Shown: positions 1-64,000 of the stretch, piece after piece
Layout of the letters: each line of letters begins with the position of its first letter
How positions within the stretch are numbered: position 1 is the first letter of the stretch
Source: an uncultured Planctomycetales bacterium
GTDB taxonomy: Bacteria; Omnitrophota; Gorgyraeia; Gygaellales; Profunditerraquicolaceae
NCBI GenBank assembly: GCA_964645795.1
Contig: CAZYCL010000009.1
Coordinates: forward strand, 505 to 64,504
Reading direction: 5' to 3'
Length of the DNA stretch: 64,000 nucleotides
Notes under the pieces: generated by a model
What the model was told of the DNA's origin: nothing
What the model saw: only the letters and a program-made list of their open reading frames with translations
Database searches by the model: none
Program-made: the position numbers and the translations under genes

Positions 1-233
1 AGAACGGTAAACGTTATTTTAGGAAATCCAGGTTTTGAGCACCTGGCGCTTGGCTAGTAATTTTTTTTCGCAGGTCTATGACCTGCGGATCATATACGGG
101 ACAATATCTTCCGGTTGTTGCCTACGGGGTTATGAGCTCCCGAGTTATATGTGTAAGAATAAAGTGTAATGAATCAGGGCATTACACAGCGCCGCTTTAT
201 TCGAGTTGCGTGTGAATGTTACACTTAAATTCG

Positions 234-310
234 GGCCCATAGCTCAGTTGGTTAGAGCACAGCCCTGATAAGACTGGGGTCAGTGGTTCGAATCCACTTG
301 GGCCCACCAT
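234..310 (+). tRNA. tRNA-Ile (anticodon GAT), CCA encoded
   Basis: GGGCCCATAGCTCAGTTGGTTAGAGCAC...CCTGATAAG...GGTTCGAATCC...CCA. Canonical cloverleaf sequence in the rRNA spacer position. Confidence 0.9.
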
Positions 311-315
311 TATTC

Positions 316-391
316 GGGGATGTAGCTCAGCTGGGAGAGCACATGCTTTGCAAGCATGGGGTCGCGGGTTCAACTCCCGCCATCTCCACCA
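316..391 (+). tRNA. tRNA-Ala (anticodon TGC), CCA encoded
   Basis: GGGGATGTAGCTCAGCTGGGAGAGCAC..CTTTGCAAG..GGTTCAACTCC..CCA. It lies 5 nt after tRNA-Ile, the typical Ile-Ala spacer pair. Confidence 0.9.
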
Positions 392-1310
392 ATTAAAAGG
401 GCTTACAAATCTCCAGATAAAAACATTGTGGGTTCGGTGTCCTGCCTAGAAGTAGATAAGGGGTAGGAAGAGCATCTGTTTTGTCCCGCCAAGCTATTAA
501 TAGAGGGCGGGATCCCGTATTCCGAAAAAGCGTTCTTTTTTGAAAATTTATAAAGCATAGTTGGCGCAATTTCTTTACTTCAAACACTTCAGGTGTCGGT
601 AAATATGCGCTCAACCTAAATCCGTTCCACGCTTTGAACGCGTGGTTCTATGCTCTTTGACAACTTAATAAGTAACTAACGACAAGGTCGATTTGTCCCT
701 TTTTTGTGTTTTACACAAAAAAGGGACGGTTCTCCTGCTCCGTGAAAACGGGGGGAGAACCGATCTTGATGGTAGAAAACTACGATATAACCGAGAGAAT
801 CACGATTTTTGGTCAAGCTACAAAGAGTCTATGATGGATGACTCGGTTAGGTGAGGCGATGAAGGACGGGGTAAGCACCGATATGTCCCGGGTAGCCGCA
901 AACTGGCGTTAATCCGGGAAATTCCGAATGAGGAAACTCACCGCAGTTTATACTGCGGTATCTCCTGGCTGAAATTCAAAATAGGGCAGGAGAAGCGAAC
1001 CAGGCGAACTGAAACATCTAAGTAACCTGAGGAAAAGAAATCACAGAGATTCCCTTAGTAGCGGCGAGCGAAGAGGGAAGAGCCTAAACCTTTTTTCCGC
1101 AAGGAAAAAAGGGGTTGCGGGACCTCGATGTGGGATTGCAAATGGATAGCGGAAGTATCTGGAAGGATACGCAAGATAGAGTGAAAGCCTCGTACGCGAA
1201 ATCTAAAAGCACCCTAGAGGTATCCCAAGTATCACGGGACACGGGAAATCCTGTGAGAATCTGGGCCGACCACGGTCTAAGGCTAAAGACTACACCTAAA
1301 CCGATAGTGC

Positions 1311-1344
<34 letters not shown>

Positions 1345-2751
1345 GGTGAGGGGAGTGAAATAGAACCTAAAATCATAGACTTACAAGCGGTGGGAGGGCT
1401 ATGCGCATCCGCAAGGGTGCGAATGCCTGACCGCGTACCTTTTGCATAATGGTCCGACGAGTTACTGTGCGATGCAAGCTTAAGGCGTCTAATCCACGCC
1501 GCAAGCGCAGCGAAAGCGAGTCCTAACTGGGCGATTTAGTATCGTATAGTAGACCCGAAGCTGAGTGATCTACCCATGGCCAGCGCGAAGTTCCCCGAAA
1601 GGGGAATGGAGGTGCGAACCCTTCAGAGTTGAAAATCTGTGGGATGAGCTGTGGGTTGGAGCGAAAGACTAAACAAACTCAGAAATTGCTGGTTCTCCCC
1701 GAAACAATTCTAGGGTTCGCCTTGAGTAATAGAAGGTAGGGGTAGAGTGCTGAATGGGCCACGGGAGCATACTAGCTTGCTGGGCCCAACCAAACTCCGA
1801 ATACTACCTTCCGTATCTCAGGAGTAAGACGACGGGGGCTAAGCTCCGTTGTCCAAAGGGATTCAGCCCAGACCGCCAGCTAAGGTCCCTAAGAATAGGC
1901 TAAGTGGTAAAGGATGTGATTTCGCTTTAACAACCAGGATGTTGGCTCAGAGGCAGCCATCATTTAAAGAGTGCGTAACAGCTCACTGGTCGAGCGATTT
2001 CGCGCCTAAGATGACCGGGGCTCAAGCCTATTACCGAAGCTGCGGGTTCAGCCACCTCGTGTGGTTGAGCGGTAGGGGAGCATACTTTAATGGGTGAAGG
2101 TGTACCGAGAGGAGCACTGGACGTTAAAGTAGTGATTATGTCGGAATAAGTAGCGAAAATGTCTGTGAGAAACAGACACACCGAAAGTCCAAGGTTTCCT
2201 GGGGAAGGTTAATCCGCCCAGGGTTAGTCGATCCTAAGCTGAGGCCGTTTGGCGTAAGCGATGGATAATCTGTTAATATTCAGATACTAGTTAAGTTGCG
2301 TTAACACTTTCTGCATGACGCAGGAGGGACAGGATTGCGCAGTGTTGGATGTCTGCGTTCTTTATGCCGCAAGGCATGGAGGGGACCTCAAGGTTTCCGC
2401 GAGGGAAGTACCCGGATCCCTATTGCCAAGAAAATTGCAGTGGAGGAGTGGCTTAACTACTCGTACCGTAATCCGACACAGGTAGACCACCAGAATATGG
2501 TAAGGTGCTCGAGATAACTCTCTTTAAGGAACTCGGCAAAATAGCCCCGTACGTTCGCAATAAGGGGTGCCAGAAGGGTTGCAAGGCCCTTCCGGCCACA
2601 GTAAAGTGGCTTGGGTGACTGTTTAGCAAAAACACATCACTCTGCAAACTCGAAAGAGGAAGTATAGGGTGTGATACCTGCCCGGTGCTGGAAGGTTAAG
2701 GCAAGGGGTCAATAAGTCGCAAGATTTATGAAGCTCTGAACCGAAGCCCCA

Positions 2752-2786
<35 letters not shown>

Positions 2787-3463
2787 TAACCTAAAAAGCT
2801 AGCCTGCTCTGATTAAATTCAGAGAATAATAACCAACTGTATGCGGGGATCTCCTCAAAAAATGTCGATACTAGCTTGGCGCATTAAGCCGGAGCAGTAA
2901 AAATGCGGCATTCACGGGGATAATCCGCAGGGAAGTCAAAAGGAGCATTTATGACCCCTCAGAGACCAGACGTTGGAAATTCCTGCCGAAGTTCAAGGTT
3001 ATCTCCTGAATGGATTGTAGGGTTTGTCGACGCAGAAGGATGCTTCCATGTTGGCATAAGCCAGCATAGCGATCTTCGTTCTGGATATCAAGTCCTTCCA
3101 GAATTAACCGTAGTCCAACATGAGCGCGATCTGGATTTGTTGCATGAATTGCGTTCAACGATGAATTGCGGCGTAGTAAGAAGAAATCACGGAGACAGGT
3201 TCTGCTGGAGAGTAAGAAATTTAAAAAATCTCTCAGAAGCGATTATCCCCTTCTTCGATAAATATCCGCTAAAGTCAAAGAAATCTTTAGAATACATGAA
3301 ATTCAGGAAAGTGGTTCAAATGATGCAAAAAGGAGAACATCTTACAAGAGAAGGCTTCTCACGGATAGTTAAAATTGCGTCTGAAATGAACCGCAGCAAA
3401 CCTCGAACAGTACAGGAGTTTAAGAGAGAGTCCACTCCGGAATGAAAATTCTGGATAACAGTG
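2787..3463 (+). mobile_element. group I intron in 23S rRNA at the site equivalent to E. coli U1931/A1932, carrying a homing endonuclease ORF
   Basis: Conserved exon ..CCTAAGGT | AGCGAAATTCCTTG is split by 677 nt. The 5' exon ends in U and the insert ends in G (omega-G). The ORF with a LAGLIDADG motif lies inside the insert. Confidence 0.8.
2951..3445 (+). CDS. LAGLIDADG homing endonuclease (single-motif, I-CreI-like size, 164 aa), intron-encoded
   Basis: The motif IVGFVDAEGCFHVGI matches the LAGLIDADG consensus. A Shine-Dalgarno sequence AAGGAG sits 8 nt upstream of the ATG. The ORF lies entirely inside the 23S insertion. Confidence 0.8.
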   Translation: MTPQRPDVGNSCRSSRLSPEWIVGFVDAEGCFHVGISQHSDLRSGYQVLPELTVVQHERDLDLLHELRSTMNCGVVRRNHGDRFCWRVRNLKNLSEAIIPFFDKYPLKSKKSLEYMKFRKVVQMMQKGEHLTREGFSRIVKIASEMNRSKPRTVQEFKRESTPE

Positions 3464-4100
3464 AGCGAAATTCCTTGTGGGGTAAGTTCCCACGCGCACG
3501 AATGGTTTAACAACCTAAGCGCTGTCTCAAAGAGAGACTCGGCGAAATTGTAGTGGCGGTGAAGATGCCGTCTACCCGCATCAAGACGAAAAGACCCCAG
3601 AACCTTTACTGTAGCCTGCTATTGGGATTTGGATCACTATGTGTAGCATAGGTGGGAGACTTTGAAGTCCAGGCGCTAGCTTGGGCAGAGTCGCAATGTG
3701 AAATACCACCCTTATTGCTCTAAGTTTCTAACTTGCAGCCGTTATCCGGCGCGAGGACAGTGACAGGCGGGCAGTTTGACTGGGGCGGTTCCCTTCTAAA
3801 AGATAACGAAGGGGCCCCAAGGTTGGCTCAGGGCGGTCGGCAATCGCCCGTGGAGCGCAAGCGCATAAGCCAGCTTAACTGCGAGTCGGACACGACGAGC
3901 AGATACGAAAGTAGGGGCTAGTGATCCGGTGGTTTAAAGTGGAATTGCCATCGCTCAACGGATAAAAGGTACTCTGGGGATAACAGGCTTATCGGGCTCG
4001 AGAGTTCACATCGACAGCCCGGTTTGGCACCTCGATGTCGGCTCATCCTATCCTGGGGCTGTATAAGGTCCCAAGGGTCCGGCTGTTCGCCGGTTAAAAG

Positions 4101-4136
<36 letters not shown>

Positions 4137-4421
4137 AAATAGACCATGCTGTCTTTAAATCTGGCTAATTGCTGGGAAATCTGAGTATCCCGTATTACTA
4201 CTTGATGATCAGTCTCTATATGAGATAATGATCGTCGGGAGTGAAAATATATGGGTGCAGACAATCAGCAGGAAAGACTGGGAAACTTTACCAGAATCTT
4301 CAGAGACTGTACGCCAGAAACCTGCCGAGAGGCAGTTTAAGATACAGTCCGAACTGCATAGCGATATGCAGAGTCTGGCAGAAATGTCTAGACCCTCTAG
4401 AAATAGAGAGTAACAATATTG
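4137..4421 (+). mobile_element. ORF-less group I intron in 23S rRNA (peptidyl transferase region, about E. coli U2604/U2605)
   Basis: Conserved exon GTCGTGAGACAGT | TCGGTCTCTATC is split by 285 nt. The 5' exon ends in U and the insert ends in G. A candidate internal guide GCTGTCT sits 12 nt into the insert and can pair with exon AGACAGU (terminal U.G). The exon distance between the two insertion sites is 673 nt, the same as E. coli 1931 to 2604. Confidence 0.65.
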
Positions 4422-4977
4422 TCGGTCTCTATCTGATGTGGGCGTTAGGATACTTGAAGGGGAGTTCTTTTCAGTACGAGAGGACCTTAAGAAACGAACC
4501 TCTGGTGTTCCGGTTGTCCTGCCAAGGGCAAAGGCCGGGTAGCTAAGTTCGGAAGGGATAAGCGCTGAAAGCATCTAAGTGCCAAACCCGCCCCAAGATT
4601 AGGTATCCCTGTGCCGCAAGGCACTGAAGGCTGGTCGAAGACTACGACCTCGATAGGCGCAATGTGTAAGATCCGTAAGGATTTGAGCTAATGCGTACTA
4701 ATCAGCCAACCGGCTTGACCTTAAATCATTTTCGGTTAAGCGTAGTTTATACCTCACGAGTTACTTATGAAGTTGTTAAATTCTCCTCCTGGCGCAAGCC
4801 AGGAGGAGATTGATTTTCTTGCAGACGCTGCCGAGAATAATATTACGGCGGCAACCTTAGTAAGCGCAGTTAGCGTAAAACAAAGGGTCTGCTAAATAAT
4901 TTAAGGCTCCCGACTTAAACCTGGATAAAACCAAGGTATCGTCGGGAACCAAAATTTTTCGTTTCACGAAAAATTTT

Positions 4978-5091
4978 GGGGTGCTGTTACCGAGGGGGAA
5001 ACACCCGTTCCCATTCCGAATACGGCAGTTAAGCCCCTCATGGCCGATGGTAGTGTACTCGTAAGGGTATGTGAGAGTAGGTAGGCGCTCC
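4978..5091 (+). rRNA. rrf: 5S rRNA
   Basis: CCCATTCCGAA..GTTAAGC..GCCGATGGTAGTGT..GAGAGTAGG motifs are present. The terminal helix GGGGTGC/GCGCTCC closes the molecule. Confidence 0.85.
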
Positions 5092-5100
5092 TTTAATTTC

Positions 5101-5139
5101 GCCCCTAACCGAAAGTAATTTTGGTTAGGGGCTTTTTTT
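5101..5139 (+). terminator. rho-independent terminator ending the rRNA operon
   Basis: GCCCCTAACC-gaaagtaattt-GGTTAGGGGC followed by TTTTTTT. Confidence 0.8.
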
Positions 5140-5639
5140 GTCTTCTAGGGCGAAATTAAAGGACTGCGCTAGATAAAAGATATAAGGTGCTTGTCCTTTT
5201 TACGGGGCTTGCCCCCTCCTAAAGAGCGACGAACTCTGGAGAGCGAGGAGCGAGTGAGAGCTAGGTAGGTGCTCTCGAAACTCAAGCAGGGACTGTCCCC
5301 GCCGTATAGTTTTTTGATTAAGCGATAAGGGGGCACCCAAACCTATCGGTTGATTTGGTGCTCATTTGTATGGGCTGTCCCTTAATTGAATCTGCTCAGT
5401 CGCGGGTCCTGTCACGGCGTCCACCCGCTAACTCAATCTGAAATTCCTTGTTAGATTTCCCTTTTAATTTCGTCTATTATCCCGGAGAAGGCAGAAGGCC
5501 TTCAATCGTGCCCCCTCGTAGCATAAACGGATAATGCTCCTTTCTAGCTAAGAGGACGATGCGGGTCCGAGCCCCGCCGAGGGGGTGTCGAATGTGGCTG
5601 CGGTTAGGTCGGAAAGGCTAGCCGCAGTCATCCTATTAC

Positions 5640-5668
5640 TTGACATACTATTTTTAGGCTTGTATACT
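5640..5668 (+). promoter_or_regulatory. near-consensus sigma70 promoter (TTGACA-17-TATACT)
   Basis: TTGACA at 5640-5645, a 17-nt spacer, then TATACT at 5663-5668. Confidence 0.5.
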
Positions 5669-5675
5669 ATAATTG

Positions 5676-5743
5676 ACTTAGCTAGAAAGGTCAGGATAGA
5701 GCATTTATGCTACGAGGAAAGGCGTCGGAAACGGCGCCTTTTT
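5676..5743 (+). ncRNA. candidate short transcript (about 65 nt) between the promoter and an intrinsic terminator
   Basis: The consensus promoter lies 7 nt upstream. The terminator GGCGTCG-GAAA-CGGCGCC plus TTTTT lies at 5721-5743. There is no convincing ORF or RBS in between. Confidence 0.3.
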
Positions 5744-5887
5744 GCTTTCCTGCGATACGGAATATTATTCGATAAATTTAAAAGAAATTGTGGTATACTT
5801 TATAGGATAAAGAAATAAAAAAAGGGGGGGTGCCTGGTCAAGGTAAAACCAAAGATTCTCCTTTTTGTTATTTTACAATCCGCAGTA

Positions 5888-6673
5888 TTGTTCATCGGCT
5901 ATTTCGATCTTCAGACGGGCTTCCGTATAAGCTTCTCCCTATTCTATCTTATCCCTATAATTTTGACTGCGTGGTTTTTGGGTATAGTGCCGGGTCAGAT
6001 AACGGCAGTATTCAGCGCATTAACCTGGTTCTGGGCTGATAACCTGGCCGGGCACACCTACGCTTTCAGGCTTACTCCTTACTGGAATGCCCTCGTACGC
6101 CTGTTCCACTTTTCTATCCCCGTACTTATTGTGGCCCTTGTCAGGTTATTGGAGGAGGAGAAAAGGCTTTCCCGGACAGACCATTTAACGGGTATCGGGA
6201 ATAAGAGGCATTTTTATGAATCCGCGAACAGGGAGATCGAGCGCTGCCGAAGGTATGCGCATCCGGTCACCCTGGTCTATCTTGACTGCGACGATTTCAA
6301 GCTGGTCAATGACCGCCTGGGCCATCATAAGGGCGATTCGCTCTTGAGGGCGGTAGGTTCTTCTTTAAAGAAGAATACCCGGGTATTAGATACGGCTTGC
6401 AGGATCGGAGGGGATGAGTTTGTGGTGCTTCTGCCGCAGACAGGTTATGAGGGCGCCAGGAAGTACCTCGACCGGTTCCTGGATATTCTTAAAAATGAGC
6501 TCAAGGACAAGCGCTTCCCAATTACCTGCAGTATCGGTGCCGCTACGTTTATCCTGCCGCCGGATTCCGCCGAACAGATGCTTAAGGAGGCAGACAGCCT
6601 CATGTACAGCGCCAAAGAGCAAGGGAAAAACCGCATTGTGCATAATATCTGCAGCAACAACCCCCCCGGATAA
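5888..6673 (+). CDS. membrane-anchored diguanylate cyclase (GGDEF domain); N-terminal start uncertain (TTG)
   Basis: RxGGDEF motif (IGGDEFVVLL) and the GGDEF-domain core LTGIGNKRHF..YLDCDDFKLVNDRLGHHKGD. Two N-terminal hydrophobic helices. Confidence 0.8.
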   Translation: MFIGYFDLQTGFRISFSLFYLIPIILTAWFLGIVPGQITAVFSALTWFWADNLAGHTYAFRLTPYWNALVRLFHFSIPVLIVALVRLLEEEKRLSRTDHLTGIGNKRHFYESANREIERCRRYAHPVTLVYLDCDDFKLVNDRLGHHKGDSLLRAVGSSLKKNTRVLDTACRIGGDEFVVLLPQTGYEGARKYLDRFLDILKNELKDKRFPITCSIGAATFILPPDSAEQMLKEADSLMYSAKEQGKNRIVHNICSNNPPG

Positions 6674-6720
6674 TATCTAAGAATTTGCAATATGCGGCCG
6701 TTAATATATAATGATTAACT

Positions 6721-7842
6721 ATGGAAAGAGTCGATACCGTTATCATCGGCGCCGGCGTCGTGGGGTTGGCAGTTGCCTGCGAGCTTTCGAATGCCGGAAA
6801 AGAAGCGTTGGTAGTTGAAAGAAATTCAGGCTTCGGCCAGGAGACCAGTTCCCGTAATAGCGAAGTGATCCACTCCGGGATCTATTATCCCACAGGCTCC
6901 CTTAAGCATATGACCTGCGTTGAAGGCAGAGACTTGCTTTATGAGTATTGCCGAAAATATTCAATTGCCAACAAGAAGGCCGGGAAGTTGATCGTGGCGG
7001 TTGATAAGGATGAGGTAAAAGCGCTTGAGGCGCTTTACGCAAACGGCATTAATAACGGCGTCGCAAACCTTATCATGCTTAGCCGTCTCGATATCAAGAA
7101 AATGGAGCCGCAGGTTGATGCAGAAGCTGCGCTTTATTCGCCTTCAACCGGCATACTGGATACCCATTCTTTTATGAAGAGCCTGGCTGGCAGGATTACG
7201 GCAGCAGGAGGCCAGATCGCCTATCGCAGCGAATTAATAGGCATCGCTAAATCCGGGCAAGGATTCGAGATTACGGTTAAGGACAATACGGGCGAAGAGC
7301 TAAGGATCAGGGCTTGTCATATAGTTAACTCTGCCGGGCTTTATGCCGATAAGGTGGCGTTAATGGCGGGGCTTAATAGGCCGGATTACAGGATTAAATA
7401 CTGCAAAGGAGATTACTTTCGCGTAAGGGCCTCAAAGGCAAAACACATCGCTCATCTGGTGTATCCGGTCCCCAAGCCCAGCCACGGCGGCCTGGGTATC
7501 CACGTTACCTTGGATCTGGCTGGCGGGATGAGGCTGGGGCCGGACGATGAGTATGTAGACAAGATTTTTTATGAAGTTGACCCGGCTAAGGCAGGCCTCT
7601 TCTTTGAAAGCGCCCGCAAGTTCCTGCCGTTCCTTGGACCGGGCGATATTAACGTAGATACTTCGGGCGTTCGTCCCAAATTACAGGGTCCAGGTGAGGA
7701 TTTCCGCGATTACATTATTCAGGATGAAGCAAGAAACGGCCTGCCCGGCCTGATCAATTTGATAGGTATCGAGTCTCCCGGCTTTACCGCATCCTTGGCG
7801 ATCGCCAGGAGGGTCAAAGATATGGTCTTGCAGGCGGCATAA
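6721..7842 (+). CDS. FAD-dependent oxidoreductase, L-2-hydroxyglutarate oxidase (LhgO)-like
   Basis: N-terminal DTVIIGAGVVGLAVA Rossmann motif. NSxVIHSGIYYP block resembles the LhgO/DAO family. Confidence 0.6.
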   Translation: MERVDTVIIGAGVVGLAVACELSNAGKEALVVERNSGFGQETSSRNSEVIHSGIYYPTGSLKHMTCVEGRDLLYEYCRKYSIANKKAGKLIVAVDKDEVKALEALYANGINNGVANLIMLSRLDIKKMEPQVDAEAALYSPSTGILDTHSFMKSLAGRITAAGGQIAYRSELIGIAKSGQGFEITVKDNTGEELRIRACHIVNSAGLYADKVALMAGLNRPDYRIKYCKGDYFRVRASKAKHIAHLVYPVPKPSHGGLGIHVTLDLAGGMRLGPDDEYVDKIFYEVDPAKAGLFFESARKFLPFLGPGDINVDTSGVRPKLQGPGEDFRDYIIQDEARNGLPGLINLIGIESPGFTASLAIARRVKDMVLQAA

Positions 7843-8061
7843 CAGGTTTTGATTATGCAGTCCGAATGTCTATTTTCTAAAACATAGTGTTTAAAAAACG
7901 CAACAAGTAGGCATCATTTCCGCGTTCCTCTGTACTGTCCTGATTTATATAACCTCATGTTAATGCCAAAGTTATATTTATTCTCCAAATCCTGCTATTT
8001 TGGCATAAGAATTGCTATATAAAAATTGGGAGATAATATCCATAAGTAAAGGAGGGTTATA

Positions 8062-8856
8062 ATGAAGAGGATTTTTTGTCTATTCTTCCTCATGTGTTTA
8101 CTGATCTTATCTGCGAACAGCAGCGCTTTTGCGGTAGTTACCGGCAGCGGTTCGATGGAGTGGGACCTTGGTTTTACCGGCGATATAAGCTATGGCTGGG
8201 CTGCAAACTACTATGGAGGGATATCCTACGGATATCTTGACCATTACGGTTATCAATCTTATAACCATTACTATTTAGATGGGGATTACACGGGTTACGA
8301 TGCCGACGGCCCGAGTTGGATATCTGCGACCTGGGATCCTGCGACTGCCAACCAGCAGTTCAACTTTTCGGCTCAAAGCAATGATCCTAATCTGGTTGCC
8401 GAAACCTGGGTTGGTATGGGAGGACGAATTCTTAATATCGGACCATATGCGCAGCTTCCTGATTTTTCCTTTGATTATGATTTTTACGGGATCACTGATT
8501 CAGCAAACGACTCTTTGCAGTTTATGTTCCAGGGCGAGCTTCTCTATGTTGGGGGCGGAGGCGAGCATGTAGTTTATACGGATTACCAGGGTTCTCCTTA
8601 CGGGGAAAACTTCTTGAATTTCTATGTTAACGGGGCAGGCCAGGTTCTTGATGAAGAGGGAACGCGGACGTTCAGCGGTTATAGTACCCATGACGGCCAG
8701 CCTTACAACTGGTATTTTTATTTTGATTTCGGAGGAGGCGGAAGGGATTGGCCCAGCGGTCAGGCAAATAATGTTGTCCCCGAACCTGCAAGTTTATCGC
8801 TTTTGGGGTTAGGGTTGTTTGGGCTGGCATTCAGGAGGAAAAGAATTATTAAATAA
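8062..8856 (+). CDS. secreted G/Y/D-rich protein with C-terminal PEP-CTERM sorting signal
   Basis: Signal peptide. C terminus VPEPASLSLLGLGLFGLAFRRKR has a VPEP motif, a TM helix and a basic tail. Confidence 0.8.
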   Translation: MKRIFCLFFLMCLLILSANSSAFAVVTGSGSMEWDLGFTGDISYGWAANYYGGISYGYLDHYGYQSYNHYYLDGDYTGYDADGPSWISATWDPATANQQFNFSAQSNDPNLVAETWVGMGGRILNIGPYAQLPDFSFDYDFYGITDSANDSLQFMFQGELLYVGGGGEHVVYTDYQGSPYGENFLNFYVNGAGQVLDEEGTRTFSGYSTHDGQPYNWYFYFDFGGGGRDWPSGQANNVVPEPASLSLLGLGLFGLAFRRKRIIK

Positions 8857-8876
8857 AAATATAGTATAATATAAAT

Positions 8877-8914
8877 GGGGACGGTTCTCTAACGAGAACC
8901 GTCCCCATTTTTTT
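8877..8914 (+). terminator. rho-independent terminator
   Basis: GGGGACGGTTCTC-taac-GAGAACCGTCCCC followed by TTTTTTT. Confidence 0.85.
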
Positions 8915-9015
8915 GTCCTGCAGTTCCGCAAGGAATGAGGGGTTTTTGTGATTGACAGTTGTTCATCGCGGGAGTTACAATACTGCTATAAGATTAAAAC
9001 TTTGGTGTAACCTTA

Positions 9016-9399
9016 ATGACCGATATATCCTTTAGGCAGAAATTTGAAGCAAGGGGCAATAAGGCGTCGCTTCCCCCTGAGGAGCGGGAGTTCTTGGATT
9101 TTTGTGCTGCCCTGAGGGATTTTCATAAGCGCAACCCTTGTTATTTTAAGCCTTCCATCAGGGCATGCCCGGATAAGGCGCGCCTCGATCTTTTAGTCAT
9201 AGACGCCAGGCCGCTTAAGAAGATAGATTATGAAGAAGTCATAGATCCCAATTCCGAAGGGATGCTTACTTTTAGCTTTTGGAGAGCGGATACCGGTCAT
9301 TTTTTCCTGCGCGTTCACGGCCACGGAGATTCGGGAAGGGATGAGCTCTTCGGCCCGTTTAAGAAGGCAGGAAGGAAATTTGAGCTGGTAAAGATGTGA
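9016..9399 (+). CDS. hypothetical protein
   Basis: 127-aa ORF with no recognisable motifs. Confidence 0.45.
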   Translation: MTDISFRQKFEARGNKASLPPEEREFLDFCAALRDFHKRNPCYFKPSIRACPDKARLDLLVIDARPLKKIDYEEVIDPNSEGMLTFSFWRADTGHFFLRVHGHGDSGRDELFGPFKKAGRKFELVKM

Positions 9400-9439
9400 T
9401 GTTGCTTAAAAAGGCGGCATCGATTACAAAGGAGGATGC

Positions 9440-9610
9440 ATGAAGCTGTCTTCAAAGTTCTATGTTCTTCTGGGCTATATTATTTTGATCATCGCCCTTT
9501 TGGCGAAAGCGCTTGTGTTGGCCAACCCGAATATGTCGATGCTGGTAAAACCCAGCAGCTTCCTTATTTTGGCCAATATTGCGTTCGTGCTGGCAGTGAT
9601 CGCCAAGTAA
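9440..9610 (+). CDS. small hydrophobic membrane protein (56 aa, two predicted TM helices)
   Basis: AAGGAGG RBS lies 6-10 nt upstream of the ATG at 9440. The product is strongly hydrophobic. It is not in the supplied ORF track because it is under 60 aa. Confidence 0.4.
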   Translation: MKLSSKFYVLLGYIILIIALLAKALVLANPNMSMLVKPSSFLILANIAFVLAVIAK

Positions 9611-9745
9611 TTGGTTATAAGTCAGGCGGTTAGCCGGTTTAGAGCAAAAACAGCTGCAAGCTTAAGCCGGCTAACCATCTGATTTATAAATACTCGCGTC
9701 AACTTACCCCTTGTAGTTTTCCTGTCCGCGGATATAATAAATAAC

Positions 9746-10123
9746 ATGTCAAAACGCAAACCTAAGAAAAAGAAGATCGATTGTGAGCGGTGTGCCACTC
9801 CTTCTGTCTGCTGCCATATGGGCGTATGGGTTGACCTGAATGAGGCAAAGAGGATACTGGAGTTGGGCATCAAGGGCGGCGATTTCTTCCATCTGGAGAA
9901 AAACGATGATTATCCCTCCGGATACCGGGTGGGCACAAGCATAGAGGATGAGTCTTGCTCTTTCCTTACCCGGGACGGCCTTTGTTCGATACACAAGATC
10001 GATTATGACCTCAAGCCCCTGCATTGCCGCGAATTCCCCTATGAGAACGGCAGGCTTTCTCCTTTCGCAGGGATATTATGCGAGACGGTCAAGGCAAGAC
10101 GCAAGAAGAAGCGGTCTTTGTAA
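9746..10123 (+). CDS. YkgJ/UPF0153-family putative zinc- or iron-chelating protein (CxxCxxCC)
   Basis: CERCATPSVCC matches the C-x2-C-x5-CC motif. More Cys residues lie downstream. Confidence 0.55.
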   Translation: MSKRKPKKKKIDCERCATPSVCCHMGVWVDLNEAKRILELGIKGGDFFHLEKNDDYPSGYRVGTSIEDESCSFLTRDGLCSIHKIDYDLKPLHCREFPYENGRLSPFAGILCETVKARRKKKRSL

Positions 10124-10125
10124 TC

Positions 10126-10386
10126 ATGGCAAAGCTAAAAGTGGATCTGCACGATATATTCAGCGACGGCAGGGCGATCGAGCATGAGCTGCAACGGGTG
10201 ATTAAGGAAGCTGTCGAGAAGAGGGTCGAGCTGGTTGAGATAGTTCCCGGAAAAGGGAGCGGCCAGCTTAAGAAAAGCGTGCTGCGGTTTTTAGAGCGGC
10301 CGCAGATAAAAAGCCTGTATCATCGTGTTGAGAAGGACGATAAGAATTTTGGAAGAATATTGGTCCACTTCAGGTTCCATGGATAG
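10126..10386 (+). CDS. Smr domain protein
   Basis: VDLHD..ELVEIVPGKGSGQLKKSVLRFL matches the Smr/MutS2 C-terminal domain, including the LDLHG-like and GKGTG-like motifs. Confidence 0.65.
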   Translation: MAKLKVDLHDIFSDGRAIEHELQRVIKEAVEKRVELVEIVPGKGSGQLKKSVLRFLERPQIKSLYHRVEKDDKNFGRILVHFRFHG

Positions 10387-10681
10387 CGCGCGTTATCTCG
10401 ATAGCCAGAAAGAGGCCCAGGCAGAACATGAGGCATTATGCCGCAGGTGCGGCTTATGCTGCGGTTTATATGATAATGATCCGTGCCGGCAGCTGGTCAA
10501 GACCGGTGACGGCAAGTATTCCTGCAGGGTTTATGAGCAAAGGCTGGGGGTCCAGTATACCGTTTCCGGCAAGCTATTTCACTGCGTGCCGATAAGGGAT
10601 TTCTTGAACGGCGAGCGTTCTTTCAACTGCGCCTATTCCTGCGCAGGGGCCTTAAGTTTGCCGTTGGGTTCTCGGGGGTAA
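10379..10681 (+). CDS. second YkgJ/UPF0153-family CxxCxxCC protein
   Basis: The motif CRRCGLCCGLY is present. The start overlaps the Smr stop (ATGGATAG). Confidence 0.5.
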   Translation: MDSARYLDSQKEAQAEHEALCRRCGLCCGLYDNDPCRQLVKTGDGKYSCRVYEQRLGVQYTVSGKLFHCVPIRDFLNGERSFNCAYSCAGALSLPLGSRG

Positions 10682-10685
10682 TCCG

Positions 10686-10832
10686 ATGAGGGGTTTTGGC
10701 AGGAGGCTGGCGCAGGAGATATTCGAGGGAAATTATTTTGACAAGTGGTGGTTTGTGCTGTTGGTTTCTGTCCTGCTGTTTGCTGTAAGCATTTTTTTCG
10801 TTACCATGGTGATTTCGGCGATAAGAAAATAA
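10686..10832 (+). CDS. possible small tail-anchored membrane protein (48 aa)
   Basis: ATG lies 5 nt after the preceding stop. The product has a hydrophobic C-terminal helix. The RBS is weak. Confidence 0.25.
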   Translation: MRGFGRRLAQEIFEGNYFDKWWFVLLVSVLLFAVSIFFVTMVISAIRK

Positions 10833-10876
10833 GCCGCAAGTTTGCCTGTCCGCAATGGCTAAAAAGGAGATGACCA

Positions 10877-11395
10877 ATGAGCGATAAGAAGGCAATGAAT
10901 CCCTATCTTGCCGGGGCTCTTACAGGGTTATTGGCGGTAGCCTCGGCATGGATCACGGGCAAGTTTTTCGGAGCGTCGACCACCTTTGTCCGGGCGGCAG
11001 GGTTCATCGAGAAGTTGTTTGCGCCCGAGAAGGTAGCCGGGATGGCGTATTTTATCAAGGAGGCCCCCAAGATAGATTGGCAGTGGATGTTCGTTTGCGG
11101 GATACTTGTCGGCGCGCTCATCTCGGCGCTGGCCTTCGGAGAGCTTCGGTTAAAATGGGTCCCGGATACTTGGGAGAAAAGGTTCGGAAAACAGGCGTTA
11201 AAAAGGGGGATCTTCGCATTTCTGGGAGGGTTCATCGCCATTATGGGGGCGCGCCTGGCTGACGGATGCCCCAGCGGCCATGGCCTGAGCGGCCTTATGC
11301 AGCTGGCCGTAAGCGGCTTTGTGGCCCTTTTCTTCTTCTTCGTAGGCGGAGTGCTTGTTGCCCATATCCTGTACAAGGAAGGGAGGTCCCGATGA
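10877..11395 (+). CDS. YeeE/YedE family membrane protein (sulfur-compound transporter half)
   Basis: Multi-TM protein. GxCxxG-type motif ADGCPSGHG. Confidence 0.7.
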   Translation: MSDKKAMNPYLAGALTGLLAVASAWITGKFFGASTTFVRAAGFIEKLFAPEKVAGMAYFIKEAPKIDWQWMFVCGILVGALISALAFGELRLKWVPDTWEKRFGKQALKRGIFAFLGGFIAIMGARLADGCPSGHGLSGLMQLAVSGFVALFFFFVGGVLVAHILYKEGRSR

Positions 11396-11919
11396 ATACT
11401 ACCGTCGTGGGTCTTATAACCGGCATAGCCTTCGGCATGCTGCTTCAACGCTCCAGGGTCATACGTTACGATAAGCAGATAGGGGCGCTCCTCTTAAAGG
11501 ATATGACTATCGTAAAGTTCATGCTTAGCGCCATACTGGCAGGCATGGTAGGCCTGCATATGCTGCGGCAGTTTCAGATAATCAACTTTTCTATCAAGCC
11601 GATGATCACCGGAAGCGTTGTCCTGGGCGGCCTGTTGTTCGGCGCGGGCTGGGGATTGCTGGGGTACTGTCCGGGCACATCCTTGGGCGCTTTAGGAGAG
11701 GGCAGATTGGATGCGCTTTGGGGCATTATGGGCATGATAGCGGGAGCCGGCGTTTTTGCCGAGGTTTATCCGTTTCTAAAGAAAACGGTGCTGACCTGGG
11801 GGGATTTCGGCAAGGTCACTTTGAGCGATGTCACCGGCATACATTATGCGGTGATCATCATAGTGATCGCCTGTCTTTGCGCGGCGCTGTTTCGTTTTTT
11901 CGAGAAAAAAGGCATCTGA
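11392..11919 (+). CDS. YeeE/YedE family membrane protein (second half-transporter)
   Basis: Motif GYCPGTSLGALG. ATGA start/stop overlap with the upstream half. Confidence 0.7.
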   Translation: MNTTVVGLITGIAFGMLLQRSRVIRYDKQIGALLLKDMTIVKFMLSAILAGMVGLHMLRQFQIINFSIKPMITGSVVLGGLLFGAGWGLLGYCPGTSLGALGEGRLDALWGIMGMIAGAGVFAEVYPFLKKTVLTWGDFGKVTLSDVTGIHYAVIIIVIACLCAALFRFFEKKGI

Positions 11920-11933
11920 AGAGGAGGGTGATA

Positions 11934-12320
11934 ATGCTGGGAGGTTTTCTAAGGGCTGGTTTATTCTGCCTTCTGCTTGTCAACTGTTGCGGATGTTTTG
12001 CGCTATTAGCGGGTGCGGCCGGAGGCGCAGGGACCGCGGTCTGGCTTTCCGGCAAGCTTAGCCAGGAGGTCAACGCAGATTTCGATGGTTGTGTTGAAGC
12101 TTCAAAAAAGGCGCTTAAGTCTCTTCGGCTCGAGATCGATAAGGAGACGGTAAAGAGCGATGTCGCCCAGATCATGAGCAGTTATAATGACGGCAGGACG
12201 GTATGGATAGATATACACAGGGTCACTTCCCGGGCCTCGCGCATAGAAGTAAGGGTAGGCCTGGCATCGGACAAGGAAGCCGCAGATGTGATCCTTAAGA
12301 AGATAATGCAGAATCTTTAA
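11934..12320 (+). CDS. putative lipoprotein
   Basis: GAGGAGGG RBS. Hydrophobic N terminus with LLLVNCCGC lipobox-like Cys. Confidence 0.5.
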   Translation: MLGGFLRAGLFCLLLVNCCGCFALLAGAAGGAGTAVWLSGKLSQEVNADFDGCVEASKKALKSLRLEIDKETVKSDVAQIMSSYNDGRTVWIDIHRVTSRASRIEVRVGLASDKEAADVILKKIMQNL

Positions 12321-12341
12321 GGCGCTTGAAAGGAGCAGGGT

Positions 12342-13370
12342 TTGGGGTTTACTTACGTCAGGCAAATACCGGGCGAAGAAGAGGTCATCAGGCGCATGCC
12401 CTTGAGCGCCGAACTGGCCCGGATAAAGAAAGAAAGGGACAGGCAGATAACCGATGTATTAAAGGCCAGAACCGATAAGTTGCTGGTCATCATCGGGCCC
12501 TGCTCTGCCGATGATGAGGAGGCTGTTAGTGAATACTGTAACCGGTTGAGCCAGCTGCAACAGAAGGTCAGCGACAAGCTTATCCTGGTCCCGCGCATCT
12601 ACACTAATAAGCCCCGCACTACCGGCCAGGGATATAAAGGCATGATGCATCAGCCTAAAGCCCATGAGGCGCCCGATATAGTCCAGGGGATAAAGGCCAT
12701 CCGCCGCCTGCATATCCGGATATTAAGCGAAACAGGCTTATCGGCGGCTGATGAGATGCTCTATCCCGAAAACTACCCTTATCTGCATGATCTGCTTAGC
12801 TACGTCACCATCGGCGCGCGTTCAGTCGAGAACCAGCAGCATCGCCTTACCGTCAGCGGGTTGGATATACCCGTAGGTATGAAGAACCCCACCAGCGGCG
12901 ACCCCAATGTCCTTCTTAATTCCATTCACGCCGCACAGACGCCGCATGTGTTCGTTTATAACAGGTGGGAAGTAAAAACCCCCGGCAACCCCCTGGCTCA
13001 CTGCGTCCTGCGCGGGGCGATAAACAAGTACGGCCAGAGCGCCCCGAATTATCACTATGAAGACCTGGTAAAGTTCGCCGATATATACCTTAAGCGCTCT
13101 TTTAATAACCCCGCCGTGATAATCGATACCAACCATGCTAACTCCAACAAGATGTATAAGGAGCAGCCGCGGATAGTCATGGAGGTCATGCGCAGCATAA
13201 AACACTCTCGCCTGCTTAAAACTCTTATCAAGGGCTTCATGATCGAAAGCTATCTGGAGGAGGGCGCACAGGAGATACCTGCCAAGGTATTCGGTAAATC
13301 CATAACCGACCCGTGCCTGGGTTGGGGCGATTCAGAAAAGCTTGTATTAAACTTAGCAAAAGAGGTATAA
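12342..13370 (+). CDS. 3-deoxy-7-phosphoheptulonate (DAHP) synthase, class I (AroF/G/H family)
   Basis: LLVIIGPCS, KPRTTxG, IGARxxENQ and DxxHANS blocks are collinear with E. coli AroG. Confidence 0.9.
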   Translation: MGFTYVRQIPGEEEVIRRMPLSAELARIKKERDRQITDVLKARTDKLLVIIGPCSADDEEAVSEYCNRLSQLQQKVSDKLILVPRIYTNKPRTTGQGYKGMMHQPKAHEAPDIVQGIKAIRRLHIRILSETGLSAADEMLYPENYPYLHDLLSYVTIGARSVENQQHRLTVSGLDIPVGMKNPTSGDPNVLLNSIHAAQTPHVFVYNRWEVKTPGNPLAHCVLRGAINKYGQSAPNYHYEDLVKFADIYLKRSFNNPAVIIDTNHANSNKMYKEQPRIVMEVMRSIKHSRLLKTLIKGFMIESYLEEGAQEIPAKVFGKSITDPCLGWGDSEKLVLNLAKEV

Positions 13371-13371
13371 T

Positions 13372-13641
13372 ATGGACATAGTCGTTAACAGGCTGACAGG
13401 CAAAGAGTTGGAGTCCAAGGGGGTCTTCGGCTGGCCGATCTGGGAAAAAGGCGTATCCAGATTCGACTGGCAGTATGATAGCACGGAGGAGTGTTTGTTC
13501 CTGGAGGGAGCGGTGACTGTCAACACCCCTGATGGTAAAACGGTGAACTTCGGCAAGGGCGATTTCGTGGTCTTTCCCAAAGGGCTGTCTTGCACCTGGG
13601 ATATCACCAAGCCCGTAAAAAAACATTATAACTTCAGGTAG
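13372..13641 (+). CDS. small cupin-domain protein
   Basis: 89 aa. The G(x)5..FxxFPKG..W pattern is cupin-like. Confidence 0.5.
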   Translation: MDIVVNRLTGKELESKGVFGWPIWEKGVSRFDWQYDSTEECLFLEGAVTVNTPDGKTVNFGKGDFVVFPKGLSCTWDITKPVKKHYNFR

Positions 13642-13645
13642 GGCG

Positions 13646-14947
13646 ATGCATAAAGAAGAGTGCTTAAGGTCTGAAGGCGGTTTCTTGATTAAGCTGGAAT
13701 CATTCTGGTGGCACCTGATAATCCTGTTTGTTTTTCTGCGGCCATTCCTGTGCGAGCAGGCTTTTCCCGTAAGCGGCTTCTGGTTTCTGTCCGCGATGTC
13801 CTTGGCCTGCGCGTTCTTTATATTTTTGCACAGGAGGAGCCTGTTCTTCCCCTCGGCGCTGAATTATTTCGTGCTGCTGTTTGTCCTTTCGATGGCGATT
13901 TCGCTGGTATTCACAAGGAAACCCGCATTCAGCCTATTCCAGATCGCAGTCTATTTGCCTAATATCCTGCTATTCTATGCCATAAGCTCCCAGCCCGAAG
14001 AAAGGAAAAAACAGATCATAAGCTTCCTTTTGGTCACGGCTGCGATAGCCAGCATCTACGCCCTTTATCAATATTTTGTGAGTTTCCGGCGCATCGAAGA
14101 GTATCTGCTTAAGCACGCTGCCTACATGTCCATAACCGATTACATGGATACCCTTTCCAAGAGAAGGGCCTTTTCTGTCTTTTGTTCTCCCAATATCTTC
14201 GCCACCTACCTTCTGATGGTCATCTTCATCGCCTCCGGATCGCTCTTGTCGGCCTTTAAAAAGAAGCTTGCCCGCAAGGATATTTGGCGCGATGCTTCGA
14301 TCCTGCTCCTGATGATTCTCTGCCTGGGCGCGCTGCTGTTGACCCGGTCGCTGGGAGGAGTGTTTGCGCTTTTTGTCACCTTCATTTTTTACCTGCTTTT
14401 TAAGGTTTACTATTTTCCCGCTAAGCTCAAGAAGGGCTGGCCGGTGTTTAAAAATATCATCTTTATGGTCCTTTTTATAGTCCTGATATTCGCTACCCTT
14501 GCATTCAACGACGCGCGCATCAGCCAGGTCCTGGACCTGGAGCATCCCTCAAATTCTTTTATCCAGAGGCTCTATTATTGGCAGGCCAGCCTCAAGATCA
14601 TCAAGGATTACTTCCTTACGGGGGTGGGCTGGAGGCTTTTCGGCTATTATTACGAGATCTATCGTCCGGAGCTGGCAAATACCACGCATTATTCGCATAA
14701 TGTTTTCCTGCAAGTCAGCGCGGAGCTGGGTATTATCGGGTTGCTGGCTTTTCTGGGGATAGTGGCTTTTATTGTGCATGCGGGATTGGATAAAGAACGG
14801 GCCAAGCGTCACGGGATGAGCTTGGGGCTGATCCTTGCTGCGGTAGTATTTTTGGTGCACAACTCCATCGACATCAGCTTTTATTTCGGCCAGACCGCAT
14901 TCCTGTGGTGGACGGTGCTGGCGATCCTGAATAATAAGGCGGATTGA
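13646..14947 (+). CDS. O-antigen ligase (Wzy_C) family membrane protein
   Basis: Poly-TM protein. The hallmark motif YSHNVFLQVSAELGIIGLLAF sits in a periplasmic loop. Confidence 0.8.
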   Translation: MHKEECLRSEGGFLIKLESFWWHLIILFVFLRPFLCEQAFPVSGFWFLSAMSLACAFFIFLHRRSLFFPSALNYFVLLFVLSMAISLVFTRKPAFSLFQIAVYLPNILLFYAISSQPEERKKQIISFLLVTAAIASIYALYQYFVSFRRIEEYLLKHAAYMSITDYMDTLSKRRAFSVFCSPNIFATYLLMVIFIASGSLLSAFKKKLARKDIWRDASILLLMILCLGALLLTRSLGGVFALFVTFIFYLLFKVYYFPAKLKKGWPVFKNIIFMVLFIVLIFATLAFNDARISQVLDLEHPSNSFIQRLYYWQASLKIIKDYFLTGVGWRLFGYYYEIYRPELANTTHYSHNVFLQVSAELGIIGLLAFLGIVAFIVHAGLDKERAKRHGMSLGLILAAVVFLVHNSIDISFYFGQTAFLWWTVLAILNNKAD

Positions 14948-15249
14948 TCATGGGCATAGTGGTAGGCGTGCTGGAGTCCGGCTTCTTCGGGGTGATTATT
15001 TTGACCCTCGGGGTGGTTGCGGTTGTCGCGGCGGTCCTTGCCCTGCGCCATGAAGCCAGGCGCAGCCGCCTGGCCGAAGACCTGCGTAAGGCCCTGCGCG
15101 AGAATATCCTTCTTCGCGAGAAGGTAAAAAGCCTGGAGATCAAAACCGGGCAGTTGAACCAGGAGATCTCCCTGAAGGAGCAGATGTATAACGGCCTCAA
15201 AGAGCAGTATGAGGAGCTTGAAAAAGATTTTGAAAAGATGAGCCGTTAG
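14944..15249 (+). CDS. membrane-anchored coiled-coil protein
   Basis: An N-terminal TM helix is followed by heptad-rich K/E/L sequence. ATGA overlap with the upstream gene. Confidence 0.5.
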   Translation: MIMGIVVGVLESGFFGVIILTLGVVAVVAAVLALRHEARRSRLAEDLRKALRENILLREKVKSLEIKTGQLNQEISLKEQMYNGLKEQYEELEKDFEKMSR

Positions 15250-15257
15250 CTTCACAC

Positions 15258-15286
15258 TTGAAAATCCCCCGATTTGGGTGTATACT
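15258..15286 (+). promoter_or_regulatory. sigma70-like promoter TTGAAA-17-TATACT
   Basis: TTGAAA at 15258-15263 and TATACT at 15281-15286. Confidence 0.4.
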
Positions 15287-15294
15287 TTATCTTG

Positions 15295-15339
15295 CCACGG
15301 AAAGGAAGGCGTTCTTAGGCCTTCTGACCGTGGTTTTTT
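15295..15339 (+). terminator. two-tier hairpin plus T6: terminator or attenuator immediately upstream of the pilZ-domain gene
   Basis: CCACGG-aaa-GGAAGGC..GCCTTCT-ga-CCGTGG followed by TTTTTT. Confidence 0.6.
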
Positions 15340-15354
15340 ATTGGAGAGGCCGCT

Positions 15355-15753
15355 ATGTATAACGGTTTCTGGGCCAGCGACCGGCGAAGGTTCGCGCGCC
15401 TGAAGGTTAATATGGACGTGGTATTCCGGGTAGAGAGCCCTTTGGCATTGAGGGCCATGACCGCAGACAAAATGGTCGGGGCTACGGTGCTGGATATCGG
15501 CCGGGCAGGCATGGCTATCCTTAGCCGCTACCAGATCTCTCCCGAAGCCGTGCTGATCCTGGAGTTCACGCTTTTTAAGACCGATAGAAACGGCATGGTG
15601 TCTTTTTATGATCCCGTAGAGATTGTAGGCGAGGTCCGCTCCTGCGTTCTTATGGAAGACGGCTTGTACCGTTTAGGCCTGATGTTCAAGGCTTTGCGCA
15701 GGGGCGAGGGGACCGAGATATCCGATTTCATGGCGGAAAGCCTGCGCCAGTAA
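15355..15753 (+). CDS. PilZ domain protein (c-di-GMP receptor)
   Basis: RRRFAR (RxxxR) and D-I-G-R-A-G (DxSxxG-like) motifs with the correct spacing. Confidence 0.7.
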   Translation: MYNGFWASDRRRFARLKVNMDVVFRVESPLALRAMTADKMVGATVLDIGRAGMAILSRYQISPEAVLILEFTLFKTDRNGMVSFYDPVEIVGEVRSCVLMEDGLYRLGLMFKALRRGEGTEISDFMAESLRQ

Positions 15754-15780
15754 AAAAGAGAGCGCAAAAAGGAAGGCGAT

Positions 15781-16104
15781 ATGGAATTCAATGAGGTGAA
15801 GAAAGAGGTAAAGAGGGTGGTTTTTGATACGTTGCGCATGGACTGCGATAATTACCTGGAAGGCGTCATACTCAGGGATGAGCTGGCTATGCTTAAGGAA
15901 AGGCTGCAGAGGTTGTTTGGTACGCCGGTCTGGCCGTCTAAAAGCAGGCTTGCCTTGCAGGTCGAAGAGAGCATAAAGAGTTATGGCGGGATAATTCCCG
16001 GCCAGACGCTTTATTACAATAATCAGGCAGGCCAGGTCTTATTTGTGATGCTCTGGCCATGGCAGGACGGAGAGAGGACTACGGTCAAGATGGTGAAGGC
16101 TTAA
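15781..16104 (+). CDS. hypothetical protein
   Basis: 107-aa ORF with a GAAGG RBS. No recognisable motifs. Confidence 0.45.
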   Translation: MEFNEVKKEVKRVVFDTLRMDCDNYLEGVILRDELAMLKERLQRLFGTPVWPSKSRLALQVEESIKSYGGIIPGQTLYYNNQAGQVLFVMLWPWQDGERTTVKMVKA

Positions 16105-16120
16105 AGGCCGGCCGCGTCCT

Positions 16121-16159
16121 AAAAAAATCCCCATCCTTTGAAAGGGTGGGGATTTTTTT
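16121..16159. terminator. bidirectional rho-independent terminator between convergent genes
   Basis: AAAAAAA-TCCCCATCC-tttgaaa-GGGTGGGGA-TTTTTTT. Confidence 0.8.
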
Positions 16160-16167
16160 CTGAAGTA

Positions 16168-16737
16168 TCAGTTAACGTTTATACCGGCAAGTCTTTTTAC
16201 GTCCCTGATGTATCTTTTTACTACTTTTGGCGCGCCTTTCAGGCCGTATTTTTTCAGGTTCTGATGGCCCCATACATAAGAAGCCAGGACGTTATCAAGG
16301 GTCACCGGGATCCCCTTGGCCTTAAGATGCAGCTGGATCACGTAAAGATAATCTTCTCCGGCCTGACGGGCGATCCTCGGCTCATAGATATCCGTTTTAT
16401 AGTTTACGTTCTTGTATTTGGTCCGGAACTGTTTTTTGAGCTCTTTCCAGGCGATAGGCGTGATCTGGGTAAGGCCGCGGGCCTTGGTGCGGCGGTTAAA
16501 GGCCTTAGGGTTATTGGAGCTCTCCACCATAATAAGGGCATCCAGGAGCTTAGGGTTGACTTCAATAAGCGGGGTAAACATCGCCCTGCTCTCTATTATA
16601 GGCAGCCTTCGTTCGATAAAAGCAAACGCCATGTGCTGCATAAGCAGAGAAGCAGCGATTATGGGGCTTAAAAGCAAGGCAAGCCTCGTAGCTTTTCCAA
16701 ACTCTTTAGTAAGTCTTGAATTATTAATTCTTATCAT
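16168..16737 (-). CDS. lytic transglycosylase (SLT domain)
   Basis: LIMVESSNNPKAFNRRTKARGLTQITP matches the SLT catalytic ES..GxxGLMQ block. N-terminal signal or anchor sequence. Confidence 0.8.
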   Translation of the reverse strand: MIRINNSRLTKEFGKATRLALLLSPIIAASLLMQHMAFAFIERRLPIIESRAMFTPLIEVNPKLLDALIMVESSNNPKAFNRRTKARGLTQITPIAWKELKKQFRTKYKNVNYKTDIYEPRIARQAGEDYLYVIQLHLKAKGIPVTLDNVLASYVWGHQNLKKYGLKGAPKVVKRYIRDVKRLAGINVN

Positions 16738-17051
16738 TTACCCGTTTCAACCTTTCTGTTGATTTTGGGAGATTCGGACATAGGAATAAAAGTATAACAT
16801 ATAAATCATTCTTGGCAAGTTAAAACTTAGGCAGAAATCCTCCTGGATTACAACTCTTTCAATATCAATATGTTAGAATTCCTGCCAGTAATATTTAATC
16901 CCCAAGCCTTTATCATAACAGATGAAGACGGGCGCTTGGTTGGAGGGCCGTGGCCGGTTACTCCTCAACTGCATAGTTTATTAAAAATGTCTTGCAAATT
17001 TAAATGCAAGATGATAATCTATAACATACAAATTAACAAAGGAGGTGGGTT

Positions 17052-17369
17052 GTGACGGGGAAAAAGGGTTTAATGGCAGTAGTTTTGGGTTTGACGGTCT
17101 TAATGGCCGGCTGCGCTACTTATTGGCCGCAGGGGTTCATTTATACCGAAGTCAAGGGCCCTGCCGCAGTGGGAAGCGAAGGCTATAATTACAGCAAGAC
17201 CGGTACGGCCACGGCAAATTCCATACTGGGTATGGTGGCTACAGGGGATTGCAGTATCAAAGCGGCCATGGCTAACGGTAAGATAAACAAGGTTAAATAC
17301 GTTGAGTATTCCGTAAAGAACGTTCTGGGACTTTTCGGAGAATACACGACCACGGTCTACGGCGATTAA
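17052..17369 (+). CDS. small lipoprotein (TRL-like family), GTG start
   Basis: GGAGGTGGG RBS. LMAGCATY lipobox. About 105 aa. Confidence 0.55.
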   Translation: MTGKKGLMAVVLGLTVLMAGCATYWPQGFIYTEVKGPAAVGSEGYNYSKTGTATANSILGMVATGDCSIKAAMANGKINKVKYVEYSVKNVLGLFGEYTTTVYGD

Positions 17370-17395
17370 TATCTTCGTATCCGGTCGGTAGTTAA

Positions 17396-17426
17396 GGCCC
17401 CCGGCATTGAGCCGGGGGCCTTTTTT
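17396..17426 (+). terminator. rho-independent terminator
   Basis: GGCCCCCGGC-attga-GCCGGGGGCC followed by TTTTTT. Confidence 0.85.
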
Positions 17427-17442
17427 AAGCCATATATAAATC

Positions 17443-18420
17443 ATGTTTGAAATCGGCAGCCTTAAACTTAGGTCAAGGTTTATCCTTTCCCCTTTGGCCG
17501 GGATCAGCGATTTTCCGTTCAGGATGCTTTGCCGTCAGTTCGGCTGCGAGTTGGCTTTCGCTGAGATGATCAACTGCCGGTCGGTCAGCCATAAGAGCCG
17601 CAGGAGCTCGCGCATGCTTTTTAGCGTGCCTCAAGACAGGCCTCTGGGGGTGCAGTTGCTTGGCTGCGAACCGCAGTTCGTGCTTAAGGGTATCGATGCC
17701 CTGAACAGGTTGCGCGATGAGGGCGCCTGTAACTTCGATATACTGGATTTTAACGCCGCATGCCCTGCGAAAAAAGTCATCCGCCGAGGCGAAGGCTCCA
17801 GCCTCATGAAGGAGCCCAAAAAGCTCGCAGGCCTTTTGCGCCTGGTCATTCGTAATACGCAGCTTCCTGTTACGGTCAAGATCCGCTCCGGATGGGACGA
17901 CAACTGTTTAAACGCTCCGGAAGTGGCCGTTCGCTGCCAAGATGAGGGGGTAGCGGCGGTATTCCTGCACGGCAGGACGCGTTCTCAGGGGTATCACGGG
18001 AAAGTAAGCTATGAGGTGATTCGTAAGACCAAAGAGCGGCTGTCCATACCGTTGATAGCCAGCGGAGACATACTCTCGGCGCCGCTGGCGGCGAAGATGT
18101 TCGATGAGACCGGCTGTGATGCGGTTGCCGTTGCCAGGGGCTCTCTTGGAAATCCCTGGATATTCAAACAGTGCGAAGAGCTTTTAAAGAAAGGACGGGT
18201 CATTACGGACCCGGCCCCCGCCGAGATCCGCCAGATAATGCGGCTGCACCTTGGTTCTTGCATCGGGTTTTACGCAGAAAGAACCGGGGTCATGATATTC
18301 CGCAAATTCTTCAGCTGGTATACCAGGGGGTTCAGGAAGATAAGGCATCTGAGGGAGAAGTCTTCGAGGGCAAAGACCGAGAAGGAGATGCTGCATTTGA
18401 TAGAGTCTGTGTCGGATTGA
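17443..18420 (+). CDS. tRNA-dihydrouridine synthase (Dus family)
   Basis: LAPLAGISDxPFR start. NxxCP catalytic Cys region DFNAACPAKKV. FMN-binding TIM-barrel blocks. Confidence 0.85.
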   Translation: MFEIGSLKLRSRFILSPLAGISDFPFRMLCRQFGCELAFAEMINCRSVSHKSRRSSRMLFSVPQDRPLGVQLLGCEPQFVLKGIDALNRLRDEGACNFDILDFNAACPAKKVIRRGEGSSLMKEPKKLAGLLRLVIRNTQLPVTVKIRSGWDDNCLNAPEVAVRCQDEGVAAVFLHGRTRSQGYHGKVSYEVIRKTKERLSIPLIASGDILSAPLAAKMFDETGCDAVAVARGSLGNPWIFKQCEELLKKGRVITDPAPAEIRQIMRLHLGSCIGFYAERTGVMIFRKFFSWYTRGFRKIRHLREKSSRAKTEKEMLHLIESVSD

Positions 18421-18451
18421 CATCTTGGCAGCTTTATGTAAGAATATAAGC

Positions 18452-18910
18452 ATGAATAAAAGCTTTTTGATCGCGGCGCTCATATCGTTTTCAGCCGTCT
18501 TGCCCGCGTATGCCGCAGCGGGTATCAGGGCCGAGGTCGACAAGAAGAGCGTGGTTGTCGGAGAGCACCTGGTCTATAAAATATCCGTTACGACCACGGA
18601 TAAAGACCAGCCGCAGATCAAGTTTCCCGAGTTCAAGGGCTTTAGGGTCCTTTCCAGCGCCCAATCCAGCTCGGTTTCATTCATAAATAACCGACTGGAA
18701 CGCAGCTTTATCTATGTCCTGATCATCTCTGCGTTAGAAAGCGGCAGCCTTACAATCCCGCAGGCGCAGCTTAAGATCAAAGACCAGGTCCTGAACTCAG
18801 AGAGTTTTGAAATAGAGGTAAGGGCTGGCGGGGTCGATCCCGAAGATAAGCCCGCAGTGCCTTTCCCCGCAGGAAAGCCTTACGGCAGCCAGGATCAGGT
18901 TACCCTTTGA
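18452..18910 (+). CDS. secreted hypothetical protein (BatD-like N-terminal region)
   Basis: Signal peptide (FLIAALISFSAVLPAYA). No catalytic motifs. Confidence 0.45.
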   Translation: MNKSFLIAALISFSAVLPAYAAAGIRAEVDKKSVVVGEHLVYKISVTTTDKDQPQIKFPEFKGFRVLSSAQSSSVSFINNRLERSFIYVLIISALESGSLTIPQAQLKIKDQVLNSESFEIEVRAGGVDPEDKPAVPFPAGKPYGSQDQVTL

Positions 18911-18941
18911 CCAAGATGCCGGTATCTCAAGATAGCGCCAG

Positions 18942-21035
18942 ATGAGCAAATCTCTGGATGCTCCTATCCGTTATTTAAAGGGCATCGGACCCAAGAGGGC
19001 CGACTCGTTGCTTGGGGCCGGCCTGAAATGCATCGAAGACCTCCTTTATTATTTTCCCCGACGCTACGAAGACCGGCGCAGCTTCTCTAGCATCTGCCGG
19101 CTCCAGATAGGCCAGACCGCGACAATCAAGGCCGAAGTGCAGGCCTGCAGCCAGCGCAGATCATTCAAACGCAGAGGTTTCAATATCCAGGAGGCCGCTT
19201 TAAGCGACGGCACCGGCAGGATATTCTGCGTATGGTTCAACCAGCCTTATTTGAAATCTTACTTTAAGCCGGGCCAGGCCCTGATAGCCCACGGAAAGGT
19301 CGAGCTCTACGGCAGAAGGCTGCAGATGAACTCTCCTGAATTCGAGCTGCTTGAAGACAAAGAAGATCCTTTGAGCCTGGGCAGGATCACCCCTGTTTAT
19401 CGCATCCCTGAATATTTCAGCCAGCGCACCCTGCGCAAGCTCCTGTGGGTCGCTTTAGAGGAGTACCTGCCGTATCTGCGTGACAGCATCCCCTACGATA
19501 TACGTCGCCGGAATAATCTTATAAACCTGGCCCAGGCGCTGCTTAATATTCATTTCCCCCAGACGCCTCAGTTGCAGCAGGAGGCATATAGAAGGCTGGC
19601 GTTCGACGAGTTCTTTATTTTCCAGCTACCGCTGGTATTGCGAAAGCTGCGCCGTAAGGATGCTTGCGGCATAGCGCATAAAACGCAAGGGGGGCTTACC
19701 GATTATTTCTTAGGCGGTCTTGCGTTTAAGCTGACGCAGGCCCAGTCCGCGGTAATTAACGAAATATCCGCAGATATGTCGGCGCCGGTTCCCATGCAGA
19801 GGCTCCTGCAGGGCGATGTGGGCTCCGGCAAGACTGTCGTCGCCCTCTACGCCTGCATCGCGGCTATCCAGGGAGGGTATCAAGCGTCTTTTATGGCGCC
19901 TACGGAGATCCTGGCCAGACAGCATTTTAACAAGATAAGCGCGCAACTGGCATCCGGCGGGAAGGGGCCGCTAAAAGATATAAAGATAGGCTTGCTTACG
20001 GCAAGCCTGAGCAGGCAGGATAAGGACGATCTGATCAGCGGGCTTGCCAATGGCAGCATAGACCTGGTCATAGGCACGCATTCGCTGCTGGAAGAAAAGG
20101 TAGAGTTCAAGAATCTGGGCCTGGTTGTGATCGACGAGCAGCATAAGTTCGGAGTAGGCCAGAGGGCCCTGCTTATGGGTAAAGGTTCGTCTTGCGACGC
20201 CCTTATAATGACCGCAACCCCAATACCCCGTACTTTGGCGATCACCCTTTATGGGGAGCTTGATATCTCGGTAATAAACGAGCTTCCTGCGGGTCGCATC
20301 CCGGTTAAAACCATGAGGTTTGGGGCGCAAAGCAGGGCAAATGCATATGAACTGGCCAGACAGGAGTTGGCTAAAGGCAACCAGGTTTTTGTGGTCTATC
20401 CGGTGATAGAAGACTCATTTGCCCTGGATATTGCCGGAGCCAAAAGGATGTTTGTGCATCTTAAAAGTTCGCAGTTTAAGGATTTCAGGGTAGGCCTGGT
20501 ACACGGCAGGCTTAAAGATAAGAGCCAGCAGGAGTTGATGGGTAAATTCAGGAATAAAGAGTTGGATGTTCTGGTGGCCACAACGGTACTTGAGGTGGGC
20601 ATCGATATCCCCGATGCTACCTGTATGATAATCGAGAATGCCGAACGCTTCGGCTTAAGCCAGCTGCACCAGCTCAGGGGCCGGGTCGGCAGAAGCGTAA
20701 AACAGTCGTTGTGTCTTTTGGTTTCGGACGCGCAGACAGATGAGGCTAATTTAAGGCTGGAGGCCATGGTCAGGAGCACGGATGGTTTTATCATCGCGGA
20801 AGAGGACCTGAAGATCCGCGGACCGGGAGAGTTTTTCGGAGCCAGGCAGCACGGCCTTAGCGAATTAAGGATAGGCGATCCCATTACGCAGATGCATCTG
20901 TTAAAGCAGGCAAGGCAGGAGGCGTTGTCACTGGCGCAGTCAGATCCTCATCTGGAGAGCAGGGAAGGCCGGCTACTGAAAACCAAGCTTATGCAGCGTT
21001 TCCCCGAATATAGAAGCATGATGGTCATAGGTTAG
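18942..21035 (+). CDS. recG: ATP-dependent DNA helicase RecG
   Basis: N-terminal wedge domain. Helicase motifs GDVGSGKT and DEQHKFG and the C-terminal RecG blocks. Confidence 0.9.
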   Translation: MSKSLDAPIRYLKGIGPKRADSLLGAGLKCIEDLLYYFPRRYEDRRSFSSICRLQIGQTATIKAEVQACSQRRSFKRRGFNIQEAALSDGTGRIFCVWFNQPYLKSYFKPGQALIAHGKVELYGRRLQMNSPEFELLEDKEDPLSLGRITPVYRIPEYFSQRTLRKLLWVALEEYLPYLRDSIPYDIRRRNNLINLAQALLNIHFPQTPQLQQEAYRRLAFDEFFIFQLPLVLRKLRRKDACGIAHKTQGGLTDYFLGGLAFKLTQAQSAVINEISADMSAPVPMQRLLQGDVGSGKTVVALYACIAAIQGGYQASFMAPTEILARQHFNKISAQLASGGKGPLKDIKIGLLTASLSRQDKDDLISGLANGSIDLVIGTHSLLEEKVEFKNLGLVVIDEQHKFGVGQRALLMGKGSSCDALIMTATPIPRTLAITLYGELDISVINELPAGRIPVKTMRFGAQSRANAYELARQELAKGNQVFVVYPVIEDSFALDIAGAKRMFVHLKSSQFKDFRVGLVHGRLKDKSQQELMGKFRNKELDVLVATTVLEVGIDIPDATCMIIENAERFGLSQLHQLRGRVGRSVKQSLCLLVSDAQTDEANLRLEAMVRSTDGFIIAEEDLKIRGPGEFFGARQHGLSELRIGDPITQMHLLKQARQEALSLAQSDPHLESREGRLLKTKLMQRFPEYRSMMVIG

Positions 21036-21036
21036 C

Positions 21037-21148
21037 CTATTTCTTGAAATACTCCCTTATTATGGTATCCGCGATGTTTTGGGCCAGGAGGCGGTTGCCT
21101 TTCTCGGTGCAGTGGCCGAAGTCGCCGGCGAAGATGTCGGTAAAGTAT
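21037..21148. repeat. identical 112-nt block at the 3' ends of both TPR-SGNH paralogs (second copy at 22437-22548)
   Basis: TTCTTGAAATACTCCCTTATTATGGTATCCGCGATG...GGTAAAGTATGC is identical in both copies. Similarity falls to about 75% immediately beyond the block. Confidence 0.85.
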
Positions 21149-22440
21149 GCATTGTAACCGTCTTTGGACACCGCGTCCTTAAAGAGGCCTTCGTTGTCCA
21201 CGAAGATTATGTTTTTGCGTTCCTGCGGGCCAAAGATCATTTTCAGCGGCAAGAGGCTGCGCATAGGGTATTGTACGGCGATCAGCTTTATCCCGCGGCT
21301 ATCGAGCATGCTTTTAAGCCGGTGGTAGTTGCCGATAGTCATTGATTTATCGCCTTCAAGCTTCAGGCGGTCCAAGACATCCGTGTATTTAGTCATAAGC
21401 GCATAATCGCCATTTTTCCTGTAAATAGAAATCAAGTAAGCATAGGCTTTAGTTTCCTTTGGGTCCACGCCGATGGCGTCCAAAAAACATTTCTCGGCAA
21501 GGCCGGGCTTATTTTTGTGCAAATAGATCCTGCCAAGCCCCAGGAGCACGGGGATCTGATTGGGGTCGGCCTCCAGGCTCCTGATGAAGTATTTCTCGGC
21601 GGTATCGAGCTCTTCGGGCGCGTCAAAATAGATCCAGCCTAGCGCGCGGGCGGCTTCGCCATTACGGGGGTCTATACGCAACGCCTGCTTGAAGTATCTT
21701 TTTGCGTGCGCTTGATCTTCAAGCATGCAACAGCTCCAGGCAAGCCCCAGGTAAACAGGAATGGTGGGTTGCGTGCGCAAGGCTTTTTGGAATAGCTCGC
21801 GGGCCTTGGCGTATTCTTTTTGGTCCAAAAGCTGCCTGGCTCGCTCAGCGTATGAGGCAGGTTTTGCCTTGGGTCCCTCTGCGGCATACCCTTTCTTAGA
21901 AGGCAGGTTTTGACATTTAGTCAATGATCTTAGCTTGTGTTTTAGATGCAAGAGGATCAGCCCGGACAGCTTATATGTCTTGAGTTGTTTAAAGACATCT
22001 GCCGTCACCTTGCCGTATGAGCAATCATAAGGGATATGATCTCCGGAGTCGTTTGCGCCCATCATGCAGATGACCATATCCGGATGGTATTGGTTCAAGT
22101 TCTTTTCCATCTGGTCGATAATGAGCCACGTCTTAGCCCCTGCAAGCCCTTTGTCTATAACGCTGACCTTTATACCCGCAACCCCTTGTTCGAGTTGTTC
22201 TTTTAAGAACCCCGGATACTGGTCCCGGGTAGTGGATTCTCCGATGCACAGTATCACAAAGGAGTGTTTTTTTGAAAGCGCAATCCGGTTTTTTATCTCC
22301 TGCATCATAAGCATGGCGCCGCCTGCCAGGCGCAGGCCGGTTTCCAGGATAAGCAGGCAGATAAAGAGCCCGAAGAATACAAGGAGGATTTTCTGCGACA
22401 GGCTTGTTATTGGACTGTTGCTGCGCCTTGGCCGGGTCAT
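21037..22440 (-). CDS. membrane-anchored TPR-repeat protein with a split SGNH/GDSL-hydrolase fold (paralog 1)
   Basis: N-terminal TM helix. Block I LCIGESTT, block III MMGANDSG, about 7 TPR repeats inserted, then block V DFGHCTEKG at the C terminus. Confidence 0.65.
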   Translation of the reverse strand: MTRPRRSNSPITSLSQKILLVFFGLFICLLILETGLRLAGGAMLMMQEIKNRIALSKKHSFVILCIGESTTRDQYPGFLKEQLEQGVAGIKVSVIDKGLAGAKTWLIIDQMEKNLNQYHPDMVICMMGANDSGDHIPYDCSYGKVTADVFKQLKTYKLSGLILLHLKHKLRSLTKCQNLPSKKGYAAEGPKAKPASYAERARQLLDQKEYAKARELFQKALRTQPTIPVYLGLAWSCCMLEDQAHAKRYFKQALRIDPRNGEAARALGWIYFDAPEELDTAEKYFIRSLEADPNQIPVLLGLGRIYLHKNKPGLAEKCFLDAIGVDPKETKAYAYLISIYRKNGDYALMTKYTDVLDRLKLEGDKSMTIGNYHRLKSMLDSRGIKLIAVQYPMRSLLPLKMIFGPQERKNIIFVDNEGLFKDAVSKDGYNAYFTDIFAGDFGHCTEKGNRLLAQNIADTIIREYFKK

Positions 22441-24062
22441 TTCTTGAAATACTCCCTTATTATGGTATCCGCGATGTTTTGGGCCAGGAGGCGGTTGCCT
22501 TTCTCGGTGCAGTGGCCGAAGTCGCCGGCGAAGATGTCGGTAAAGTATGCCCCGTAGCCGTCTTTGGCCACGGCGTCCCTGAAGACTTTATCGTTATCCA
22601 CGAAAATTATGTTTTTGGTGTGTGACTCGAGGGTTTTCTTTAACGGCGCGATGTCGCGCATGGGATATTGTGCCGCAACCAGCATAATATTGCGGCCGGC
22701 AGTAATACTTTGCAGTTTGCGGTAATTTCTCACGGTCATCGGCACATATCCGGCTGTTCTTATGGCCTGCGCCTTCATCATATCGCCTAAGGCAAGCTCA
22801 GGGTCGCCGGTTTGACCATAGACGAACGATCTGGCAGCGAAGGGTATATCGCTGTCCGGCATTAACTCCATGAGCTTTCCGGAGCAATCCTCGGCTTTCG
22901 CCTTGTTGCCGGATTGCAGGTAGATCCATTGCAGGCAAAGATAGTAAAGGCTGCAGTCCGGTTTAAGCCTTATTGCCTTTTTGCAATACCTCTTGGCAGC
23001 GCTAAATTTCTTCTTTTCCCTGTATAACACGGCCAGATCGCCGTAAGCTACATCATTTGAGGGGTAATATTTAATAAGTTGCCTTAAACACCTTTCGCTT
23101 AAGCCGTGTTTACCCATATCGAAATAAACCCAGCTTAATCCCTGCAGGGCTGTTTCGTGCCTGGGATAAAGCTCTAAAAGCCGCTTGAAGGCCTTTTCGC
23201 AAAGCTCATAGTTTCTTGTCCGTTTATACAACCAGCATAATCCTAAATGGGTATTGGGATTACGGGGATTCAGCTCGATAGCTTTCTTGAAGCAACTTTG
23301 CGCCCGCCCGTAATCCGCCTTAGCCTTATAGATATTGCCCAGGCCTATGTATGCTTCGTCCGCTTCAATTGTGCCGGAGCAGGTATCTATGGCCTTGTTG
23401 AAGCAGGCTTCGGCTGCCCGGTATTGCTTCTTGGTGATGAAGCCCCAGCCTGACTCTACCAGGGCCTTGATGTCCTGCAGCCTCTCTGCCCGGGAAGCCT
23501 TCCGTGAACCCGGGTATTTGTTATTTAGTTGGGCGATCAGGCGGTTTTCGTTTAACTCTTCCAGTTTCTTTCTTAGATGCAGCCTGATCATCAGAGAAAG
23601 TTTGTAAGTTTTAAGGCTTTTGATAGCCGCAAGGAGCCCGTGTTTTGTCTGGCGCTGCCAGGGGATAAAGCCTTCCCTGTCATTTATGCCCATCATTGAC
23701 ACGATCATGGCGGGCCGGTATTGGTTTATCAGCGGTTCCAAACGCTCAATTATAAAGTCGGTTTTGACCGCCATAAGGCCCTTGTCGATTACGCTAAAAC
23801 TCAAGCCGAGACCGGCATCGTTGAGAAGCTTCTCCAGAAAAGCGGGGTAAGCATTTTGGGTGGTGGATTCGCCTACGCAGAGTATGGTAAAGCTATGCAG
23901 GCGCCCCATCCTGCGCCGGTTTTGCGCATCCTGGATGGAAATGAGGATGCTGCCGGCCAACCGCATTGATGCTTCGAGGACAATAAAGGACAGGATCAGT
24001 CCGAGGCCGATAAGGGCAAGCTTTTGACTTAATGGCGTGACGGCGCGCTTGGTTGATTTCAT
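22437..24062 (-). CDS. membrane-anchored TPR-repeat protein with a split SGNH/GDSL-hydrolase fold (paralog 2)
   Basis: Same architecture: LCVGESTT, MMGINDREG, a longer TPR array, then DFGHCTEKG. The C-terminal 37 aa are identical to paralog 1. Confidence 0.65.
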   Translation of the reverse strand: MKSTKRAVTPLSQKLALIGLGLILSFIVLEASMRLAGSILISIQDAQNRRRMGRLHSFTILCVGESTTQNAYPAFLEKLLNDAGLGLSFSVIDKGLMAVKTDFIIERLEPLINQYRPAMIVSMMGINDREGFIPWQRQTKHGLLAAIKSLKTYKLSLMIRLHLRKKLEELNENRLIAQLNNKYPGSRKASRAERLQDIKALVESGWGFITKKQYRAAEACFNKAIDTCSGTIEADEAYIGLGNIYKAKADYGRAQSCFKKAIELNPRNPNTHLGLCWLYKRTRNYELCEKAFKRLLELYPRHETALQGLSWVYFDMGKHGLSERCLRQLIKYYPSNDVAYGDLAVLYREKKKFSAAKRYCKKAIRLKPDCSLYYLCLQWIYLQSGNKAKAEDCSGKLMELMPDSDIPFAARSFVYGQTGDPELALGDMMKAQAIRTAGYVPMTVRNYRKLQSITAGRNIMLVAAQYPMRDIAPLKKTLESHTKNIIFVDNDKVFRDAVAKDGYGAYFTDIFAGDFGHCTEKGNRLLAQNIADTIIREYFKK

Positions 24063-24197
24063 ATAATCCCCATTATATATTAAAAGGCAGTTGATACAAA
24101 CTTATATTAGCATGATGCTTATTTTAAGATTATTGTTGTTTTAAGATGGTAAATAATATAGAATAAATCAATAATTTGTCGCCAAGGACAGCCAAAG

Positions 24198-25397
24198 GTG
24201 AGAAGCAAAAAGATAGTAATTACCGGTTTAGGCATACTTTCTTCATGCGGGATAGGCAGGGCTGCTTTTTATGACAACATTTTTTCCGGCCGCTGCGGGA
24301 TAGGGCCGGTATCATTATTTGACGTCTCGCAGCTTAAGGTAAGATCTGCCGCCCAGATCAAGGATTTCAATCCTCAACAGTTCCTGGGCCCTAAGGGGTT
24401 GCGCAATCTTGACCGCAGCACCAAGCTTATCATGTCTGCTGCCAGGCTTTGCCTGGATGATGGCGGCCTGGCAATCGGGCAGGAGAATTCGCGCAGTGTC
24501 GGGATATCCGTAGGTACGACCCTGGGCAGCCTGGCGAGCATCATGGAGTTTGATACCGAAGGTATAAGGGAAGGGCCGAATTTCGTAAATCCGGCACTGT
24601 TTCCCAATACCGTGATCAACTCGCCTGCCAGTCAGGTCTCGATCAAATTCAATATCAAGGGCTTTAATGCCACCATCTCAAACGGTTTTACCGCCAGCCT
24701 TGACGCAATAGATTACGGGCGGGACATGCTGTGTTTCGGTAAGGCCAGGTATGTGCTTGCCGGAGGGGTAGAGGAGCTATGCCTTCAGACTTTCATGGGT
24801 TTTTATAAATCCGGTTGTCTGGCGCCGGTTCCGGGCGGCGAAGGCCTGGTGCTGGGAGAGGGTGCTGGTTTAGTCCTGATGGAAGAGATGGAAACAGCCC
24901 TGGAGAGAAAGGCGCGCATATTCGCCCGGGTCAGCGGATTCGGCGCGGCGTTTGACTCTTGCGGGATAAACAGGTATAATCCTTCTTGCGCCGGTTTAGC
25001 CGCTGCCATGCGCTCGGCGATAGAGGATGCGGGATTGGGTTTGAGCGATATCGACCTTATATGCTCTGGCGCCAACTTTAATCCTGACGGCGATGCCATG
25101 GAGGCCCGGGCCATAAAAGAGGTCTTTGGGGGCGATTTTGATAAACCCGCGATAAGCTGCGTTAAATCCATGACCGGCGAATGTTTTAGCGCCTCCGGGA
25201 TTATCCAGTTGGCGGCTGCGCTTGCTGCTATAGAGAGGAATGAACTCTTTCCTTCGGTTAACATGAAAGACAGCCGGCTCAACAATGGGTTCAATCTTAT
25301 AATTGATAAAGCTGTTACCCGGGCCGTCAATAATGTTCTGATAAATAACTTCGGCCCAACCGGCTGTAATTCAAGTTTGATAGTATCGCGCTTGTAG
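24198..25397 (+). CDS. beta-ketoacyl synthase homolog with all three catalytic residues replaced (KS-like or chain-length-factor-like), GTG start
   Basis: Full KS thiolase fold. Active-site Cys is Phe (ISNGFTAS versus TACTSG), His303 is Asn (SGANFNPDGD versus NAHGTSTP) and His340 is Glu (KSMTGECF versus KSMTGHLLG). Confidence 0.75.
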   Translation: MRSKKIVITGLGILSSCGIGRAAFYDNIFSGRCGIGPVSLFDVSQLKVRSAAQIKDFNPQQFLGPKGLRNLDRSTKLIMSAARLCLDDGGLAIGQENSRSVGISVGTTLGSLASIMEFDTEGIREGPNFVNPALFPNTVINSPASQVSIKFNIKGFNATISNGFTASLDAIDYGRDMLCFGKARYVLAGGVEELCLQTFMGFYKSGCLAPVPGGEGLVLGEGAGLVLMEEMETALERKARIFARVSGFGAAFDSCGINRYNPSCAGLAAAMRSAIEDAGLGLSDIDLICSGANFNPDGDAMEARAIKEVFGGDFDKPAISCVKSMTGECFSASGIIQLAAALAAIERNELFPSVNMKDSRLNNGFNLIIDKAVTRAVNNVLINNFGPTGCNSSLIVSRL

Positions 25398-25460
25398 GAT
25401 ATGTAGATATATGTCAATATATGTAAATATAAGTTAATTAAGGTTGATTAACATACACAT

Positions 25461-26207
25461 ATGTCAGATAATAAGGTTGCTATAGTTACCGGCGCCAGCC
25501 GCGGTATAGGTAGGGCAATAGCCTTGCGTTTAGCAAAAGCAGGCAATGACATTGTTTTTACCTATCTGAAAAACGCCGATTCCGCCGATGCCCTGGCGGA
25601 TGAGATCGGAAAACTCGGCAGGAAGGCGCTGGCCCTGCAGGTTGACGTGCGCGATTTTGATAAGGCAAAAGAGCTGATTGAAAGGACCAAAGAGGCCTTT
25701 GGCAGGCTGGATATATTGGTCAATAACGCAGGAGTCATTCGCGACAAGGCCCTTATGATGATGAGCCGTGAGGATTGGCTGGACGTTGTGGACACAAACC
25801 TTGGAGGGGCCTTCAATCTTACCAGAAACGCCATCGTAACTTTCCTGAAGCAGAAGAGCGGCGTCATTGTTAATGTCAGTTCCGTCAGCGGGGTCGCGGG
25901 CCTGGCGCGCCAGACCAATTACTGTGCCTCCAAAGCCGGGATCATCGGTTTTACCAAAGCCCTGGCAAAAGAAGTCGCCGCTTATAATATCCGGGTCAAT
26001 GCCGTTGCCCCGGGATTTATCGTCACCGATATGATCGCGGAACTTAAACCGGAGTACAGGGAATCCATGATCAGGAATATACCTCTGGGCAGGTTCGGGA
26101 CTCCGGATGAGGTGGCCAGGGTAGTGGATTTCCTGGTAAGCGAGAGGTCTGATTATATCACCGGCCAGGTGATAGTAGTTGACGGCGGCATGTTTATGTA
26201 TAAATAA
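25461..26207 (+). CDS. 3-oxoacyl-ACP reductase paralog (SDR, FabG-like)
   Basis: TGASRGIGRAIA cofactor-binding motif. NNAG block. Catalytic YCASKAG (YxxxK). Confidence 0.85.
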   Translation: MSDNKVAIVTGASRGIGRAIALRLAKAGNDIVFTYLKNADSADALADEIGKLGRKALALQVDVRDFDKAKELIERTKEAFGRLDILVNNAGVIRDKALMMMSREDWLDVVDTNLGGAFNLTRNAIVTFLKQKSGVIVNVSSVSGVAGLARQTNYCASKAGIIGFTKALAKEVAAYNIRVNAVAPGFIVTDMIAELKPEYRESMIRNIPLGRFGTPDEVARVVDFLVSERSDYITGQVIVVDGGMFMYK

Positions 26208-26223
26208 AGAGGAGGAACTTCAA

Positions 26224-26469
26224 ATGCAGGACCTGGAAAATGAAATACGGGGTATCATTGCCGAGATAATAGAAAGAGAGCCTTCCGAGGTGACCCTTGA
26301 TGCCAAATTCTTCGAAGAGCTTGGGGTAGATTCCATGATGGCCCTGGAGATCATGGCGGCAATCGAGAAGAAGTATAAGATAAGCATACCCGAGGAGAAG
26401 CTCGCCCAGCTTACTAATCTCAGGCAGACCTTGGCAGTCGCCCAGGAGTACCTATCCAAAAATAAATGA
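26224..26469 (+). CDS. dedicated acyl carrier protein (second ACP in the window)
   Basis: 81 aa. LGVDSMMALE phosphopantetheine-attachment Ser motif. AGAGGAGG RBS. Confidence 0.8.
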   Translation: MQDLENEIRGIIAEIIEREPSEVTLDAKFFEELGVDSMMALEIMAAIEKKYKISIPEEKLAQLTNLRQTLAVAQEYLSKNK

Positions 26470-26906
26470 TTGATATAGATAAGATTCAGCAGATACTGCC
26501 TCACCGTTATCCGTTCTTGCTCATCGATAGGGTCGTCGAGATCGATCCCGGCAAAAAGATCGTGGCATTAAAGAACGTCAGTTTCAATGAAGGTTTTTTC
26601 TCCGGGCACTTCCCGGATAAGCCCGTAATGCCCGGCGTCCTGATCATTGAGGCCATGGCTCAGGCCTCGATCCTCCTTTTTTACCCTGAAAAAGAAAAAT
26701 CTCCCGGACAGGGGCTGGTGTATTATCTGGGCGCAGTGAAGGTAAGGTTTAAGAGGCCGGTTATAGCAGGAGATCAGCTTATGATCACGGTAGAGCCCGT
26801 CAAAATGCTCTCCGGCATAGGTATAGTCAATGCCGTGGCCACCGTAGGCGACAAGGAGGTCGCTAGCGGAGAAATCAGCTTCAGCGCTAAACCCAATGCA
26901 AAATAG
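26466..26906 (+). CDS. 3-hydroxyacyl-ACP dehydratase (FabZ/FabA hotdog family) paralog
   Basis: LPHRYPFLLIDRV..GHFP..PVMPGVLIIEAMAQ matches the FabZ signature. It is translationally coupled to the ACP and the downstream KS. Confidence 0.85.
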   Translation: MIDIDKIQQILPHRYPFLLIDRVVEIDPGKKIVALKNVSFNEGFFSGHFPDKPVMPGVLIIEAMAQASILLFYPEKEKSPGQGLVYYLGAVKVRFKRPVIAGDQLMITVEPVKMLSGIGIVNAVATVGDKEVASGEISFSAKPNAK

Positions 26907-28110
26907 CAGAGTTGTGATTACCGGGTTAGGGGTCATTTCTTCCATAGGTATAGGCAAGGATAAATTTTGGGACGCCCTTATCCAGGGCAGGTCCGGGATC
27001 AGCCGCATAACGGGTTTTGATACCTCCTGCTATCAAAATCATAATGCCGGCCAGGTCCGGGATTTTGAACCTTTGGATTTCATCTCAAAAGAAAGAGCCG
27101 CTACCATGGGCCGCGCTTCTTGTCTGGGCATAGCTGCGGCAAGACTGGCGGCCAGCGATGCCCGCCTGCGGCCGGAGTATTATCAGCAGCCGGATATCGG
27201 TATAGTGATGGGTACGACCATGGGGGAGTCCCAGGTAATAGAGGGGCTTAACGACGCCTGGGTAAGAGATGGCCACCAGGCGATTGATGCAGATTGGATC
27301 CCGCGCTACCCATGTAACGTTATTGCCGCAAATATCGCCATGGAGTTTGGGGCCAAAGGACCGAACTTTACCATACCTTGCGCCTGCGCAGCGGGTAATT
27401 ATGCCATAGGTTATGCATCCGATCTTATAAGGACCGGCAGGGCCAGGATGATGCTCGCCGGAGGCTCAGACGCTTTTTCGCGGCTGGCCTTCATGGGATT
27501 CAACCGGCTATTCGCCGTAGCCGGCGAGATCTGCCAGCCTTTTGACAAGAACCGTAAAGGCATGATGGTAGGTGAAGGGGCCGCTGTCTTAGTGCTGGAA
27601 TCGTTGGATGAGGCCTTGTCCCGCGAAGCCCCGATATACGCGGAAGTCGCAGGTTACGGCCTCAGCTGTGATGCGCATCACATGACTGCGCCTTTTGCAG
27701 AGGGTATTGCCCAGGCGATCAAAAGCTCTATTGATGCCTGCGCAGTAAAGCCGGAAGAAGTAGATTATATAAGCGCTCACGGGACCGGAACTGCTTCCAA
27801 CGATAAAGAGGAGTGTCTGGCGATAAAGAAGGTTTTCGGCGAGAGGAGAGTTGCAGCCAGCTCCATAAAATCCATGCTCGGCCACACTATGGGGGCTGCC
27901 TCGGCAATAGAGGCGCTTGCCTGCTGCCTGGTTATAACCGGTGGCGTGATCCCGCCGACCATAAATTACAAGACGCCGGATCCCGAATGCGACATTGACT
28001 GTGTGCCTAACACAGCCCGGAAAGCCGACGTGCGCGTTGCCATAAATAACGCTTCTGCCTTCGGCGGCAACAACTCCTGCCTGGTGCTTAAAAAGTATCC
28101 CCCTAATTAA
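26896..28110 (+). CDS. beta-ketoacyl-ACP synthase (KAS I/II-like) with an intact catalytic triad
   Basis: Cys in CACAAGNYAIG. His in SAHGTGTASND. His in KSMLGHTMGAAS. Confidence 0.85.
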   Translation: MQNSRVVITGLGVISSIGIGKDKFWDALIQGRSGISRITGFDTSCYQNHNAGQVRDFEPLDFISKERAATMGRASCLGIAAARLAASDARLRPEYYQQPDIGIVMGTTMGESQVIEGLNDAWVRDGHQAIDADWIPRYPCNVIAANIAMEFGAKGPNFTIPCACAAGNYAIGYASDLIRTGRARMMLAGGSDAFSRLAFMGFNRLFAVAGEICQPFDKNRKGMMVGEGAAVLVLESLDEALSREAPIYAEVAGYGLSCDAHHMTAPFAEGIAQAIKSSIDACAVKPEEVDYISAHGTGTASNDKEECLAIKKVFGERRVAASSIKSMLGHTMGAASAIEALACCLVITGGVIPPTINYKTPDPECDIDCVPNTARKADVRVAINNASAFGGNNSCLVLKKYPPN

Positions 28111-28149
28111 AATTCCCATTTCTATAATTTGTGATATAATACTTTCTTC

Positions 28150-28986
28150 ATGGAAACTCCCATCAGCAAGAAATACAATTTCTATCTTAACGGCACCAAC
28201 GGCAAGGCTGTCCTGCTCATCCACGGCATAACCGGCACTCCCAGCGAAATGCACTACTTTGGGAAAGGGCTCAATAAGGCAGGCTTCTCCGTCCTTTGCA
28301 ATACCCTGCCCAGGCACTGCGAAAGCCTGGGGGAGCTTAAAAAAGTGACCTGGCAGGAGATATACGCTTCCTGCGTAAGGGACTTCCAAGAGCTCTTAAA
28401 AATGAACAAAAAAGTGTTTGTTGCGGGGCTATCTATGGGGGCGCTTATGTGCCTGCATATTGCCAGCGAGTTCCAAAGCGAGGTAACCGGGATCATCGCC
28501 CTGGCCCCTACTTTCTTCTATGACGGCTGGGCGCTGCACAAAGGTAAGTTTCTCATGGAGCTGTTCTGGCATATACCTTTTGTGCGTAATACCGTGAATA
28601 TACGGGAAGGCTGGCCCTACGGTTTAAAAAACGAAAATCTGCGTTCCGGTATCGAGAGGTTCTATAAGAATGCCAGGGCCAGCGAGTTCGACGACAAGGT
28701 CCTGCTTTTCGGCAGCCCCTTTTTCCCCCTTGCCTGCCTTTATCAGCATAAGCTCTTCGTTAAAGTGGTGAACAAGAACCTGTCCGCCGTCAAGAACCCC
28801 ATACTCGTAATTCACGCCAAAGAAGATGATATGACCAGCCCCAGGAATGCCGAGTATCTGTACCGCGCAGTCTCATCCGCCAGAAAATCCCTGGTATTAC
28901 TGGAAGACTCTTACCACATGGTCACTATTGATAAAGAAAAAAAGAAGGTAGTCGAAGATTCGGTTAATTTCTTAAGCTCCCTATAA
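28150..28986 (+). CDS. alpha/beta-hydrolase (carboxylesterase or lysophospholipase-like)
   Basis: HG oxyanion motif LLIHGITG. Nucleophile elbow GLSMGA (GxSxG). C-terminal Asp and His candidates. Confidence 0.7.
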   Translation: METPISKKYNFYLNGTNGKAVLLIHGITGTPSEMHYFGKGLNKAGFSVLCNTLPRHCESLGELKKVTWQEIYASCVRDFQELLKMNKKVFVAGLSMGALMCLHIASEFQSEVTGIIALAPTFFYDGWALHKGKFLMELFWHIPFVRNTVNIREGWPYGLKNENLRSGIERFYKNARASEFDDKVLLFGSPFFPLACLYQHKLFVKVVNKNLSAVKNPILVIHAKEDDMTSPRNAEYLYRAVSSARKSLVLLEDSYHMVTIDKEKKKVVEDSVNFLSSL

Positions 28987-28993
28987 TACGAAA

Positions 28994-30499
28994 ATGAAAT
29001 ACGATGCCGCGGTAATCGGTGCCGGAATGGCGGGTGTCATTTCTGCGCTTAAGCTTTCCGCCTCCGGGGCCAAGGTCGTCCTTTTTGAAAAACTCCCCGT
29101 TCCCGGGGGTTTTGCGACCAGCTTTAAGAGGAGGGGGTTTTTGTTTGAGTCGGCTATCCATTGCGTTGACTCGCTAGGCGAGAACGGCGAGATGCGCCTT
29201 TTCTTCGAGGCCCATGGCATAGACCAGAAAGTCGATTTTATCAAGCTAAAGGATTTCAGCAGGATCATCTATCCTGAACACGATTTTGTCGCTGATTTCA
29301 GCAAAGATAATTTCTTGCAGTACCTCAAGAGCAGCTTCTCGGCAGAGGAGCCAGGCATCCGAAGGCTTTTTGAAAAGTTCGACTCCTTCTACCGCCAGTT
29401 CGACAGCTATTGCGTATCCCGCATGCCGCAGTGGCTGAAGTTGGCCGGGGGCCTGTTTTTTTACCCCATGATCGCAAAAGTTTCTTTAGCCACCGCAGAC
29501 CAGCTCATATCGGCTTATATTAAAGATGCAAAATTAAAGGCGCTGATAGGTGAGATCTGGAGGTATATGGGGCTGGCGCCTTCCAGGCTGTCGGCCTTTT
29601 ATTTTCTGCTGGTTTTGCGGGGGTTTTTTTATGAGCCTACCTGTTACGTAAAAGGCGGGTTCGGCAGGTTGTTCTCTGCCATAACGGATAAGATAAAGGA
29701 AAACGGCGGTACTGTCCTGTTCAACACCGAGGTAAGATCGATTAAAACTGCTGCCGGCAGGCGCGTAAGAGGGTTGGTCGCTTCAGGAGGGAAGGAATAC
29801 GAGGCACCTTGCGTTATATCCAACGCCAGCGCCCCCGACACCCTTTTAAGGCTTTTGGATAATCCCAAGGCCTCAGGCGCCGACAGGATAAAGCTCTCGG
29901 GACTTGAGAAGTCGGTCTCTGCTTTCCAGGTGTATCTGGGCCTTAGGCTTCCGGCCAAGGGCATGGGTATGGACCACGCCATGATCTCCGTAAATACCTG
30001 CTATGATCATGACCTGAACTACAAGTATTCTGTTTTCGGAGATTATGAGAATTGCCCGTTTACCATGGTCGATCATGCCCAGATCGACCCGTCATTGGTA
30101 GAGCCGGGAAAGGGGAGCCTGATGGTCATGGCCCTGGATAATTACTCGAACTGGGCCGGCCTTGCAGTCCAGGAGTATAAGAAGAAGAAGGCTGCGGTCG
30201 CGGCAAAGCTTATCAGCCGGGCAGAGCGATATCTGCCGGGCCTAAGCGGCTGCATTGAGGTCATGGAGGCAGCTACGCCGCTTACTATGGCCAGATACGG
30301 CTCTTCTCCTGAAGGGGCTATATATGGGTTTGCTCAGACCCCGGACCAGGCCGGGATAAGCAGGTTGGCTCAAAAGACCGCCGTAAAGGGCTTGTTTTTG
30401 ACCGGTGCCTGGACCAGGCCCGGAGGAGGGGTGCACGGCTGCTTTGTGTCCGGGATAGATGCCGCTGAAATGGCCATGAAACATTTGGGCAGGAGATAG
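28994..30499 (+). CDS. FAD/NAD(P)-binding oxidoreductase of the phytoene-desaturase (CrtI) amine-oxidase superfamily
   Basis: N-terminal DAAVIGAGMAGVISALKL..FEKLPVPGG dinucleotide-binding fold. About 500 aa, typical of CrtI-like enzymes. Confidence 0.7.
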   Translation: MKYDAAVIGAGMAGVISALKLSASGAKVVLFEKLPVPGGFATSFKRRGFLFESAIHCVDSLGENGEMRLFFEAHGIDQKVDFIKLKDFSRIIYPEHDFVADFSKDNFLQYLKSSFSAEEPGIRRLFEKFDSFYRQFDSYCVSRMPQWLKLAGGLFFYPMIAKVSLATADQLISAYIKDAKLKALIGEIWRYMGLAPSRLSAFYFLLVLRGFFYEPTCYVKGGFGRLFSAITDKIKENGGTVLFNTEVRSIKTAAGRRVRGLVASGGKEYEAPCVISNASAPDTLLRLLDNPKASGADRIKLSGLEKSVSAFQVYLGLRLPAKGMGMDHAMISVNTCYDHDLNYKYSVFGDYENCPFTMVDHAQIDPSLVEPGKGSLMVMALDNYSNWAGLAVQEYKKKKAAVAAKLISRAERYLPGLSGCIEVMEAATPLTMARYGSSPEGAIYGFAQTPDQAGISRLAQKTAVKGLFLTGAWTRPGGGVHGCFVSGIDAAEMAMKHLGRR

Positions 30500-30504
30500 T
30501 TAGC

Positions 30505-31161
30505 TTGAAAAGACAGCATAAGCTTGCCAGGGATACGGCCAGGATCACTTCAGGCAGCCTTAAGGGCAGGATTTTAAGGTTGCCTTCCGGCATAAGGCCG
30601 ACGCAGGAAAAGGTCAGGAAGGCCTTTTTTGACATAATCGGCGATATCGCGGGGCTTTCTTTCCTGGAGCTGTTTGCCGGTTCCGGAGCAGTCGGCTTTG
30701 AGGCTGTCTCCAGAGGGGTAAAGGAGCTGGTTTTGGTGGAGAATAACAGGGATTGCCAGTTGGCGATCTCCAAGAATATAGAGAATCTGAAGATTGTCGC
30801 TTGCGAATCCTATCCTCACCGCGTTGAACAGGCTCTGGAAGCGATAAAGAAAAGGGGCAGGAGCTTTGATGTAATCTTCCTGGATCCCCCCTATAACAAG
30901 GCGGAGTTTTACTCGGGCCGCGATGTTCCGGATAGCGGGAAAAACCAGGGTTGCGAGGCCGGAAAAGAGGGGTCCCTGGCAAAAAAAACCTTGCAAATGC
31001 TGGGGGCTTATGATATATTAGCGCCCAATGGTTTGATAGCCGTGCAGCATTTTAAGAAGGATGAACTCCCAAGCTCATGCGGGGAGTTCATTTTGGTTAA
31101 AGAGGCCGGTTACGGGGATACGGTGCTTTCGTTCTACAGGAAGCCCTCCCCGAAAGCTTAA
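30505..31161 (+). CDS. rsmD: 16S rRNA (guanine966-N2)-methyltransferase RsmD (TTG start, N terminus uncertain)
   Basis: LDLFAGSGALGFEAVSRG-type AdoMet motif. DPPY substrate-binding motif. Conserved adjacency to coaD. Confidence 0.8.
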   Translation: MKRQHKLARDTARITSGSLKGRILRLPSGIRPTQEKVRKAFFDIIGDIAGLSFLELFAGSGAVGFEAVSRGVKELVLVENNRDCQLAISKNIENLKIVACESYPHRVEQALEAIKKRGRSFDVIFLDPPYNKAEFYSGRDVPDSGKNQGCEAGKEGSLAKKTLQMLGAYDILAPNGLIAVQHFKKDELPSSCGEFILVKEAGYGDTVLSFYRKPSPKA

Positions 31162-31171
31162 CGCTTTAAGG

Positions 31172-31657
31172 ATGCAAAAGACCGCTATATATCCAGGCAC
31201 GTTTGATCCTGTCACCTATGGGCATATTGATCTCATAGAGAGGGCGCAGGAGATATTTGGTCAGATAATAGTGGCGGTCGCGCATAACCCTCACAAGAAG
31301 CCTCTCTTCGGCCTGAAAGAGCGCGTAAAGCTGCTGGAGCTTGCCACCGCGCGCCTTAAAGGCGTGGAAGTCGTCTCCTTTAACGGATTGGTCGTGGATT
31401 TTGCCCGCAGACGCAAAGCTCAGGTGCTGATCAGAGGGTTACGCATGATCTCTGATTTTGAATACGAGTTCCAGATGGCCCTGACCAACAGGAAGATCGC
31501 CCCCGATATCGAAACGATCTTTTTAATGCCTCACGAATCTTACAGCTATATCTCTTCAAAGCTGCTTAAGGAGGCAGCGTCTCTGGGCGCCGATATATCC
31601 AGCTTTGTGCCGGATTTTGTATCCAGGGCGATTGTCAGCAAACTCGGCAAGGCCTGA
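31172..31657 (+). CDS. coaD: phosphopantetheine adenylyltransferase
   Basis: AIYPGTFDPVTYGHIDLI matches the T/HxGH nucleotidyltransferase motif. About 160 aa. Confidence 0.9.
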   Translation: MQKTAIYPGTFDPVTYGHIDLIERAQEIFGQIIVAVAHNPHKKPLFGLKERVKLLELATARLKGVEVVSFNGLVVDFARRRKAQVLIRGLRMISDFEYEFQMALTNRKIAPDIETIFLMPHESYSYISSKLLKEAASLGADISSFVPDFVSRAIVSKLGKA

Positions 31658-31665
31658 CAGGCACG

Positions 31666-32085
31666 ATGAAAATCGAACTCCACAGGATCCCGTCGGAGGG
31701 GTTGAGTCTTTATGAGGAGATAGACCCCGCCAAGCTCGACCTTGAGATAGAGAACGTGAATTTCCGCCAGCCGATAAAGCTGACTGCGGAGGTTTTCCGG
31801 ATATATAACGTGGTGAAGGCGGATCTGGTCATCGAAGCCTCTATCTACGGCAACTGCAGCCGGTGTCTGGATGAGTATAGTTTTGAATTCCGTAAGAAGC
31901 TGACTTTAAATTATCCCGTTAGCAAATCTGACCTGGTCATTGACCTGGATTCTGAAGTAAGGGAAGAATTGATCGTCAATTATCCGCTTAAACCTTTATG
32001 CAGGCAGGACTGCAAGGGGATGTGTTTGAAGTGCGGCAAGAATTTGAATATAGAAAAGTGTGATTGCGAAAAGCATAAAGCCTAA
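31666..32085 (+). CDS. yceD: YceD/DUF177 family protein (23S rRNA accumulation protein)
   Basis: C-terminal CxxDCKGMCxKCGxNLN..CDC cysteine cluster. Position directly upstream of rpmF. Confidence 0.75.
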   Translation: MKIELHRIPSEGLSLYEEIDPAKLDLEIENVNFRQPIKLTAEVFRIYNVVKADLVIEASIYGNCSRCLDEYSFEFRKKLTLNYPVSKSDLVIDLDSEVREELIVNYPLKPLCRQDCKGMCLKCGKNLNIEKCDCEKHKA

Positions 32086-32099
32086 AGAGGGAGGAAGTT

Positions 32100-32303
32100 G
32101 TGGCACTACCAAAGAAAAGACATTCTAAGACGCGCGGCAGGAAGCGTCGTACGCACTGGAAGCTGGCGACCGCAAATCTTGCCCCCTGCCCCCAATGTAA
32201 GCAGCCCAAGATCAGCCATCAGGTCTGCAGGGTGTGCGGTTATTACAACGGCAAGCCGGTTATAGAGATAAAAGTCAAAGAGAAAAAGAAGAAGAAGGGT
32301 TGA
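32100..32303 (+). CDS. rpmF: 50S ribosomal protein L32 (GTG start)
   Basis: ALPKKRHSKTRGRKRR start. CxxC..CxxC zinc ribbon. Confidence 0.85.
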   Translation: MALPKKRHSKTRGRKRRTHWKLATANLAPCPQCKQPKISHQVCRVCGYYNGKPVIEIKVKEKKKKKG

Positions 32304-32311
32304 TCGGCACT

Positions 32312-33304
32312 ATGACAAAGATTGTAGTGGATGCCATGGGAGGGGATTACGCGCCCGGTGTGGTCATAGACGGGGCAGTAGCCGCGGTCAGGGAGTACGA
32401 TGTTGAAGTGATCCTTGTCGGCAAGGAAGACGCCATCAAAAACCTCCTTCATAAGGTAAAATATACCGGCAACAGGATACACATCCATCATGCCCCCGAT
32501 GTTATAGGTATGTCCGAGTCTGCGGCTACCAGCGTTAGGCGCAAAAGACAGTCCTCCATAGTAGTCGGCGTCAACCTGGTAAAAGAAGGAAAAGGCCAGG
32601 CGTTCTTTAGCGCCGGCAATACCGGTGCCGTGGTCTGCGCGGCTACCCTGGGACTGGGGCTTCTGCCGGGAGTGGAGAGGCCCGGTATAGCCATTGTCAC
32701 TCCTACCGTAAAAGGCATATCCCTGGTCATAGATGTCGGCGCCAACATTGACCCTAAGCCCAACCAGCTTCTGCAATACGGGATCATGGCGGATGCATAC
32801 TTTCGTCACATACTTAACCGGCCGAATCCCACCGTCGGAATTCTTAATATCGGAGAAGAGGAGGGTAAAGGAACCGATTTCATAAAAGAGGCGCGCGACC
32901 TGCTGCAGAAATCAGCCCTTAATTTTATAGGCAATGTCGAAGGTAAAGAGTTTTTCTCCGGTAAATGCGATATCATTATCTGTGACGGGTTTGTGGGCAA
33001 TATCGCCCTGAAGGTTTCCGAAAGCGCGGCAGAAGCGATGCAGGTATTCTTAAGGCGTCATCTGCTCAGCAATATCCTTGGCAAGATCGGGGTATTGTTT
33101 TTGGCGCCCAACTTCAGCCGTTTTAAGAAAGAGCTTGATTACGCCGAGTACGGCGGCGCTCCTCTTCTTGGCGTCAACGGAGTGGCCATTATCGGGCACG
33201 GCAGGTCGAATGTCAAGGCGATCAAGAACGCAATAAGGGTGGCCAAGGAAGAGGTTGAGCGCAAGTTCAACGAGAAGATACTGGAGGCGATAAAGGCGCG
33301 TTAA
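32312..33304 (+). CDS. plsX: phosphate acyltransferase PlsX
   Basis: KIVVDAMGGDYAP start. Full-length PlsX fold. Position upstream of fabH. Confidence 0.9.
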   Translation: MTKIVVDAMGGDYAPGVVIDGAVAAVREYDVEVILVGKEDAIKNLLHKVKYTGNRIHIHHAPDVIGMSESAATSVRRKRQSSIVVGVNLVKEGKGQAFFSAGNTGAVVCAATLGLGLLPGVERPGIAIVTPTVKGISLVIDVGANIDPKPNQLLQYGIMADAYFRHILNRPNPTVGILNIGEEEGKGTDFIKEARDLLQKSALNFIGNVEGKEFFSGKCDIIICDGFVGNIALKVSESAAEAMQVFLRRHLLSNILGKIGVLFLAPNFSRFKKELDYAEYGGAPLLGVNGVAIIGHGRSNVKAIKNAIRVAKEEVERKFNEKILEAIKAR

Positions 33305-33305
33305 G

Positions 33306-34283
33306 ATGAAGAAAGTCGGCGTGATCGGGGTAGGCGAATACCTGCCGAAAAAAAAGCTGACCAACGCAGACCTGGAGAAGATGGTCGATACCTCCGATGA
33401 ATGGATAACTACGCGTACCGGCATAAGAGAGAGGCGCATCGCGGCAAAGAATGAGGCTACTTCGGACCTGGCGGCTAAGGCCGCAAAAGAAGCCCTGGAG
33501 AACGCCGGCATTAAACCCAGCGAGACCGAGCTTATTATCGTGGCCACCATCACCCCGGACATGCAATTCCCCTCTACGGCCTGCGTACTTCAAAACTTGA
33601 TTGGTGCCAGCTCCGCGGCATGTTTGGATATATCCGCGGCCTGCGCGGGCTTTGTCTATGCCATAGATATCGCTGGGCAGTTCATTGCCAGAGGCGTATA
33701 TAAGAACGCTTTGATCGTCGGTGCCGAGACGATGTCCAGCGTTGTAGATTGGAAAGACCGTAATACCTGCGTGCTCTTCGGTGATGGTGCGGGGGCAGTG
33801 GTGCTTTCGGAGGTCAAATCAGGCGGGATACTTTCCTCTTACCTGGGCAGTGACGGCTCAAAGGCCGAGTTGTTAAAAGTATCGGCGGGAGGCTCCCGTC
33901 ATCCGGCCAGCACCGAGACTATCTCACACCGCCAGCACTATATCAGCATGGAAGGCAACGAAGTATTCAAGCTCGCGGTTACTTCCATGACGGAAGCTGC
34001 GCAGGTTGCCGTAAAGCGCGCCCATCTGGAGTGCAAAGACATCGATTTGGTAATACCTCATCAGGCCAATATCCGTATTATTATGGCTATGGCTAAAAAG
34101 CTGGGTTTGGCGCCCGAGAAAATATATCTGAATATAGAGAAGTACGGGAATATGTCTTCGGCTTCTACTGCCACCGCTTTATGTGAAGCGATTAAAGAGG
34201 GCAGGGTCAGGAAGGGCGACGTTGTGCTGTTGGTGGCTTTCGGTGCCGGGCTTGTCTGGGGGGCAACGGTCATCAAATGGTAG
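33306..34283 (+). CDS. fabH: 3-oxoacyl-ACP synthase III
   Basis: Active-site Cys in AACAGF. C-terminal HQAN and GNMSSAS blocks. Confidence 0.9.
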   Translation: MKKVGVIGVGEYLPKKKLTNADLEKMVDTSDEWITTRTGIRERRIAAKNEATSDLAAKAAKEALENAGIKPSETELIIVATITPDMQFPSTACVLQNLIGASSAACLDISAACAGFVYAIDIAGQFIARGVYKNALIVGAETMSSVVDWKDRNTCVLFGDGAGAVVLSEVKSGGILSSYLGSDGSKAELLKVSAGGSRHPASTETISHRQHYISMEGNEVFKLAVTSMTEAAQVAVKRAHLECKDIDLVIPHQANIRIIMAMAKKLGLAPEKIYLNIEKYGNMSSASTATALCEAIKEGRVRKGDVVLLVAFGAGLVWGATVIKW

Positions 34284-35203
34284 GCTATCTCTTTGCCGGC
34301 CAGGGCTCGCAATATATAGGTATGGGCAAAGACCTCTTCGAGGCGTTCCCGCAGGCCCGGGATGTCTTTGAGAGGGCTGACAGGGTCCTGGGTTTTTCGC
34401 TTTCGTCTTTATGCTTTGACGGCCAGCCCGAGCTGCTTAAGCAGACCGTTAACTCTCAGCCCGCTATTTTTACCGCTACTATCGCCGCCTATGAAGCTTT
34501 TAAATCCCGCGTTGATCTAAGGCCTTCCTTTGTTGCGGGGTTGAGCCTTGGCGAATACACGGGGCTTGTGGCTGCAGGCGTTCTTAGCTTTGAGGATGGA
34601 TTAAGGCTGGTCAGGCAAAGGGCCCGGATTATGGAAGAGGCCACTGTCAGCCACCCCGGAAAAATGGCGGCGGTGCTTGAGCTTGCCGTTGATAAATTAG
34701 AGAAGATTTGTGCCGCTTCAGGGTCCGAGATAGCCAACCTTAATGCGCCCGGCCAGGTAGTCATCTCCGGCAGCACAATATCTATCGGGAAGGCAAAGTC
34801 GCTGTGCGAAGAGGCCGGTGCCAAGAGGGTAGTGGAGCTGGAAGTCAACGGAGGTTTCCACTCATCCCTTATGCGCCAAGCTGCGGCAGAGCTTAGCGTT
34901 TTTATGGAAGGGATTAGTTTTTCCGAACCCGGCATTCCGCTGGTTAGCAATTTTGATGCCAAACCGCAGCGTGATTGCCTGCGGATAAAGGAAAACCTGG
35001 TTTTGCAGATGTATAATAGCGTGCGCTGGGAGGAGTCGATGCGCTTTATGCTCTCCCAGGGCGTTGACAGGTTCTTCGAGTTCGGTCCGGGCAAGGTGCT
35101 GAAAGGGCTTATGCGTAAGATCGACAGGGAGATAACGGTGATTAGCGTAGAAAACAAGGAAGATCTGCTTAGGCTTAACAAAGAGGGGAACGTATGCGTT
35201 TAA
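34277..35203 (+). CDS. fabD: malonyl CoA-ACP transacylase
   Basis: FAGQGSQ start. GLSLGEY active-site Ser motif. Confidence 0.9.
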   Translation: MVGYLFAGQGSQYIGMGKDLFEAFPQARDVFERADRVLGFSLSSLCFDGQPELLKQTVNSQPAIFTATIAAYEAFKSRVDLRPSFVAGLSLGEYTGLVAAGVLSFEDGLRLVRQRARIMEEATVSHPGKMAAVLELAVDKLEKICAASGSEIANLNAPGQVVISGSTISIGKAKSLCEEAGAKRVVELEVNGGFHSSLMRQAAAELSVFMEGISFSEPGIPLVSNFDAKPQRDCLRIKENLVLQMYNSVRWEESMRFMLSQGVDRFFEFGPGKVLKGLMRKIDREITVISVENKEDLLRLNKEGNVCV

Positions 35204-35937
35204 AGGATAAGGTTGCTCTGATCACGGGCGCGGCAAGAGGCATAGGCAGGTCGATAGCGCTTGCCTTTGCCAAAGAAGGCGCAGATATAGCGGTTATCGA
35301 TGTGGATCTGGCGCAGGCCCAGAATACCGCCGCCGATATCGAAGCCCTGGGGAGAAAGTCTCTGGCCTTAGCCGTTGATGTCACTAGCTTTGAGAAAACC
35401 GAGGAAGCGATAAACAAAATTCTTGACAAATTTACAAAGGTTGATATATTAGTTAACAATGCCGGGATTACCAAGGATAATTTGATGCTCAGGATGAGCC
35501 CGGCCGATTGGGATGCGGTAATAAACGTCAACCTCAAAGGCACATTTAATTGCCTTAAGGCCGTATCCCGGCCGATGATCAAGCAGCGCCAGGGCAGGAT
35601 AATCAATATCGCATCGATCATCGGCATAATGGGAAATGCCGGACAGGCAAACTACTCCGCCTCCAAAGGGGGCGTGATTGCTCTTACAAAAACAGCGGCC
35701 AAAGAGCTGGCCAGCCGTAATATCAATGTAAATGCCATAGCTCCCGGTTTCATCCAGACCGCGATGACCGACAAGCTTCCCGAGGATGTCAAGCAGAAGA
35801 TGCAGGAAGCGATACCCCTGGCAAGGCTGGGTCGGCCCGAGGATGTGGCGAATGCCTGCGTCTTTTTGGCATGCGCCGATTCGGATTATATCACCGGTCA
35901 GACTATCGTAGTGGATGGCGGGATGGTTATGCAGTAA
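35194..35937 (+). CDS. fabG: 3-oxoacyl-ACP reductase (housekeeping)
   Basis: [22 protein letters not shown]. Position between fabD and acpP. Confidence 0.9.
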
Positions 35938-35959
35938 GCTTCAACAAGGAGGAAAAAGA

Positions 35960-36199
35960 ATGGCAGTCCAGGATAAAGTAAAGTCAATAATTGCTGAACA
36001 GTTGGGCGTAAAACCCGAAGAGGTCACTCCCGAGGCGTCATTCGTCGATGACCTGGGCGCCGATTCTTTGGATACCGTGGAGCTGGTCATGGCCCTGGAA
36101 GAGGAGTTTGGCATCGAGATACCGGATGAGGACGCCGAGAAGATAACTACCGTAGGCGACGCTGTAAAATATATCGAGGAGAAAGCTGCAAGTAAGTAA
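35960..36199 (+). CDS. acpP: acyl carrier protein (housekeeping)
   Basis: [21 protein letters not shown] canonical ACP motif. AAGGAGG RBS. Confidence 0.9.
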
Positions 36200-36229
36200 G
36201 AAATCCATTCCTAAAACAGTGTTCTTCTG

Positions 36230-36259
36230 CCCCGCCGTAGGACTGGCGGGGTAGTTTTT
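36230..36259 (+). terminator. hairpin plus T-run between acpP and fabF (partial terminator or attenuator)
   Basis: CCCCGCC-gtaggact-GGCGGGG followed by tagTTTTT. Confidence 0.5.
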
Positions 36260-36295
36260 ATAACGGTTTTAAGTCAAAACAACGCGGATCAGAGC

Positions 36296-37546
36296 ATGAA
36301 TATAAAAGAGCATAGGGTAGTAGTTACCGGCGCCGGGATCATCTCTCCTGTCGGTAATGACGTGGCCACCTTCTGGAAATCATTGAGAGAGGGTAAGAGC
36401 GGCGTGGGCCCGCTTACTTCCTTTGACGCGGCTAAATTCGATTCGCGCATAGCCGGAGAGGTCAAGGGGTTTGAGCCGGCTAAATACGGCATCACCTTTA
36501 AAGAAACCAAGCGTATGGACAAGTTTGTCCAGTATGCCGTAGCAAGCGCCAAGCAGGCCATAGATTCTTCGGGGCTGGACCTTAAACAACTGGATACTAC
36601 CCGTATCGGGGTGGTCATAGGTTCGGGCATAGGCAGCCTCTACACCATCGAAGAGCAGCATAAGATAATGCTGGAAAAGGGCCCTTCGCGCATGTCGCCT
36701 TTTCTTATTCCCATGCTTATCGTAAATGAGGCCAGCGGAAACGTCGCCATTGTTTTCGGGCTCAAGGGGCCTAACTCCTGCGTGGCCACCGCTTGCGCTT
36801 CCGGTTCGCATTCGATAGGGGACGCCTTCCGGATGCTTCAGCGCGGAGACGCAGACTGCATGATCACCGGCGGTACCGAGAGCTGTATTGTGCCTACGGG
36901 TGTGGGCGGATTTTGCGCGCTTAAGGCGCTTTCAACCAGGAACGGCCAGCCTCAAAAAGCCAGCAGGCCGTTTGACCTGGACAGGGACGGCTTCATTATG
37001 GCCGAAGGTTGCGGCCTGGTGGTCTTGGAGACCTTGGAGCATGCTACCAAAAGGAAGGCCGAGATTATTGCAGAGATCGTAGGTTTTGGCATGACCTGCG
37101 ACGCCTACCATCTTACCGCCCCCGACCCAGAGGGCGAAGGAGCGGCAAGGGCGATGAGCCTGGCGATAAAAGACGCCCGGATTGCCGCCGAGGATATCGA
37201 TTATATAAACGCCCACGGCACTTCTACAAAGCTTAACGACAAGCTGGAGACGCTCTCCATTAAGAGATCGTTGGGGGCCTGCGCCAGGAAAGTCATGGTT
37301 TCATCCACCAAGTCGATGACCGGTCACCTCCTGGGAGCAGCCGGCGGAGTGGAGTTTGTTGCCTGCTGCCTGGCGATAAGGGACGGGGTCATCCCGCCCA
37401 CCATAAATTACGAAACTCCTGACCCCGATTGCGACCTGGATTATGTCCCTAACCAGGCGCGCACCTGCGATGTTGACATTTGCGTTTCTAACTCACTTGG
37501 TTTTGGCGGGCATAACGCTTCCCTCGTGGTCCGGAAATTCAAATAA
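36296..37546 (+). CDS. fabF: 3-oxoacyl-ACP synthase II
   Basis: Cys in ATACASGSHSIG. HGTST and KSMTGHLLGAAG motifs. Confidence 0.9.
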   Translation: MNIKEHRVVVTGAGIISPVGNDVATFWKSLREGKSGVGPLTSFDAAKFDSRIAGEVKGFEPAKYGITFKETKRMDKFVQYAVASAKQAIDSSGLDLKQLDTTRIGVVIGSGIGSLYTIEEQHKIMLEKGPSRMSPFLIPMLIVNEASGNVAIVFGLKGPNSCVATACASGSHSIGDAFRMLQRGDADCMITGGTESCIVPTGVGGFCALKALSTRNGQPQKASRPFDLDRDGFIMAEGCGLVVLETLEHATKRKAEIIAEIVGFGMTCDAYHLTAPDPEGEGAARAMSLAIKDARIAAEDIDYINAHGTSTKLNDKLETLSIKRSLGACARKVMVSSTKSMTGHLLGAAGGVEFVACCLAIRDGVIPPTINYETPDPDCDLDYVPNQARTCDVDICVSNSLGFGGHNASLVVRKFK

Positions 37547-37562
37547 CATAAGTCAGCCAGTC

Positions 37563-38822
37563 ATGAAACACACAATCGCCGAAAAGATATTGATGGATCA
37601 TTGCGGCAAGAAGGATGTCGGGCCGGGTGAGTTCATCGAAGCCAAAGTTGACGTTGCCTTAGGCAATGATATCACTGCGCCTTTGGCCATCTCCGAATTC
37701 AGAAAGAGCGGCACCAGGAAGGTCTTTAGCCGCGATAAGATCGTCCTTGTCCCGGACCACTTTGCCCCCGCTAAAGACGCCCGCAGCGCCAACCAGTGCA
37801 GGATATTGGCTGATTTTGCCGCGGAGCAGAGGATCGGGAATTATTTTGAAGTAGGCCGCATGGGCATTGAGCACGCGCTGTTGCCGGAGAAGAAGCTGGT
37901 GCTGCCCGGGGACCTGGTGATCGGCGCGGATTCGCACACCTGCACCTACGGGGCACTCGGCGCCTACGCCACAGGCGTCGGCTCCACTGATCTTGCCAGG
38001 GCTTTTATCGACGGAAAATGCTGGTTTAAGGTCCCCGCCACCGTTAAGTTTGTCTACAGCGGCAAACTGAACAAATGGGTTGGCGGCAAAGATATCATCC
38101 TTTATACTATAGGCGCCATAGGGGTTGACGGCGCCCTCTACAAAGTCATGGAGTTTAGCGGCCCGGTAATCAGAAAACTCGGGATGGACGATAGGTTTTC
38201 TATCTCCAACATGGCGATAGAGGCCGGGGCACGGGCCGGGATCATCGAGCCGGATAAGACCACCCTGGATTATTGCCGCGGGGCAAAACGCAAGCCCAGG
38301 GTTTACAAAAGCGATAAAGGGGCGCATTACCAGAAGGTCTATGAGTATGACCTGACGCAACTGGAGCCCCAGGTAGCTTGTCCGCACCTGCCCAGCCACG
38401 TAAAAGGGGCGAGCCAGCTTAAAGATGTAAGCCTGACGCAGGTAGTCATAGGCTCCTGCACTAACGGCAGGATAAGCGATATGCATGCCGCGGCCAGGAT
38501 TTTGAAGGGCAAGAGAGTTGCGCGGGGGTTAAGGCTCATAGTCATCCCGGCGACCCAAAAGGTCTATATGGAATCCGTCAAGAAAGGGCTGGCAAAGATA
38601 TTTGTGGAGGCAGGAGGGGTTTTTTCTACTCCTACCTGCGGCCCGTGCCTGGGCGGTCATATCGGGATCCTGACAGATGGGGAGGTCTGCCTCGCCACTA
38701 CCAACAGGAATTTTATCGGAAGGATGGGCAGCCCCAAGTCGTTTGTCTATCTGTCTAATCCGGCAGTGGCAGCGGCCTCGGCCATAACCGGCAGGATCAC
38801 GCATCCTGATGAGGTAGTTTAA
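37563..38822 (+). CDS. leuC: 3-isopropylmalate dehydratase large subunit (short, about 420 aa type)
   Basis: Aconitase-family Cys ligands. TLAEKIL-like start MKHTIAEKIL. Followed by leuD. Confidence 0.85.
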   Translation: MKHTIAEKILMDHCGKKDVGPGEFIEAKVDVALGNDITAPLAISEFRKSGTRKVFSRDKIVLVPDHFAPAKDARSANQCRILADFAAEQRIGNYFEVGRMGIEHALLPEKKLVLPGDLVIGADSHTCTYGALGAYATGVGSTDLARAFIDGKCWFKVPATVKFVYSGKLNKWVGGKDIILYTIGAIGVDGALYKVMEFSGPVIRKLGMDDRFSISNMAIEAGARAGIIEPDKTTLDYCRGAKRKPRVYKSDKGAHYQKVYEYDLTQLEPQVACPHLPSHVKGASQLKDVSLTQVVIGSCTNGRISDMHAAARILKGKRVARGLRLIVIPATQKVYMESVKKGLAKIFVEAGGVFSTPTCGPCLGGHIGILTDGEVCLATTNRNFIGRMGSPKSFVYLSNPAVAAASAITGRITHPDEVV

Positions 38823-38825
38823 GGT

Positions 38826-38862
38826 TCACCAAGTCACCAGGTCACCAGGTCACCGGTTTAAC
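38826..38862. repeat. tandem octamer repeat (TCACCAGG-like, about 4 copies) in the leuC-leuD spacer
   Basis: GGTTCACCAAGTCACCAGGTCACCAGGTCACCGGTT. Confidence 0.6.
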
Positions 38863-38895
38863 GGGTGAGCCGGCGACCATTGAAAAGGCATATAA

Positions 38896-39393
38896 ATGAT
38901 CATTAAGGGAAGAGTCCATAAGTTCGGAGACGATATCAATACCGACGACATTATCGCCGCCAAGTACCTGGTTTCCACCGATGCCAAAGAGCTTGGCAGC
39001 CACTGCATGGAGACCATAGCAGCTGATTTTTCCAGGAAGGTAAAACCCGGGGATATAATCGTGGCAGGAAAGAACTTCGGCTGCGGTTCATCCCGGGAGC
39101 ACGCGCCTTTGGCCATAAAAGGCTCAGGCGTGGCCGCGGTCCTGGCGGAAAGCTTTGCGGGTATCTTTTTCCGAAACGCCATCAATATCGGCCTGCCGTT
39201 TCTGGAGCTGGGCAATACCGACGATATCCGCGATCAGGATGAGCTGGAGATCGACCTGTCCAGCGGGCTGGTTAAAAACATCAGCCGCAATGCCTCTTAC
39301 AGGACCCAGGCGTTTCCCGGTTTCCTTCAAGAGATTGTCGAATGCGAAGGCCTGCTTAACTGGGTTAAATCCAAGAAAAGGAGCACAAGATGA
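38896..39393 (+). CDS. leuD: 3-isopropylmalate dehydratase small subunit
   Basis: Aconitase swivel domain GxNFGCGSSREHA. Confidence 0.85.
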   Translation: MIIKGRVHKFGDDINTDDIIAAKYLVSTDAKELGSHCMETIAADFSRKVKPGDIIVAGKNFGCGSSREHAPLAIKGSGVAAVLAESFAGIFFRNAINIGLPFLELGNTDDIRDQDELEIDLSSGLVKNISRNASYRTQAFPGFLQEIVECEGLLNWVKSKKRSTR

Positions 39394-39650
39394 AAGTCGA
39401 AAAAGAGAAGCTGTTGGTCAAGATCTACTGCCAAGACGGCTCCATGATCAAGGGTTGCGTCCATATCAACCCGGGTGAGCGGCTCATCGATTTTCTTAAC
39501 GATACCAAAGAGAACTTTGTCGCGGTAACGGACGCGGAGTTCCACAATCTCTGCGAGATACAGTCTTTTAAGCTGGCGGTCGAAGTCAAGAGCAACAAGG
39601 ATATACTCATAGTCAACAAGGCAGCCATAAAATCAGTCGAGGCCCTTTAA
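39390..39650 (+). CDS. hypothetical 86-aa protein embedded in the leu operon
   Basis: ATGA overlap with the leuD stop. No recognisable motif. Confidence 0.4.
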   Translation: MKVEKEKLLVKIYCQDGSMIKGCVHINPGERLIDFLNDTKENFVAVTDAEFHNLCEIQSFKLAVEVKSNKDILIVNKAAIKSVEAL

Positions 39651-39663
39651 GAAAGAGGTCGTC

Positions 39664-40725
39664 ATGTACAGAATAGCGGTAATTCCCGGTGATGGCACCG
39701 GTCCGGAAGTGGTAAACGAGGGATTGAAGGTCCTGTCGGCAGCCGCCAGGAAGTTCGGCTTCAAATACGAAAGCCGCGTCTTTGACTTCGGGGGCGAGCG
39801 CTATCTTAAGACCTCCAAGACCCTCGAAGACCGGGACATCGATGAGCTCAAGGCTTATTCCGCTATATTCCTGGGGGCGATCGGCCATCCCGATGTCAAG
39901 CCCGGCATACTTGAGACGGGCATACTCCTGAAGCTGCGGTTTGCCCTCGACCAGTATATCAACCTGCGTCCGGTAAAGCTCTACAACAGCGCGTTCTGCC
40001 CGCTGAAGGACAAAGGTCCGCAAGACATCGATTTCGTAGTGGTGCGGGAGAACTCCGAAGGCTTATATAAGGGGATGGGAGAGTTCAGGAATAAAGGCAG
40101 CGGCGATGAGGTCGCCCTGCAGATCTCTTATAATACCCGTAAAGGGGTGGAGCGCTGCATACGTTTTGCTTTCGACTACTGCCGCAGGCGCAACAAAGGC
40201 AAGAAATTGACACTTTGCGGCAAGACCAATGTCCTGACCTATGCCTGGGATCTGTGGGAGAGGACGTTTCATGAGGTAGCCAAGGATTATCCCGACATAA
40301 CCACGGATTACGCCCATGTGGACGCCACGACGATGTGGTTCGTGAAGAACCCGGAGTGGTTTGATGTGATCGTCACCGACAACATGTTCGGGGACATCAT
40401 TACGGACCTCGGGGCGATGATCCAGGGCGGTATGGGTATTGCTGCCGGAGGCAATATCAATCCGCAAGGCGTCTCCATGTTTGAGCCTATCGGCGGCAGC
40501 GCCCCGAAGTATACCGGCAAGAACGTCATTAATCCATTAGCCGCTATATGTGCTGCGGCCATGATGCTGGAGGCATTGGGTGAGTCTAAGGCCGCAGTTG
40601 CGATAGAAGATGCGGTCATCAAAATAGTCCAGAAGGACCTGAAATCCCTGGCTGCGGGAAAAATGGGTTATTCGACTTGCGAAGTCGGAGATCTTGTTGT
40701 TAAGAATCTGCAGACGGAGAGTTAA
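39664..40725 (+). CDS. leuB: 3-isopropylmalate dehydrogenase
   Basis: IAVIPGDGTGPEV start. NMFGDIITDLGA and GSAPKY blocks of the isocitrate/isopropylmalate dehydrogenase family. Leu operon context. Confidence 0.8.
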   Translation: MYRIAVIPGDGTGPEVVNEGLKVLSAAARKFGFKYESRVFDFGGERYLKTSKTLEDRDIDELKAYSAIFLGAIGHPDVKPGILETGILLKLRFALDQYINLRPVKLYNSAFCPLKDKGPQDIDFVVVRENSEGLYKGMGEFRNKGSGDEVALQISYNTRKGVERCIRFAFDYCRRRNKGKKLTLCGKTNVLTYAWDLWERTFHEVAKDYPDITTDYAHVDATTMWFVKNPEWFDVIVTDNMFGDIITDLGAMIQGGMGIAAGGNINPQGVSMFEPIGGSAPKYTGKNVINPLAAICAAAMMLEALGESKAAVAIEDAVIKIVQKDLKSLAAGKMGYSTCEVGDLVVKNLQTES

Positions 40726-41742
40726 ATGAAGAGATATAACGTAGCGGTTGTAGGTGTGGGAGTGGTAGGCCTGGAGATGCTCAGGGTCCTAAGGCAGCGC
40801 AATTTCCCTGCCGGCCAAATACGCGTTTTGGCGCGTTCTGCCAGGGATATAGAGGTTGACGGCCAAAAGTATTCGGTCCAGGCGATCTCACCCGAAGGCT
40901 TTGACGGCATAGATATAGCGTTATTTGCGGGCACCGAAGGAGAAAAAGGCGCGGCAGTTACTTTTGCGGCAGAGGCGGTCAAGCGCGGCGCCGTGGTCAT
41001 CGATAACGGGGCGGATTTCAGGATGGATGCGAAGGTGCCGTTGGTGGTGCCGGAGGTCAACGCAAAAGACGTCAAGAGCCATAAAGGTATTATAGCCAAT
41101 CCAAACTGTTCGACCATTCAGCTGGTAGTGGCTTTATGGCCGATTTACCGTAAGGCGGGATTAAAGAGGGTCGTGGTTACCACCTTGCAGGCTTCTTCCG
41201 GCGCCGGAAGGGGCGCCGTAGAACAGCTAAAAGACGAGACCTCACGCATCGTCAATGCGGGATTCGGGAATTTGCACGTCGATAGCGAAAACAGGTCGAT
41301 GTCTCAGCAGTTGGCCTTCAATGTTTTTCCTCATATCGGAGGTTTTGGCGATGACGATTACACCAGCGAAGAGTGGAAGTTGGTCAGGGAGTCCCATAAG
41401 ATAATGCATGATAACAAAATAAAGATATCAGCTACGACTGTAAGGGTCCCCGTAAGGACGGGGCACTCCGAGTCCGTATACATAGAGACAAAAGAGCCGT
41501 TAAGCCCCGGAAAAGCCAGGGCTATCCTGTCTAGGGCCCCTGGGGTAATACTCATGGACGATATCAAAAACAACCTTTATCCCATGCCCAAGGATGTCGA
41601 GGGCAGGGATGAAACCTTTGTCGGCAGGATCAGAAGGGATCCGTTCGTCAAGAACGGCCTTTGGTTGTGGGTGGTAGCGGACAACCTTAGAAAAGGGGCG
41701 GCTACCAATGCCGTGCAGATCGCCGAAGCGTTGATAAAATGA
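40726..41742 (+). CDS. asd: aspartate-semialdehyde dehydrogenase
   Basis: VAVVGVGVVG NAD-binding motif. Catalytic Cys in IANPNCSTI. Confidence 0.9.
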   Translation: MKRYNVAVVGVGVVGLEMLRVLRQRNFPAGQIRVLARSARDIEVDGQKYSVQAISPEGFDGIDIALFAGTEGEKGAAVTFAAEAVKRGAVVIDNGADFRMDAKVPLVVPEVNAKDVKSHKGIIANPNCSTIQLVVALWPIYRKAGLKRVVVTTLQASSGAGRGAVEQLKDETSRIVNAGFGNLHVDSENRSMSQQLAFNVFPHIGGFGDDDYTSEEWKLVRESHKIMHDNKIKISATTVRVPVRTGHSESVYIETKEPLSPGKARAILSRAPGVILMDDIKNNLYPMPKDVEGRDETFVGRIRRDPFVKNGLWLWVVADNLRKGAATNAVQIAEALIK

Positions 41743-42524
41743 GGCTCGAACGCTGCCTTAGGATCAGCGTTGAGTATGAGGGCACGCCTTTTCACGGCTG
41801 GCAATCGCAGCCCAACAAAAGAAATACTATCCAGTCCATCCTGGAAAAGACGCTAAAGAAGATATTGTCGCATAAGACCAGCGTTACCGGCTGCGGCCGC
41901 ACCGATTCGGGGGTGCATGCCCTGGAGTTCACAGCCAGCTTTAGGACTACTTCAGCTATTGCCGTAGATAAGTTAAGGCTGGCCTTGAACGCGCTTCTGC
42001 CTGCGCAGATAGCGGTGACCGGCGTGCGGGAGGCCGGAAGGGATTTTAACGCCTTGTCGGCTTCCAGATCAAAGGTTTATCGCTATCTGATCTTGAACCG
42101 GCCTTATCCCTCGGCCCTTCTCGAAAAAAAAGCCTATTTTTGTCATTTTCCCCTCGATATAGGCAAGATGCGCAGGGCCGCCAGCCACCTTATCGGCACC
42201 CACGACTTTAAAGCCTTCTGCGCCAGCGGCAGCACTGCCAGGACTACTACCCGCACGGTTAAGCGGCTGGCGATCTCCAGGGTCGCCTATGACCCGTTGT
42301 TTTTGGGGCGCTGTCCGGCAGAGAAGCAGTTATTGGCCATAGACATCGAAGCCGACGGTTTCCTTTATAATATGGTAAGAAATATCGTAGGCACGCTCCT
42401 GGAGGTAGGCCGGGGCAGGATCCCCTGTTCAAGGGTAAAGGGTATTTTAAGCTCAAAAAACCGCATTTATGCCGGACCAACCGCGCCGGCTTGCGGTCTT
42501 TATTTAAGAGAGGCAAGGTACTAA
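41739..42524 (+). CDS. truA: tRNA pseudouridine(38-40) synthase
   Basis: YEGTPFHGWQ. Catalytic Asp in GCGRTDSGVHA. Confidence 0.85.
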   Translation: MRLERCLRISVEYEGTPFHGWQSQPNKRNTIQSILEKTLKKILSHKTSVTGCGRTDSGVHALEFTASFRTTSAIAVDKLRLALNALLPAQIAVTGVREAGRDFNALSASRSKVYRYLILNRPYPSALLEKKAYFCHFPLDIGKMRRAASHLIGTHDFKAFCASGSTARTTTRTVKRLAISRVAYDPLFLGRCPAEKQLLAIDIEADGFLYNMVRNIVGTLLEVGRGRIPCSRVKGILSSKNRIYAGPTAPACGLYLREARY

Positions 42525-42568
42525 AAAAGTATTTGACTAAAGATTATAATGTGTTATACTTTTTCTCT

Positions 42569-43000
42569 ATGAAAAAAACCTTCGTTTCGAAAAAATCCGA
42601 TGTCAAGCGTATCTGCTATATAGCGGATGCCAAGGATAAGGTCCTGGGAAGGCTGGCCAGCCGGGTGGCGGTGATCTTGAGAGGCAAGCATAAGCCGATA
42701 TTCACCCCGGGGCTGGATACCGGGGATAATGTAATTGTCATCAACGCCGCCAAGATAAGAGTGACAGGCAGGAAGATGAGCCAGAAGGTCTACCTAAGGT
42801 ACTCCGGTTATCCCGGAGGACTCAAGCAGGTCGTGCTTAAAGATATGCTTGCCCAAAGGCCGGCGACGGTAATAAAGCTGGCGGTTCAGAGGATGCTGCC
42901 CGGCGGGCCCCTGGGAAGGGACCTGATAAAGAAGCTTAAGGTATTTGCTGATGACAAGCATCCTTACGCGGGCTTGAAACCCAAGGTTTTGGAGGTTTAG
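42569..43000 (+). CDS. rplM: 50S ribosomal protein L13
   Basis: WYIIDA-like YIADAKDKVLGRLAS and the PGG(L) block. Confidence 0.85.
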   Translation: MKKTFVSKKSDVKRICYIADAKDKVLGRLASRVAVILRGKHKPIFTPGLDTGDNVIVINAAKIRVTGRKMSQKVYLRYSGYPGGLKQVVLKDMLAQRPATVIKLAVQRMLPGGPLGRDLIKKLKVFADDKHPYAGLKPKVLEV

Positions 43001-43006
43001 AACTCG

Positions 43007-43402
43007 ATGGAAGCCAATACAAAATATAAAGCTGTAGGCAGACGCAAGGAGTCGGTGGCCCGGATCCAATTGTTCTCGGGCAAAGGCGATATTACCATAA
43101 ACGGCCGGCCCTGCGAGAAGTATTTCTTACGCGAGACCGACAGGATCATCCTGAGGCAGCCTTTGGCCCTGACTAACACCCAGTCGCGCTATGATATCCG
43201 CGCCACTCTTTGCGGCGGGGGCCTTACCGGTCAGGCAGGGGCACTGCGTTTGGGTATTGCCCGAGCGTTGATCGTTGCCGAGCCGCAGTTAAAGGACGTC
43301 CTGCGCAAACAAGGCTATCTTACGCGCGACCCCCGCGCCAAGGAGCGCAAGAAATACGGACAGAAAGGGGCGCGCAAACGCTTCCAGTGGACTAAGAGGT
43401 AG
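43007..43402 (+). CDS. rpsI: 30S ribosomal protein S9
   Basis: GRRKESVARI start. C-terminal KKYGQKGARKRFQWTKR. Confidence 0.9.
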   Translation: MEANTKYKAVGRRKESVARIQLFSGKGDITINGRPCEKYFLRETDRIILRQPLALTNTQSRYDIRATLCGGGLTGQAGALRLGIARALIVAEPQLKDVLRKQGYLTRDPRAKERKKYGQKGARKRFQWTKR

Positions 43403-43448
43403 AGATGTAATTATACGGAATCGACAGATAGATTTTGCAGTTTTAAAA

Positions 43449-43478
43449 GTCCCGCAGGAAGCCGCGGGACTTTTTTTT
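43449..43478 (+). terminator. rho-independent terminator after rpsI
   Basis: GTCCCGC-aggaagcc-GCGGGAC followed by TTTTTTTT. Confidence 0.85.
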
Positions 43479-43814
43479 ACAGTAACTTTTTTAGTTGGCC
43501 TCGGCCTGCAAGTTTTCGAGCGAATGTCGATTTTAGCCAATGGAGCTTGAGCAGCGAGCAAACACTTTGAATCTTTTATATAGTGAAGTCCTTGCGAGCG
43601 CAGCGAGCAAGGAGGCACCCCTGTGGAGCGAAGCGACAACACAGGTGCAGCGAAGCTGTTTGAGCGCCTTTTGCTAGAGCAAAAGGCGCGAGTTCTGCAG
43701 CCGCCGAGATGCGAAAGACCATTGGCGTCCGCCACCTCCTGTGGCGAAAATCGACCTGAGCGAGAAAGCTTGCAGGCAGGGGCCAACTATAGGTCTTTCC
43801 GTCGAGAAAAATCC

Positions 43815-43843
43815 TTGACGGGGAGTGTATTTTATTCTAATAT
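43815..43843 (+). promoter_or_regulatory. candidate arg operon promoter (TTGACG-17-TAATAT) overlapped by an AT-rich palindrome
   Basis: TTGACG at 43815-43820 and TAATAT at 43838-43843. The palindrome ATTTTAT-n6-ATAAAAT with TGTAT/ATTCT half-sites (ARG-box-like) spans the -10. Confidence 0.4.
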
Positions 43844-43882
43844 AAAATATCCGTCGATGTTGCGACGGAAACGGGGGGTTGC

Positions 43883-44902
43883 ATGACCAGAGTCGGTATT
43901 GTGGGCGTCAGCGGGTATACGGGCCAAGAGCTTATCGCCCTTATGCTCAAACATCCCGATGCCAGGATCGGCGGATTATATTCGAGCAGCGCGTTCGGCA
44001 AATCTATCGCCGAGGTCTTCCCGCGCCTTGCAGGGGTCTGCGATATTGTCTGCCAGAAGCCCAACCCGGCGCAGATCGTCAGGAGTTGCGATACGGTCTT
44101 TTTGGCTTTACCCCACACGGTTTCCATGAGCCTTGCCCCGTGGCTTCTTCAGTCGGGAAAGCGGGTTATTGACCTGAGCGCCGATTACAGGCTGAAGAAC
44201 ATTCGGACATACCAGGAGTATTACGGGCTTAAGCATAAAGATAAGATAAACCTGGCCAGGGCCGTCTACGGCCTGCCGGAGCTTGTGCGCAATAAAATAA
44301 GGAACGCGCGCCTGGTCGCAAACCCCGGTTGTTACCCCACGGCGGTGATACTGGCCCTTGCGCCTTTGGTAGCGTTCGATGTGATCGATATCCGCACGAT
44401 AATCATAGACGCCAAGTCCGGGGTCAGCGGCGCCGGAAAGAAGGTAGCCGAAGGGTTCCTTTATTGCGAGGCTAATGAGGATTTCAAGGCCTATAAGGTC
44501 GGCAGCCACCAGCATGCCCCGGAGATCGACCAGGAGCTCTCGGGCCTGGCCGGCAAGAAGCTTTCGGTAACATTCGTGCCGCATCTTCTGCCGCTTAACC
44601 GCGGGATCCTGGCGACGGCCTACGCCGAAAAGAATAAGGGCTCCCTTAAGACAAGAAGCGTGCATGAGCTATACAGGAAATTCTATAAAAATGAGCCTTT
44701 TGTGAGGATCAGGGGCGAAGGCTTGTTCCCGAGGCTAAAAGACGTAGCCTACACCAACTTCTGCGACATCGGTATAAAGGACGACGGAAAGAGGCTTATC
44801 GTGATAGCCGCCATTGACAATCTTTTGAAAGGCGCCAGCGGCCAGGCCGTGCAGAACTTGAACATCATGAACGGTTTTCCGGAAGAGGCCGCTTTAAAAT
44901 AA
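43883..44902 (+). CDS. argC: N-acetyl-gamma-glutamyl-phosphate reductase
   Basis: VGIVGVSGYTGQELI start. Catalytic Cys in ANPGCYPTA. Confidence 0.9.
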   Translation: MTRVGIVGVSGYTGQELIALMLKHPDARIGGLYSSSAFGKSIAEVFPRLAGVCDIVCQKPNPAQIVRSCDTVFLALPHTVSMSLAPWLLQSGKRVIDLSADYRLKNIRTYQEYYGLKHKDKINLARAVYGLPELVRNKIRNARLVANPGCYPTAVILALAPLVAFDVIDIRTIIIDAKSGVSGAGKKVAEGFLYCEANEDFKAYKVGSHQHAPEIDQELSGLAGKKLSVTFVPHLLPLNRGILATAYAEKNKGSLKTRSVHELYRKFYKNEPFVRIRGEGLFPRLKDVAYTNFCDIGIKDDGKRLIVIAAIDNLLKGASGQAVQNLNIMNGFPEEAALK

Positions 44903-46039
44903 ATGAGATCCTACAATAAGGCTATTCTCCCCGAAGGCTTCAAAGCCTCAGGCCTGCACTGCGGTATAAAACATTCCCATAAGCCGGATCTAGCGCTCTT
45001 CTACAGCGAATTTGCGGCAAAGGCAGCGTGTTTGTTCACCTCCAACAAGATAAAGGCGGCCCCGATTAAACTCTGCCAGGAAAAATTAAAAAACAACCGG
45101 GAGTTCCGGGCTATCATTGCCAATAGCGGAAACGCCAATTGCTATACCGGCAAAGCGGGTTTGGATGACGCCCGGCACAGCTGCAGGTATGTATCAGGCG
45201 CGCTGGGGATCGCAGAGGCTTCGGTCCTGGTTGCTTCTACCGGGATCATTGGCAGGAGGATGGATGTATCCAGGATAAAGAAGGCTATGCCCAAGCTTGT
45301 GGAGGGGCTTTCGGTTTCGGGGATACATAAGGCAAAAAAAGCCATAATGACCACTGATCTCATAACTAAGGAGTTTACGGTGCAGGTGGCTTCGGCAGGC
45401 AGCGCCTATAGTATTTGCGGGGTGGCTAAGGGCGCGGGGATGATCTCGCCCGATATGGCAACGATGCTCTGTTTTATTTTTACCGATGCGGATATTGCGC
45501 AGCGGGCGCTTGAGTCTTCGTTAAGGGCTGCAGTCGAAGGATCATTCAACTGTATTAGCGTGGACGGTTGCATGAGCACTAACGATACGGTGATGATCCT
45601 GGCCAACGCAGCCGCGGGCAACAGGCAGATCTCAAGAGGAAGCCGGCTTCAGGAGTTTAGTGCGGCCCTTACCAAGGTTTGCGGGGAGCTGTCAGTGATG
45701 ATCGTCAGGGACGGCGAAGGGGCAAGCAAGTTTATACGTATTGAAGTCTGCGGGGCAAGCTCCAGGGCTCAGGCGAAGAAGGGCGCATTAGCCGTGGCCA
45801 ACTCCAACCTGTTTAAGACCGCCGTCTACGGCCAGAATCCGAATTTTGGCAGGGTGCTGGCGGCCCTGGGTTCAAGCGGCATAGATATCGACGAAGATAA
45901 GGTAAAGGTGCGGTTGGGCCCGCTCAACAAGAAAGAGGTCGAGCTTAAGGTAGCCCTCGGTATGGGTAAGGGCAGGGCTGTGGTTTATACTTCGGACCTT
46001 ACCCCGAAGTACATCAAGATCAATGCGGAGTATAATTAG
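44903..46039 (+). CDS. argJ: bifunctional glutamate N-acetyltransferase / amino-acid acetyltransferase
   Basis: ArgJ family. Self-cleavage ATML site in PDMATMLCFIFTDA. Confidence 0.9.
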   Translation: MRSYNKAILPEGFKASGLHCGIKHSHKPDLALFYSEFAAKAACLFTSNKIKAAPIKLCQEKLKNNREFRAIIANSGNANCYTGKAGLDDARHSCRYVSGALGIAEASVLVASTGIIGRRMDVSRIKKAMPKLVEGLSVSGIHKAKKAIMTTDLITKEFTVQVASAGSAYSICGVAKGAGMISPDMATMLCFIFTDADIAQRALESSLRAAVEGSFNCISVDGCMSTNDTVMILANAAAGNRQISRGSRLQEFSAALTKVCGELSVMIVRDGEGASKFIRIEVCGASSRAQAKKGALAVANSNLFKTAVYGQNPNFGRVLAALGSSGIDIDEDKVKVRLGPLNKKEVELKVALGMGKGRAVVYTSDLTPKYIKINAEYN

Positions 46040-46080
46040 CTGACAGCTGACAGCCGGCAATAAGATCTTTAGGAAAAGAT

Positions 46081-46956
46081 ATGGAAGAAGCGATCAAAAA
46101 GGCGGACGTGCTCATCGAGGCGTTGCCATATATAAAGAAGTTCCATAAGAAGATCATTGTCATCAAATACGGCGGCAGCATCCTCAGTGACGAGAAGATA
46201 CGCCGGGGGGTGCTGGAGGATATAGTTTTCCTGAGTTTCATGGGATTGGAGCCGGTGATCGTCCACGGGGGCGGCCCCAATATCAGCGAGCGCCTGCGTC
46301 AGAACGGCAAGAAGTCAAAGTTCATTGACGGCATACGCGTGACCGATGAAGAGACGCTTGAGGTGGTTGAAGAAGAGCTCCGGGAGCTCAATAACCTAAT
46401 CGTCGGTGAACTTAAAGGCCTGGGAGCCGAGGCGATGGGGCTGCACGGAAAAGACGCCGGGCTTATCGAGGTGGAAAAAAAGAACTCCAAAGACGATCTT
46501 GGATATGTGGGAGAGGTGCGTGCCGTAAACAAAAAGTCCCTGGCGGCCTACCTGGATAAGGGCAGGGTGGCAGTGGTCCTACCGATGGGCAGGGGCAGCG
46601 ACGGGCATCTTTATAACATCAATGCCGACGAGTCGGCGGCGGCTGTCGCCTCGGCGTTAGGCGCCGAGAAGATGGTGCTCCTGACCAATGTGCGGGGCAT
46701 CATGCGTAACCCCGAAGACAGCGACTCTTTGATATCCACGCTTACCTGCGAGGAGACACAGGAGCTGATAAAAAACAAAGTGATACAAGAGGGGATGATC
46801 CCCAAGGTCAGCGCATGTATCGAGGCCCTTAAAAAAGGGGTAAAGAAGACCCACATCATAGATGCCCGCATGCAGCACGCGCTGCTTCTGGAGATATTCA
46901 CGGACCAGGGCGTCGGCACCGAGATAATCGGCCAGCTTGTTTGCGATCCGCGCTAG
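46081..46956 (+). CDS. argB: acetylglutamate kinase
   Basis: IVIKYGGS amino-acid-kinase motif. VHGGGP motif. Confidence 0.9.
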   Translation: MEEAIKKADVLIEALPYIKKFHKKIIVIKYGGSILSDEKIRRGVLEDIVFLSFMGLEPVIVHGGGPNISERLRQNGKKSKFIDGIRVTDEETLEVVEEELRELNNLIVGELKGLGAEAMGLHGKDAGLIEVEKKNSKDDLGYVGEVRAVNKKSLAAYLDKGRVAVVLPMGRGSDGHLYNINADESAAAVASALGAEKMVLLTNVRGIMRNPEDSDSLISTLTCEETQELIKNKVIQEGMIPKVSACIEALKKGVKKTHIIDARMQHALLLEIFTDQGVGTEIIGQLVCDPR

Positions 46957-46960
46957 AAAA

Positions 46961-48139
46961 ATGAAACTGCAAAAAGTATTCGAAACTTATAAAGAGTGTA
47001 TAATGCCTACTTATACCAAACTCCCCTTGGTATTCGTAAAAGGCAAGGGCTCCAGGCTTTGGGATATCCACAGCCGCTGCTACCTGGATTTTTTCCCCGG
47101 CTGGGGGGTCAACAATCTCGGGCATTGTCATCCCAAGGTCATGCAGGCTGTGCGGGACCAGATCTCCAAGCTCATCTTTATCCCCAATAACTATTACCAT
47201 CTGTCCCAGGCAAAGCTTGCCGAGGAGCTGGTGAGGGTCTCGTTTCCTGCGAAGGTCTTTTTTTGCAACTCCGGAGCGGAAGCAAATGAGGCGGCGATCA
47301 AGTTTGCCAGGAAGTTCGGCAACGGCAGGTTTGAGATAATCACTTTTGAGAACTCTTTTCACGGCAGGACGCTTGCGGCTGTTACCGCTACGGGGCAGAA
47401 GAAATATCAGCAGGGTTTTGAGCCGCTGGTAGCGGGCTTTAAGACGGTAAGGTTCAATGATATCGAAGCGGTCAAGGGCGCCATTACGGAAAAGACGGCA
47501 GCGGTGATGATCGAGTTCGTCCAGGGCGAAGGCGGCATCAATGTCGCCGCGCCTGATTTCGTCAGGGGCTTAAGGCGGCTCTGCGATGAAAAGAACATAC
47601 TGCTGGTTGCCGACGAGGTGCAGACCGGCATCGGCAGGACGTCCAAGTTTTTCTGCTATCAGAATTACGGCATTACTCCGGATATAATGACTTTGGCCAA
47701 GGCCCTGGGCGGAGGGCTGCCTATAGGGGCGATGGTGGTAAGAAAAGATATCTCCGATACATTGGGTCCTGGCATGCACGCTTCCACATTCGGAGGCGGG
47801 CCGGTGGTCTGCCGGGCGGCACTGGCGGTATTAAAGGCCCTGCAGGAAGAAAAGCTGTTGGGAAACTGTAAAAAGGCAAGCGGCTGCCTTTTTTCCATCT
47901 TGAATAAGCTAAAGGACAAGTATCCCGTGATCAGGGATGTGCGGGGCCTGGGGCTTATGATCGGGGTAGAGTTGGGTATCCCGGGCAAGGCGGTTGTAGA
48001 GAAATGTATCGAGAAGGGGTTGCTTATTAATTGCACGCATGATTCGGTATTGAGGATCATGCCGGCATTGAACGTCACCGGAAAAGATATCGCCAAGGCG
48101 ATGGCGATTTTGGAAGAAGCGCTCAGAGGTGCAGAATGA
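46961..48139 (+). CDS. argD: acetylornithine aminotransferase
   Basis: Class III aminotransferase. DEVQTGIGRTSK PLP-lysine motif. Arg operon context. Confidence 0.85.
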   Translation: MKLQKVFETYKECIMPTYTKLPLVFVKGKGSRLWDIHSRCYLDFFPGWGVNNLGHCHPKVMQAVRDQISKLIFIPNNYYHLSQAKLAEELVRVSFPAKVFFCNSGAEANEAAIKFARKFGNGRFEIITFENSFHGRTLAAVTATGQKKYQQGFEPLVAGFKTVRFNDIEAVKGAITEKTAAVMIEFVQGEGGINVAAPDFVRGLRRLCDEKNILLVADEVQTGIGRTSKFFCYQNYGITPDIMTLAKALGGGLPIGAMVVRKDISDTLGPGMHASTFGGGPVVCRAALAVLKALQEEKLLGNCKKASGCLFSILNKLKDKYPVIRDVRGLGLMIGVELGIPGKAVVEKCIEKGLLINCTHDSVLRIMPALNVTGKDIAKAMAILEEALRGAE

Positions 48140-49050
48140 AGAAGGATTTTCTTTCCATCGACGATCTAAACAGTGCCCAGATTAAAGAGCTGTTCGCGCT
48201 TACCGACAGGGTAAAGAAAGGCAAAAAGAAGTTCAGCAAGGTTTTGAACGGCAAGACCATTGCGCTTATCTTTCAGAAGCCCTCCAACCGCACCCGGGTT
48301 TCTTTTGAGGTCGGCATGTTCCAGCTGGGAGGTAACTCCATATATCTGGGCCCCGGAGAGATAAACCTTGGGGTAAGGGAGTCGATCGGGGACGTCGCCA
48401 GGACGCTCTCCCGTTATGTTGACGGGATCGTGCTGCGTACTTTCGAGCATAATAATATTATGGAAATGGCCAAGGCAGCGTCCGTGCCCGTGATAAACGG
48501 GCTTTCCGACTCTTCGCATCCATGCCAGGCGCTGGCGGATGTTTATACTATCAGAGAAAAGCTAAAGAGATTAAAGGGGGTCACCGTCGCTTATATCGGG
48601 GACGGCAACAATGTATGCAACTCGCTTATCTTTGCCTGCGTGAAGACCGGAGTGAATATAAGAGTGGCTACTCCCGTAGGCTACGAACCTTTTGAGTCCG
48701 TGGTCAGGCAAGCAAGGTGCCTGGTCGGAAAATCCAAACCATGCCTTTCTTTATGTAACGACCCTTTTGAAGCCGCTAAGGACGCGGATGTGCTTTATAC
48801 CGACGTTTGGGCAAGCATGGGGCAGGAGCAAGAAGCAGAGGCGCGAGAGAGGGCATTTAAGGATTATCAGCTCAACAAGAGGATCACTCAGGCGGCCAAG
48901 AAGAGCGCATTGATCATGCATTGTCTGCCAGCGCACCGCGGCAAGGAGATAACCGACGAGGTCATCGACTCTAAGGGCTCCGTGGTCTTTGACCAGGCTG
49001 AGAACAGGATGCATGTGCAGAAGGCGATACTCATAAGATTGCTGGGTTAG
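48136..49050 (+). CDS. argF: ornithine carbamoyltransferase
   Basis: SNRTRVSFE (STRTR) and HCLPA motifs. Confidence 0.9.
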   Translation: MKKDFLSIDDLNSAQIKELFALTDRVKKGKKKFSKVLNGKTIALIFQKPSNRTRVSFEVGMFQLGGNSIYLGPGEINLGVRESIGDVARTLSRYVDGIVLRTFEHNNIMEMAKAASVPVINGLSDSSHPCQALADVYTIREKLKRLKGVTVAYIGDGNNVCNSLIFACVKTGVNIRVATPVGYEPFESVVRQARCLVGKSKPCLSLCNDPFEAAKDADVLYTDVWASMGQEQEAEARERAFKDYQLNKRITQAAKKSALIMHCLPAHRGKEITDEVIDSKGSVVFDQAENRMHVQKAILIRLLG

Positions 49051-49067
49051 CTTGAAAGGAATTTGAA

Positions 49068-50243
49068 ATGAAAAAAGTAGTGCTGGCATATTCGGGCGGC
49101 CTTGATACCTCCTGCATCGTCAGGTGGCTCAAGGGCCGAGGTTACGATGTCATTTGTTTTGTCGCGGATCTCGGGCAGGGATTGGACAAGGGGGAAAGCT
49201 TCGAGGCGATAGAGGGCCGGGCCCTGGCAGCCGGAGCCGCAAAAGTCTACATCAAAGACCTTAAGGATGAGTTCGTGGAGGATTTTGTGCTGCCGGCCCT
49301 GAAGGCGGGGGCCTTATACGAAGGAAAGTACCTGTTGGCAACCGCGTTGGGCAGGCCCTTGATCGCTAAAAACCTTGTGGAGATTGCGCATAAGGAGAAA
49401 GCGGATGCTATCGCTCATGGCTGCACCGGCAAAGGCAATGACCAGGTCAGGCTCGAAGTCACTGCCGGCATCCTTGACCCCCGGCTTAAATGCCTGGCTC
49501 CGGTAAGGGACTGGGAGTTTAAATCCAGGGAAGAAGAGATAGAGTATGCCAAAAGGCACAATATACCGATAGACGTGACCAAGAAAAAGCCTTACAGCAT
49601 AGACAGGAATATCTGGGGCGTAAGCATAGAGGCGGGGGTCCTTGAGGACCTGAGCAAGGAGCCTCCTGAAGACGCCTATGTGTTGACGAAGGGCGCGGTA
49701 AAGAAGCAGGAGGAGCTGGTAGACATATACTTTTATAAAGGAGCGCCCAAGAAGCTAAACGGCAAAGCCCTCTCTCCCAAGGAGATCATCAGCAGGCTCA
49801 ATGTCATCGGCGGCTCTCATAAGATAGGAAGGACCGACCTCGTAGAAAACAGGCTTGTGGGGATCAAGTCGAGGGAGATCTATGAAGCCCCTGCAGCCAC
49901 AATACTCCATGCTGCGCACAGGGAGCTTGAAAGCCTGGTGCTGGACAGGGAGACCGCTCATTTTAAACAAGTGCTCTCGCTTAAATACTCGGAGCTGGTA
50001 TATTACGGCCTATGGTATTCTGCTCTTAAAGAGGCGTTGGATGCCTTTGTGGACTCTACGCAGCGCTACGTTACCGGAAGCATAAAGATGAGATTAGGCC
50101 CGGGCAACTGCAGGCCTGCGGCCAGGAGCTCGCAATACTCACTCTATAAAAAAGAGTTAAGTACTTACGGCAAGGGAGACGTTTTTGACCAGAGGCTGGC
50201 CGAAGGTTTCATAAAGCTCTGGGGCCTGCCTTATAAAAGATAA
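49068..50243 (+). CDS. argG: argininosuccinate synthase
   Basis: VVLAYSGGLDTS PP-loop motif. Confidence 0.9.
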   Translation: MKKVVLAYSGGLDTSCIVRWLKGRGYDVICFVADLGQGLDKGESFEAIEGRALAAGAAKVYIKDLKDEFVEDFVLPALKAGALYEGKYLLATALGRPLIAKNLVEIAHKEKADAIAHGCTGKGNDQVRLEVTAGILDPRLKCLAPVRDWEFKSREEEIEYAKRHNIPIDVTKKKPYSIDRNIWGVSIEAGVLEDLSKEPPEDAYVLTKGAVKKQEELVDIYFYKGAPKKLNGKALSPKEIISRLNVIGGSHKIGRTDLVENRLVGIKSREIYEAPAATILHAAHRELESLVLDRETAHFKQVLSLKYSELVYYGLWYSALKEALDAFVDSTQRYVTGSIKMRLGPGNCRPAARSSQYSLYKKELSTYGKGDVFDQRLAEGFIKLWGLPYKR

Positions 50244-50257
50244 TTACGGAGAAGAAG

Positions 50258-51610
50258 ATGGCAAAAAAGATGTGGGGCGGAAGGTTTACTAAGGCAAATC
50301 ATCCCCTGGTAGAGGAGTTTACGCGCTCTATCCAGTATGACTATAAATTGGCGCAGTACGATATCCTGGGCTCCATCGCCCACGTGGATATCCTTAAGAG
50401 ATGCGGTTACCTCAAGGCAGAGGAGGCTTCTCGGCTTGATAAAGGCCTCAATGATATTTACACCAGCATCGAGAAGGGGAGGTTTGAGCCGGACTTGAAC
50501 TGCGAAGACATCCATACTTGTATCCAGAACCTGCTGCATAGAGGGGTCGGAGACCTGGCATTAAAGCTGCATACCGCAAGGTCCAGGAACGACCAGGTGG
50601 CTTTTGCCACCAAGCTCTACTGCAAGATCTCCCTTACCGAGGCGCAGCTGGCCATTACCGGTCTTAATAAGGCGATACTGGATTTGGCGGTAAAGAATTC
50701 AAAGATCATTATCCCCGGCTTTACTCATATGCAGCACGCGCAGCCCGTGATGCTGCGGGACTACCTTTGGGCCTATATCGAGATGCTCTCCAGGGACCAG
50801 CAAAGGCTGGCCCACATATCCGCAGACATGCAGATAACCCTCGGTGCAGGCGCGCTGGCAGGCACCCCGATAGAGGCTGCGCAGTATCACATAAAGGTAT
50901 CGGAGTTCATCAGGAACAAACAGGTGGGAGAGAGCTTTGACATAAGGGCAAGCAGGAATTCGCTGGATGCGGTCAGCGACCGGGATTTCGTCATCGAGAT
51001 AATATCGGCGCTGGCCATATGCGCCATGCATCTTTCAAGGTTTGCCGAAGACCTGATCATCTGGTCGACGAAAGAGTTTGACTTCCTTGAGCTAGACGAT
51101 GCCTTCTGCACCGGCAGCTCGCTTATGCCGCAGAAAAAGAATGCCGATGTCCTGGAGCTTATCAGGGGATATGCCGGCAGGCTCAACGGCAATCTGGTAA
51201 GCGTTCTTACCATGATGAAGGGGCTGCCGCTTACCTATAACCGGGACATGCAGCTGGACAAGGAGCCGCTTTTTAACTCTTTTGAAGTGGTTTCGGCGGA
51301 GCTGGCCATACTTAAAGGGCTGGTCAAGACCCTGAAGTTCCATCCGGACAAGATCAGGCTTGCCCTGGAAGATGAATCGCTATATGCTACGGACCTGGTT
51401 TATTACCTCGTTGATAAAGGCGTTTCTTTTAAGAATGCCCATGATATAGTCGGCAGGCTGGTAAGGTATTCGCTGGACAAGCGAATCAAGATAAAGTCGA
51501 TGTCCGACCAGGCGTTGAAGAAGTTTTCGCCAAAGCTCATACACAGCCAGATAGCGTTACTTTTTGACCCGCTGGTATCCGTGCGGTCAAAGAAATCGGT
51601 CAGGAGATGA
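50258..51610 (+). CDS. argH: argininosuccinate lyase
   Basis: WGGRF start. Fumarase-family GSSLMPQKKN signature. Confidence 0.9.
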   Translation: MAKKMWGGRFTKANHPLVEEFTRSIQYDYKLAQYDILGSIAHVDILKRCGYLKAEEASRLDKGLNDIYTSIEKGRFEPDLNCEDIHTCIQNLLHRGVGDLALKLHTARSRNDQVAFATKLYCKISLTEAQLAITGLNKAILDLAVKNSKIIIPGFTHMQHAQPVMLRDYLWAYIEMLSRDQQRLAHISADMQITLGAGALAGTPIEAAQYHIKVSEFIRNKQVGESFDIRASRNSLDAVSDRDFVIEIISALAICAMHLSRFAEDLIIWSTKEFDFLELDDAFCTGSSLMPQKKNADVLELIRGYAGRLNGNLVSVLTMMKGLPLTYNRDMQLDKEPLFNSFEVVSAELAILKGLVKTLKFHPDKIRLALEDESLYATDLVYYLVDKGVSFKNAHDIVGRLVRYSLDKRIKIKSMSDQALKKFSPKLIHSQIALLFDPLVSVRSKKSVRR

Positions 51611-51632
51611 CGGGATGCGAAAGGAGAGGCTT

Positions 51633-52463
51633 ATGCCCAGACTTAACCCAGTAATACATTTGGTCGCCTGTTTCTTGTTGTTGGCAGGCTACGTATACGC
51701 CCAGGAGTCGCTGACCATAACTACCTATTATCCTTCTCCCTACGGCGTCTATAACGAGCTGCGTTTATACCCGCACGTCATTGCCGGCGGCAGCTGTACT
51801 GATAGCACAAAAGGGACGATGGCCTATAGCAGCGCAGACGAACAACTTTATCTTTGTCAGGGGGCGGCGCTGGGATGGCTGCCTTTAAGCAACCTTTGGG
51901 GTGCGGTTGCTTCCGGCTCCCCCAATATCCATAATCTTAATACGGGATTCGTGGGGATAAATACGCTTACTCCGCTTTACAGGCTGCACGTCGAAGGAAC
52001 GGTCTATGCCAGCGGAGCGGACCTTGCGGAGTGGGTAAGGGCTGCCGGAGATGTCGGTGCCGGAGACCTGGTAAAGATCGTCGCAGCTAAGGACAAATCA
52101 GGGCTGCTTGCCAGGACATCGGCGGCATACGACGATAGCGCGATAGGAGCGGTCTCTTCGGATCCGGGGCTGCTTATAGGAAAGGCGCCCGGCAAAGATT
52201 ACAAGACCCTGGCTATGGCCGGCCAGGTCCCGGTAAAAGCCACTGCCGCCAACGGCGCGATAAGGCCGGGTGATTTACTGGTTTCTTCCAATATCCGCGG
52301 CTATGCCATGAAGGCCGTATTTCTTGATTATGATAAAGCAGCAAACTTCCAGGAGCTTAAAGCAATGATCAAAGAGAACGAAAAAAGGAAAGCTGCAGTC
52401 ATAGGCGTGGCAATAACCAGCCTTGAAAAAGGGCAGGGTAAAGTAGTAGCCATCGTTAAATAG
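51633..52463 (+). CDS. secreted hypothetical protein
   Basis: AAAGGAGAGG RBS. Signal peptide (LVACFLLLAGYVYAQE). G/A/S-rich with a fibre-like motif NTGFVGINTLTPLYRLHVEG. Confidence 0.55.
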   Translation: MPRLNPVIHLVACFLLLAGYVYAQESLTITTYYPSPYGVYNELRLYPHVIAGGSCTDSTKGTMAYSSADEQLYLCQGAALGWLPLSNLWGAVASGSPNIHNLNTGFVGINTLTPLYRLHVEGTVYASGADLAEWVRAAGDVGAGDLVKIVAAKDKSGLLARTSAAYDDSAIGAVSSDPGLLIGKAPGKDYKTLAMAGQVPVKATAANGAIRPGDLLVSSNIRGYAMKAVFLDYDKAANFQELKAMIKENEKRKAAVIGVAITSLEKGQGKVVAIVK

Positions 52464-52475
52464 ATAGGAGAGCCC

Positions 52476-53096
52476 ATGAAAGGCGAAATTTTTCGCATCC
52501 CCGTATTCCTATTTTGCCTGCTCTTGACGGGCATATTGATCCCGGCCAATGCGCAATGCCCGCCGGCAACGATAACCGAGGACGTAGCTCCCTGCAGGAA
52601 TTCGGATTCGGTTGCCGCGCCTTCATGCGGCAATTGCACTAATGCCGCCTGCCCCAACTTCGGCAACCCCTGCACCGCAGGCTGTTCGCAGTCGAGACAG
52701 AAGTGCAGGAGGGATACGGCCATCGAGACCAAGAACATCTCAACGCTCCCTTTTGCTTATTCGCACGCTGCGGTCAATGCCCCGTGCACGGCAGACGTTT
52801 GTTGCTGCGATGAGTGTTACCAGTGGGATACGTGTTGGGATGATGTCAACATGGAATGGGTCACTTATTGCGTCAGGAGCGGCTATATCAGCAAAGGGGT
52901 CGGCTACGTATTGAGTCTGGCCACCAGCTACACGGAAAGGGCGCTTCCTTTTGAGTTCGACGGAAACTGGCTGACTTGCACCGGCAACACCATCAGGGCT
53001 GATACGGACTGCAATTATTATAATCCAAGCTTCGAGGATTATGACTGCATGTCATGGGAGTGCACCTGCCCGGTCTGCGGCGACCCATGTTCATAG
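52476..53096 (+). CDS. secreted cysteine-rich protein (about 22 Cys in about 180 mature residues)
   Basis: Signal peptide. Repeated C-x2-4-C, CCC and CxC clusters (for example CTADVCCCDECYQWDTCWD and CTCPVCGDPCS). Confidence 0.55.
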   Translation: MKGEIFRIPVFLFCLLLTGILIPANAQCPPATITEDVAPCRNSDSVAAPSCGNCTNAACPNFGNPCTAGCSQSRQKCRRDTAIETKNISTLPFAYSHAAVNAPCTADVCCCDECYQWDTCWDDVNMEWVTYCVRSGYISKGVGYVLSLATSYTERALPFEFDGNWLTCTGNTIRADTDCNYYNPSFEDYDCMSWECTCPVCGDPCS

Positions 53097-53119
53097 GCAG
53101 TATAACGCGGTATTGATTT

Positions 53120-54388
53120 ATGCACGAATTTAAATACGTCGGAAGATATCTTTATTGCGAAAAACTAAGGGTTCTGGATCTCGCCCGCAAGTACGGCTCT
53201 CCACTTTATATTTACAGCTACCATACTCTGATCGACCACTTTATGAAGCTGCAGGCGGCATTCCGGGTGGTAGAGCCGCTTATATGCTATTCGGTGAAAG
53301 CCAACTCAAGCCTGGCGATTTTAAAGGCGCTGGTAGATAAAGGGGCGGGCCTGGATATTGTATCCGGGGGAGAGCTCTTTCGGGCCCTTAAGGCAGGTTG
53401 CCCGGCCTCAAAGATCGTCTATGCTTCGGTAGGTAAGACCGACAGCGAAATAGAAGAGGCCCTGAAGAAGGGGATACTGTTTTTTAACGTTGAGTCGCTT
53501 CCGGAGCTGGAGAATATAAACCGCATAGCCGCAAGGCTGGGCAGGCGCGCAAGCGTTGCCATACGCATCAATCCCGACGTTGAACCCAAGACCCATAAGT
53601 TCATCACTACGGGAAAGATCACTAATAAATTCGGCATTGATTTTGATACCGCCCGTTCGATATTGCGCCGCTGCGGGAAACTGGCGAACGTCGCCATCAA
53701 GGGGTTGCATATACATATCGGTTCGCAGATAACCGAAAGCTCGCCCTTTATTGCCGCCATCAAGAAACTGATCGATTTTGTAGGGCTGATCAGGGGCATC
53801 GGCGTCAATATAGAGTACCTGAATATCGGCGGCGGCCTTGGTATAATTTACGACCAGGAGAACCCCCAGACAGCGGTAAAGTACGCCGGCAAGGTCGTCC
53901 CCCTCCTTAAAGAAACCGGGCTTAAGATAGTAATGGAGCCGGGAAGGTTCGTCGTCGGGCAGGCCGGGGTGCTGGTGACCGGGGTTTTGTATGTAAAACA
54001 GACGCCTTTTAAGAAGTTCGTCATTGTTGACGCAGGCATGAATGACCTTATCCGCCCTGCCCTTTACGGGGCATATCACAAGATCCTGCCGGTTGAAAAA
54101 GGCGCGGCCCGCAAGCGCCCCATTAAGGCGGATGTGGTAGGCCCTATATGCGAAAGCGGCGATTTTCTTGCCAAAGACAGGTTAATCGCCCCGGTAAGCG
54201 CGGGAGAGCATCTTGCCGTGATGAGCGCCGGTGCCTACGGATTTAGCATGTCCTCTAATTATAATTCGCGCAGGCGCCCGGCGGAGGTGCTTGTTGTAGC
54301 GGATAAAAGCTTTCTGATCAGGAAAAGAGAGGGTTTTGATGACCTTACCAGGAATGAAACGATACCCGCGTTCCTGATGGGGCTATAG
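53120..54388 (+). CDS. lysA: diaminopimelate decarboxylase
   Basis: Orn/DAP decarboxylase family. PLP-Lys in YSVKANS. EPGRF and CESGD blocks. Confidence 0.9.
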   Translation: MHEFKYVGRYLYCEKLRVLDLARKYGSPLYIYSYHTLIDHFMKLQAAFRVVEPLICYSVKANSSLAILKALVDKGAGLDIVSGGELFRALKAGCPASKIVYASVGKTDSEIEEALKKGILFFNVESLPELENINRIAARLGRRASVAIRINPDVEPKTHKFITTGKITNKFGIDFDTARSILRRCGKLANVAIKGLHIHIGSQITESSPFIAAIKKLIDFVGLIRGIGVNIEYLNIGGGLGIIYDQENPQTAVKYAGKVVPLLKETGLKIVMEPGRFVVGQAGVLVTGVLYVKQTPFKKFVIVDAGMNDLIRPALYGAYHKILPVEKGAARKRPIKADVVGPICESGDFLAKDRLIAPVSAGEHLAVMSAGAYGFSMSSNYNSRRRPAEVLVVADKSFLIRKREGFDDLTRNETIPAFLMGL

Positions 54389-54389
54389 G

Positions 54390-55208
54390 ATGAAAACCAT
54401 GGATTTTACCAAGATCGCCGGATCGGGCAACGATTTTGTGATCGTAAAGAACCCCGGTTTGGCAACAGGGGCTTTAAAAAGGTTGGCTGTATCCGCCTGT
54501 GACAGGAAGAACGGGATAGGCGCAGACGGTCTGCTTGTCATGGAGGAAAGCAGGCGCCAGGATGCGCGCATGCGCATCTTCAACGCCGACGGCTCGGAAG
54601 CCGAGATGTGCGGAAACGGCGCGCGCTGCGCGGCCTTGTATCTGGCGCGCGAGGGCGGGATCAGCGGCAAGGCAAGCTTCAGGCTTCAGACGCTGGCCGG
54701 TATAGTCGAATCCGAGACGCACGGCAATAATGTCAGGATAAAGCTTACAAAGCCGCATGGTTTAAAGCTGGGGATAGGACTGGAGATCTGCGGCAGGCGC
54801 CTGTCCGTAAACTTCATCGATACCGGCGTGCCCCATGCGGTCATTTTTGTCGAGGGGCTCGATCACATCGACGTTTGCCGGCTCGGCCGTCTTATCCGTT
54901 ACCATAAAGCTTTTGCGCCTCGGGGAACGAACGTCAACTTCGTTCAGGTAAAAGACCGCGATACCCTGCTGGTCAGGACCTATGAGAGAGGCGTTGAGGC
55001 AGAGACCCTGGCCTGCGGCACGGGCAGCGTGGCATCGGCGCTGATCGCCTCATCCTGTTTTAACATCGGCAGAAAAAAGGCGGTCAAGATCATAACAAAG
55101 GGCAAAGAGCTGCTTAGGGTATATTTTCGCAAGCAAAAGGGCGAGTTTGGCGATGTGTGGCTGGAAGGCCGGGTAAAACCTATATGTAAAGGAGTATGGT
55201 ATGTTTAA
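54390..55208 (+). CDS. dapF: diaminopimelate epimerase
   Basis: GSGNDF motif. Two catalytic Cys (MCGNG and ACGTGS). Confidence 0.9.
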   Translation: MKTMDFTKIAGSGNDFVIVKNPGLATGALKRLAVSACDRKNGIGADGLLVMEESRRQDARMRIFNADGSEAEMCGNGARCAALYLAREGGISGKASFRLQTLAGIVESETHGNNVRIKLTKPHGLKLGIGLEICGRRLSVNFIDTGVPHAVIFVEGLDHIDVCRLGRLIRYHKAFAPRGTNVNFVQVKDRDTLLVRTYERGVEAETLACGTGSVASALIASSCFNIGRKKAVKIITKGKELLRVYFRKQKGEFGDVWLEGRVKPICKGVWYV

Positions 55209-56076
55209 GGGCTCGATCGTGGCTATAGTGACGCCTTTCGATAACAAGAAAGTTGATGAGAAGAAGTTAAGGGAGCTTATTGAGTTCCAGATAAAGAACG
55301 GCACCTCCGGGATCGTCCCGTGCGGAACGACAGGCGAATCTGCCACTTTGTCTTTTGAAGAGCATGACAAGGTCATCGAAATAACCATAGACCAGACAAA
55401 GAAGAGGGTCCCGGTAATAGCCGGGACAGGCTCAAATTCGACCGAAGAAGCGATCATACTTACCAGGCATGCAGAAAAAGCCGGGGCTGACGCTTCCCTG
55501 CAGGTCTCTCCCTATTATAACCGTCCGACACAGAAAGGGCTTTATGAGCATTTTAAGGCCGTGGCTGATTCGGTAAAGATCCCGATCATCTTATACAATA
55601 TCGCCTCGCGTACCGGAGTCAATATCGAACCCGAGACGATCGCAAGGCTCGCCAATGACTGCAAGAACATAGTCGGGGTCAAAGAGGCCTCCGGCAGTCT
55701 TGATCAGATGTCGCGCATAAAACAGCTTTGTCCCGAAAGATTCGAGCTCATTTCGGGCGATGACAGCCTTACCCTGCCGCTTTTGGCTATCGGAGGGATC
55801 GGGATCATATCGGTAGCCGCCAACATCATCCCCGCGGACGTAGCGGCGATGGTGGAGGAGTTCGAGAAAGGCAATACAGAAGAGGCGCGCAGGCTTCACT
55901 ACAAGATGCTGCCGCTTATCAAGGCGCTTTTTGTCGAGACTAATCCTATCCCGGTAAAGACCGCGTTAGGGCTTATGGGGCTATGCAAGAGCGACCTTAG
56001 GCTTCCCATGACCGAGATGCTTGCGGAAAACAAGGAGAAGCTTAAAAAGGCGATGAAGGATTACGGGCTTTTATAG
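55201..56076 (+). CDS. dapA: 4-hydroxy-tetrahydrodipicolinate synthase
   Basis: GSIVAIVTPF start. GTTGES motif. Schiff-base Lys in VGVKEAS. Confidence 0.9.
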   Translation: MFKGSIVAIVTPFDNKKVDEKKLRELIEFQIKNGTSGIVPCGTTGESATLSFEEHDKVIEITIDQTKKRVPVIAGTGSNSTEEAIILTRHAEKAGADASLQVSPYYNRPTQKGLYEHFKAVADSVKIPIILYNIASRTGVNIEPETIARLANDCKNIVGVKEASGSLDQMSRIKQLCPERFELISGDDSLTLPLLAIGGIGIISVAANIIPADVAAMVEEFEKGNTEEARRLHYKMLPLIKALFVETNPIPVKTALGLMGLCKSDLRLPMTEMLAENKEKLKKAMKDYGLL

Positions 56077-56102
56077 CATTATAAGGGAAAGAGAGCGAAG
56101 TC

Positions 56103-56816
56103 ATGATCAAGTTAGGCATATCCGGGGCCTGCGGTAAGATGGGCAGGCGTATATTTGAGCTGGCCAGCCACGACCGCGATTTTGAGGTTATCCTGGCGCT
56201 TGAGAAAAAGGGGACCCCGCTCATCGGCAAGGATATGGGCAAGCTCAAGGTATCTTCGAGCTCGGACGGTATATTTCTTATCGATGTTTTCATCGATTTT
56301 ACCGTTGCCGAGGCTGCGGAGGCAAACCTCGATTATATCGCCAAGTATAAAAAGGCCCTGGTCCTGGGCACCACCGGTTTGAGCGACTCCCAGATAAAGA
56401 AGGTGGAGGAGGTTTCCGGCGTAGTTCCGGTAGTTTTTTCTCCCAACATGTCCGTAGGGGTCAATGTGCTGTTCTGGGCGCTGCCGGATATCGCCAGGAG
56501 GCTGGGGTCAGATTATTCCGTCGAGATCGTTGAAGCGCATCACAGCGCCAAAAAAGACGCCCCCTCCGGCACAGCCAAGAAGATGGCGCAGGCCTTAAAG
56601 GATGTAGTAAAGAAGGACATCCCTACCCACGCCATACGCCTGGGGGATATTGTCGGCGACCACACGGTCATATTTTGCGGTAACTCCGAGCGAATCGAGA
56701 TAAAACATCAGGCCCATTCACGCGATCTTTTCGCCCTGGGCGCCCTTAAGGCGGCAAAATGGGTATTCGGAAAACCTCCCGGGATATATTCGATGCAAGA
56801 CGTATTGAAAGGATAG
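56103..56816 (+). CDS. dapB: 4-hydroxy-tetrahydrodipicolinate reductase (short form, 237 aa)
   Basis: GISGACGKMG NAD motif. EAHHSAKKDAPSGTA catalytic block. Confidence 0.85.
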   Translation: MIKLGISGACGKMGRRIFELASHDRDFEVILALEKKGTPLIGKDMGKLKVSSSSDGIFLIDVFIDFTVAEAAEANLDYIAKYKKALVLGTTGLSDSQIKKVEEVSGVVPVVFSPNMSVGVNVLFWALPDIARRLGSDYSVEIVEAHHSAKKDAPSGTAKKMAQALKDVVKKDIPTHAIRLGDIVGDHTVIFCGNSERIEIKHQAHSRDLFALGALKAAKWVFGKPPGIYSMQDVLKG

Positions 56817-56819
56817 CGC

Positions 56820-57980
56820 ATGTTCAGGCTTTCGAAGAAAATTCAGGCTTTGCCTGCGTATTTGTTCCTCGAGATCGATAAGGCTAAAAGAAAAGCCCGC
56901 TCCCAGGGGCGGGATATTATTGACTTTGGGGTCGGGGACCCGGATACGCCTACCCCAGGGCATATCATCGACGCGCTAAACCAGGCATCCCGCGATCCGG
57001 CCACGCACCGTTATGCCCTGGATCAGGGCGCGCCTGTTTTGCGCAATACCATAGCTAACTGGTACAAAAGTCGTTTTAATGTCCAGCTGAACCCTGAGTC
57101 CGAGATACTGCCGCTCATCGGCTCCAAAGAGGGCATCGCTCATCTGCCGCTTGCCTTCCTCGACCAGGGCGATTATTCGCTGGTGCCTGACCCGTGCTAT
57201 CCTCCTTATAAGGGCGGCACCATTTTAGCAGGAGGCAAGTCCTATCTCATGCCGCTGTTGGAAAAGAACGGGTTCCTTCCCGATCTTGGCAGGATCCCAA
57301 TATCTGCCCGCAAAAAAGCAAAGCTTATGTTCATCAATTACCCCAACAATCCCACCAATGCCGTTGCCGATGCAGGTTTCTATAAAAAGGTGATAGGGTT
57401 CGCCGCCAAGAACAGGATCATCGTTGTATCTGACCTGGCCTACTCTGAAATGTCCTATGACGGCTATAAGCCTTCCAGTTTCCTGGAGGTCGAGGGGGCA
57501 AGGGAGGTGGCAATCGAATTCCATTCTTTATCCAAGACCTATAACATGACCGGATGGCGCGTTGGCTGGGCCTGCGGTAATCCGCAGCTCATATCGGCCC
57601 TGGCCAAAGTCAAATCCAATATCGATTCCGGAATATTTACGGCGTTACAATTAGCGGGTGTCGCTGCCCTATCCGGCCCTCAGGGACATGTTGAATCCAT
57701 GAATGCCCTCTATCAACGCAGGAGGGATATTCTTTGCGGCGGTTTAAATTCTCTGGGTTGGCAGTTGCATGCTCCCAAGGCCACTTTCTATGTTTGGATA
57801 AGAACGCCCAAAAAGACCGGCTCTATTGATTTTGCCCGGCTCCTCCTTGAGAAGGCGGATATCATAGCTACTCCCGGAGTGGGTTTCGGAAAGCACGGTG
57901 AAGGTTATATCCGTATGGCCCTTACCGTCGCAGAGGAAAGGATTAAAGAGGCGCTGGAAAGGCTGGCGAGGCTGGGATAA
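56820..57980 (+). CDS. class I/II aminotransferase, likely LL-diaminopimelate aminotransferase (DapL-type)
   Basis: LPAYLFLEID N-terminal motif typical of DapL and AlaA. SLSKTYNMTGWRVG PLP-Lys motif. It sits between dapB and folK in a lysine operon that lacks dapD, dapC and dapE. Confidence 0.55.
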   Translation: MFRLSKKIQALPAYLFLEIDKAKRKARSQGRDIIDFGVGDPDTPTPGHIIDALNQASRDPATHRYALDQGAPVLRNTIANWYKSRFNVQLNPESEILPLIGSKEGIAHLPLAFLDQGDYSLVPDPCYPPYKGGTILAGGKSYLMPLLEKNGFLPDLGRIPISARKKAKLMFINYPNNPTNAVADAGFYKKVIGFAAKNRIIVVSDLAYSEMSYDGYKPSSFLEVEGAREVAIEFHSLSKTYNMTGWRVGWACGNPQLISALAKVKSNIDSGIFTALQLAGVAALSGPQGHVESMNALYQRRRDILCGGLNSLGWQLHAPKATFYVWIRTPKKTGSIDFARLLLEKADIIATPGVGFGKHGEGYIRMALTVAEERIKEALERLARLG

Positions 57981-58381
57981 TGGCCATCTGTTATATCGGC
58001 ATCGGCTCCAACCTCGGAAACAGGCGGCTTAATATAAAGCAAGCAGTAACCAGGCTTAAGAAGCTTGAGGGCACCAGGCTCCTTAAGGTTTCCAGGATCA
58101 TCGAGACTGAGCCGGTAGGAGGCCCTTGCGGCCAGCCTAAGTTCCTGAATGCCGCCGCAAAGATCGATACAAGAGTTGACCCTCACGGGCTCTTGCGGCA
58201 ACTGAAGCGCATCGAGGCTGATATGGGCAGAAAGAAAGGCGCGCGCAACGGGCCGCGTATCATGGACCTGGATATCCTGTTCTATGGCGGCAGGACCGTC
58301 AGGACCAAGGACCTGACCATCCCTCACCCGAGGGTATTTGAACGGCAGTTTGTTTTAAGGCCGCTATCAGAGGTGATATGA
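57980..58381 (+). CDS. folK: 2-amino-4-hydroxy-6-hydroxymethyldihydropteridine diphosphokinase (HPPK)
   Basis: YIGIGSNLGNR start. IMDLDIL block. Confidence 0.85.
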   Translation: MAICYIGIGSNLGNRRLNIKQAVTRLKKLEGTRLLKVSRIIETEPVGGPCGQPKFLNAAAKIDTRVDPHGLLRQLKRIEADMGRKKGARNGPRIMDLDILFYGGRTVRTKDLTIPHPRVFERQFVLRPLSEVI

Positions 58382-59223
58382 TAATAATCCGGTCTCCTGA
58401 GAAGATGCGCAGCATCACTGACAGCCTTCATCGTAAAGGCAAGAGCGTCGGCTTTGTCCCGACGATGGGAGCTTTGCACCAGGGGCATTTGAGCCTGATC
58501 AGGCAGGCGCGCCTGGAGAATGATCGGGTGGTAGTGAGCATATTCGTTAATCCTGTTCAGTTCGGCTACAATGAAGATTTCGCCCGCTACCCGCGCGACC
58601 TGCAAAAGGATTCTTCCCTGTGCCGTAAGGCAGGCGTAGATTACCTGTTTTATCCCGGCGCCAAAGACATCTACCCCGCAGGATTTAAGAGCTACGTATG
58701 CGTTGAGGGATTAAGCGATATACTATGCGGATTTTACCGTCCCGGACACTTCCGGGGAGTAGCTACGGTAGTGGCCAAGCTTTTTAACATCGTAGCCGCG
58801 GATAAGGCCTACTTCGGACAGAAGGACGCCCAGCAGGCGGTGATCATCGCGCGCCTGGCCGAGGACCTTAATTTTCCCGTGAAGATCAGGGTGCTGCCTA
58901 CGGTAAGGGAAAGTGGCGGCCTGGCAATGAGCTCCAGGAACGCCTACCTAAGCCCAGCCGAAAGGCAAAAAGCTTTAGTGATCCCGCGCTCCCTTAAGAA
59001 AGCACAAGAGCTCGTCAAAAAAGGCGTGCGCGGCTGCTCAAGGATTGCGGAGTCGGTAAAAGAGGTGTTGGTAAGCGCCGATCCGCAAAGTATCGATTAT
59101 GTGGCCATCGTAGATCCCCGGAGCCTGCAGCCGCTTAATAGAATTAACAAGCAAGCGCTGCTGCTTGTGGCGGTAAAGATCGGCAAAGCGCGGCTTATCG
59201 ATAACATCATCCTGAAGGCTTGA
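58378..59223 (+). CDS. panC: pantoate--beta-alanine ligase
   Basis: VPTMGALHQGHLSL HxGH motif. VSIFVNPxQF block. Confidence 0.9.
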   Translation: MIIIRSPEKMRSITDSLHRKGKSVGFVPTMGALHQGHLSLIRQARLENDRVVVSIFVNPVQFGYNEDFARYPRDLQKDSSLCRKAGVDYLFYPGAKDIYPAGFKSYVCVEGLSDILCGFYRPGHFRGVATVVAKLFNIVAADKAYFGQKDAQQAVIIARLAEDLNFPVKIRVLPTVRESGGLAMSSRNAYLSPAERQKALVIPRSLKKAQELVKKGVRGCSRIAESVKEVLVSADPQSIDYVAIVDPRSLQPLNRINKQALLLVAVKIGKARLIDNIILKA

Positions 59224-60047
59224 TGAAGAACAAAAGGCTGAAAATAGGCATCGCGGGTTGCGGGGCAATAGGCTCGTCCCTGGCGCTTTTTATAAGAAAT
59301 GATTTCAAAGATAAAGCGGTTCTGGCGGGGATATACGATAAGGACCCTAAGGCCGGCCAGCGCCTGCGGCTAAGGCTTGGCAGGCAGGCAAAGGTTTGCC
59401 GCTCGCTTGGCGGGCTTATCCGCGCCTCAGACCTGGTGATCGAGGCCACCTCTATGCTTGCGGCCTTTGATATCGCCTATAAGAGCGTTTGTGCCGGCAG
59501 GGATGTTATGGTCATGAGTTCGGGCGGAATAATGAGCGGGCTAGGGCGGCTAAGGGATAAGGCCGGGGCTACGGCAGCGCGGATATATGTGCCCAGCGGA
59601 GCTGTCGCAGGCATCGATGCGCTTAAGGCGGCTTTATGCGCAAGGGTAGCAAAAGTGACCCTTACTACCAAAAAGCATCCTCGTTCATTTCTCGGAGTCC
59701 GGTATCTAAGAAAGAAAGGCCTGGATGCGCAAAAGATCAGGCAAGATACGCTCCTCTTTGAAGGCCCGGCGCAGGAAGCGATAAAGCTATTTCCTCAGAA
59801 CATTAACGTGGCCGCGACATTAAGCATGGCAGGTTTGGGTCCGGCAAAGACGAGGGTGAAGATCGTTGCTTCGCCGCGCCTGAAACGCAACACTCATGAG
59901 GTCCGGATCGAGGGGGTATGCGGGAAAGTCAGCGCCGTTACGGAAAACGAACTCCATCCGGATAATCCCAAGACCAGCTTCCTGGCGGTGCTTTCGGCAA
60001 TGGCGGTACTTAAGCAGATCGTTGAGCCGCTTAAGATCGGTACCTGA
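59220..60047 (+). CDS. nadX: L-aspartate dehydrogenase (NadX family)
   Basis: IGIAGCGAIG Rossmann motif. The LFPQNINVAATL, HPDNPKTS and VEPL blocks closely match Thermotoga NadX. Confidence 0.6.
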   Translation: MMKNKRLKIGIAGCGAIGSSLALFIRNDFKDKAVLAGIYDKDPKAGQRLRLRLGRQAKVCRSLGGLIRASDLVIEATSMLAAFDIAYKSVCAGRDVMVMSSGGIMSGLGRLRDKAGATAARIYVPSGAVAGIDALKAALCARVAKVTLTTKKHPRSFLGVRYLRKKGLDAQKIRQDTLLFEGPAQEAIKLFPQNINVAATLSMAGLGPAKTRVKIVASPRLKRNTHEVRIEGVCGKVSAVTENELHPDNPKTSFLAVLSAMAVLKQIVEPLKIGT

Positions 60048-60090
60048 CGGCGGCTTAAAAATTTAATTACGAGAGGAGGTGAACACGATA

Positions 60091-60330
60091 ATGGCAGAAA
60101 AGCTAGTTAAACTCGGGATAAAGCGAGTAAAGGGCTTTCTCTATTACATCGATAAGCAGGGTGATGTCTCCTGCGCTAAGATGGCTAGAGGAGCAAAAAA
60201 AGGCGGCAGCCCAAAGAAGGTAGCCAAATGCGGCATCAAGAGAAAACAGGGTTACCTTTATTTCTTGGATAAGAAAGGCGATGTCTCCTGCGCCAAGATG
60301 AAAAGAGGCGGCAAGAGAAAGAAGAGATAA
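60091..60330 (+). CDS. small basic protein built from two tandem about 28-aa repeats
   Basis: GAGAGGAGG RBS lies 11 nt upstream. The repeats K-x-GIKR-x2-G-x-LY-x2-DK-x-GDVSCAKM-x-RG occur twice. The DNA also repeats (GATGTCTCCTGCGCyAAGATG). Confidence 0.55.
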   Translation: MAEKLVKLGIKRVKGFLYYIDKQGDVSCAKMARGAKKGGSPKKVAKCGIKRKQGYLYFLDKKGDVSCAKMKRGGKRKKR

Positions 60331-60344
60331 GCATTGTCATATCA

Positions 60345-60405
60345 AGCGCCCCGCCCTCTAAAAGCCCGCAGGGTTGGTTTGTAGCGGTTTGAAGGGGCGG
60401 GGTCT
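60345..60405 (+). terminator. possible terminator (long-loop hairpin CCCCGCCC...GGGCGGGG followed by TCTTGTTTGTC)
   Basis: The 8-bp GC stem encloses a loop of about 38 nt. The U-tract is weak. Confidence 0.3.
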
Positions 60406-60430
60406 TGTTTGTCATAATCTTGGATAATCC

Positions 60431-63229
60431 ATGGAAGATAACATCATCATAAGGGGGGCCCGGGAACACAACCTGAAAAGCATCGACCTGACGCTGCCCC
60501 GCAATAAGCTTATAGTCGTAACAGGCCTGTCCGGTTCCGGAAAATCCAGTTTGGCGTTTGATACGATCTACGCCGAAGGCCAGCGCCGTTTCGTGGAAAG
60601 CCTTTCCAGCTACGCCCGCCAGTTCCTGGAGCAGATGTCCAAGCCTGACCTCGATTACATATCGGGGCTTTCCCCTACCATAGCCATTGAACAGAGGACT
60701 GCCGCAGGCAATCCCCGTTCGACTGTGGCAACCCAGACCGAGATCTATGATTACCTCAGGCTCTTGTTCGCCCGCATAGGACGGGTCCACTGTTTTGAGT
60801 GCGGCCAATTGATTAAAAGGCAGAGCGCTCAGGAGATCGTCGATCAGCTTTTGTCCGGGGCAGCGGGCAAGGATATCCAGATCCTGGCGCCGCTGGTGCG
60901 CGGCAGAAAAGGCCAGTATTCCCAGGTATTCGAATCCATCCAGAAATCGGGTTTTATCAGATGCCGCGTCGACGGGGTGGTGCACGAGCTGCCCGGCAAT
61001 ATCAAGCTGGAAAAGTACAAGACCCACGATATCGAAGTGGTTGTAGACCGCCTGACGGTGAAGCCTGAGTCCAAGAAAAGGCTCACCGATTCAGTAGAGA
61101 CGGCGCTCAAAGTGGGCAAAGGCATTGTTATAGTCAACCATCCGGCCGGCAGGAAGACCGATATGGTCTTCAGCGAGCAGTACTCCTGCGCTAAATGCGG
61201 CATAAATTACAGCGAAGTAGAGCCGCGCACTTTCTCGTTTAACTCTCCATACGGGGCATGTCCGGAATGTAACGGTCTGGGGACGAAGCTTGAATTTGAT
61301 CCTGACCTGGTCATCCCGGATACGGGCAAGTCCATAAACGAAGGCGCCATCGCCCCCTGGAAGAGGGGCGGCCGGGGTTATATCCTATATTACCGCTGGC
61401 TGCTCAGGGGGTTAGCCGAGCGCCTTGACTTTGACCTGGATACTCCTTTCAGGAGCCTTAAGAAGGACGTGCAGAAGGCCGTGCTGTTTGGGTGCGAAGA
61501 AGTGATAGGCAGTAAGCCTTTCGAAGGAGTTATCCCGCACCTGGAAAGGCTGTTCCGCCAGACCGACAGCGACTATTTGAAGGAAGAGATATCCAGGTTC
61601 ATGTCCAGCCAGTCCTGTCCGGCATGCGGGGGCGCGCGGCTTAAAAAAGAGAGTTTGGCGGTCACGGTCGGCAAAAAGAACATCCGTGAGGTGACGCTTC
61701 TTTCCATAAAAGAGGCGCACGCGTTCTTCAGGGGGCTCGGTCTTGATGAGCGCGAAAAGCAGATCGCCAGGCAGATACTTAAGGAGATATTGCAGAAGCT
61801 CGAGTTTTGCGTGAATGTCGGCCTTGATTATCTGACGCTGGATAGAAAAAGCTCCACTCTTTCCGGGGGCGAGGCCCAGAGGATCCGCCTGGCAACCCAA
61901 GTCGGCTCAGGCCTTGTGGGCGTGCTCTATGTCTTGGATGAGCCCAGCATCGGACTCCATCAGAGAGATAACTGCAAGCTGCTTTCCACGCTTAAAAGCC
62001 TTCGCGACCTGGGCAATACGCTGTTGGTCGTGGAGCATGATGAGAGCACCATACTTGAGGCCGACTTTGTAGTGGACCTGGGGCCGGGTGCCGGCAGGCA
62101 CGGGGGACGGATCATGTTTGCCGGGCCCAGGCAGGAGCTGATTAAGGACCGAAGCTCACTGACCGCCAAATACTTAAGACGGGAGCTGGCGATAAGGCCG
62201 CCGGAGTCAAGGAGGAGATGGAAAGAAAATAGGCTGCTCCAGATAAAGGGTTGTCGTCAGCACAACCTAAAGAACATCGACGTCAAATTCCCTCTGGGTT
62301 GTTTTATCTGTGTCACCGGCGTATCCGGTTCGGGAAAATCCACCCTTATTGACGATATCCTGTATAAGTCCCTGGCGCAAAAGCTTTATAATGCCAAAGA
62401 CAAGCCGGGTCAGCATTCCAAGATCTGCGGTTTTGAGCAGATTGATAAGGTTATAGAGGTGGACCAGTCACCGATTGGCAGGAGCCCGCGCTCCAACCCC
62501 GCTACCTACACCGGGACATATTCTCACATAAGGGATATTTTTAGCAGGTTGCCGGAGTCAAAGATGCGCGGGTACCGGCCGGGCAGGTTTTCTTTTAACG
62601 TCAAGGGCGGCAGGTGCGAGGCTTGTGCCGGAGACGGGATAAAGAAGATAGAGATGCATTTTCTGCCCGATGTCTATGTTAAGTGCGACCTCTGTAAGGG
62701 CCTCAGGTTTAACGATGCGACGCTTGAGGTCAGATATAAAGGCAGGTCTATCGCCGAGGTACTGGAGATGACGGTAGAAGAGGCGCTGGAGCTCTTCAGC
62801 AATATCCCGGCAATCAAGAATAACCTTGCTTACCTCTACGATGTGGGGCTGGGCTATATCCAGCTGGGGCAGCCAGCCACCACTCTTTCCGGCGGCGAGG
62901 CGCAGCGTATTAAGCTGGCCTCTGAACTTAGCCGGCGCTCCAGCGGCAATACCCTTTACATACTGGATGAACCCACTACCGGCCTGCACTTTGCGGACGT
63001 TGAAAAGCTCATCGGCGTCCTGCAGAGATTGGTGGATAAAGGCAATACCGTCATCGTGATAGAGCACAATCTGGAAGTGGTAAAATGCTCTGACTTCATA
63101 ATAGACCTGGGTCCGGAAGGGGGCGATGCTGGAGGCAGGGTAGTCGCCTGCGGCTCTCCCGAGGAGATAATCAACTGCGCAAGCTCTTATACCGCGGGGT
63201 TCCTCAAAAAGGTGTTGAAGAGATCTTGA
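60431..63229 (+). CDS. uvrA: excinuclease ABC subunit A
   Basis: Two ABC cassettes: [10 protein letters not shown] and [10 protein letters not shown] Walker A motifs and LSGGEAQR signatures. Zinc-finger Cys clusters. 932 aa. Confidence 0.95.
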
Positions 63230-63247
63230 GCCAGGAGTATATTGAAT

Positions 63248-64000
63248 ATGATGAATAAGGCGGTTATTGCGATGTTGGCAGCCTGGGCCTGTTATGCCCA
63301 GGCCTATGCCCTGGAGATCGACCCCGTAAAGATCCGTCTCCTTGAGGGCGATTATAAGTCGGCTATAGCGCAGGGGGAAAAGCTGCTGGCGCACTCCTCC
63401 CGCGACTCCCGCCATATCGATGAACTTTATTACGTGCTGGGTATCAGTTACATGAAAGACGGCAACCTCCTGCGCGCCTCCGACATATTCGAGATAATCA
63501 TCAAGGAGCATAAAAACAGCCCTTTTAAGGAAGAAGCGATGATGGGGCTGGGAGATACGCATTTATTGCGGGGCGATATTTGCGGGGCAAAAGAGGTATA
63601 TGAGCGGCTCCTTAAGCAGAATCCCCAGACCAAGCTGAAGAGCCAGCTTTTTTACCGACTAAGCCAGGCGGGTTTTAAAAAGGGCGAGCTTGAGGATGGC
63701 AAGGTTTATCTTGCCAAGATCAGGGAACAGGCGCCGCTGACGCCCGAGCTTAAGGATGATGAAGGTGTTTCCGCGCTCCCTGCGGACCTGTCCGGGCTCT
63801 GCTATTCCGTCCAGGTAGGTGCGTTTTCCAAGCCCGATAACGCCCAAAACCTGGTTAAGCGGCTCAATGCAAAGGATTACCCCGCCTATATAGAGGAGAG
63901 CGGCCCTCCCCAGGGGGCAAAGTACCGGGTCAAGGTCGGAAGGTTTACTAACAGGGATGAAGCAGAGAAATTGCAGAAGAGGCTCTCCGCGGAAGGCTAT
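63248..64000 (+). CDS. SPOR-domain protein with an N-terminal TPR-like region (3' end beyond the window)
   Basis: Signal peptide. C-terminal YSVQVGAFSKPDNAQNLVKRL..YRVKVGRF matches the SPOR peptidoglycan-binding repeat. It runs to the window edge in frame. Confidence 0.6.
   Translation, partial: MMNKAVIAMLAAWACYAQAYALEIDPVKIRLLEGDYKSAIAQGEKLLAHSSRDSRHIDELYYVLGISYMKDGNLLRASDIFEIIIKEHKNSPFKEEAMMGLGDTHLLRGDICGAKEVYERLLKQNPQTKLKSQLFYRLSQAGFKKGELEDGKVYLAKIREQAPLTPELKDDEGVSALPADLSGLCYSVQVGAFSKPDNAQNLVKRLNAKDYPAYIEESGPPQGAKYRVKVGRFTNRDEAEKLQKRLSAEGY

Follow-up and report, generated by a model that had tools for sequence, protein, structure and literature searches.

The question raised by this locus is what kind of element splits the 23S rRNA gene of an Omnitrophota bacterium in its peptidyl-transferase centre. 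The window, meaning the whole 64,000-nt stretch that was analysed, carries this gene near its left end, and the parts of the insert described here lie on the forward (+) strand. With a probability that we place at about 0.88, window positions 4137–4421 are a group I intron inserted after U2604, a gene-less member of a family that we refer to as L2604, most likely at the stage at which the endonuclease has been lost. Genuine though it is, the insert is ordinary: its mobile intron family, described from CPR bacteria in 2024, is common among uncultured bacteria, and this copy is one without the endonuclease.

The host gene is complete. In an Rfam search of the 64-kb window, it extends over 811–4722 and covers positions 1–2925 of the LSU model with 2549 bits, with two tRNAs before it and a 5S after it. 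Anticodons read from the sequence identify the tRNAs of the upstream spacer (233–388) as tRNA-Ile (GAU) and tRNA-Ala (UGC). Between the 23S and the 5S, a strong GC-rich hairpin, CUCCUCCUGGCGCAAGCCAGGAGGAG (4786–4812), is probably a processing stem. In the LSU model alignment, 300 nt are skipped against 15 model positions directly after GGGUUCAGA. The upstream exon ends in AACGUCGUGAGACAGU at 4136 and the downstream exon starts with UCGGUCUCUAUC at 4422; the 285-nt insert between them begins with A, ends with G and splits GAGACAGU/UCGGUC (a slash marks an insertion point or splice junction throughout). These limits can be fixed because the E. coli sequence GACAGUUCGG is restored by this split only. 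Numbered along an rrl copy of E. coli, the U of GAGACAGU corresponds to position 2604, which makes the junction U2604/U2605; the landmarks GAUAAC (2447) and AGUACGAGAGGACC (2654) agree with the standard E. coli numbering. The site belongs to the peptidyl-transferase centre and follows A2602 by two residues. Upstream, the first intron of the gene ends at 3463 (AACAGUG/AGCGAAAUUCC), and the exon between the two introns (3464–4136) counts 673 nt, which is 2604 minus 1931. The original prediction, made from the sequence alone, had given the length, the terminal A and G and the exon distance of 673 nt correctly to the base; its placement of the split near E. coli 2604/2605 is exact. The mature 23S rRNA should be annotated as 811–2786 + 3464–4136 + 4422–4722, with two genuine group I introns in the gene.

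Such junctions also bear on the least probable explanation of all, an assembly error (a chimera or mis-join) by which a foreign intron ended up in the contig. The window is probably metagenome-derived, and a protein identical to the endonuclease of the first intron was otherwise found only on four Logan contigs of about 1 kb, as might be expected of an artefact. Against this stand junctions that are exact to the base on both sides, guides that fit their own exons, including the lineage-specific GGUCU, and homologous introns at the same site in the relatives L056, L003, L008 and L028.

If the insert is real, its sequence should be informative as to its class. The original prediction had proposed a search with the Rfam group I intron model and a manual P1–P9 folding as checks. 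The search against RF00028 returned 64.7 bits, where the gathering score is 50, with E = 4e-14 for the 64-kb window, in an alignment that takes in P3, P4, P5, P6, P8, P9 and the J8/7-P7 consensus. The predicted minimum free energy of the insert is -93 kcal/mol (z = -5.3), and none of 200 shuffled sequences was equally stable. The folding gave a structure with P1, P3 to P9.2 and P10, which includes the group I core. We evaluated this hand-drawn structure on a MAFFT alignment of the window copy with 26 short (ORF-less) L2604 copies, 27 sequences in all, which has a mean column identity of 53% and long invariant blocks. Its partners are paired in 91.1% of alignment cells, as against 33–37% when the 3' partners are slid by 1–3 columns. 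Double-sided (compensatory) changes occur in 39 of 75 pairs, and the observed values were reached in 0 of 500 column shuffles. Compensatory pairs are present in each of P3, P5, P5a, P6, P6a, P7, P8, P9 and P9.1. From the alignment only, RNAalifold, which cannot draw the P7 pseudoknot, recovered P1, P3, P4, P5, P5a, P5b, P6, P6a, P8, P9, P9.1 and P9.2 with compensation in 42 of 76 pairs, and it added a P5b base (UACU/AGUG) and a covarying A1-U11 extension of P1.

The individual helices can be placed in the window as follows. The 5' strand of P3, UCUGGC (4160–4165), pairs with GCCAGA (4313–4318; intron 24–29/177–182) in 100% of cells, and three of its six pairs change on both sides (UA to CG). 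P4 (UGCUGG, 4170–4175, with UCAGCA, 4265–4270; intron 34–39/129–134) is likewise 100% paired, nearly invariant and a fit to the Rfam P4 consensus. The P5 region (4180–4261) comprises P5 (4180–4183/4258–4261), P5a (4189–4195/4249–4255) and a P5b base (4196–4199/4240–4243) that carries a long P5b hairpin; compensatory changes are found in three of the four pairs of P5 and in seven of seven of P5a. P6 (4271–4273/4297–4299) and the P6a hairpin (4278–4281/4291–4294) occupy 4271–4299 (intron 135–163), and both covary. The closing pair of P6 is G.U in the window copy but G-C in most relatives. The 5' strand of P7 (4303–4311), a G followed by a bulged A and GACUGUA, pairs with UACAGUCC (4343–4350; intron 167–175/207–214); it is paired in 97% of cells, with compensatory changes from UA to CG and from AU to GC. 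P8 (4322–4335) is a CUGCC/GGCAG hairpin with a GAGA loop and covarying base pairs. The last three hairpins (4354–4408) are P9 (4354–4371, GCGA loop, 100% paired, four covarying pairs), P9.1 (4373–4393, GAAA loop, 98% paired, five covarying pairs) and P9.2 (4395–4408, GAAA loop), which is variable but compensated. The window intron has no P2, with just UUAAA joining P1 to P3, and its P3'-P8 linker is AA only; lacking P2, and lacking P7.1/P7.2 between P3' and P8, it does not show the features of subgroup IA3, the L2593 type. A further RNAalifold helix, between CCGA just 3' of P7 and the exon UCGG, was treated as unsupported because both of its sides are invariant and it competes with P7.

A covarying core of this kind weighs on the reading of the insert as a non-spliced intervening sequence or expansion, which would either be retained in the mature 23S rRNA or be cut out by RNase III with the ends left unligated, so that the 23S is fragmented. 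Intervening sequences are common in bacterial 23S genes, and many of the short insertions in CPR genes are of this type (PMC11270868), but their known sites, 23IS2 and 23IS4, are elsewhere in the gene (PMC11270868). In the present insert, the group I score exceeds the gathering threshold, the catalytic core covaries, a U.G pair sits at the splice site and the last base is G. A break or a 285-nt retention two residues from A2602 would also be hard to tolerate, and we regard this reading as highly improbable. The group I reading of the original prediction is upheld by the Rfam score, by the covariation among homologues and by intron-less alleles in related contigs, which are described below.

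The elements expected at the splice sites of a group I intron are in place. The end of the 5' exon, AGACAGU (4130–4136), in which U2604 is the splice-site U, forms a P1 of 7 bp with the internal guide GCUGUCU (4148–4154; intron 12–18), including the terminal wobble U2604.G12; this guide, 12 nt into the insert, had been picked out in the original prediction together with the terminal U.G. P1 is paired in 99.5% of the cells of the 27 sequences and conserved in 27 of 27 aligned homologues, and its independent recovery by RNAalifold speaks for it. Its A1-U11 extension pair covaries (AU 17, GC 5, UA 2, GU 2). For the 3' splice site, a P10 guide, AGACC (4141–4145; intron 5–9), can form 5 bp with GGUCU of the 3' exon (4424–4428; exon +3 to +7). 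P10 scores only 49% paired on the MAFFT alignment because the length of the P1 loop varies, and a per-sequence search was used instead. By this search, a P10 of at least 4 bp is possible in 77 of the 90 complete copies among the matches listed, as against 46% of shuffled loops. The P10 guides also track the exon variants: GGUCU occurs with AGACC or AGACU, GGUCC with GGAC, GGCCU with AGGCC (L072) and GGCCC with GGGCU (L092).

The guanosine-binding site consists of G167-C214, the bulged A168 and G169-C213, and both GC pairs are invariant in the 27-sequence alignment. G169-C213 of P7 is the presumed guanosine-binding pair, in a bulge layout that we take to match the C262/A263/G264 arrangement of Tetrahymena. 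The terminal G4421 (omegaG) is invariant across the same alignment. It closes the 3' tail GUAACAAUAUUG (4410–4421), whose first five bases, GUAAC (4410–4414, 8–12 nt upstream of the terminal G), are invariant in the 27 aligned members; only L044 deviates (GCAAC) among the complete copies listed. No covarying pairing partner for this pentamer was found in the 27-sequence alignment. A tertiary pairing of GUAAC with the invariant UAC of P5 was considered and rejected because RNAalifold pairs UACU/AGUG as the P5b base and the GCAAC variant of L044 is uncompensated. A similar sequence, UAACA, precedes the 3' end of the first intron, and the pentamer may conceivably help to position the 3' splice site.

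Group I introns are removed by a two-step transesterification, and the parts identified above suggest how this would proceed at position 2604. The guide GCUGUCU would pair with the exon AGACAGU as P1, in which the U2604.G12 wobble would define the 5' splice site, and an external guanosine docked at G169-C213 of P7 would attack that site. AGACC (intron 5–9) would then pair with the exon GGUCU as P10, and the terminal G285 would enter the same pocket. Attack of the 3'-OH of U2604 after G285 would restore GACAGU-UCGGUC and release the intron. From its anatomy and conservation, we infer that the window intron is self-splicing.

It could instead be a splicing-impaired relic, which would need a protein in trans (a maturase, for example the LAGLIDADG protein of the first intron, or a host factor) or would sit in a non-functional rRNA copy. 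The window copy is without a protein of its own, and it might fold poorly because some LAGLIDADG proteins act as maturases. In PMC3984707, maturase activity of a LAGLIDADG protein is cited for a bacterial 23S intron, from Thermotoga. The endonuclease of the first intron is 37% identical to one endonuclease of the L2604 family, that of L008, and the G.U pair in P6 and the missing P2 are also what one might expect of an impaired ribozyme. We nevertheless consider a relic unlikely: the core helices, the guanosine-binding pair, omegaG, P1 and P10 are all intact and consistent with the covariation of the family, the rest of the 23S gene fits the bacterial model end to end with tRNA-Ile, tRNA-Ala and the 5S in place, and at least 38 gene-less copies across several phyla are contrary to a strict dependence on protein.

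The family to which these copies belong was delimited by one pass over species-representative genomes, with a pattern that joins the exon to a P1-forming guide (AACGTCGTGAGACAGT N3-30 GCTGTC). At least 117 stretches, 117 of the 120 matches listed, have an insertion exactly at 2604/2605 with a P1-forming guide; the remaining three of the matches listed are two rRNAs of archaea and one further locus. A 5' end with GCUGUCUAUAAAUCUGGCUAUAUGCUGGAAA and a 3' end in GUAACAnnAnUG are common to nearly all of the insertions listed. Counted from the record titles of the 117 positive loci among the matches listed, Actinomycetota account for at least 58 loci, CPR for at least 17, Omnitrophota for at least 11, Pseudomonadota for at least nine (eight of them labelled Gammaproteobacteria), Armatimonadota for at least five, Planctomycetota, Acidobacteriota and Chloroflexota for at least three each, Dormibacterota for at least two and Myxococcota for at least one, with at least five other or unclassified. 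The whole window intron (4137–4421, 285 nt, A1 to omegaG285; 64.7 bits) is homologous to at least 89 complete copies at the same site. Including it, the 90 complete copies among the matches listed fall into two size classes, 38 of 253–457 nt and 52 of 696–901 nt. In a run of RF00028 on eight loci, the short copies of relatives scored 74.5 (L056), 64.0 (L003) and 54.3 bits (L096), and the long copies came out below the threshold, presumably because an insert of about 470 nt splits the model; for these the alignment was relied on instead. A second flavour of insertion was seen at 2604 in L021, L026, L062, L099 and L109, with a hairpin within the P1 loop and GAGCUGUCC(G)UUUU after the guide. Its hosts are mostly Gammaproteobacteria (L109 is from CPR and L099 unclassified), its 3' tail still ends in (G/A)UAACAnnnUUG in the three loci with a recovered 3' junction (L021, L026 and L109), and it may be a distinct sub-family.

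The difference between the two size classes is a gene. Among the matches listed, the 52 long copies hold 45 LAGLIDADG ORFs that look intact and seven that are broken. The encoded protein is a single-motif LAGLIDADG protein; the representative from L008 matches Pfam PF00961 (E = 6e-25) and is nearest, among PDB entries, to I-OnuI/I-LtrI-type domains and single-motif rRNA-intron enzymes. Alignment of long and short copies of the Omnitrophota type places a coding body of about 470 nt in the P6a loop, with the gene overlapping the core at both ends. In L008 the ORF starts as AUG GGU GCA GAC AAU CAG CAG GAA AG across P5a', P5', J5/4, P4' and P6 and ends in P7/P3'/P8 (ESSETIRQ), and the endonucleases of L008, L028 and L108 all begin M(G/S)ADNQQERP at a homologous AUG.

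The window copy belongs to the gene-less sub-class (38 of the 90 complete copies among the matches listed) and is still within the ribozyme family. The conserved core helices P5a', P5', P4' and P6 keep an AUG and nine codons, including those for GADNQQER, as the start of a 29-aa ORF (4251–4340); a clean 18-nt P6a hairpin follows, and the frame is lost after P6a. The longest ORF wholly within the insert (4228–4413) is 61 aa. Neither this ORF nor the 29-aa stub has a match in Pfam, so that the window copy has no LAGLIDADG_1 endonuclease and was rightly called ORF-less. The original prediction had also described it as minimal, and here we differ: the retained AUG and an identity of about 91% to a gene-bearing copy suggest that it most likely derives from a copy with a homing-endonuclease gene, since lost, rather than from an ancestor that was never invaded. 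Over nt 11–140, it is 91.6% identical to the gene-bearing L008 and 90.8% to L003, and over the same stretch, which includes the P5b hairpin, it is 88–92% identical to the Omnitrophota-type L008, L003, L047 and L028. The direction of change stays an inference because the retained codons double as conserved ribozyme core. In the 371-nt L2604 intron of an Omnitrophica WOR_2 genome (L003, 4321–4691), P6a contains about 100 nt with a patchy alignment to the endonuclease coding sequence of L008 and L028, so that the gene looks to be midway through its decay. Homing endonuclease genes pass through a cycle of gain, decay and loss, and as judged from the matches listed in the one-pass scan, all stages of the homing cycle are represented in the L2604 family, which is found in many non-CPR lineages. 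The understanding of how such introns work is left unchanged.

The enzyme of the long copies would presumably cut intron-less rDNA at the near-palindromic GAGACAGT/TCGGTCTC and so drive homing. Of the 16 positions of this presumed target, 12 are symmetric around the point of insertion, which fits a homodimeric enzyme. The family amounts to a large natural collection of single-motif LAGLIDADG enzymes directed at a single conserved site of 16 bp. The window copy is no longer self-mobile because its endonuclease gene is reduced to a start codon and nine codons; it would be inherited vertically, or might be mobilised in trans.

How fixed is the intron in the clade of its host? The window 23S exons are 94.2% identical to those of an Omnitrophota MAG (L056) and 87.8% to those of the Omnitrophica WOR_2 genome (L003), both of which have short L2604 introns that pass the Rfam threshold; the assignment of the host is based on this 23S identity to labelled MAGs. 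A scan for the intact junction together with the clade's downstream exon found 27 metagenome contigs with an uninterrupted 2604 junction, 85–96% identical to the window exons over long aligned stretches. The L2604 intron is optional within the clade, since these related contigs do without it. Eighteen of the 27 are empty at both 2593 and 2604, and nine (L127, L132, L135, L137, L142, L144, L148, L151 and L152) carry an insertion of 699–715 nt at U2593/C2594 (CAUG/CGUGAG). The L2593 site is 11 nt upstream of L2604, and the 11 nt between them, which would form a micro-exon if both were occupied, are CGTGAGACAGT. The allele types seen in the rRNA clade of the window are empty, L2593 only and L2604 only; each of the two scan patterns required the other junction to be intact, so that double occupancy was outside their reach. 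The I-CreI-type L2593 target, which we take to span about 2587–2608, overlaps the presumed L2604 target. A tentative and rather doubtful idea is that the L2604 family is mobile across phyla, that its target GAGACAGT/TCGGTCTC and the right half of the L2593 target overlap, and that the two introns are mutually exclusive. If so, occupancy of either site would destroy the target of the other enzyme, and a gene-less L2604 copy would persist partly by keeping L2593-type enzymes from cutting the sole rRNA operon.

Two introns in one bacterial 23S gene had been called unusual in the original prediction. This is fair for cultured bacteria only. Multi-intron rRNA genes had been recorded before for cyanobacteria (Haugen 2007) and for CPR. 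A two-intron 23S gene is normal among carriers of L2604 because many of the positive loci also carry L1931 and further insertions. Insertions of about 380–770 nt near E. coli 2500 and elsewhere between 1931 and 2604 were noted in contigs L130, L134, L137, L139, L141 and L145, with the same kind in genome loci L015, L020, L022, L024, L036, L074, L104 and L120; multi-intron 23S genes are common in these lineages. Surveys based on rRNA are affected, as long or interrupted 23S genes are easily overlooked. The companion intron of the window (2787–3463, 677 nt; RF00028 53.2 bits) is inserted after U1931 (AAGGU/UAACC at its 5' end, AACAGUG/AGCGAAA at its 3' end) and has an ORF for a 164-aa LAGLIDADG_1 protein (2951–3445). 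Since this ORF begins within the P7 strand (AUGACCCCUCAGAGACC), with its body further downstream in the P8 region, the placement of the gene differs from that in the L2604 family (P6a).

Among known systems, the closest are two intron types at other positions of the gene and one precedent at the same site. The L2593 introns (Cr.LSU of Chlamydomonas with I-CreI, and cyanobacterial and archaeal IA3 introns) lie on the same conserved strand, 11 nt upstream, and code for a single-motif LAGLIDADG enzyme that, as a homodimer, cleaves rDNA at a near-palindromic site. They differ in being IA3 introns with P2 and P7.1/P7.2, whereas the L2604 intron has no P2 and only AA between P3' and P8. The L1931 introns (of Thermotoga, Simkania and cyanobacteria, and the first intron of the window) form the second type. 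Like L2604, they have no P2, similar core sequences (AAUCnGCAGGrAAG, further on CCUCAGAGAC) and a UAACA 3' tail, and their ORFs extend into the core helices, a point made by Haugen 2007 for L1917 and L1931; the single-motif LAGLIDADG proteins are 37% identical (first intron of the window and L008). They differ in site and target, and the ORF of the window's first intron is not in P6a.

As for the site itself, Haugen 2007 gave L1917, L1931, L1951 and L2593 as bacterial 23S sites, with up to three introns per gene, and Nawrocki 2018 reported archaeal introns at 1931 (IB4), 2500 and 2593 (IA3) and none at 2604. Our literature search did not find the name "L2604" used with an intron, the site appearing only as "position 2604", and it found no description of an L2604 intron family outside CPR. 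The original prediction did not recognise the site, but Tsurumaki et al. 2024 (PMC11270868) list position 2604 as a frequent LAGLIDADG_1/group I site in CPR 23S genes, and the scan adds at least 117 stretches. By the order of their listing, position 2604 is 23IS13, at which introns were stated to be previously unreported in bacteria. The same study counted 222 ORF-less group I introns in CPR 23S genes and up to 16 insertions per gene; its tested enzyme, I-ShaI, came from site 23IS7 and not from 2604, and its account of 2604 is without secondary structure, the position of the gene within the intron or a splicing or cleavage test. The CPR insertions at 2604 share with the window copy the position, the assignment to group I by the Rfam model and a single-domain LAGLIDADG_1 as the associated protein (PMC11270868), and insertions of the same kind occur in at least 17 CPR genomes of the present scan. 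The difference is in the host, which is a member of Omnitrophota (PVC group) rather than of CPR. While 2604 rRNA introns had been reported only for CPR bacteria, the window copy is a new member, from Omnitrophota, of this recently described kind.

What the first reader, a model, noticed from the sequence alone, without database searches (positions are those of the whole stretch)
21037..24062. Tandem paralogs in which an SGNH hydrolase fold is split by a long TPR array, with 112 identical nucleotides at their 3' ends
Both proteins have an N-terminal TM anchor followed by SGNH blocks I (GES) and III (GxND). About 280-330 residues of TPR repeats come next, and only then the block-V DxxH motif (DFGHCTEKG) in a C-terminal segment of about 80 aa. 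In other words, a repeat array is inserted inside the catalytic domain. The two genes overlap by ATGA. Their last 112 nt are 100% identical while flanking sequence is only about 75% identical, which indicates recent gene conversion or strong constraint on the C-terminal catalytic piece. They lie divergently adjacent to the lipid cassette above (shared 135-nt AT-rich control region at 24063-24197), so a functional link such as an esterase or acyltransferase acting on its product is plausible but unproven.
Basis: seen in the sequence. Interest (0 to 1): 0.6.

Follow-up and report, generated by a model that had tools for sequence, protein, structure and literature searches.

The report
TPR array nested inside SGNH esterase
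Two neighbouring genes in an Omnitrophota genome encode membrane-anchored esterase-type (SGNH) enzymes whose catalytic domain is interrupted by a long protein-binding repeat array; this belongs to a large, unnamed family, and its position next to a lipid-synthesis gene cluster is an accident of one lineage, not a functional link.

Summary
Genes at 21037-22440 and 22437-24062 (minus strand, ATGA overlap) are old paralogs, about 35% identical in protein. Their 3' ends share 112 identical nucleotides.

Each protein has an N-terminal membrane anchor and SGNH blocks I-III. A stalk plus 5-7 TPRs follows, and the last ~100 residues carry strands 4-5 and the block V DxxH.

With the insert removed in silico, gene A folds confidently (pLDDT 93). 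All 50 top structural neighbours are SGNH/GDSL esterases, so the two halves form one catalytic domain.

This is a large undescribed family, not a one-off. There are about 3,000 clusters at 50% identity, mostly Omnitrophota, always split, and often in tandem arrays of up to seven. Other arrays also show long identical tracts between neighbours, so the 112-nt tract is routine gene conversion.

The proposed link to the KS lipid cassette is not supported. The closest relative has recG followed directly by the same cassette with no SGNH-TPR genes. Elsewhere the family sits among glycan-modification and radical-SAM genes.

The most likely function is a periplasmic esterase or acyltransferase acting on an envelope glycoconjugate, with the TPR array docking the substrate or a partner. 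The substrate is unknown.

A nested accessory domain has a precedent (Ape1). I rate this a new variant of a known kind, of moderate interest.

The parts
22437..24062 (-). Gene B: 541-aa membrane-anchored SGNH protein with a nested array of about 7 TPRs. It is the upstream gene of the pair.
   Evidence: ORF; Pfam TPR families plus weak Lipase_GDSL_2/DUF459 hits; N and C HMM hits with a 310-aa insert
21037..22440 (-). Gene A: 467-aa membrane-anchored SGNH protein with a nested array of about 5 TPRs. Its start overlaps gene B's stop (ATGA), with an AAGGGAG Shine-Dalgarno sequence inside gene B's tail.
   Evidence: ORF; PF13472 at 33.8 bits, above the gathering score; AF2 model with pLDDT 85; junction sequence
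22327..22401 (-). Gene A N-terminal transmembrane anchor (about residues 14-38). It is preceded by a segment of net charge +4, which implies N-in topology with the catalytic domain outside the cytoplasm.
   Evidence: Long helix 14-55 in the model. Family-wide counts before the TM segment are 438 K/R vs 53 D/E.
22042..22275 (-). Gene A SGNH N-piece (residues 56-133): strands 1-3 with block I G67-E-S69, block II G98 and block III G128-x-N130-D131.
   Evidence: Conservation in 68 sequences; DSSP of the models; PF13472/DUF459 hits
21352..22041 (-). Gene A insert (residues 134-363): a low-confidence loop, a conserved amphipathic stalk helix (154-176), a linker, and ten TPR helices (197-363).
   Evidence: Model; TPR Pfam hits; Foldseek hits to TPR proteins
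21040..21351 (-). Gene A SGNH C-piece (residues 364-467): helix 3, strands 4-5, block V D440-F-G-H443 and the C-terminal helix.
   Evidence: (DFGH aligned to DRVH of 7ddy)
23673..23906 (-). Gene B SGNH N-piece (residues 53-130)
   Evidence: Alignment to gene A
22749..23672 (-). Gene B insert (residues 131-438): stalk plus about 7 TPRs
22440..22748 (-). Gene B SGNH C-piece (residues 439-541) with block V
21039..21150 (.). Repeat copy 1: 112 nt identical to copy 2, extending to 21217 at 92%. It encodes the last 37 residues, including D440 and H443.
   Evidence: Logan contig ends at 21068 and 21039
22439..22550 (.). Repeat copy 2, extending to 22617 at 92%. It also holds the ribosome-binding site and the first two bases of gene A's start codon.
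   Evidence: Logan contigs start at 22494 or 22468
24063..24197 (.). AT-rich (27% GC) divergent intergenic region. The KS-proximal part (about 24150-24176) matches a palindromic motif upstream of the same cassette in L087, so it belongs to the cassette and not to the inserted pair.

Best explanation
The two genes are tandem, co-transcribed paralogs of a large, uncharacterised family centred on Omnitrophota.

Shown:
- Each protein has a single N-terminal membrane anchor, followed by one SGNH (GDSL-type) catalytic domain.
- The loop after block III (GxND) carries a nested module. This module is a conserved stalk helix plus a TPR solenoid of variable length, about 5 repeats in gene A and about 7 in gene B.
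- The N-piece (strands 1-3, blocks I-III) and the C-piece (strands 4-5, block V DxxH) assemble into one five-stranded SGNH fold.
- A complete Ser-Asp-His triad and the oxyanion-hole residues are conserved.
- The 112 identical nucleotides are the footprint of recent gene conversion or unequal exchange between the conserved 3' ends of neighbouring paralogs. This process recurs throughout the family's arrays.
- The pair is a lineage-specific insertion between recG and a pre-existing KS cassette.

Inferred:
- The catalytic domain faces the periplasm.
- The enzyme removes or transfers an acyl (probably acetyl-type) group on an envelope glycoconjugate or similar polymer.
- The TPR solenoid sits beside the active-site cleft. 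It docks the substrate carrier or a partner protein, much as separate TPR proteins partner SGNH enzymes in exopolysaccharide systems.
- The actual substrate is unknown.
For: Architecture and fold:
- The full-length model has pLDDT 85, with three strands before and two after the TPR helices.
- The TPR-excised gene A, modelled with 68 natural homologs as the alignment, gives pLDDT 93.3 and pTM 0.90.
- All 50 best Foldseek PDB hits are SGNH/GDSL enzymes, including Axe2, TesA/TAP and CE3, with TM 0.57-0.75 over about 190-220 columns.
- After excision, the PF13472 match crosses the junction.
- PDB profile hits are almost all SGNH. 4rsh aligns at 6-159 and 2hsj at 34-161, and DFGH aligns on the block V DRVH of 7ddy.

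Catalytic residues: G67, G98, G128, D131 and H443 are invariant. S69, N130 and D440 are at least 90% conserved in 68 sequences.

Family size and architecture:
- 682 word-index hits.
- 388 stretches in GTDB representative genomes.
- 3,032 cluster representatives at 50% identity with E<=1e-3, and 899 with E<=1e-30. All 150 best match in two stretches.
- 119 of 119 complete genes in the fetched loci carry a 166-429 aa insert.

Conversion: exact shared tracts of 299, 237, 231, 124 and 110 nt occur between tandem paralogs in other MAGs. The codon-identity argument gives about 1e-14.

Topology: the positive-inside rule applies, with 438 K/R vs 53 D/E before the TM segment.

Context:
- Carbamoyltransferase in 14 of 82 loci, WbuX-like amidotransferase in 11, and polyprenyl-phosphate GT2 in 9.
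- PMT_2/GT-C plus TPR membrane proteins are also neighbours.
- The nearest structural neighbours are carbohydrate acetylesterases.

Insertion: synteny of L085-L087.
Against: - No substrate or activity is shown.
- Genomic context is heterogeneous. Radical-SAM genes are the commonest neighbours (26 of 136 near, 18 of 136 farther away), and these point to cytoplasmic peptide chemistry, not glycans. In the window itself no glycan genes flank the pair.
- No MBOAT-type acyl donor partner appears among frequent neighbours, so a transferase role lacks a donor.
- The excised-construct model forces the two halves to be contiguous.
- Block I is GES, not the canonical GDS.
- Periplasmic topology rests only on charge bias.
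Confidence: 0.6

Rival explanations
1. The pair works with the adjacent KS/KR/ACP/DH/KS/hydrolase/desaturase cassette. On this reading it is an esterase or acyltransferase acting on the cassette's lipid product, expressed from a shared divergent control region.
For: The pair is divergently adjacent to the cassette across a 135-nt AT-rich spacer. SGNH enzymes include thioesterases and lysophospholipases such as TesA, which is among the structural neighbours.
Against: The same cassette, in the same order and directly after recG, exists in the closest relative (L087) without any SGNH-TPR gene. L086 lacks both. None of 79 family loci has the cassette adjacent, and KS genes lie within 10 kb in only 3. 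The KS-proximal promoter motif is conserved with L087, so the cassette keeps its own control region. The cassette already has its own alpha/beta hydrolase.
Confidence: 0.05
2. The family belongs to radical-SAM/PqqD (RiPP-like) islands. The TPR array binds a modified peptide, and the SGNH domain trims or de-acylates it outside the cytoplasm after export. TAP-type SGNH enzymes also have protease and arylesterase activity.
For: Radical-SAM, SPASM, B12-rSAM, PqqD, small ORFs and ABC transporters surround family genes in L001-L004. Radical_SAM is the most frequent Pfam family among operon partners, at 26 of 136, with SPASM in 8. None appears among about 75 genes of three unrelated recG loci. TPRs classically bind peptides.
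Against: Radical-SAM genes are nearly as common more than 5 kb away (18 of 136). The association is therefore with the island and not specific to the operon. No radical-SAM gene flanks the pair in the window. The nearest structural neighbours are carbohydrate esterases. No conserved precursor peptide was identified.
Confidence: 0.15
3. The identical 3' tract, or the tandem arrangement itself, is an assembly artefact: a collapsed or chimeric repeat.
For: The source is a short-read MAG. One Logan contig (L090) joins recG through the repeat to gene B's body and skips gene A. In other runs the copies differ by one SNP, so the MAG's perfect identity could be a popped bubble.
Against: Contigs from four other runs end or start exactly k-1 bases into the repeat, at the positions expected for two real copies with different flanks: 21068, 22468 and 22494. 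L005 shows gene A flanked by the repeat on both sides. Comparable tracts occur between tandem paralogs in many MAGs from different projects and assemblers.
Confidence: 0.07
4. The tract is identical because of strong functional constraint at the nucleotide level, for example an RNA or translation-initiation element, and not because of recent conversion.
For: Copy 2 contains the Shine-Dalgarno sequence and start codon of gene A. The tract encodes the catalytic Asp and His.
Against: Copy 1 is followed by the end of recG, not by another gene start. Constraint on a ribosome-binding site covers about 20 nt, not 112-179. Across genomes the same region is conserved only at the protein level, at about 60% amino-acid identity. 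In other arrays the identical tracts fall in the 5' SGNH piece instead (L020, L023).
Confidence: 0.03

Closest known systems
SGNH/GDSL hydrolase superfamily (for example Axe2 acetylxylan esterase 3w7v/4jko, E. coli TesA/TAP 1ivn, CE3 2vpt)
   Same: Same five-stranded alpha/beta/alpha fold. Block I Ser, block II Gly, block III Asn and block V DxxH occupy the canonical positions. Structural similarity gives TM 0.57-0.75.
   Different: The catalytic domain is interrupted after block III by a 166-429 aa stalk plus TPR solenoid. Block I is G-E-S and block V is D-F-G-H-C with an invariant Cys. The protein has an N-terminal membrane anchor. Sequence identity to solved enzymes is only 14-21%. No curated Pfam or NCBIfam model covers the family, and gene B falls below the PF13472 threshold.
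Ape1 peptidoglycan O-acetylesterase (Neisseria, Campylobacter): an SGNH domain with a nested CBM35-type domain
   Same: This is a precedent for an accessory substrate-binding domain inserted inside the SGNH domain of a periplasmic envelope-modifying esterase (review PMC9487903; bioRxiv 10.1101/2021.09.23.461501).
   Different: The nested module here is an alpha-helical TPR solenoid of variable repeat number, not a beta-sandwich CBM. The insertion site in Ape1 was not compared. The family has no detectable sequence relationship to Ape1 beyond the superfamily.
AlgK-AlgX (also PelB-PelA and PgaA-PgaB): TPR scaffold plus polymer-modifying enzyme in exopolysaccharide secretion
   Same: A periplasmic SGNH-type acetyltransferase or esterase works together with a TPR protein that also binds the polymer (PMC9734138). 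This is the best functional analogy for combining TPR with SGNH.
   Different: In those systems TPR and SGNH are separate polypeptides, and the TPR is attached to an outer-membrane porin. Here they form one inner-membrane-anchored chain, with the TPR nested in the enzyme. No synthase, c-di-GMP receptor or porin operon surrounds the genes.
MBOAT-SGNH acyltransferase pairs (PatA-PatB, AlgI-AlgJ/X, DltB-DltD)
   Same: An N-terminally anchored, extracytoplasmic SGNH domain acts on envelope polymers (PMC12148441).
   Different: No MBOAT gene is a frequent neighbour, and there is none in the window. Those SGNH partners have no TPR insert.

Membership tests
SGNH/GDSL hydrolase superfamily | Block I Gly-x-Ser with the nucleophile Ser at the C-terminal end of strand 1 | tested here: met
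   G67-E68-S69 follows strand 61-67. G67 is invariant and S69 is at least 90% conserved in 68 sequences. The residue before Ser is Glu, not Asp.
SGNH/GDSL hydrolase superfamily | [quoted passage not shown] | tested here: met
   G98 is invariant after strand 2. G128-x-N130-D131 follows strand 3.
SGNH/GDSL hydrolase superfamily | Block V DxxH on a loop between two C-terminal helices | tested here: met
   D440-F-G-H443 (H invariant) lies in the loop before the last helix. It aligns to DRVH of PDB 7ddy.
SGNH/GDSL hydrolase superfamily | Single five-stranded parallel-sheet alpha/beta/alpha fold formed by the whole domain | tested here: met
   The excised construct has pLDDT 93.3, and its top 50 Foldseek PDB hits are all SGNH. 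The full-length model has the same five strands. Caveat: triad distances were not measurable.
SGNH/GDSL hydrolase superfamily | Pfam Lipase_GDSL_2 (PF13472) gathering score | tested here: inconclusive
   Gene A scores 33.8 bits against a cut-off of 32.9, which passes. Gene B scores 18.1 bits, which fails. Matches are partial because of the insert.
SGNH/GDSL hydrolase superfamily | Esterase or acyltransferase activity | not testable with these tools
   Requires biochemistry.
TPR repeat proteins | Multiple 34-residue helix-turn-helix repeats matching the TPR profiles | tested here: met
   TPR_1, TPR_2 and TPR_8 score well above their cut-offs in both genes. The model has ten antiparallel helices at 197-363. 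Foldseek hits include CTPR, OGT and MamA.
MBOAT-SGNH envelope acyltransferase systems (PatAB, AlgIJ, DltBD type) | A partner MBOAT membrane acyltransferase encoded alongside | tested here: not met
   There is none in the window around the pair. MBOAT is not among the 25 most frequent Pfam families of 136 operon partners or of 136 distant ORFs.
Synthase-dependent EPS modification complexes (AlgK-AlgX type) | Operon with a polysaccharide synthase, a c-di-GMP receptor and a TPR-porin export component | tested here: not met
   The neighbours are recG and a KS cassette in the window. Elsewhere they are carbamoyltransferase, WbuX-like, GT2, PMT_2 and rSAM genes, and no such operon is present.
Ape1-type SGNH with a nested accessory domain | Accessory binding domain inserted within the SGNH domain | tested here: met
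   The insert lies between block III and helix 3 in all 119 genes examined. The inserted module is TPR and not CBM35, so this is an analogy of design and not family membership.

The most novel reading that the evidence does not exclude
The family could be a lineage-expanded toolkit of periplasmic enzymes with one constant SGNH chemistry. A nested TPR solenoid of variable length and fast-diverging sequence would set target specificity. Tandem arrays of up to seven or more copies would be kept uniform in their catalytic halves by gene conversion while the TPR modules diverge. The targets could be differently modified envelope or host-surface glycoconjugates or exported modified peptides in these host-associated nanobacteria. 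This would be a new design principle for SGNH enzymes, with the binding solenoid threaded through the catalytic domain next to the active site.
Probability: 0.2. Interest if true: 0.65.

Novelty: new variant of a known kind. Interest (0 to 1): 0.42.

Why it matters
About 3,000 sequence clusters, often more than ten copies per genome in a poorly understood phylum, are currently labelled only 'tetratricopeptide repeat protein'. Recognising them as intact SGNH enzymes with a nested TPR module gives them a testable biochemical identity. It also adds a second, structurally different example of a binding domain nested in the SGNH fold. It flags an abundant envelope-modifying activity in Omnitrophota. 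For annotation of this window, it removes a false lead, because the genes are not part of the neighbouring lipid cassette.

Tried and rejected
- Foldseek of the full-length model against PDB returned only TPR proteins in the top 50, so it said nothing about the SGNH question.
This was solved by using the excised window sequence as query with full-length natural homologs as the alignment.
- NCBIfam gave only partial TPR hits and no family name.
- The listing of cluster members gave no names or accessions.
- An exact look-up of gene B found no record.
- The promoter and terminator scan was no better than shuffled sequence.
- Comparing identity region by region, to test whether homogenisation is specific to the SGNH halves, was negative. 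The SGNH-to-TPR identity ratio is similar in tandem pairs (0.75/0.50/0.76) and in between-genome pairs (0.57/0.35/0.60). There is therefore no evidence for special diversification of the TPRs.
- Radical-SAM enrichment turned out to be island-wide and not operon-specific.
- Literature searches found no description of a TPR-split SGNH.
Full report
**1. The observation**

The window holds two minus-strand ORFs, 21037..22440 (gene A, 467 aa) and 22437..24062 (gene B, 541 aa). They overlap by ATGA. BLASTP gives 35% identity over the full length, E 3e-99.

The last 112 nt before the final two bases of the stop codons are identical (21039-21150 = 22439-22550). A 179-nt stretch is 92% identical.

A codon-aware alignment shows the rest of the genes at about 50% nucleotide identity and about 35% third-position identity. 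Only 63 of 150 codons are identical at positions where the residues are identical. All 37 sense codons in the tract are identical, which has a probability of about 1e-14 under the background rate. The tract is therefore recent.

**2. Is the repeat an assembly artefact?**

Five independent per-run Logan assemblies (k=31) touch the locus.
- L088 and L089 run from upstream of recG and stop at window 21068, which is 30 nt (k-1) into copy 1.
- L005 is exactly 21039-22468. That is gene A with the whole of copy 1 at its 3' end and 30 nt of copy 2 before its start.
- L091 and L092 run from the KS cassette through gene B and stop at 22494.

These are the break points expected in a de Bruijn graph for two real copies with different flanks.

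L005 carries T at 21124, where the window has G in both copies. The break at 22494 equals 22523-30+1. So in those runs the copies differ by one synonymous SNP and the exact repeat is 85 nt. The MAG's 112/112 may be strain-specific or a popped bubble.

One short contig, L090, joins recG, the repeat and gene B's body, skipping gene A. This is either a real deletion haplotype produced by recombination between the direct repeats or a graph path in a low-coverage run. I could not resolve it.

**3. Architecture**

Pfam finds many TPR families in the middle of both proteins. It finds Lipase_GDSL_2, DUF459 and NonGDSL only in the N-terminal part.

A 68-sequence family alignment shows the following:
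- Invariant: G67, G98, G128, D131, H443.
- At least 90% conserved: S69, N130, D440.
- Motifs: C-x-G-E-S-T-T, G-x-N-D and D-F-G-H-C-T.

The AlphaFold model of gene A (pLDDT 85.3) has these elements:
- a long N-terminal helix (14-55) containing the membrane anchor;
- strands 61-67, 92-96 and 122-126;
- a low-confidence loop;
- a conserved helix at 154-176;
- ten TPR helices at 197-363;
- a helix at 366-381, strands 385-389 and 411-414, and a C-terminal helix.

**4. Do the halves make one SGNH fold?**

Foldseek with the full model returns only TPR proteins, so I excised the insert in silico (residues 56-133 joined to 364-467).
- The PF13472 match then crosses the junction.
- A profile of excised sequences hits almost only SGNH/GDSL structures in PDB. 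The alignments run from block I to block V (4rsh 6-159, 2hsj 34-161), and DFGH lands on DRVH of 7ddy.
- Modelled with full-length natural homologs as its alignment, the excised sequence gives pLDDT 93.3 and pTM 0.90.
- All 50 best PDB neighbours of that model are SGNH/GDSL enzymes: Axe2, AlAXEase, TesA/TAP, CE3 and others, with TM 0.57-0.75.

I could not measure triad distances.

**5. A large family**

- The window is from an Omnitrophota MAG. RecG's named relatives are all Omnitrophota, at 61-66% identity.
- The word-index search finds 682 relatives, named at most 'tetratricopeptide repeat protein'.
- A GTDB scan finds 388 stretches, mostly in Omnitrophota, with some in Elusimicrobiota, Firestonebacteria and Sumerlaeota.
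- An exhaustive phmmer search with the excised sequence finds 3,032 cluster representatives at 50% identity (899 at E<=1e-30). All 150 best match in two stretches.
- In the fetched loci, 119 of 119 complete genes have an insert of 166-429 aa.
- Tandem arrays are common: seven genes in L075, and four with 4-nt overlaps in L023.
- Un-split membrane-anchored SGNH relatives, and relatives with TPRs at another site, lie nearby.
- Long exact tracts between array neighbours recur (299, 237, 231, 124 and 110 nt), in either SGNH half.
- The SGNH halves are more conserved than the TPRs both within arrays and between genomes, in similar proportion. Conversion probably just follows sequence conservation.

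**6. The lipid-cassette link**

- In L087, the closest RecG relative at 66% identity, recG is followed after 73 nt by the same cassette: KS, KR, ACP, DH, KS, hydrolase, CrtI-like, then RsmD. No SGNH-TPR gene is present.
- L086 goes straight from recG to rsmD. L085 has cassette remnants.
- Cassette proteins are absent next to the family in 79 loci.
- A 27-nt motif upstream of KS is shared with L087.

The pair is therefore an insertion into a variable recG-rsmD interval. The link is not supported.

**7. Function**

- Charge bias places the N-terminus inside the cell and the enzyme outside the cytoplasm.
- Recurrent neighbours elsewhere are a NodU-like carbamoyltransferase, a WbuX-like sugar amidotransferase, an ArnC/PpgS-like GT2, GT4, and multi-TM PMT_2 plus TPR proteins.
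- Radical-SAM, SPASM and PqqD genes are also abundant, but across the whole island.
- No MBOAT partner is seen.

I infer a periplasmic esterase or acyltransferase acting on an envelope glycoconjugate, with TPR-mediated docking. The peptide (RiPP) model remains a weaker rival.

**8. Comparison and novelty**

Nested accessory domains in SGNH enzymes are known (CBM in Ape1; PMC9487903). TPR proteins are known to partner SGNH enzymes (AlgK-AlgX; PMC9734138). No paper or curated model describes a TPR solenoid nested in an SGNH domain.

Verdict: this is a new variant of a known kind, real and abundant. Its function is unresolved and its interest is moderate.

Noticed in passing
window 811-4722 (23S rRNA), introns 2791-3454 and 4075-4371, ORF 2951-3445: The 23S rRNA gene spans 3,912 nt against a 2,925-nt model and contains two group I introns. 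A 164-aa ORF sits inside the first intron and may be a homing endonuclease. A 5S rRNA lies at 4977-5093, and two tRNAs lie at 233-388.
   Followed up: no
window 21033-21039: The recG stop codon and the gene A stop codon (opposite strands) are separated by a single nucleotide. That leaves no room for terminators between the convergent genes.
   Followed up: no
L090 (Logan ERR4519278) vs window 18810-21150 and 22439-23361: This contig joins recG, the repeat and gene B's body, skipping gene A. It may be a deletion haplotype produced by the direct repeats, or a k=31 path artefact.
   Followed up: partly
window 21124 / 22524: Logan contig L005 has T at 21124, where the window has G in both repeat copies. 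Contigs L091 and L092 break at 22494, as expected if the copies differ at this site in those samples.
   Followed up: yes
window ~24150-24176; L087 ~12112-12139: An AT-rich motif upstream of the KS cassette is conserved, matching at 22 of 27 positions. In L087 it is a perfect palindrome (AAATGATATA...TATATCATTT). It is a candidate operator for the cassette.
   Followed up: no
window 21036-30499; L085, L086, L087: The recG-rsmD interval varies among related Omnitrophota. L087 and the window hold the full KS/KR/ACP/DH/KS/hydrolase/CrtI-like cassette. L085 holds DH and KS_C fragments plus a FemAB-like gene. L086 holds nothing.
   Followed up: partly
L006 496-1488; L021 3302-4324; L027 4051-5022; L037 1778-2767; L008 13188-14456 and 18322-19785: Un-split membrane-anchored SGNH relatives (about 330 aa) sit next to family members. 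There is also a relative with two TPRs inserted between strands 4 and 5, and a GDS-type relative with TPRs after block III.
   Followed up: partly
L001 2393-13712; L002 3315-21470: Family genes are embedded in islands rich in radical-SAM, B12-rSAM, SPASM, PqqD, runs of 42-67 aa ORFs and ABC transporters, which look like RiPP clusters. A phage-type integrase lies at the edge of L002.
   Followed up: partly
L026, L063, L065, L078, L080 and others (clusters 1, 2 and 5): A recurrent trio abuts family genes in 8-14 loci: a NodU-like carbamoyltransferase, a conserved 73-aa ORF with no family hit, and a WbuX-like PP-loop amidotransferase.
   Followed up: partly
gene A residues C65, C388, C444 (window about 22246-22248, 21277-21279, 21109-21111): Three cysteines are invariant or nearly invariant across the family. 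One of them immediately follows the catalytic His (G-H-C-T). A possible disulfide or functional role was not examined.
   Followed up: no

Follow-up and report, generated by a model that had tools for sequence, protein, structure and literature searches.

The window analyzed in this study, a stretch of 64,000 nucleotides from an uncultured Omnitrophota bacterium, was confirmed to carry seven open reading frames on the forward strand at positions 24198-30499 (Table 1). They are arranged in the order dKS-KR-ACP-DH-KS-alpha/beta hydrolase-CrtI-fold flavoprotein, with dKS denoting a KS homologue devoid of the catalytic triad. Intergenic distances along the cassette are 63, 16, -4, -11, 39, and 7 nt, which corresponds to a compact, operon-like packing with partial gene overlaps; the co-directional, tightly packed arrangement of the original prediction was confirmed. 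In the sublineage represented by the window, recG and TPR genes are located upstream of the cassette. Downstream, an intact housekeeping operon comprises yceD, rpmF (32100-32303), plsX, fabH, fabD, fabG, acpP, and fabF (ending at 37546), its rpmF-plsX-fabHDG-acpP-fabF portion beginning 1.6 kb behind the cassette (predicted: 2 kb). Searches across the 64 kb of the window detected neither an enoyl reductase nor a second FabZ nor a B12 radical-SAM gene, and genes for ammonia-lyase, adenylation, export, or glycosyltransferase functions were likewise missing from the domain and neighborhood survey.

Table 1. Features of the cassette and its upstream region (positions within the window).
Feature	Position	Strand	Evidence
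Putative promoter region	24053..24108	+	AT-rich, two overlapping sigma-70-like matches upstream of dKS; consensus scan only, weak evidence
Triad-less KS homologue (dKS), amxFabFmut counterpart	24198..25397	+	Pfam ketoacyl-synt N and C domains
FabG-like 3-oxoacyl-ACP reductase (KR)	25461..26207	+	TIGR01830, 315.5 bits (cut-off 297.75)
Dedicated ACP, amxACP-type, 81 aa	26224..26469	+	PP-binding domain, DSM serine
FabZ-type 3-hydroxyacyl-ACP dehydratase (DH)	26466..26906	+	TIGR01750, 176.4 bits (cut-off 155.15)
Catalytically intact KS, amxFabF2 counterpart	26896..28110	+	PRK07314, 399.9 bits (cut-off 387); Cys-His-His
Alpha/beta hydrolase, bacterial monoacylglycerol-lipase/Est30 type	28150..28986	+	Hydrolase_4/Abhydrolase_1; GLSMG nucleophile motif
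CrtI-fold FAD flavoprotein (PDH homologue)	28994..30499	+	Amino_oxidase/DAO domains

Alignment of dKS revealed that none of the Cys-His-His residues is retained (C163F, H303G, and H340E), and that Lys335 is present. The predicted loss of the full triad was hence correct, but its description as Phe/Asn/Glu has to be amended, since the first His is replaced by Gly, the Asn being located two residues later. Among 120 dKS homologues, 119 carry Phe at the Cys position and 119 carry Glu at the second His position; Ala, Gly, or Asn replaces the first His, and Lys335 is present in all. The protein scored far below the cut-off of the FabF equivalog model TIGR03150 (275 vs. 494 bits). Its top PDB match is 9s5h_C (308 bits), FabFs reaching approximately 194 bits, and it is 40-41% identical to Brocadia amxFabFmut over the full length, with which it was monophyletic in a small neighbor-joining tree (100/100 bootstraps). 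The chain-length-determining tunnel residues F135/T138/V139 are conserved in the window dKS and invariant in 17 out of 17 Omnitrophota dKS. Unlike Cluster I amxFabFmut, the window protein lacks the 12-aa CPFDKRRNG loop. Furthermore, the catalytic loops of dKS are undergoing deletion in this sublineage with the reading frame still intact, as expected if dKS is a purely structural subunit. A simple net-charge test of helix-loop-helix asymmetry gave no separation even for the Brocadia pair. By analogy with the anammox orthologues, which form such a heterodimer, the predicted role of dKS as a chain-length-factor-like partner of the window KS is supported.

The intact KS, like the housekeeping FabF, retains Cys-His-His, and residues A164, C165, F203, H298, H335, M337, and F394, which include tunnel and gate residues, are conserved. 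It remained below the TIGR03150 cut-off (419 vs. 494 bits). Its PDB matches are 9s5h_B (496 bits), the ishigamide KS Iga11 (359 bits), and Bacillus subtilis FabF (319 bits). Full-length identity to the Brocadia proteins amounts to 54-57%, with 57% for B. fulgida amxFabF2 compared to 39% for the window's own FabF. KS and amxFabF2 grouped together in 79/100 bootstraps, and in 100/100 once Iga11 was included; dKS, KS, and their amxFab/Iga11 relatives were split from FabF in 100/100 bootstraps of the small neighbor-joining tree.

The KR carries the S...YxxxK motif and is 49% identical to the housekeeping FabG. For the ACP, ATG 26224 is the most probable start codon, in preference to TTG 26179, as deduced from the GAGGAGG ribosome-binding site preceding the former; the same start was called in an independent assembly. 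Its serine attachment site is present. The three best PDB matches of the ACP are the anammox ACPs 7qv0_D, 7auf_A, and 9s5i_E (59-65 bits; all others ≤41 bits), it shares 41% identity with both kuste3603 and Brocadia amxACP compared to 35% with the window's AcpP, and it scored below the cut-off of every ACP model tried. The DH, which may be the sole FabZ of the genome, shares 48% identity with both kuste3604 and Brocadia amxFabZ. Its overall score is similar for canonical FabZ and amxFabZ, and the FabZ equivalog cut-off was also passed; however, it features Ile69, the amxFabZ signature, where canonical FabZ has Gly or Ala, and it lacks Arg/Lys at 115-117. Ile69 is also shared by 34 of the 41 loci having ACP and KS. 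Domain hits and motifs thus bore out the private ACP, FabG-like KR, FabZ-like DH, and intact KS, and support a paralogous cassette dedicated to ACP-dependent chain building.

The best PDB matches of the hydrolase are thermostable monoacylglycerol lipases, LipS, and Est30. It is co-conserved with the cassette in approximately 12 related loci (61-70% identity) and presumably acts as an off-loading or transfer enzyme. The flavoprotein had been assigned to the CrtI family, which holds at the level of the fold but not of the family: the AF2 model (pLDDT 90.8) has 4rep (TM 0.80), 4dgk, and 5mog as best Foldseek matches, with CrtI and plant PDS among them, whereas the TIGR02734 score is below the cut-off (151.6 vs. 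238.1 bits). It has the FAD Rossmann motif and overall fold in common with CrtI/phytoene desaturases, but is just 18-24% identical to them (24% to Pantoea CrtI), and in the genome it accompanies a fatty-acid-type assembly line instead of carotenoid genes. Identity to kuste3607, kuste3336, and Brocadia PDH is likewise modest (28-31%). The anammox proteins kuste3336 and kuste3607 fail to complement CrtI in the lycopene pathway in vivo (PMC4790861). At least 120 Omnitrophota clusters exceed 50% identity to the flavoprotein.

In Kuenenia stuttgartiensis, anammox Cluster I comprises kuste3603-3607 (amxACP, amxFabZ, amxFabF2, amxFabFmut, and PDH) and the B12 radical-SAM gene kuste3608; the Brocadia locus is located on CP064969.1 (L086). 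This cluster is thought to produce anammox ladderane lipids, with the radical enzyme proposed to form the rings, although its link to any product is putative even there. The amxFabF2/amxFabFmut heterodimer, crystallized from Brocadia proteins, was demonstrated biochemically and crystallographically (bioRxiv 10.64898/2026.05.19.726425; PDB 9s5h/9s5i); it decarboxylates malonyl-amxACP to acetoacetyl-ACP and prefers a C8 probe. amxFabZ accepts chains up to C8, solely on amxACP and not on canonical ACP. Five of the seven cassette proteins pair one-to-one with kuste3603-3607, the housekeeping genes pair with their housekeeping counterparts, and the top PDB matches of dKS, KS, and ACP all come from the amxFabF heterodimer-ACP complex (9s5h/9s5i). 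Both systems represent one co-directional cluster with a dead/active KS pair whose dead subunit has Lys335 and Glu340 and equal tunnel residues, an amxACP-type ACP, a FabZ with Ile69, and a CrtI-fold flavoprotein after the KS genes (immediately so in Cluster I), and anammox hosts likewise keep a separate housekeeping plsX-fabHD-acpP-fabF operon. They differ in gene order (dKS-KR-ACP-DH-KS vs. ACP-FabZ-FabF2-FabFmut), in the dead-KS Cys position (Phe vs. Val/Thr in anammox), in the additional lipase-like hydrolase and FabG-like KR of the window, the latter having no counterpart inside Cluster I, and in the cobalamin radical-SAM gene, which the window cassette lacks. Furthermore, ladderanes are not known from Omnitrophota. 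The statement that the gene content matches none of the known loci was therefore incorrect, the more so as antiSMASH 'ladderane' clusters were previously reported from Omnitrophota MAGs (PMC9902471); the synteny is characterized with regard to its individual homologous parts, but not to its pathway product.

Members of the dKS family were detected in no fewer than 306 species genomes; the best 80 are essentially all Omnitrophota and show three architectures. Within 10 kb of flank per locus, dKS-KR-DH alone, with no ACP or KS nearby, was the commonest (approximately 22 of 83 loci); in these, the partner of dKS has to be a KS encoded farther away, unless dKS acts otherwise. Release enzymes, either ABH or NAD_binding_4 reductases, are encoded downstream in many loci together with PDH-like flavoproteins, a fatty-acyl reductase taking the hydrolase's position in sister lineages. 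The core is located in housekeeping contexts beside plsX/fab, rib, or leu genes.

Based on the homology to the anammox system, we consider it probable that the cassette represents an Omnitrophota version of the Cluster I (ladderane-type) specialized fatty-acid/polyketide module. A highly reducing type II PKS resembling those for ishigamide or aryl polyenes, in which repeated cycles of KS/CLF, KR, and DH lacking an enoyl reduction step yield a conjugated polyene acid, the CrtI-like enzyme isomerizes or desaturates, and the hydrolase frees a pigment or signaling lipid, appears rather doubtful. Iga11/Iga12 (PDB 6kxd-6kxf) and ApeO/ApeC likewise pair a KS with an inactive subunit, accompanied by separate KR, DH, and ACP proteins but no enoyl reductase, Iga11 is the second-closest solved KS relative and falls in the same fully supported clade, and a carotenoid-desaturase fold suits long polyene substrates. 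However, the dead subunit of the window is FabF-like and not a canonical CLF, and starter-unit, amide-forming, and export genes are missing, as are the ammonia-lyase, adenylation, and glycosyltransferase functions. All cut-offs of the APE-associated KS, flexirubin, and cispentacin family models were missed (PRK09185, 253 vs. 407 bits; FlxB, 267 vs. 340; AmcF, 218 vs. 325), in agreement with the original view that this is neither an aryl-polyene nor a flexirubin cluster. Moreover, enoyl reduction could occur in trans, and a core found in so many genomes of a streamlined phylum, in housekeeping contexts, is unusual for an accessory pigment. It is also unlikely that the cassette belongs to the primary FAS, with DH and KR fulfilling the FabZ and FabG functions of the cell and dKS modulating FabF-type elongation, e.g., for chain-length control of lipid A or phospholipids. 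Folds and chemistry are common to canonical FAS II, KR, DH, and KS (PRK07314) pass the respective thresholds, the minimal dKS-KR-DH architecture prevails, and the cassette lies beside plsX-fabH-fabD, or opposite these genes in other lineages. No other FabZ was seen in the window or across the 83 loci, which carries little weight given the 10-kb flanks. By contrast, a complete fabH-fabD-fabG-acpP-fabF set exists separately, FabF of canonical FAS II is homodimeric, the private ACP is divergent, KS, dKS, and ACP miss the FabF/ACP model cut-offs, and the Ile69 signature is tied to restricted chain length, and amxFabZ is inactive on canonical ACP.

A dedicated short-chain synthase feeding octanoyl-ACP to protein lipoylation, similar to mitochondrial FAS II, is improbable. 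Approximately 18 loci of another sublineage carry Lpd-like, LplA/B-type lipoyl/octanoyl transferase, and lipoyl-domain genes directly before the cassette, Brocadia Cluster I is also followed by an Lpd-like gene, and the anammox enzymes prefer about C8. This neighborhood is missing in the window's sublineage, where recG and TPR genes occur instead, and adjacency kept in one sublineage may mean shared ancestry only; octanoyl-ACP requires an enoyl reductase, which the cassette does not encode, lipA was not seen, and neither a release hydrolase or acyl reductase nor a CrtI-like enzyme would be needed. The production of ladderanes or other cyclobutane lipids in Omnitrophota is highly improbable. 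It would account for the five Cluster I homologues, and in one Omnitrophota MAG (L042) a B12 radical-SAM gene sharing 29-30% identity with kuste3608 and its Brocadia counterpart is located directly upstream of dKS-ACP-KS. However, such a gene is absent from the window, in 82 of the 83 loci none was found next to the cassette, and ladderanes were reported from anammox bacteria only.

In a specialized Cluster I-type module, dKS and KS would form a KS/chain-length-factor heterodimer, as shown for the anammox orthologues, which would decarboxylate malonyl on the private ACP (self-priming) and then elongate. Each beta-keto intermediate would be reduced by the FabG-like KR and dehydrated by the Ile69-type FabZ. 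Judging from the conserved tunnel residues, chains of approximately C6-C8 would be favored, a preference measured for amxFabZ and, with probes, for the amxFabF heterodimer. Since the cassette encodes no enoyl reductase, the chain would either remain unsaturated or undergo reduction in trans; speculatively, the CrtI-fold flavoprotein could be the trans reductant, but it could equally desaturate or isomerize the chain. The lipase-like hydrolase would release or transfer the product, presumably a short, partly reduced specialized acyl chain modified by the flavoprotein. As the cobalamin radical-SAM enzyme is absent, ladderane ring formation is not expected.

A pigment or polyene as product is pure conjecture. 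The phylum-wide conservation of the core in a streamlined phylum points to a lipid constituent of the membrane or envelope, in preference to an accessory pigment. The occurrence of the Cluster I core without the radical enzyme indicates that this core is not restricted to organisms that produce ladderanes.

Seven co-directional ORFs of the window, spanning positions 24198–30499, encode a ketosynthase homologue devoid of the catalytic triad (dKS), a ketoreductase (KR), an acyl carrier protein (ACP), a dehydratase (DH), a second ketosynthase (KS), a hydrolase, and a flavoprotein (see table), with intergenic gaps of 63, 16, −4, −11, 39, and 7 nt. The ACP gene most probably starts at ATG 26224, which is preceded by a GAGGAGG motif and yields an 81-aa product; an independent assembly also places the start there. 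On the 3' side, the cassette is followed by rsmD, coaD, yceD, rpmF, plsX, fabH, fabD, fabG, acpP, and fabF, rpmF having fallen below the ORF length filter in the initial calling. This gene overlaps the called start of plsX, the true start of which probably lies near 32312. Likewise, the match to CoaD begins at residue 41 of its ORF, and the true coaD start is probably later, with no overlap with rsmD. The remainder of the window carries housekeeping genes, among them those of leucine, arginine, and lysine biosynthesis. Its 23S rRNA gene contains two group I introns, of which the first bears a LAGLIDADG homing-endonuclease ORF, and is flanked by two tRNAs and the 5S rRNA gene. Two paralogous proteins with an N-terminal SGNH/GDSL/DUF459-like lipase domain and TPR repeats are encoded in the interval separating recG from the cassette; related loci lack such genes, their recG lying immediately before the dKS gene.

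Coordinates and assignments of features in the window and in homologous loci (L numbers), with the Kuenenia stuttgartiensis protein matched and the amino acid identity
Feature	Sequence	Position (strand)	Assignment	Kuenenia protein (identity)
dKS	window	24198–25397 (+)	KS fold, 399 aa (Pfam/NCBIfam)	kuste3606, non-canonical FabF (43%)
KR	window	(+)	FabG-type reductase; TIGR01830, 315.5 bits (cut-off 297.75)	
ACP	window	from 26224 (+)	PP-binding carrier protein (Pfam)	kuste3603, ACP (41%)
DH	window	(+)	FabZ; TIGR01750, 176.4 bits (cut-off 155.15)	kuste3604, FabZ (48%)
KS	window	26896–28110 (+)	PRK07314, 399.9 bits (cut-off 387); TIGR03150, 419 bits (below 494)	kuste3605, FabF (41%)
Hydrolase	window	(+)	Hydrolase_4-type alpha/beta hydrolase (Pfam/NCBIfam)	
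Flavoprotein	window	(+)	Amino_oxidase/DAO; best curated families carotenoid isomerase and crtI_fam, both far under cut-off	kuste3607, PDH (31%; Pantoea CrtI 24%)
AcpP	window		Housekeeping ACP	kustd1387 (68%)
FabF	window		Housekeeping FabF	kustd1386 (44%)
tRNAs (two)	window	233–388		
23S rRNA	window	811–4722		
Group I introns	window	2791–3454; 4075–4371		
Homing endonuclease	window	2951–3445	LAGLIDADG	
5S rRNA	window	4977–5093		
Lipase-TPR paralogues	window	21037–24062 (−)		
coaD ORF	window	31061–31657		
rpmF	window	32100–32303	L32, 67 aa	
plsX, as called	window	32234–33304		
dKS	L001, L008, L009	about 10001–11240	Architecture C	
B12 radical-SAM gene	L042	7996–9288		
B12 radical-SAM gene, second copy	L042	3382–4764 (−)		
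Lipoyl-type neighbourhood	L067	6347–9943		
Lipoyl-type neighbourhood	L068	7258–9924		
Lipoyl-type neighbourhood	L085	4388–7991		
Variant cassette	L085	8001–15133		
Lpd-like gene	L086 (Brocadia)	12405–13839	3' of the radical-SAM gene	

The dKS was aligned with E. coli FabF, the window KS, the housekeeping FabF, and 120 homologues. According to the original prediction, Phe, Asn, and Glu take the place of its Cys-His-His triad. The replacement of the triad was confirmed, but the residue named for the first His was wrong: Cys163 is replaced by Phe, His303 by Gly, and His340 by Glu, the conserved Asn lying two positions further on, while Lys335 is retained. Among the homologues, Phe and Glu were each found in 119 of 120 sequences and Lys in all 120, the first His position varying between Ala, Gly, and Asn. 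Such strongly conserved non-catalytic replacements indicate that the dKS is selected for a non-condensing role. The second KS, predicted to be catalytically intact, does keep Cys-His-His in the alignment, as does the housekeeping FabF. Around residues 205–215, the window dKS is without the conserved 12-residue CPFDKRRNG loop; similar or larger deletions of the PFDKRRNG loop with other boundaries occur in loci L010, L034, L045, L062, and L076, and some of these dKSs also miss part of the first-His motif region. The dKS ORFs are nevertheless intact, and the loss of catalytic loops would be consistent with a purely structural subunit.

[quoted passage not shown] Kuenenia sequences were obtained from Javidpour et al. 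2016 (PMC4790861), whose supplement gives only ~128 aa for most genes, and were compared with the window proteins. Each cassette counterpart was the best match of one protein of the anammox ladderane genes known as Cluster I (kuste3603–3608). Identities over the full length to the proteins of Brocadia, whose locus shows the complete Cluster I order ACP, FabZ, FabF2, FabFmut, PDH, and B12 radical SAM, amounted to 54–57% for KS, 40–41% for dKS, 48% for DH, 41% for ACP, and 28% for PDH. Searches of the PDB pointed in the same direction. The best solved structure for the dKS was 9s5h_C from the Brocadia amxFabF2/amxFabFmut heterodimer (308 bits, followed by 9s5h_B with 206 and FabFs with ~194), and for the KS it was 9s5h_B (496 bits, followed by Iga11 with 359 and B. 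subtilis FabF with 319). The top three matches of the ACP were all anammox ACPs, its identity to the window's own AcpP being 35%. The flavoprotein, with 28–31% identity over about 330–500 aa to kuste3607, kuste3336, and the Brocadia PDH, appears to be a homologue of the Cluster I PDH, either ortholog or paralog.

In a neighbour-joining tree of 39 sequences (100 bootstraps, small taxon sampling), the Omnitrophota dKSs and amxFabFmut were monophyletic (100/100), the active KSs grouped with amxFabF2 (79/100) and were joined by Iga11 (100/100), and the whole KS/dKS set was separated from housekeeping FabF (100/100). Given its small sample, this tree lends tentative support to orthology of the Omnitrophota and anammox KS/dKS pairs. 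With Brocadia amxFabFmut as the query, the best 120 homologues were all from anammox bacteria.

The amxFabF2 and amxFabFmut proteins are each inactive alone and co-purify as a heterodimer, which decarboxylates malonyl-amxACP to give acetoacetyl-ACP and reacts fastest with a C8 probe; its chain-length preference depends on two residues of the dead subunit, Phe135 and Val139, and on a gate in the active subunit, Phe394 (bioRxiv 10.64898/2026.05.19.726425). Phe135, Thr138, and Val139 are invariant in 17 of 17 Omnitrophota dKSs, and the KSs of this phylum conserve Ala164, Cys165, Phe203, His298, His335, Met337, and Phe394. Since the heterodimer has been shown for the Brocadia and Kuenenia orthologues and the tunnel residues are conserved here, the window dKS and KS are predicted to form an obligate KS/chain-length factor (CLF) heterodimer with a single active site, the dead subunit lining the acyl tunnel. 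The net charge of the helix-loop-helix at 110–140 and of helix 196–206, taken as a proxy for the published electrostatic asymmetry, left even the Brocadia pair unseparated and was therefore uninformative. The hallmark of amxFabZ is Ile69 in place of the canonical Gly, along with a hydrophobic residue at 115; the enzyme accepts chains of no more than about C8 and requires them to be bound to amxACP (PMC10139942). The window DH carries Ile69 and Met115, with no Arg or Lys at 115–117, whereas canonical FabZs have Gly/Ala and Lys/Arg; both residues also occur in 34 of the 41 loci having ACP and KS.

In sum, the cassette possesses five defining Cluster I features, among them the adjacent pair of intact and triad-less FabF homologues, the dedicated amxACP-type carrier, the amxFabZ signature, and the PDH-like flavoprotein, but it lacks the sixth, the cobalamin radical-SAM enzyme. 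Compared to Cluster I, it additionally encodes the KR and a release-type enzyme. No match to the B12 radical-SAM proteins kuste3608 and kuste2803 was obtained in the 64-kb window by tblastn, and an adjacent homologue was present in only one of 83 loci, L042. Its product carries B12-binding and Radical_SAM domains and, over about 390–435 aa, shares 29–30% identity with kuste3608 and with the corresponding Cluster I protein of Brocadia. This locus, from an Omnitrophota MAG (JAQUAH010000043.1), has the gene directly upstream of dKS-ACP-KS and contains a second copy on the minus strand.

Every named dKS homologue at 46–60% identity derived from Candidatus Omnitrophota MAGs. When each GTDB species was scanned through a single genome, at least 306 loci were confirmed. 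The best 80 belong to Omnitrophota, and one of them is in the complete genome of Ca. Velamenicoccus archaeovorus LiM. Some records (L015, L017, L023, L025, L027, and others) are titled "uncultured Planctomycetia/Planctomycetales" and, in two cases, "Thermodesulfovibrionales". Their cassettes are as close to that of the window as those under Omnitrophota labels, which suggests outdated or wrong taxonomy labels, or mis-binning. A search of representatives across the sequence library revealed a large and diverse triad-less family, along with fused KS-CLF proteins in Firmicutes. The latter (P0242, P0243, P0257, and about 50 other representatives) comprise about 800–830 aa, with an N-terminal Cys-His-His KS followed by a KS-like domain without the triad at the C-terminus. 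Organism names were attached to two of ten clusters looked up; the fused proteins with a named source are from Moorella sp. and Clostridium fungisolvens, their annotation being "chain length factor". In these proteins, the KS/CLF pair takes a single-chain form.

Labelling the ORFs of the 83 loci by BLAST against the window proteins resolved three architectures. Architecture A, the window's type (about 12 loci), reads dKS-KR-ACP-DH-KS-hydrolase-flavoprotein and usually has recG on one side and rsmD-coaD-yceD-plsX on the other. Architecture B (about 20 loci, including Velamenicoccus) reads dKS-KR-ACP-(DH)-KS, followed downstream by an NAD_binding_4 acyl reductase, a second PDH-like flavoprotein, or both, and by a histidine kinase. 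Upstream are malate-dehydrogenase-like, Lpd-like, and LplA/B-type lipoyl/octanoyl transferase genes, a lipoyl-domain protein of 76–90 aa, and an HTH_17 regulator, and a link to lipoylation is possible. This lipoyl-type neighbourhood was seen in L067, L068, L085, and about 15 others, and an Lpd-like gene also lies in the Brocadia locus. Architecture C, the commonest (about 22 loci), consists of dKS-KR-DH only, the surrounding 10 kb containing neither an ACP nor an active KS gene, and is found in housekeeping settings such as the riboflavin operon. In these minimal loci, which include L001, L008, L009, and about 20 others, position 69 of the DH is Cys or Ala rather than Ile; Ile was noted as well. 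L085 contains dKS-ACP-KS-NAD_binding_4 reductase-GMC oxidoreductase-nitroreductase-amine-oxidase-type flavoprotein without KR or DH, its dKS having Tyr at the Cys position.

The predicted fold of the flavoprotein is confident (pLDDT 90.8), its nearest solved structures being carotenoid desaturases (4rep with a TM of 0.80, then CrtI and plant PDS). With 151.6 bits against a TIGR02734 cut-off of 238.1, it is not a CrtI family member by score, and the window contains no carotenoid genes; anammox PDH homologues likewise fail to replace CrtI in vivo (PMC4790861). For the hydrolase, the PDB search gave monoacylglycerol lipases of bacteria, LipS, and Est30 as the most similar proteins, and not type II thioesterases. 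Membership in aryl-polyene, flexirubin, or cispentacin families was rejected, all scores being under cut-off (KS: PRK09185 253 vs. 407 bits and AmcF 218 vs. 325; KR: FlxB 267 vs. 340), in line with the earlier view that the locus matches no aryl-polyene cluster. The myxobacterial elb ether-lipid cluster was also discarded: according to the literature, ElbB is not CrtI-like but belongs to the HAD-type phosphohydrolases, and the multidomain ElbD forms the core of that cluster.

In the best-supported reading, by analogy with the anammox enzymes, the dKS/KS heterodimer would self-prime through decarboxylation of malonyl bound to the private ACP and then elongate the chain. Going by their family membership and signature residues, KR and the Ile69 FabZ would act on the beta-carbon and favour short chains. 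More speculatively, the CrtI-fold flavoprotein might desaturate, isomerise, or saturate the chain and the lipase-like hydrolase off-load it, a role that the acyl reductase might take in type B lineages.

Several other functions are conceivable for such an enzyme set. A polyene-forming highly reducing type II PKS would accord with the lack of an enoyl reductase in the cassette and the 64-kb window; an E. coli FabI query run against 1.36 Mb of loci matched the KR alone (~25% identity). However, reduction might be carried out by the flavoprotein or by an enoyl reductase encoded outside the window. An accessory pigment is disfavoured because the cassette is conserved phylum-wide in small genomes and in housekeeping contexts. 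If the cassette instead had a housekeeping role, the DH would be the sole FabZ; no second one was detected in the window or in the loci with their 10-kb flanks. Regarding FAS II equivalog scores, KR and DH pass, the KS passes PRK07314 only, and dKS (275 bits) and ACP (52 vs. 70 bits) are below cut-off. Supply of octanoyl-ACP for lipoylation would fit the genes next to the type B cassettes and the preference of the anammox enzymes for C8. Ladderane synthesis itself is very unlikely, no radical-SAM enzyme being present at the cassette.

Ladderane biosynthesis is a long-standing open problem, and ladderanes have been reported solely from anammox bacteria (PMC10139942; bioRxiv 10.64898/2026.05.19.726425). 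Among the main arguments linking Cluster I to these lipids is its description as "conserved and encountered exclusively" in organisms that produce them (PMC10139942; bioRxiv 10.64898/2026.05.19.726425). The window and at least 306 species genomes contradict this: in Omnitrophota, the KS/CLF pair, the amxACP-type carrier, the Ile69 FabZ, and the PDH-like flavoprotein co-occur, nearly always without a radical-SAM gene, which weakens the exclusivity argument and points to the radical-SAM enzyme as the ladderane-specific part. Cluster I has been known since 2009, and its ACP, FabZ, and KS pair are structurally characterised; for Omnitrophota MAGs, "ladderane" clusters called by antiSMASH have been mentioned briefly but left unanalysed (PMC9902471), and our literature search on ladderane-type clusters of this phylum found nothing more specific. 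New are the gene-by-gene correspondence with Cluster I, the signature residues, the three architectures, the breadth within Omnitrophota, and the finding that the radical-SAM gene is almost universally missing. A CLF in a fatty-acid-type pathway was reported as a first in 2026 (bioRxiv 10.64898/2026.05.19.726425), and the distribution of the dKS family indicates that this arrangement is widespread. The function of the gene set is putative in both phyla, and Omnitrophota are uncultured.

The Omnitrophota cassettes, which bring a KR and release enzymes of their own, can be regarded as "minus-cyclase" variants provided by nature, and identifying their product would show what is made by the core common to both phyla; the comparison suggests a generic precursor. 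A bolder reading, which we regard as improbable, is that the Cluster I core (private ACP, Ile69 FabZ, KS/CLF pair, and PDH-like flavoprotein) would be an ancient, phylum-wide lipid pathway of Omnitrophota, making the same uncyclised short or unsaturated precursor that anammox bacteria would feed to the B12 radical-SAM enzyme. If true, ladderane-specific chemistry would be confined to the radical-SAM step, and the rare Omnitrophota with an adjacent B12 radical-SAM gene, as in L042, would make cyclised or radical-modified lipids beyond the anammox bacteria.
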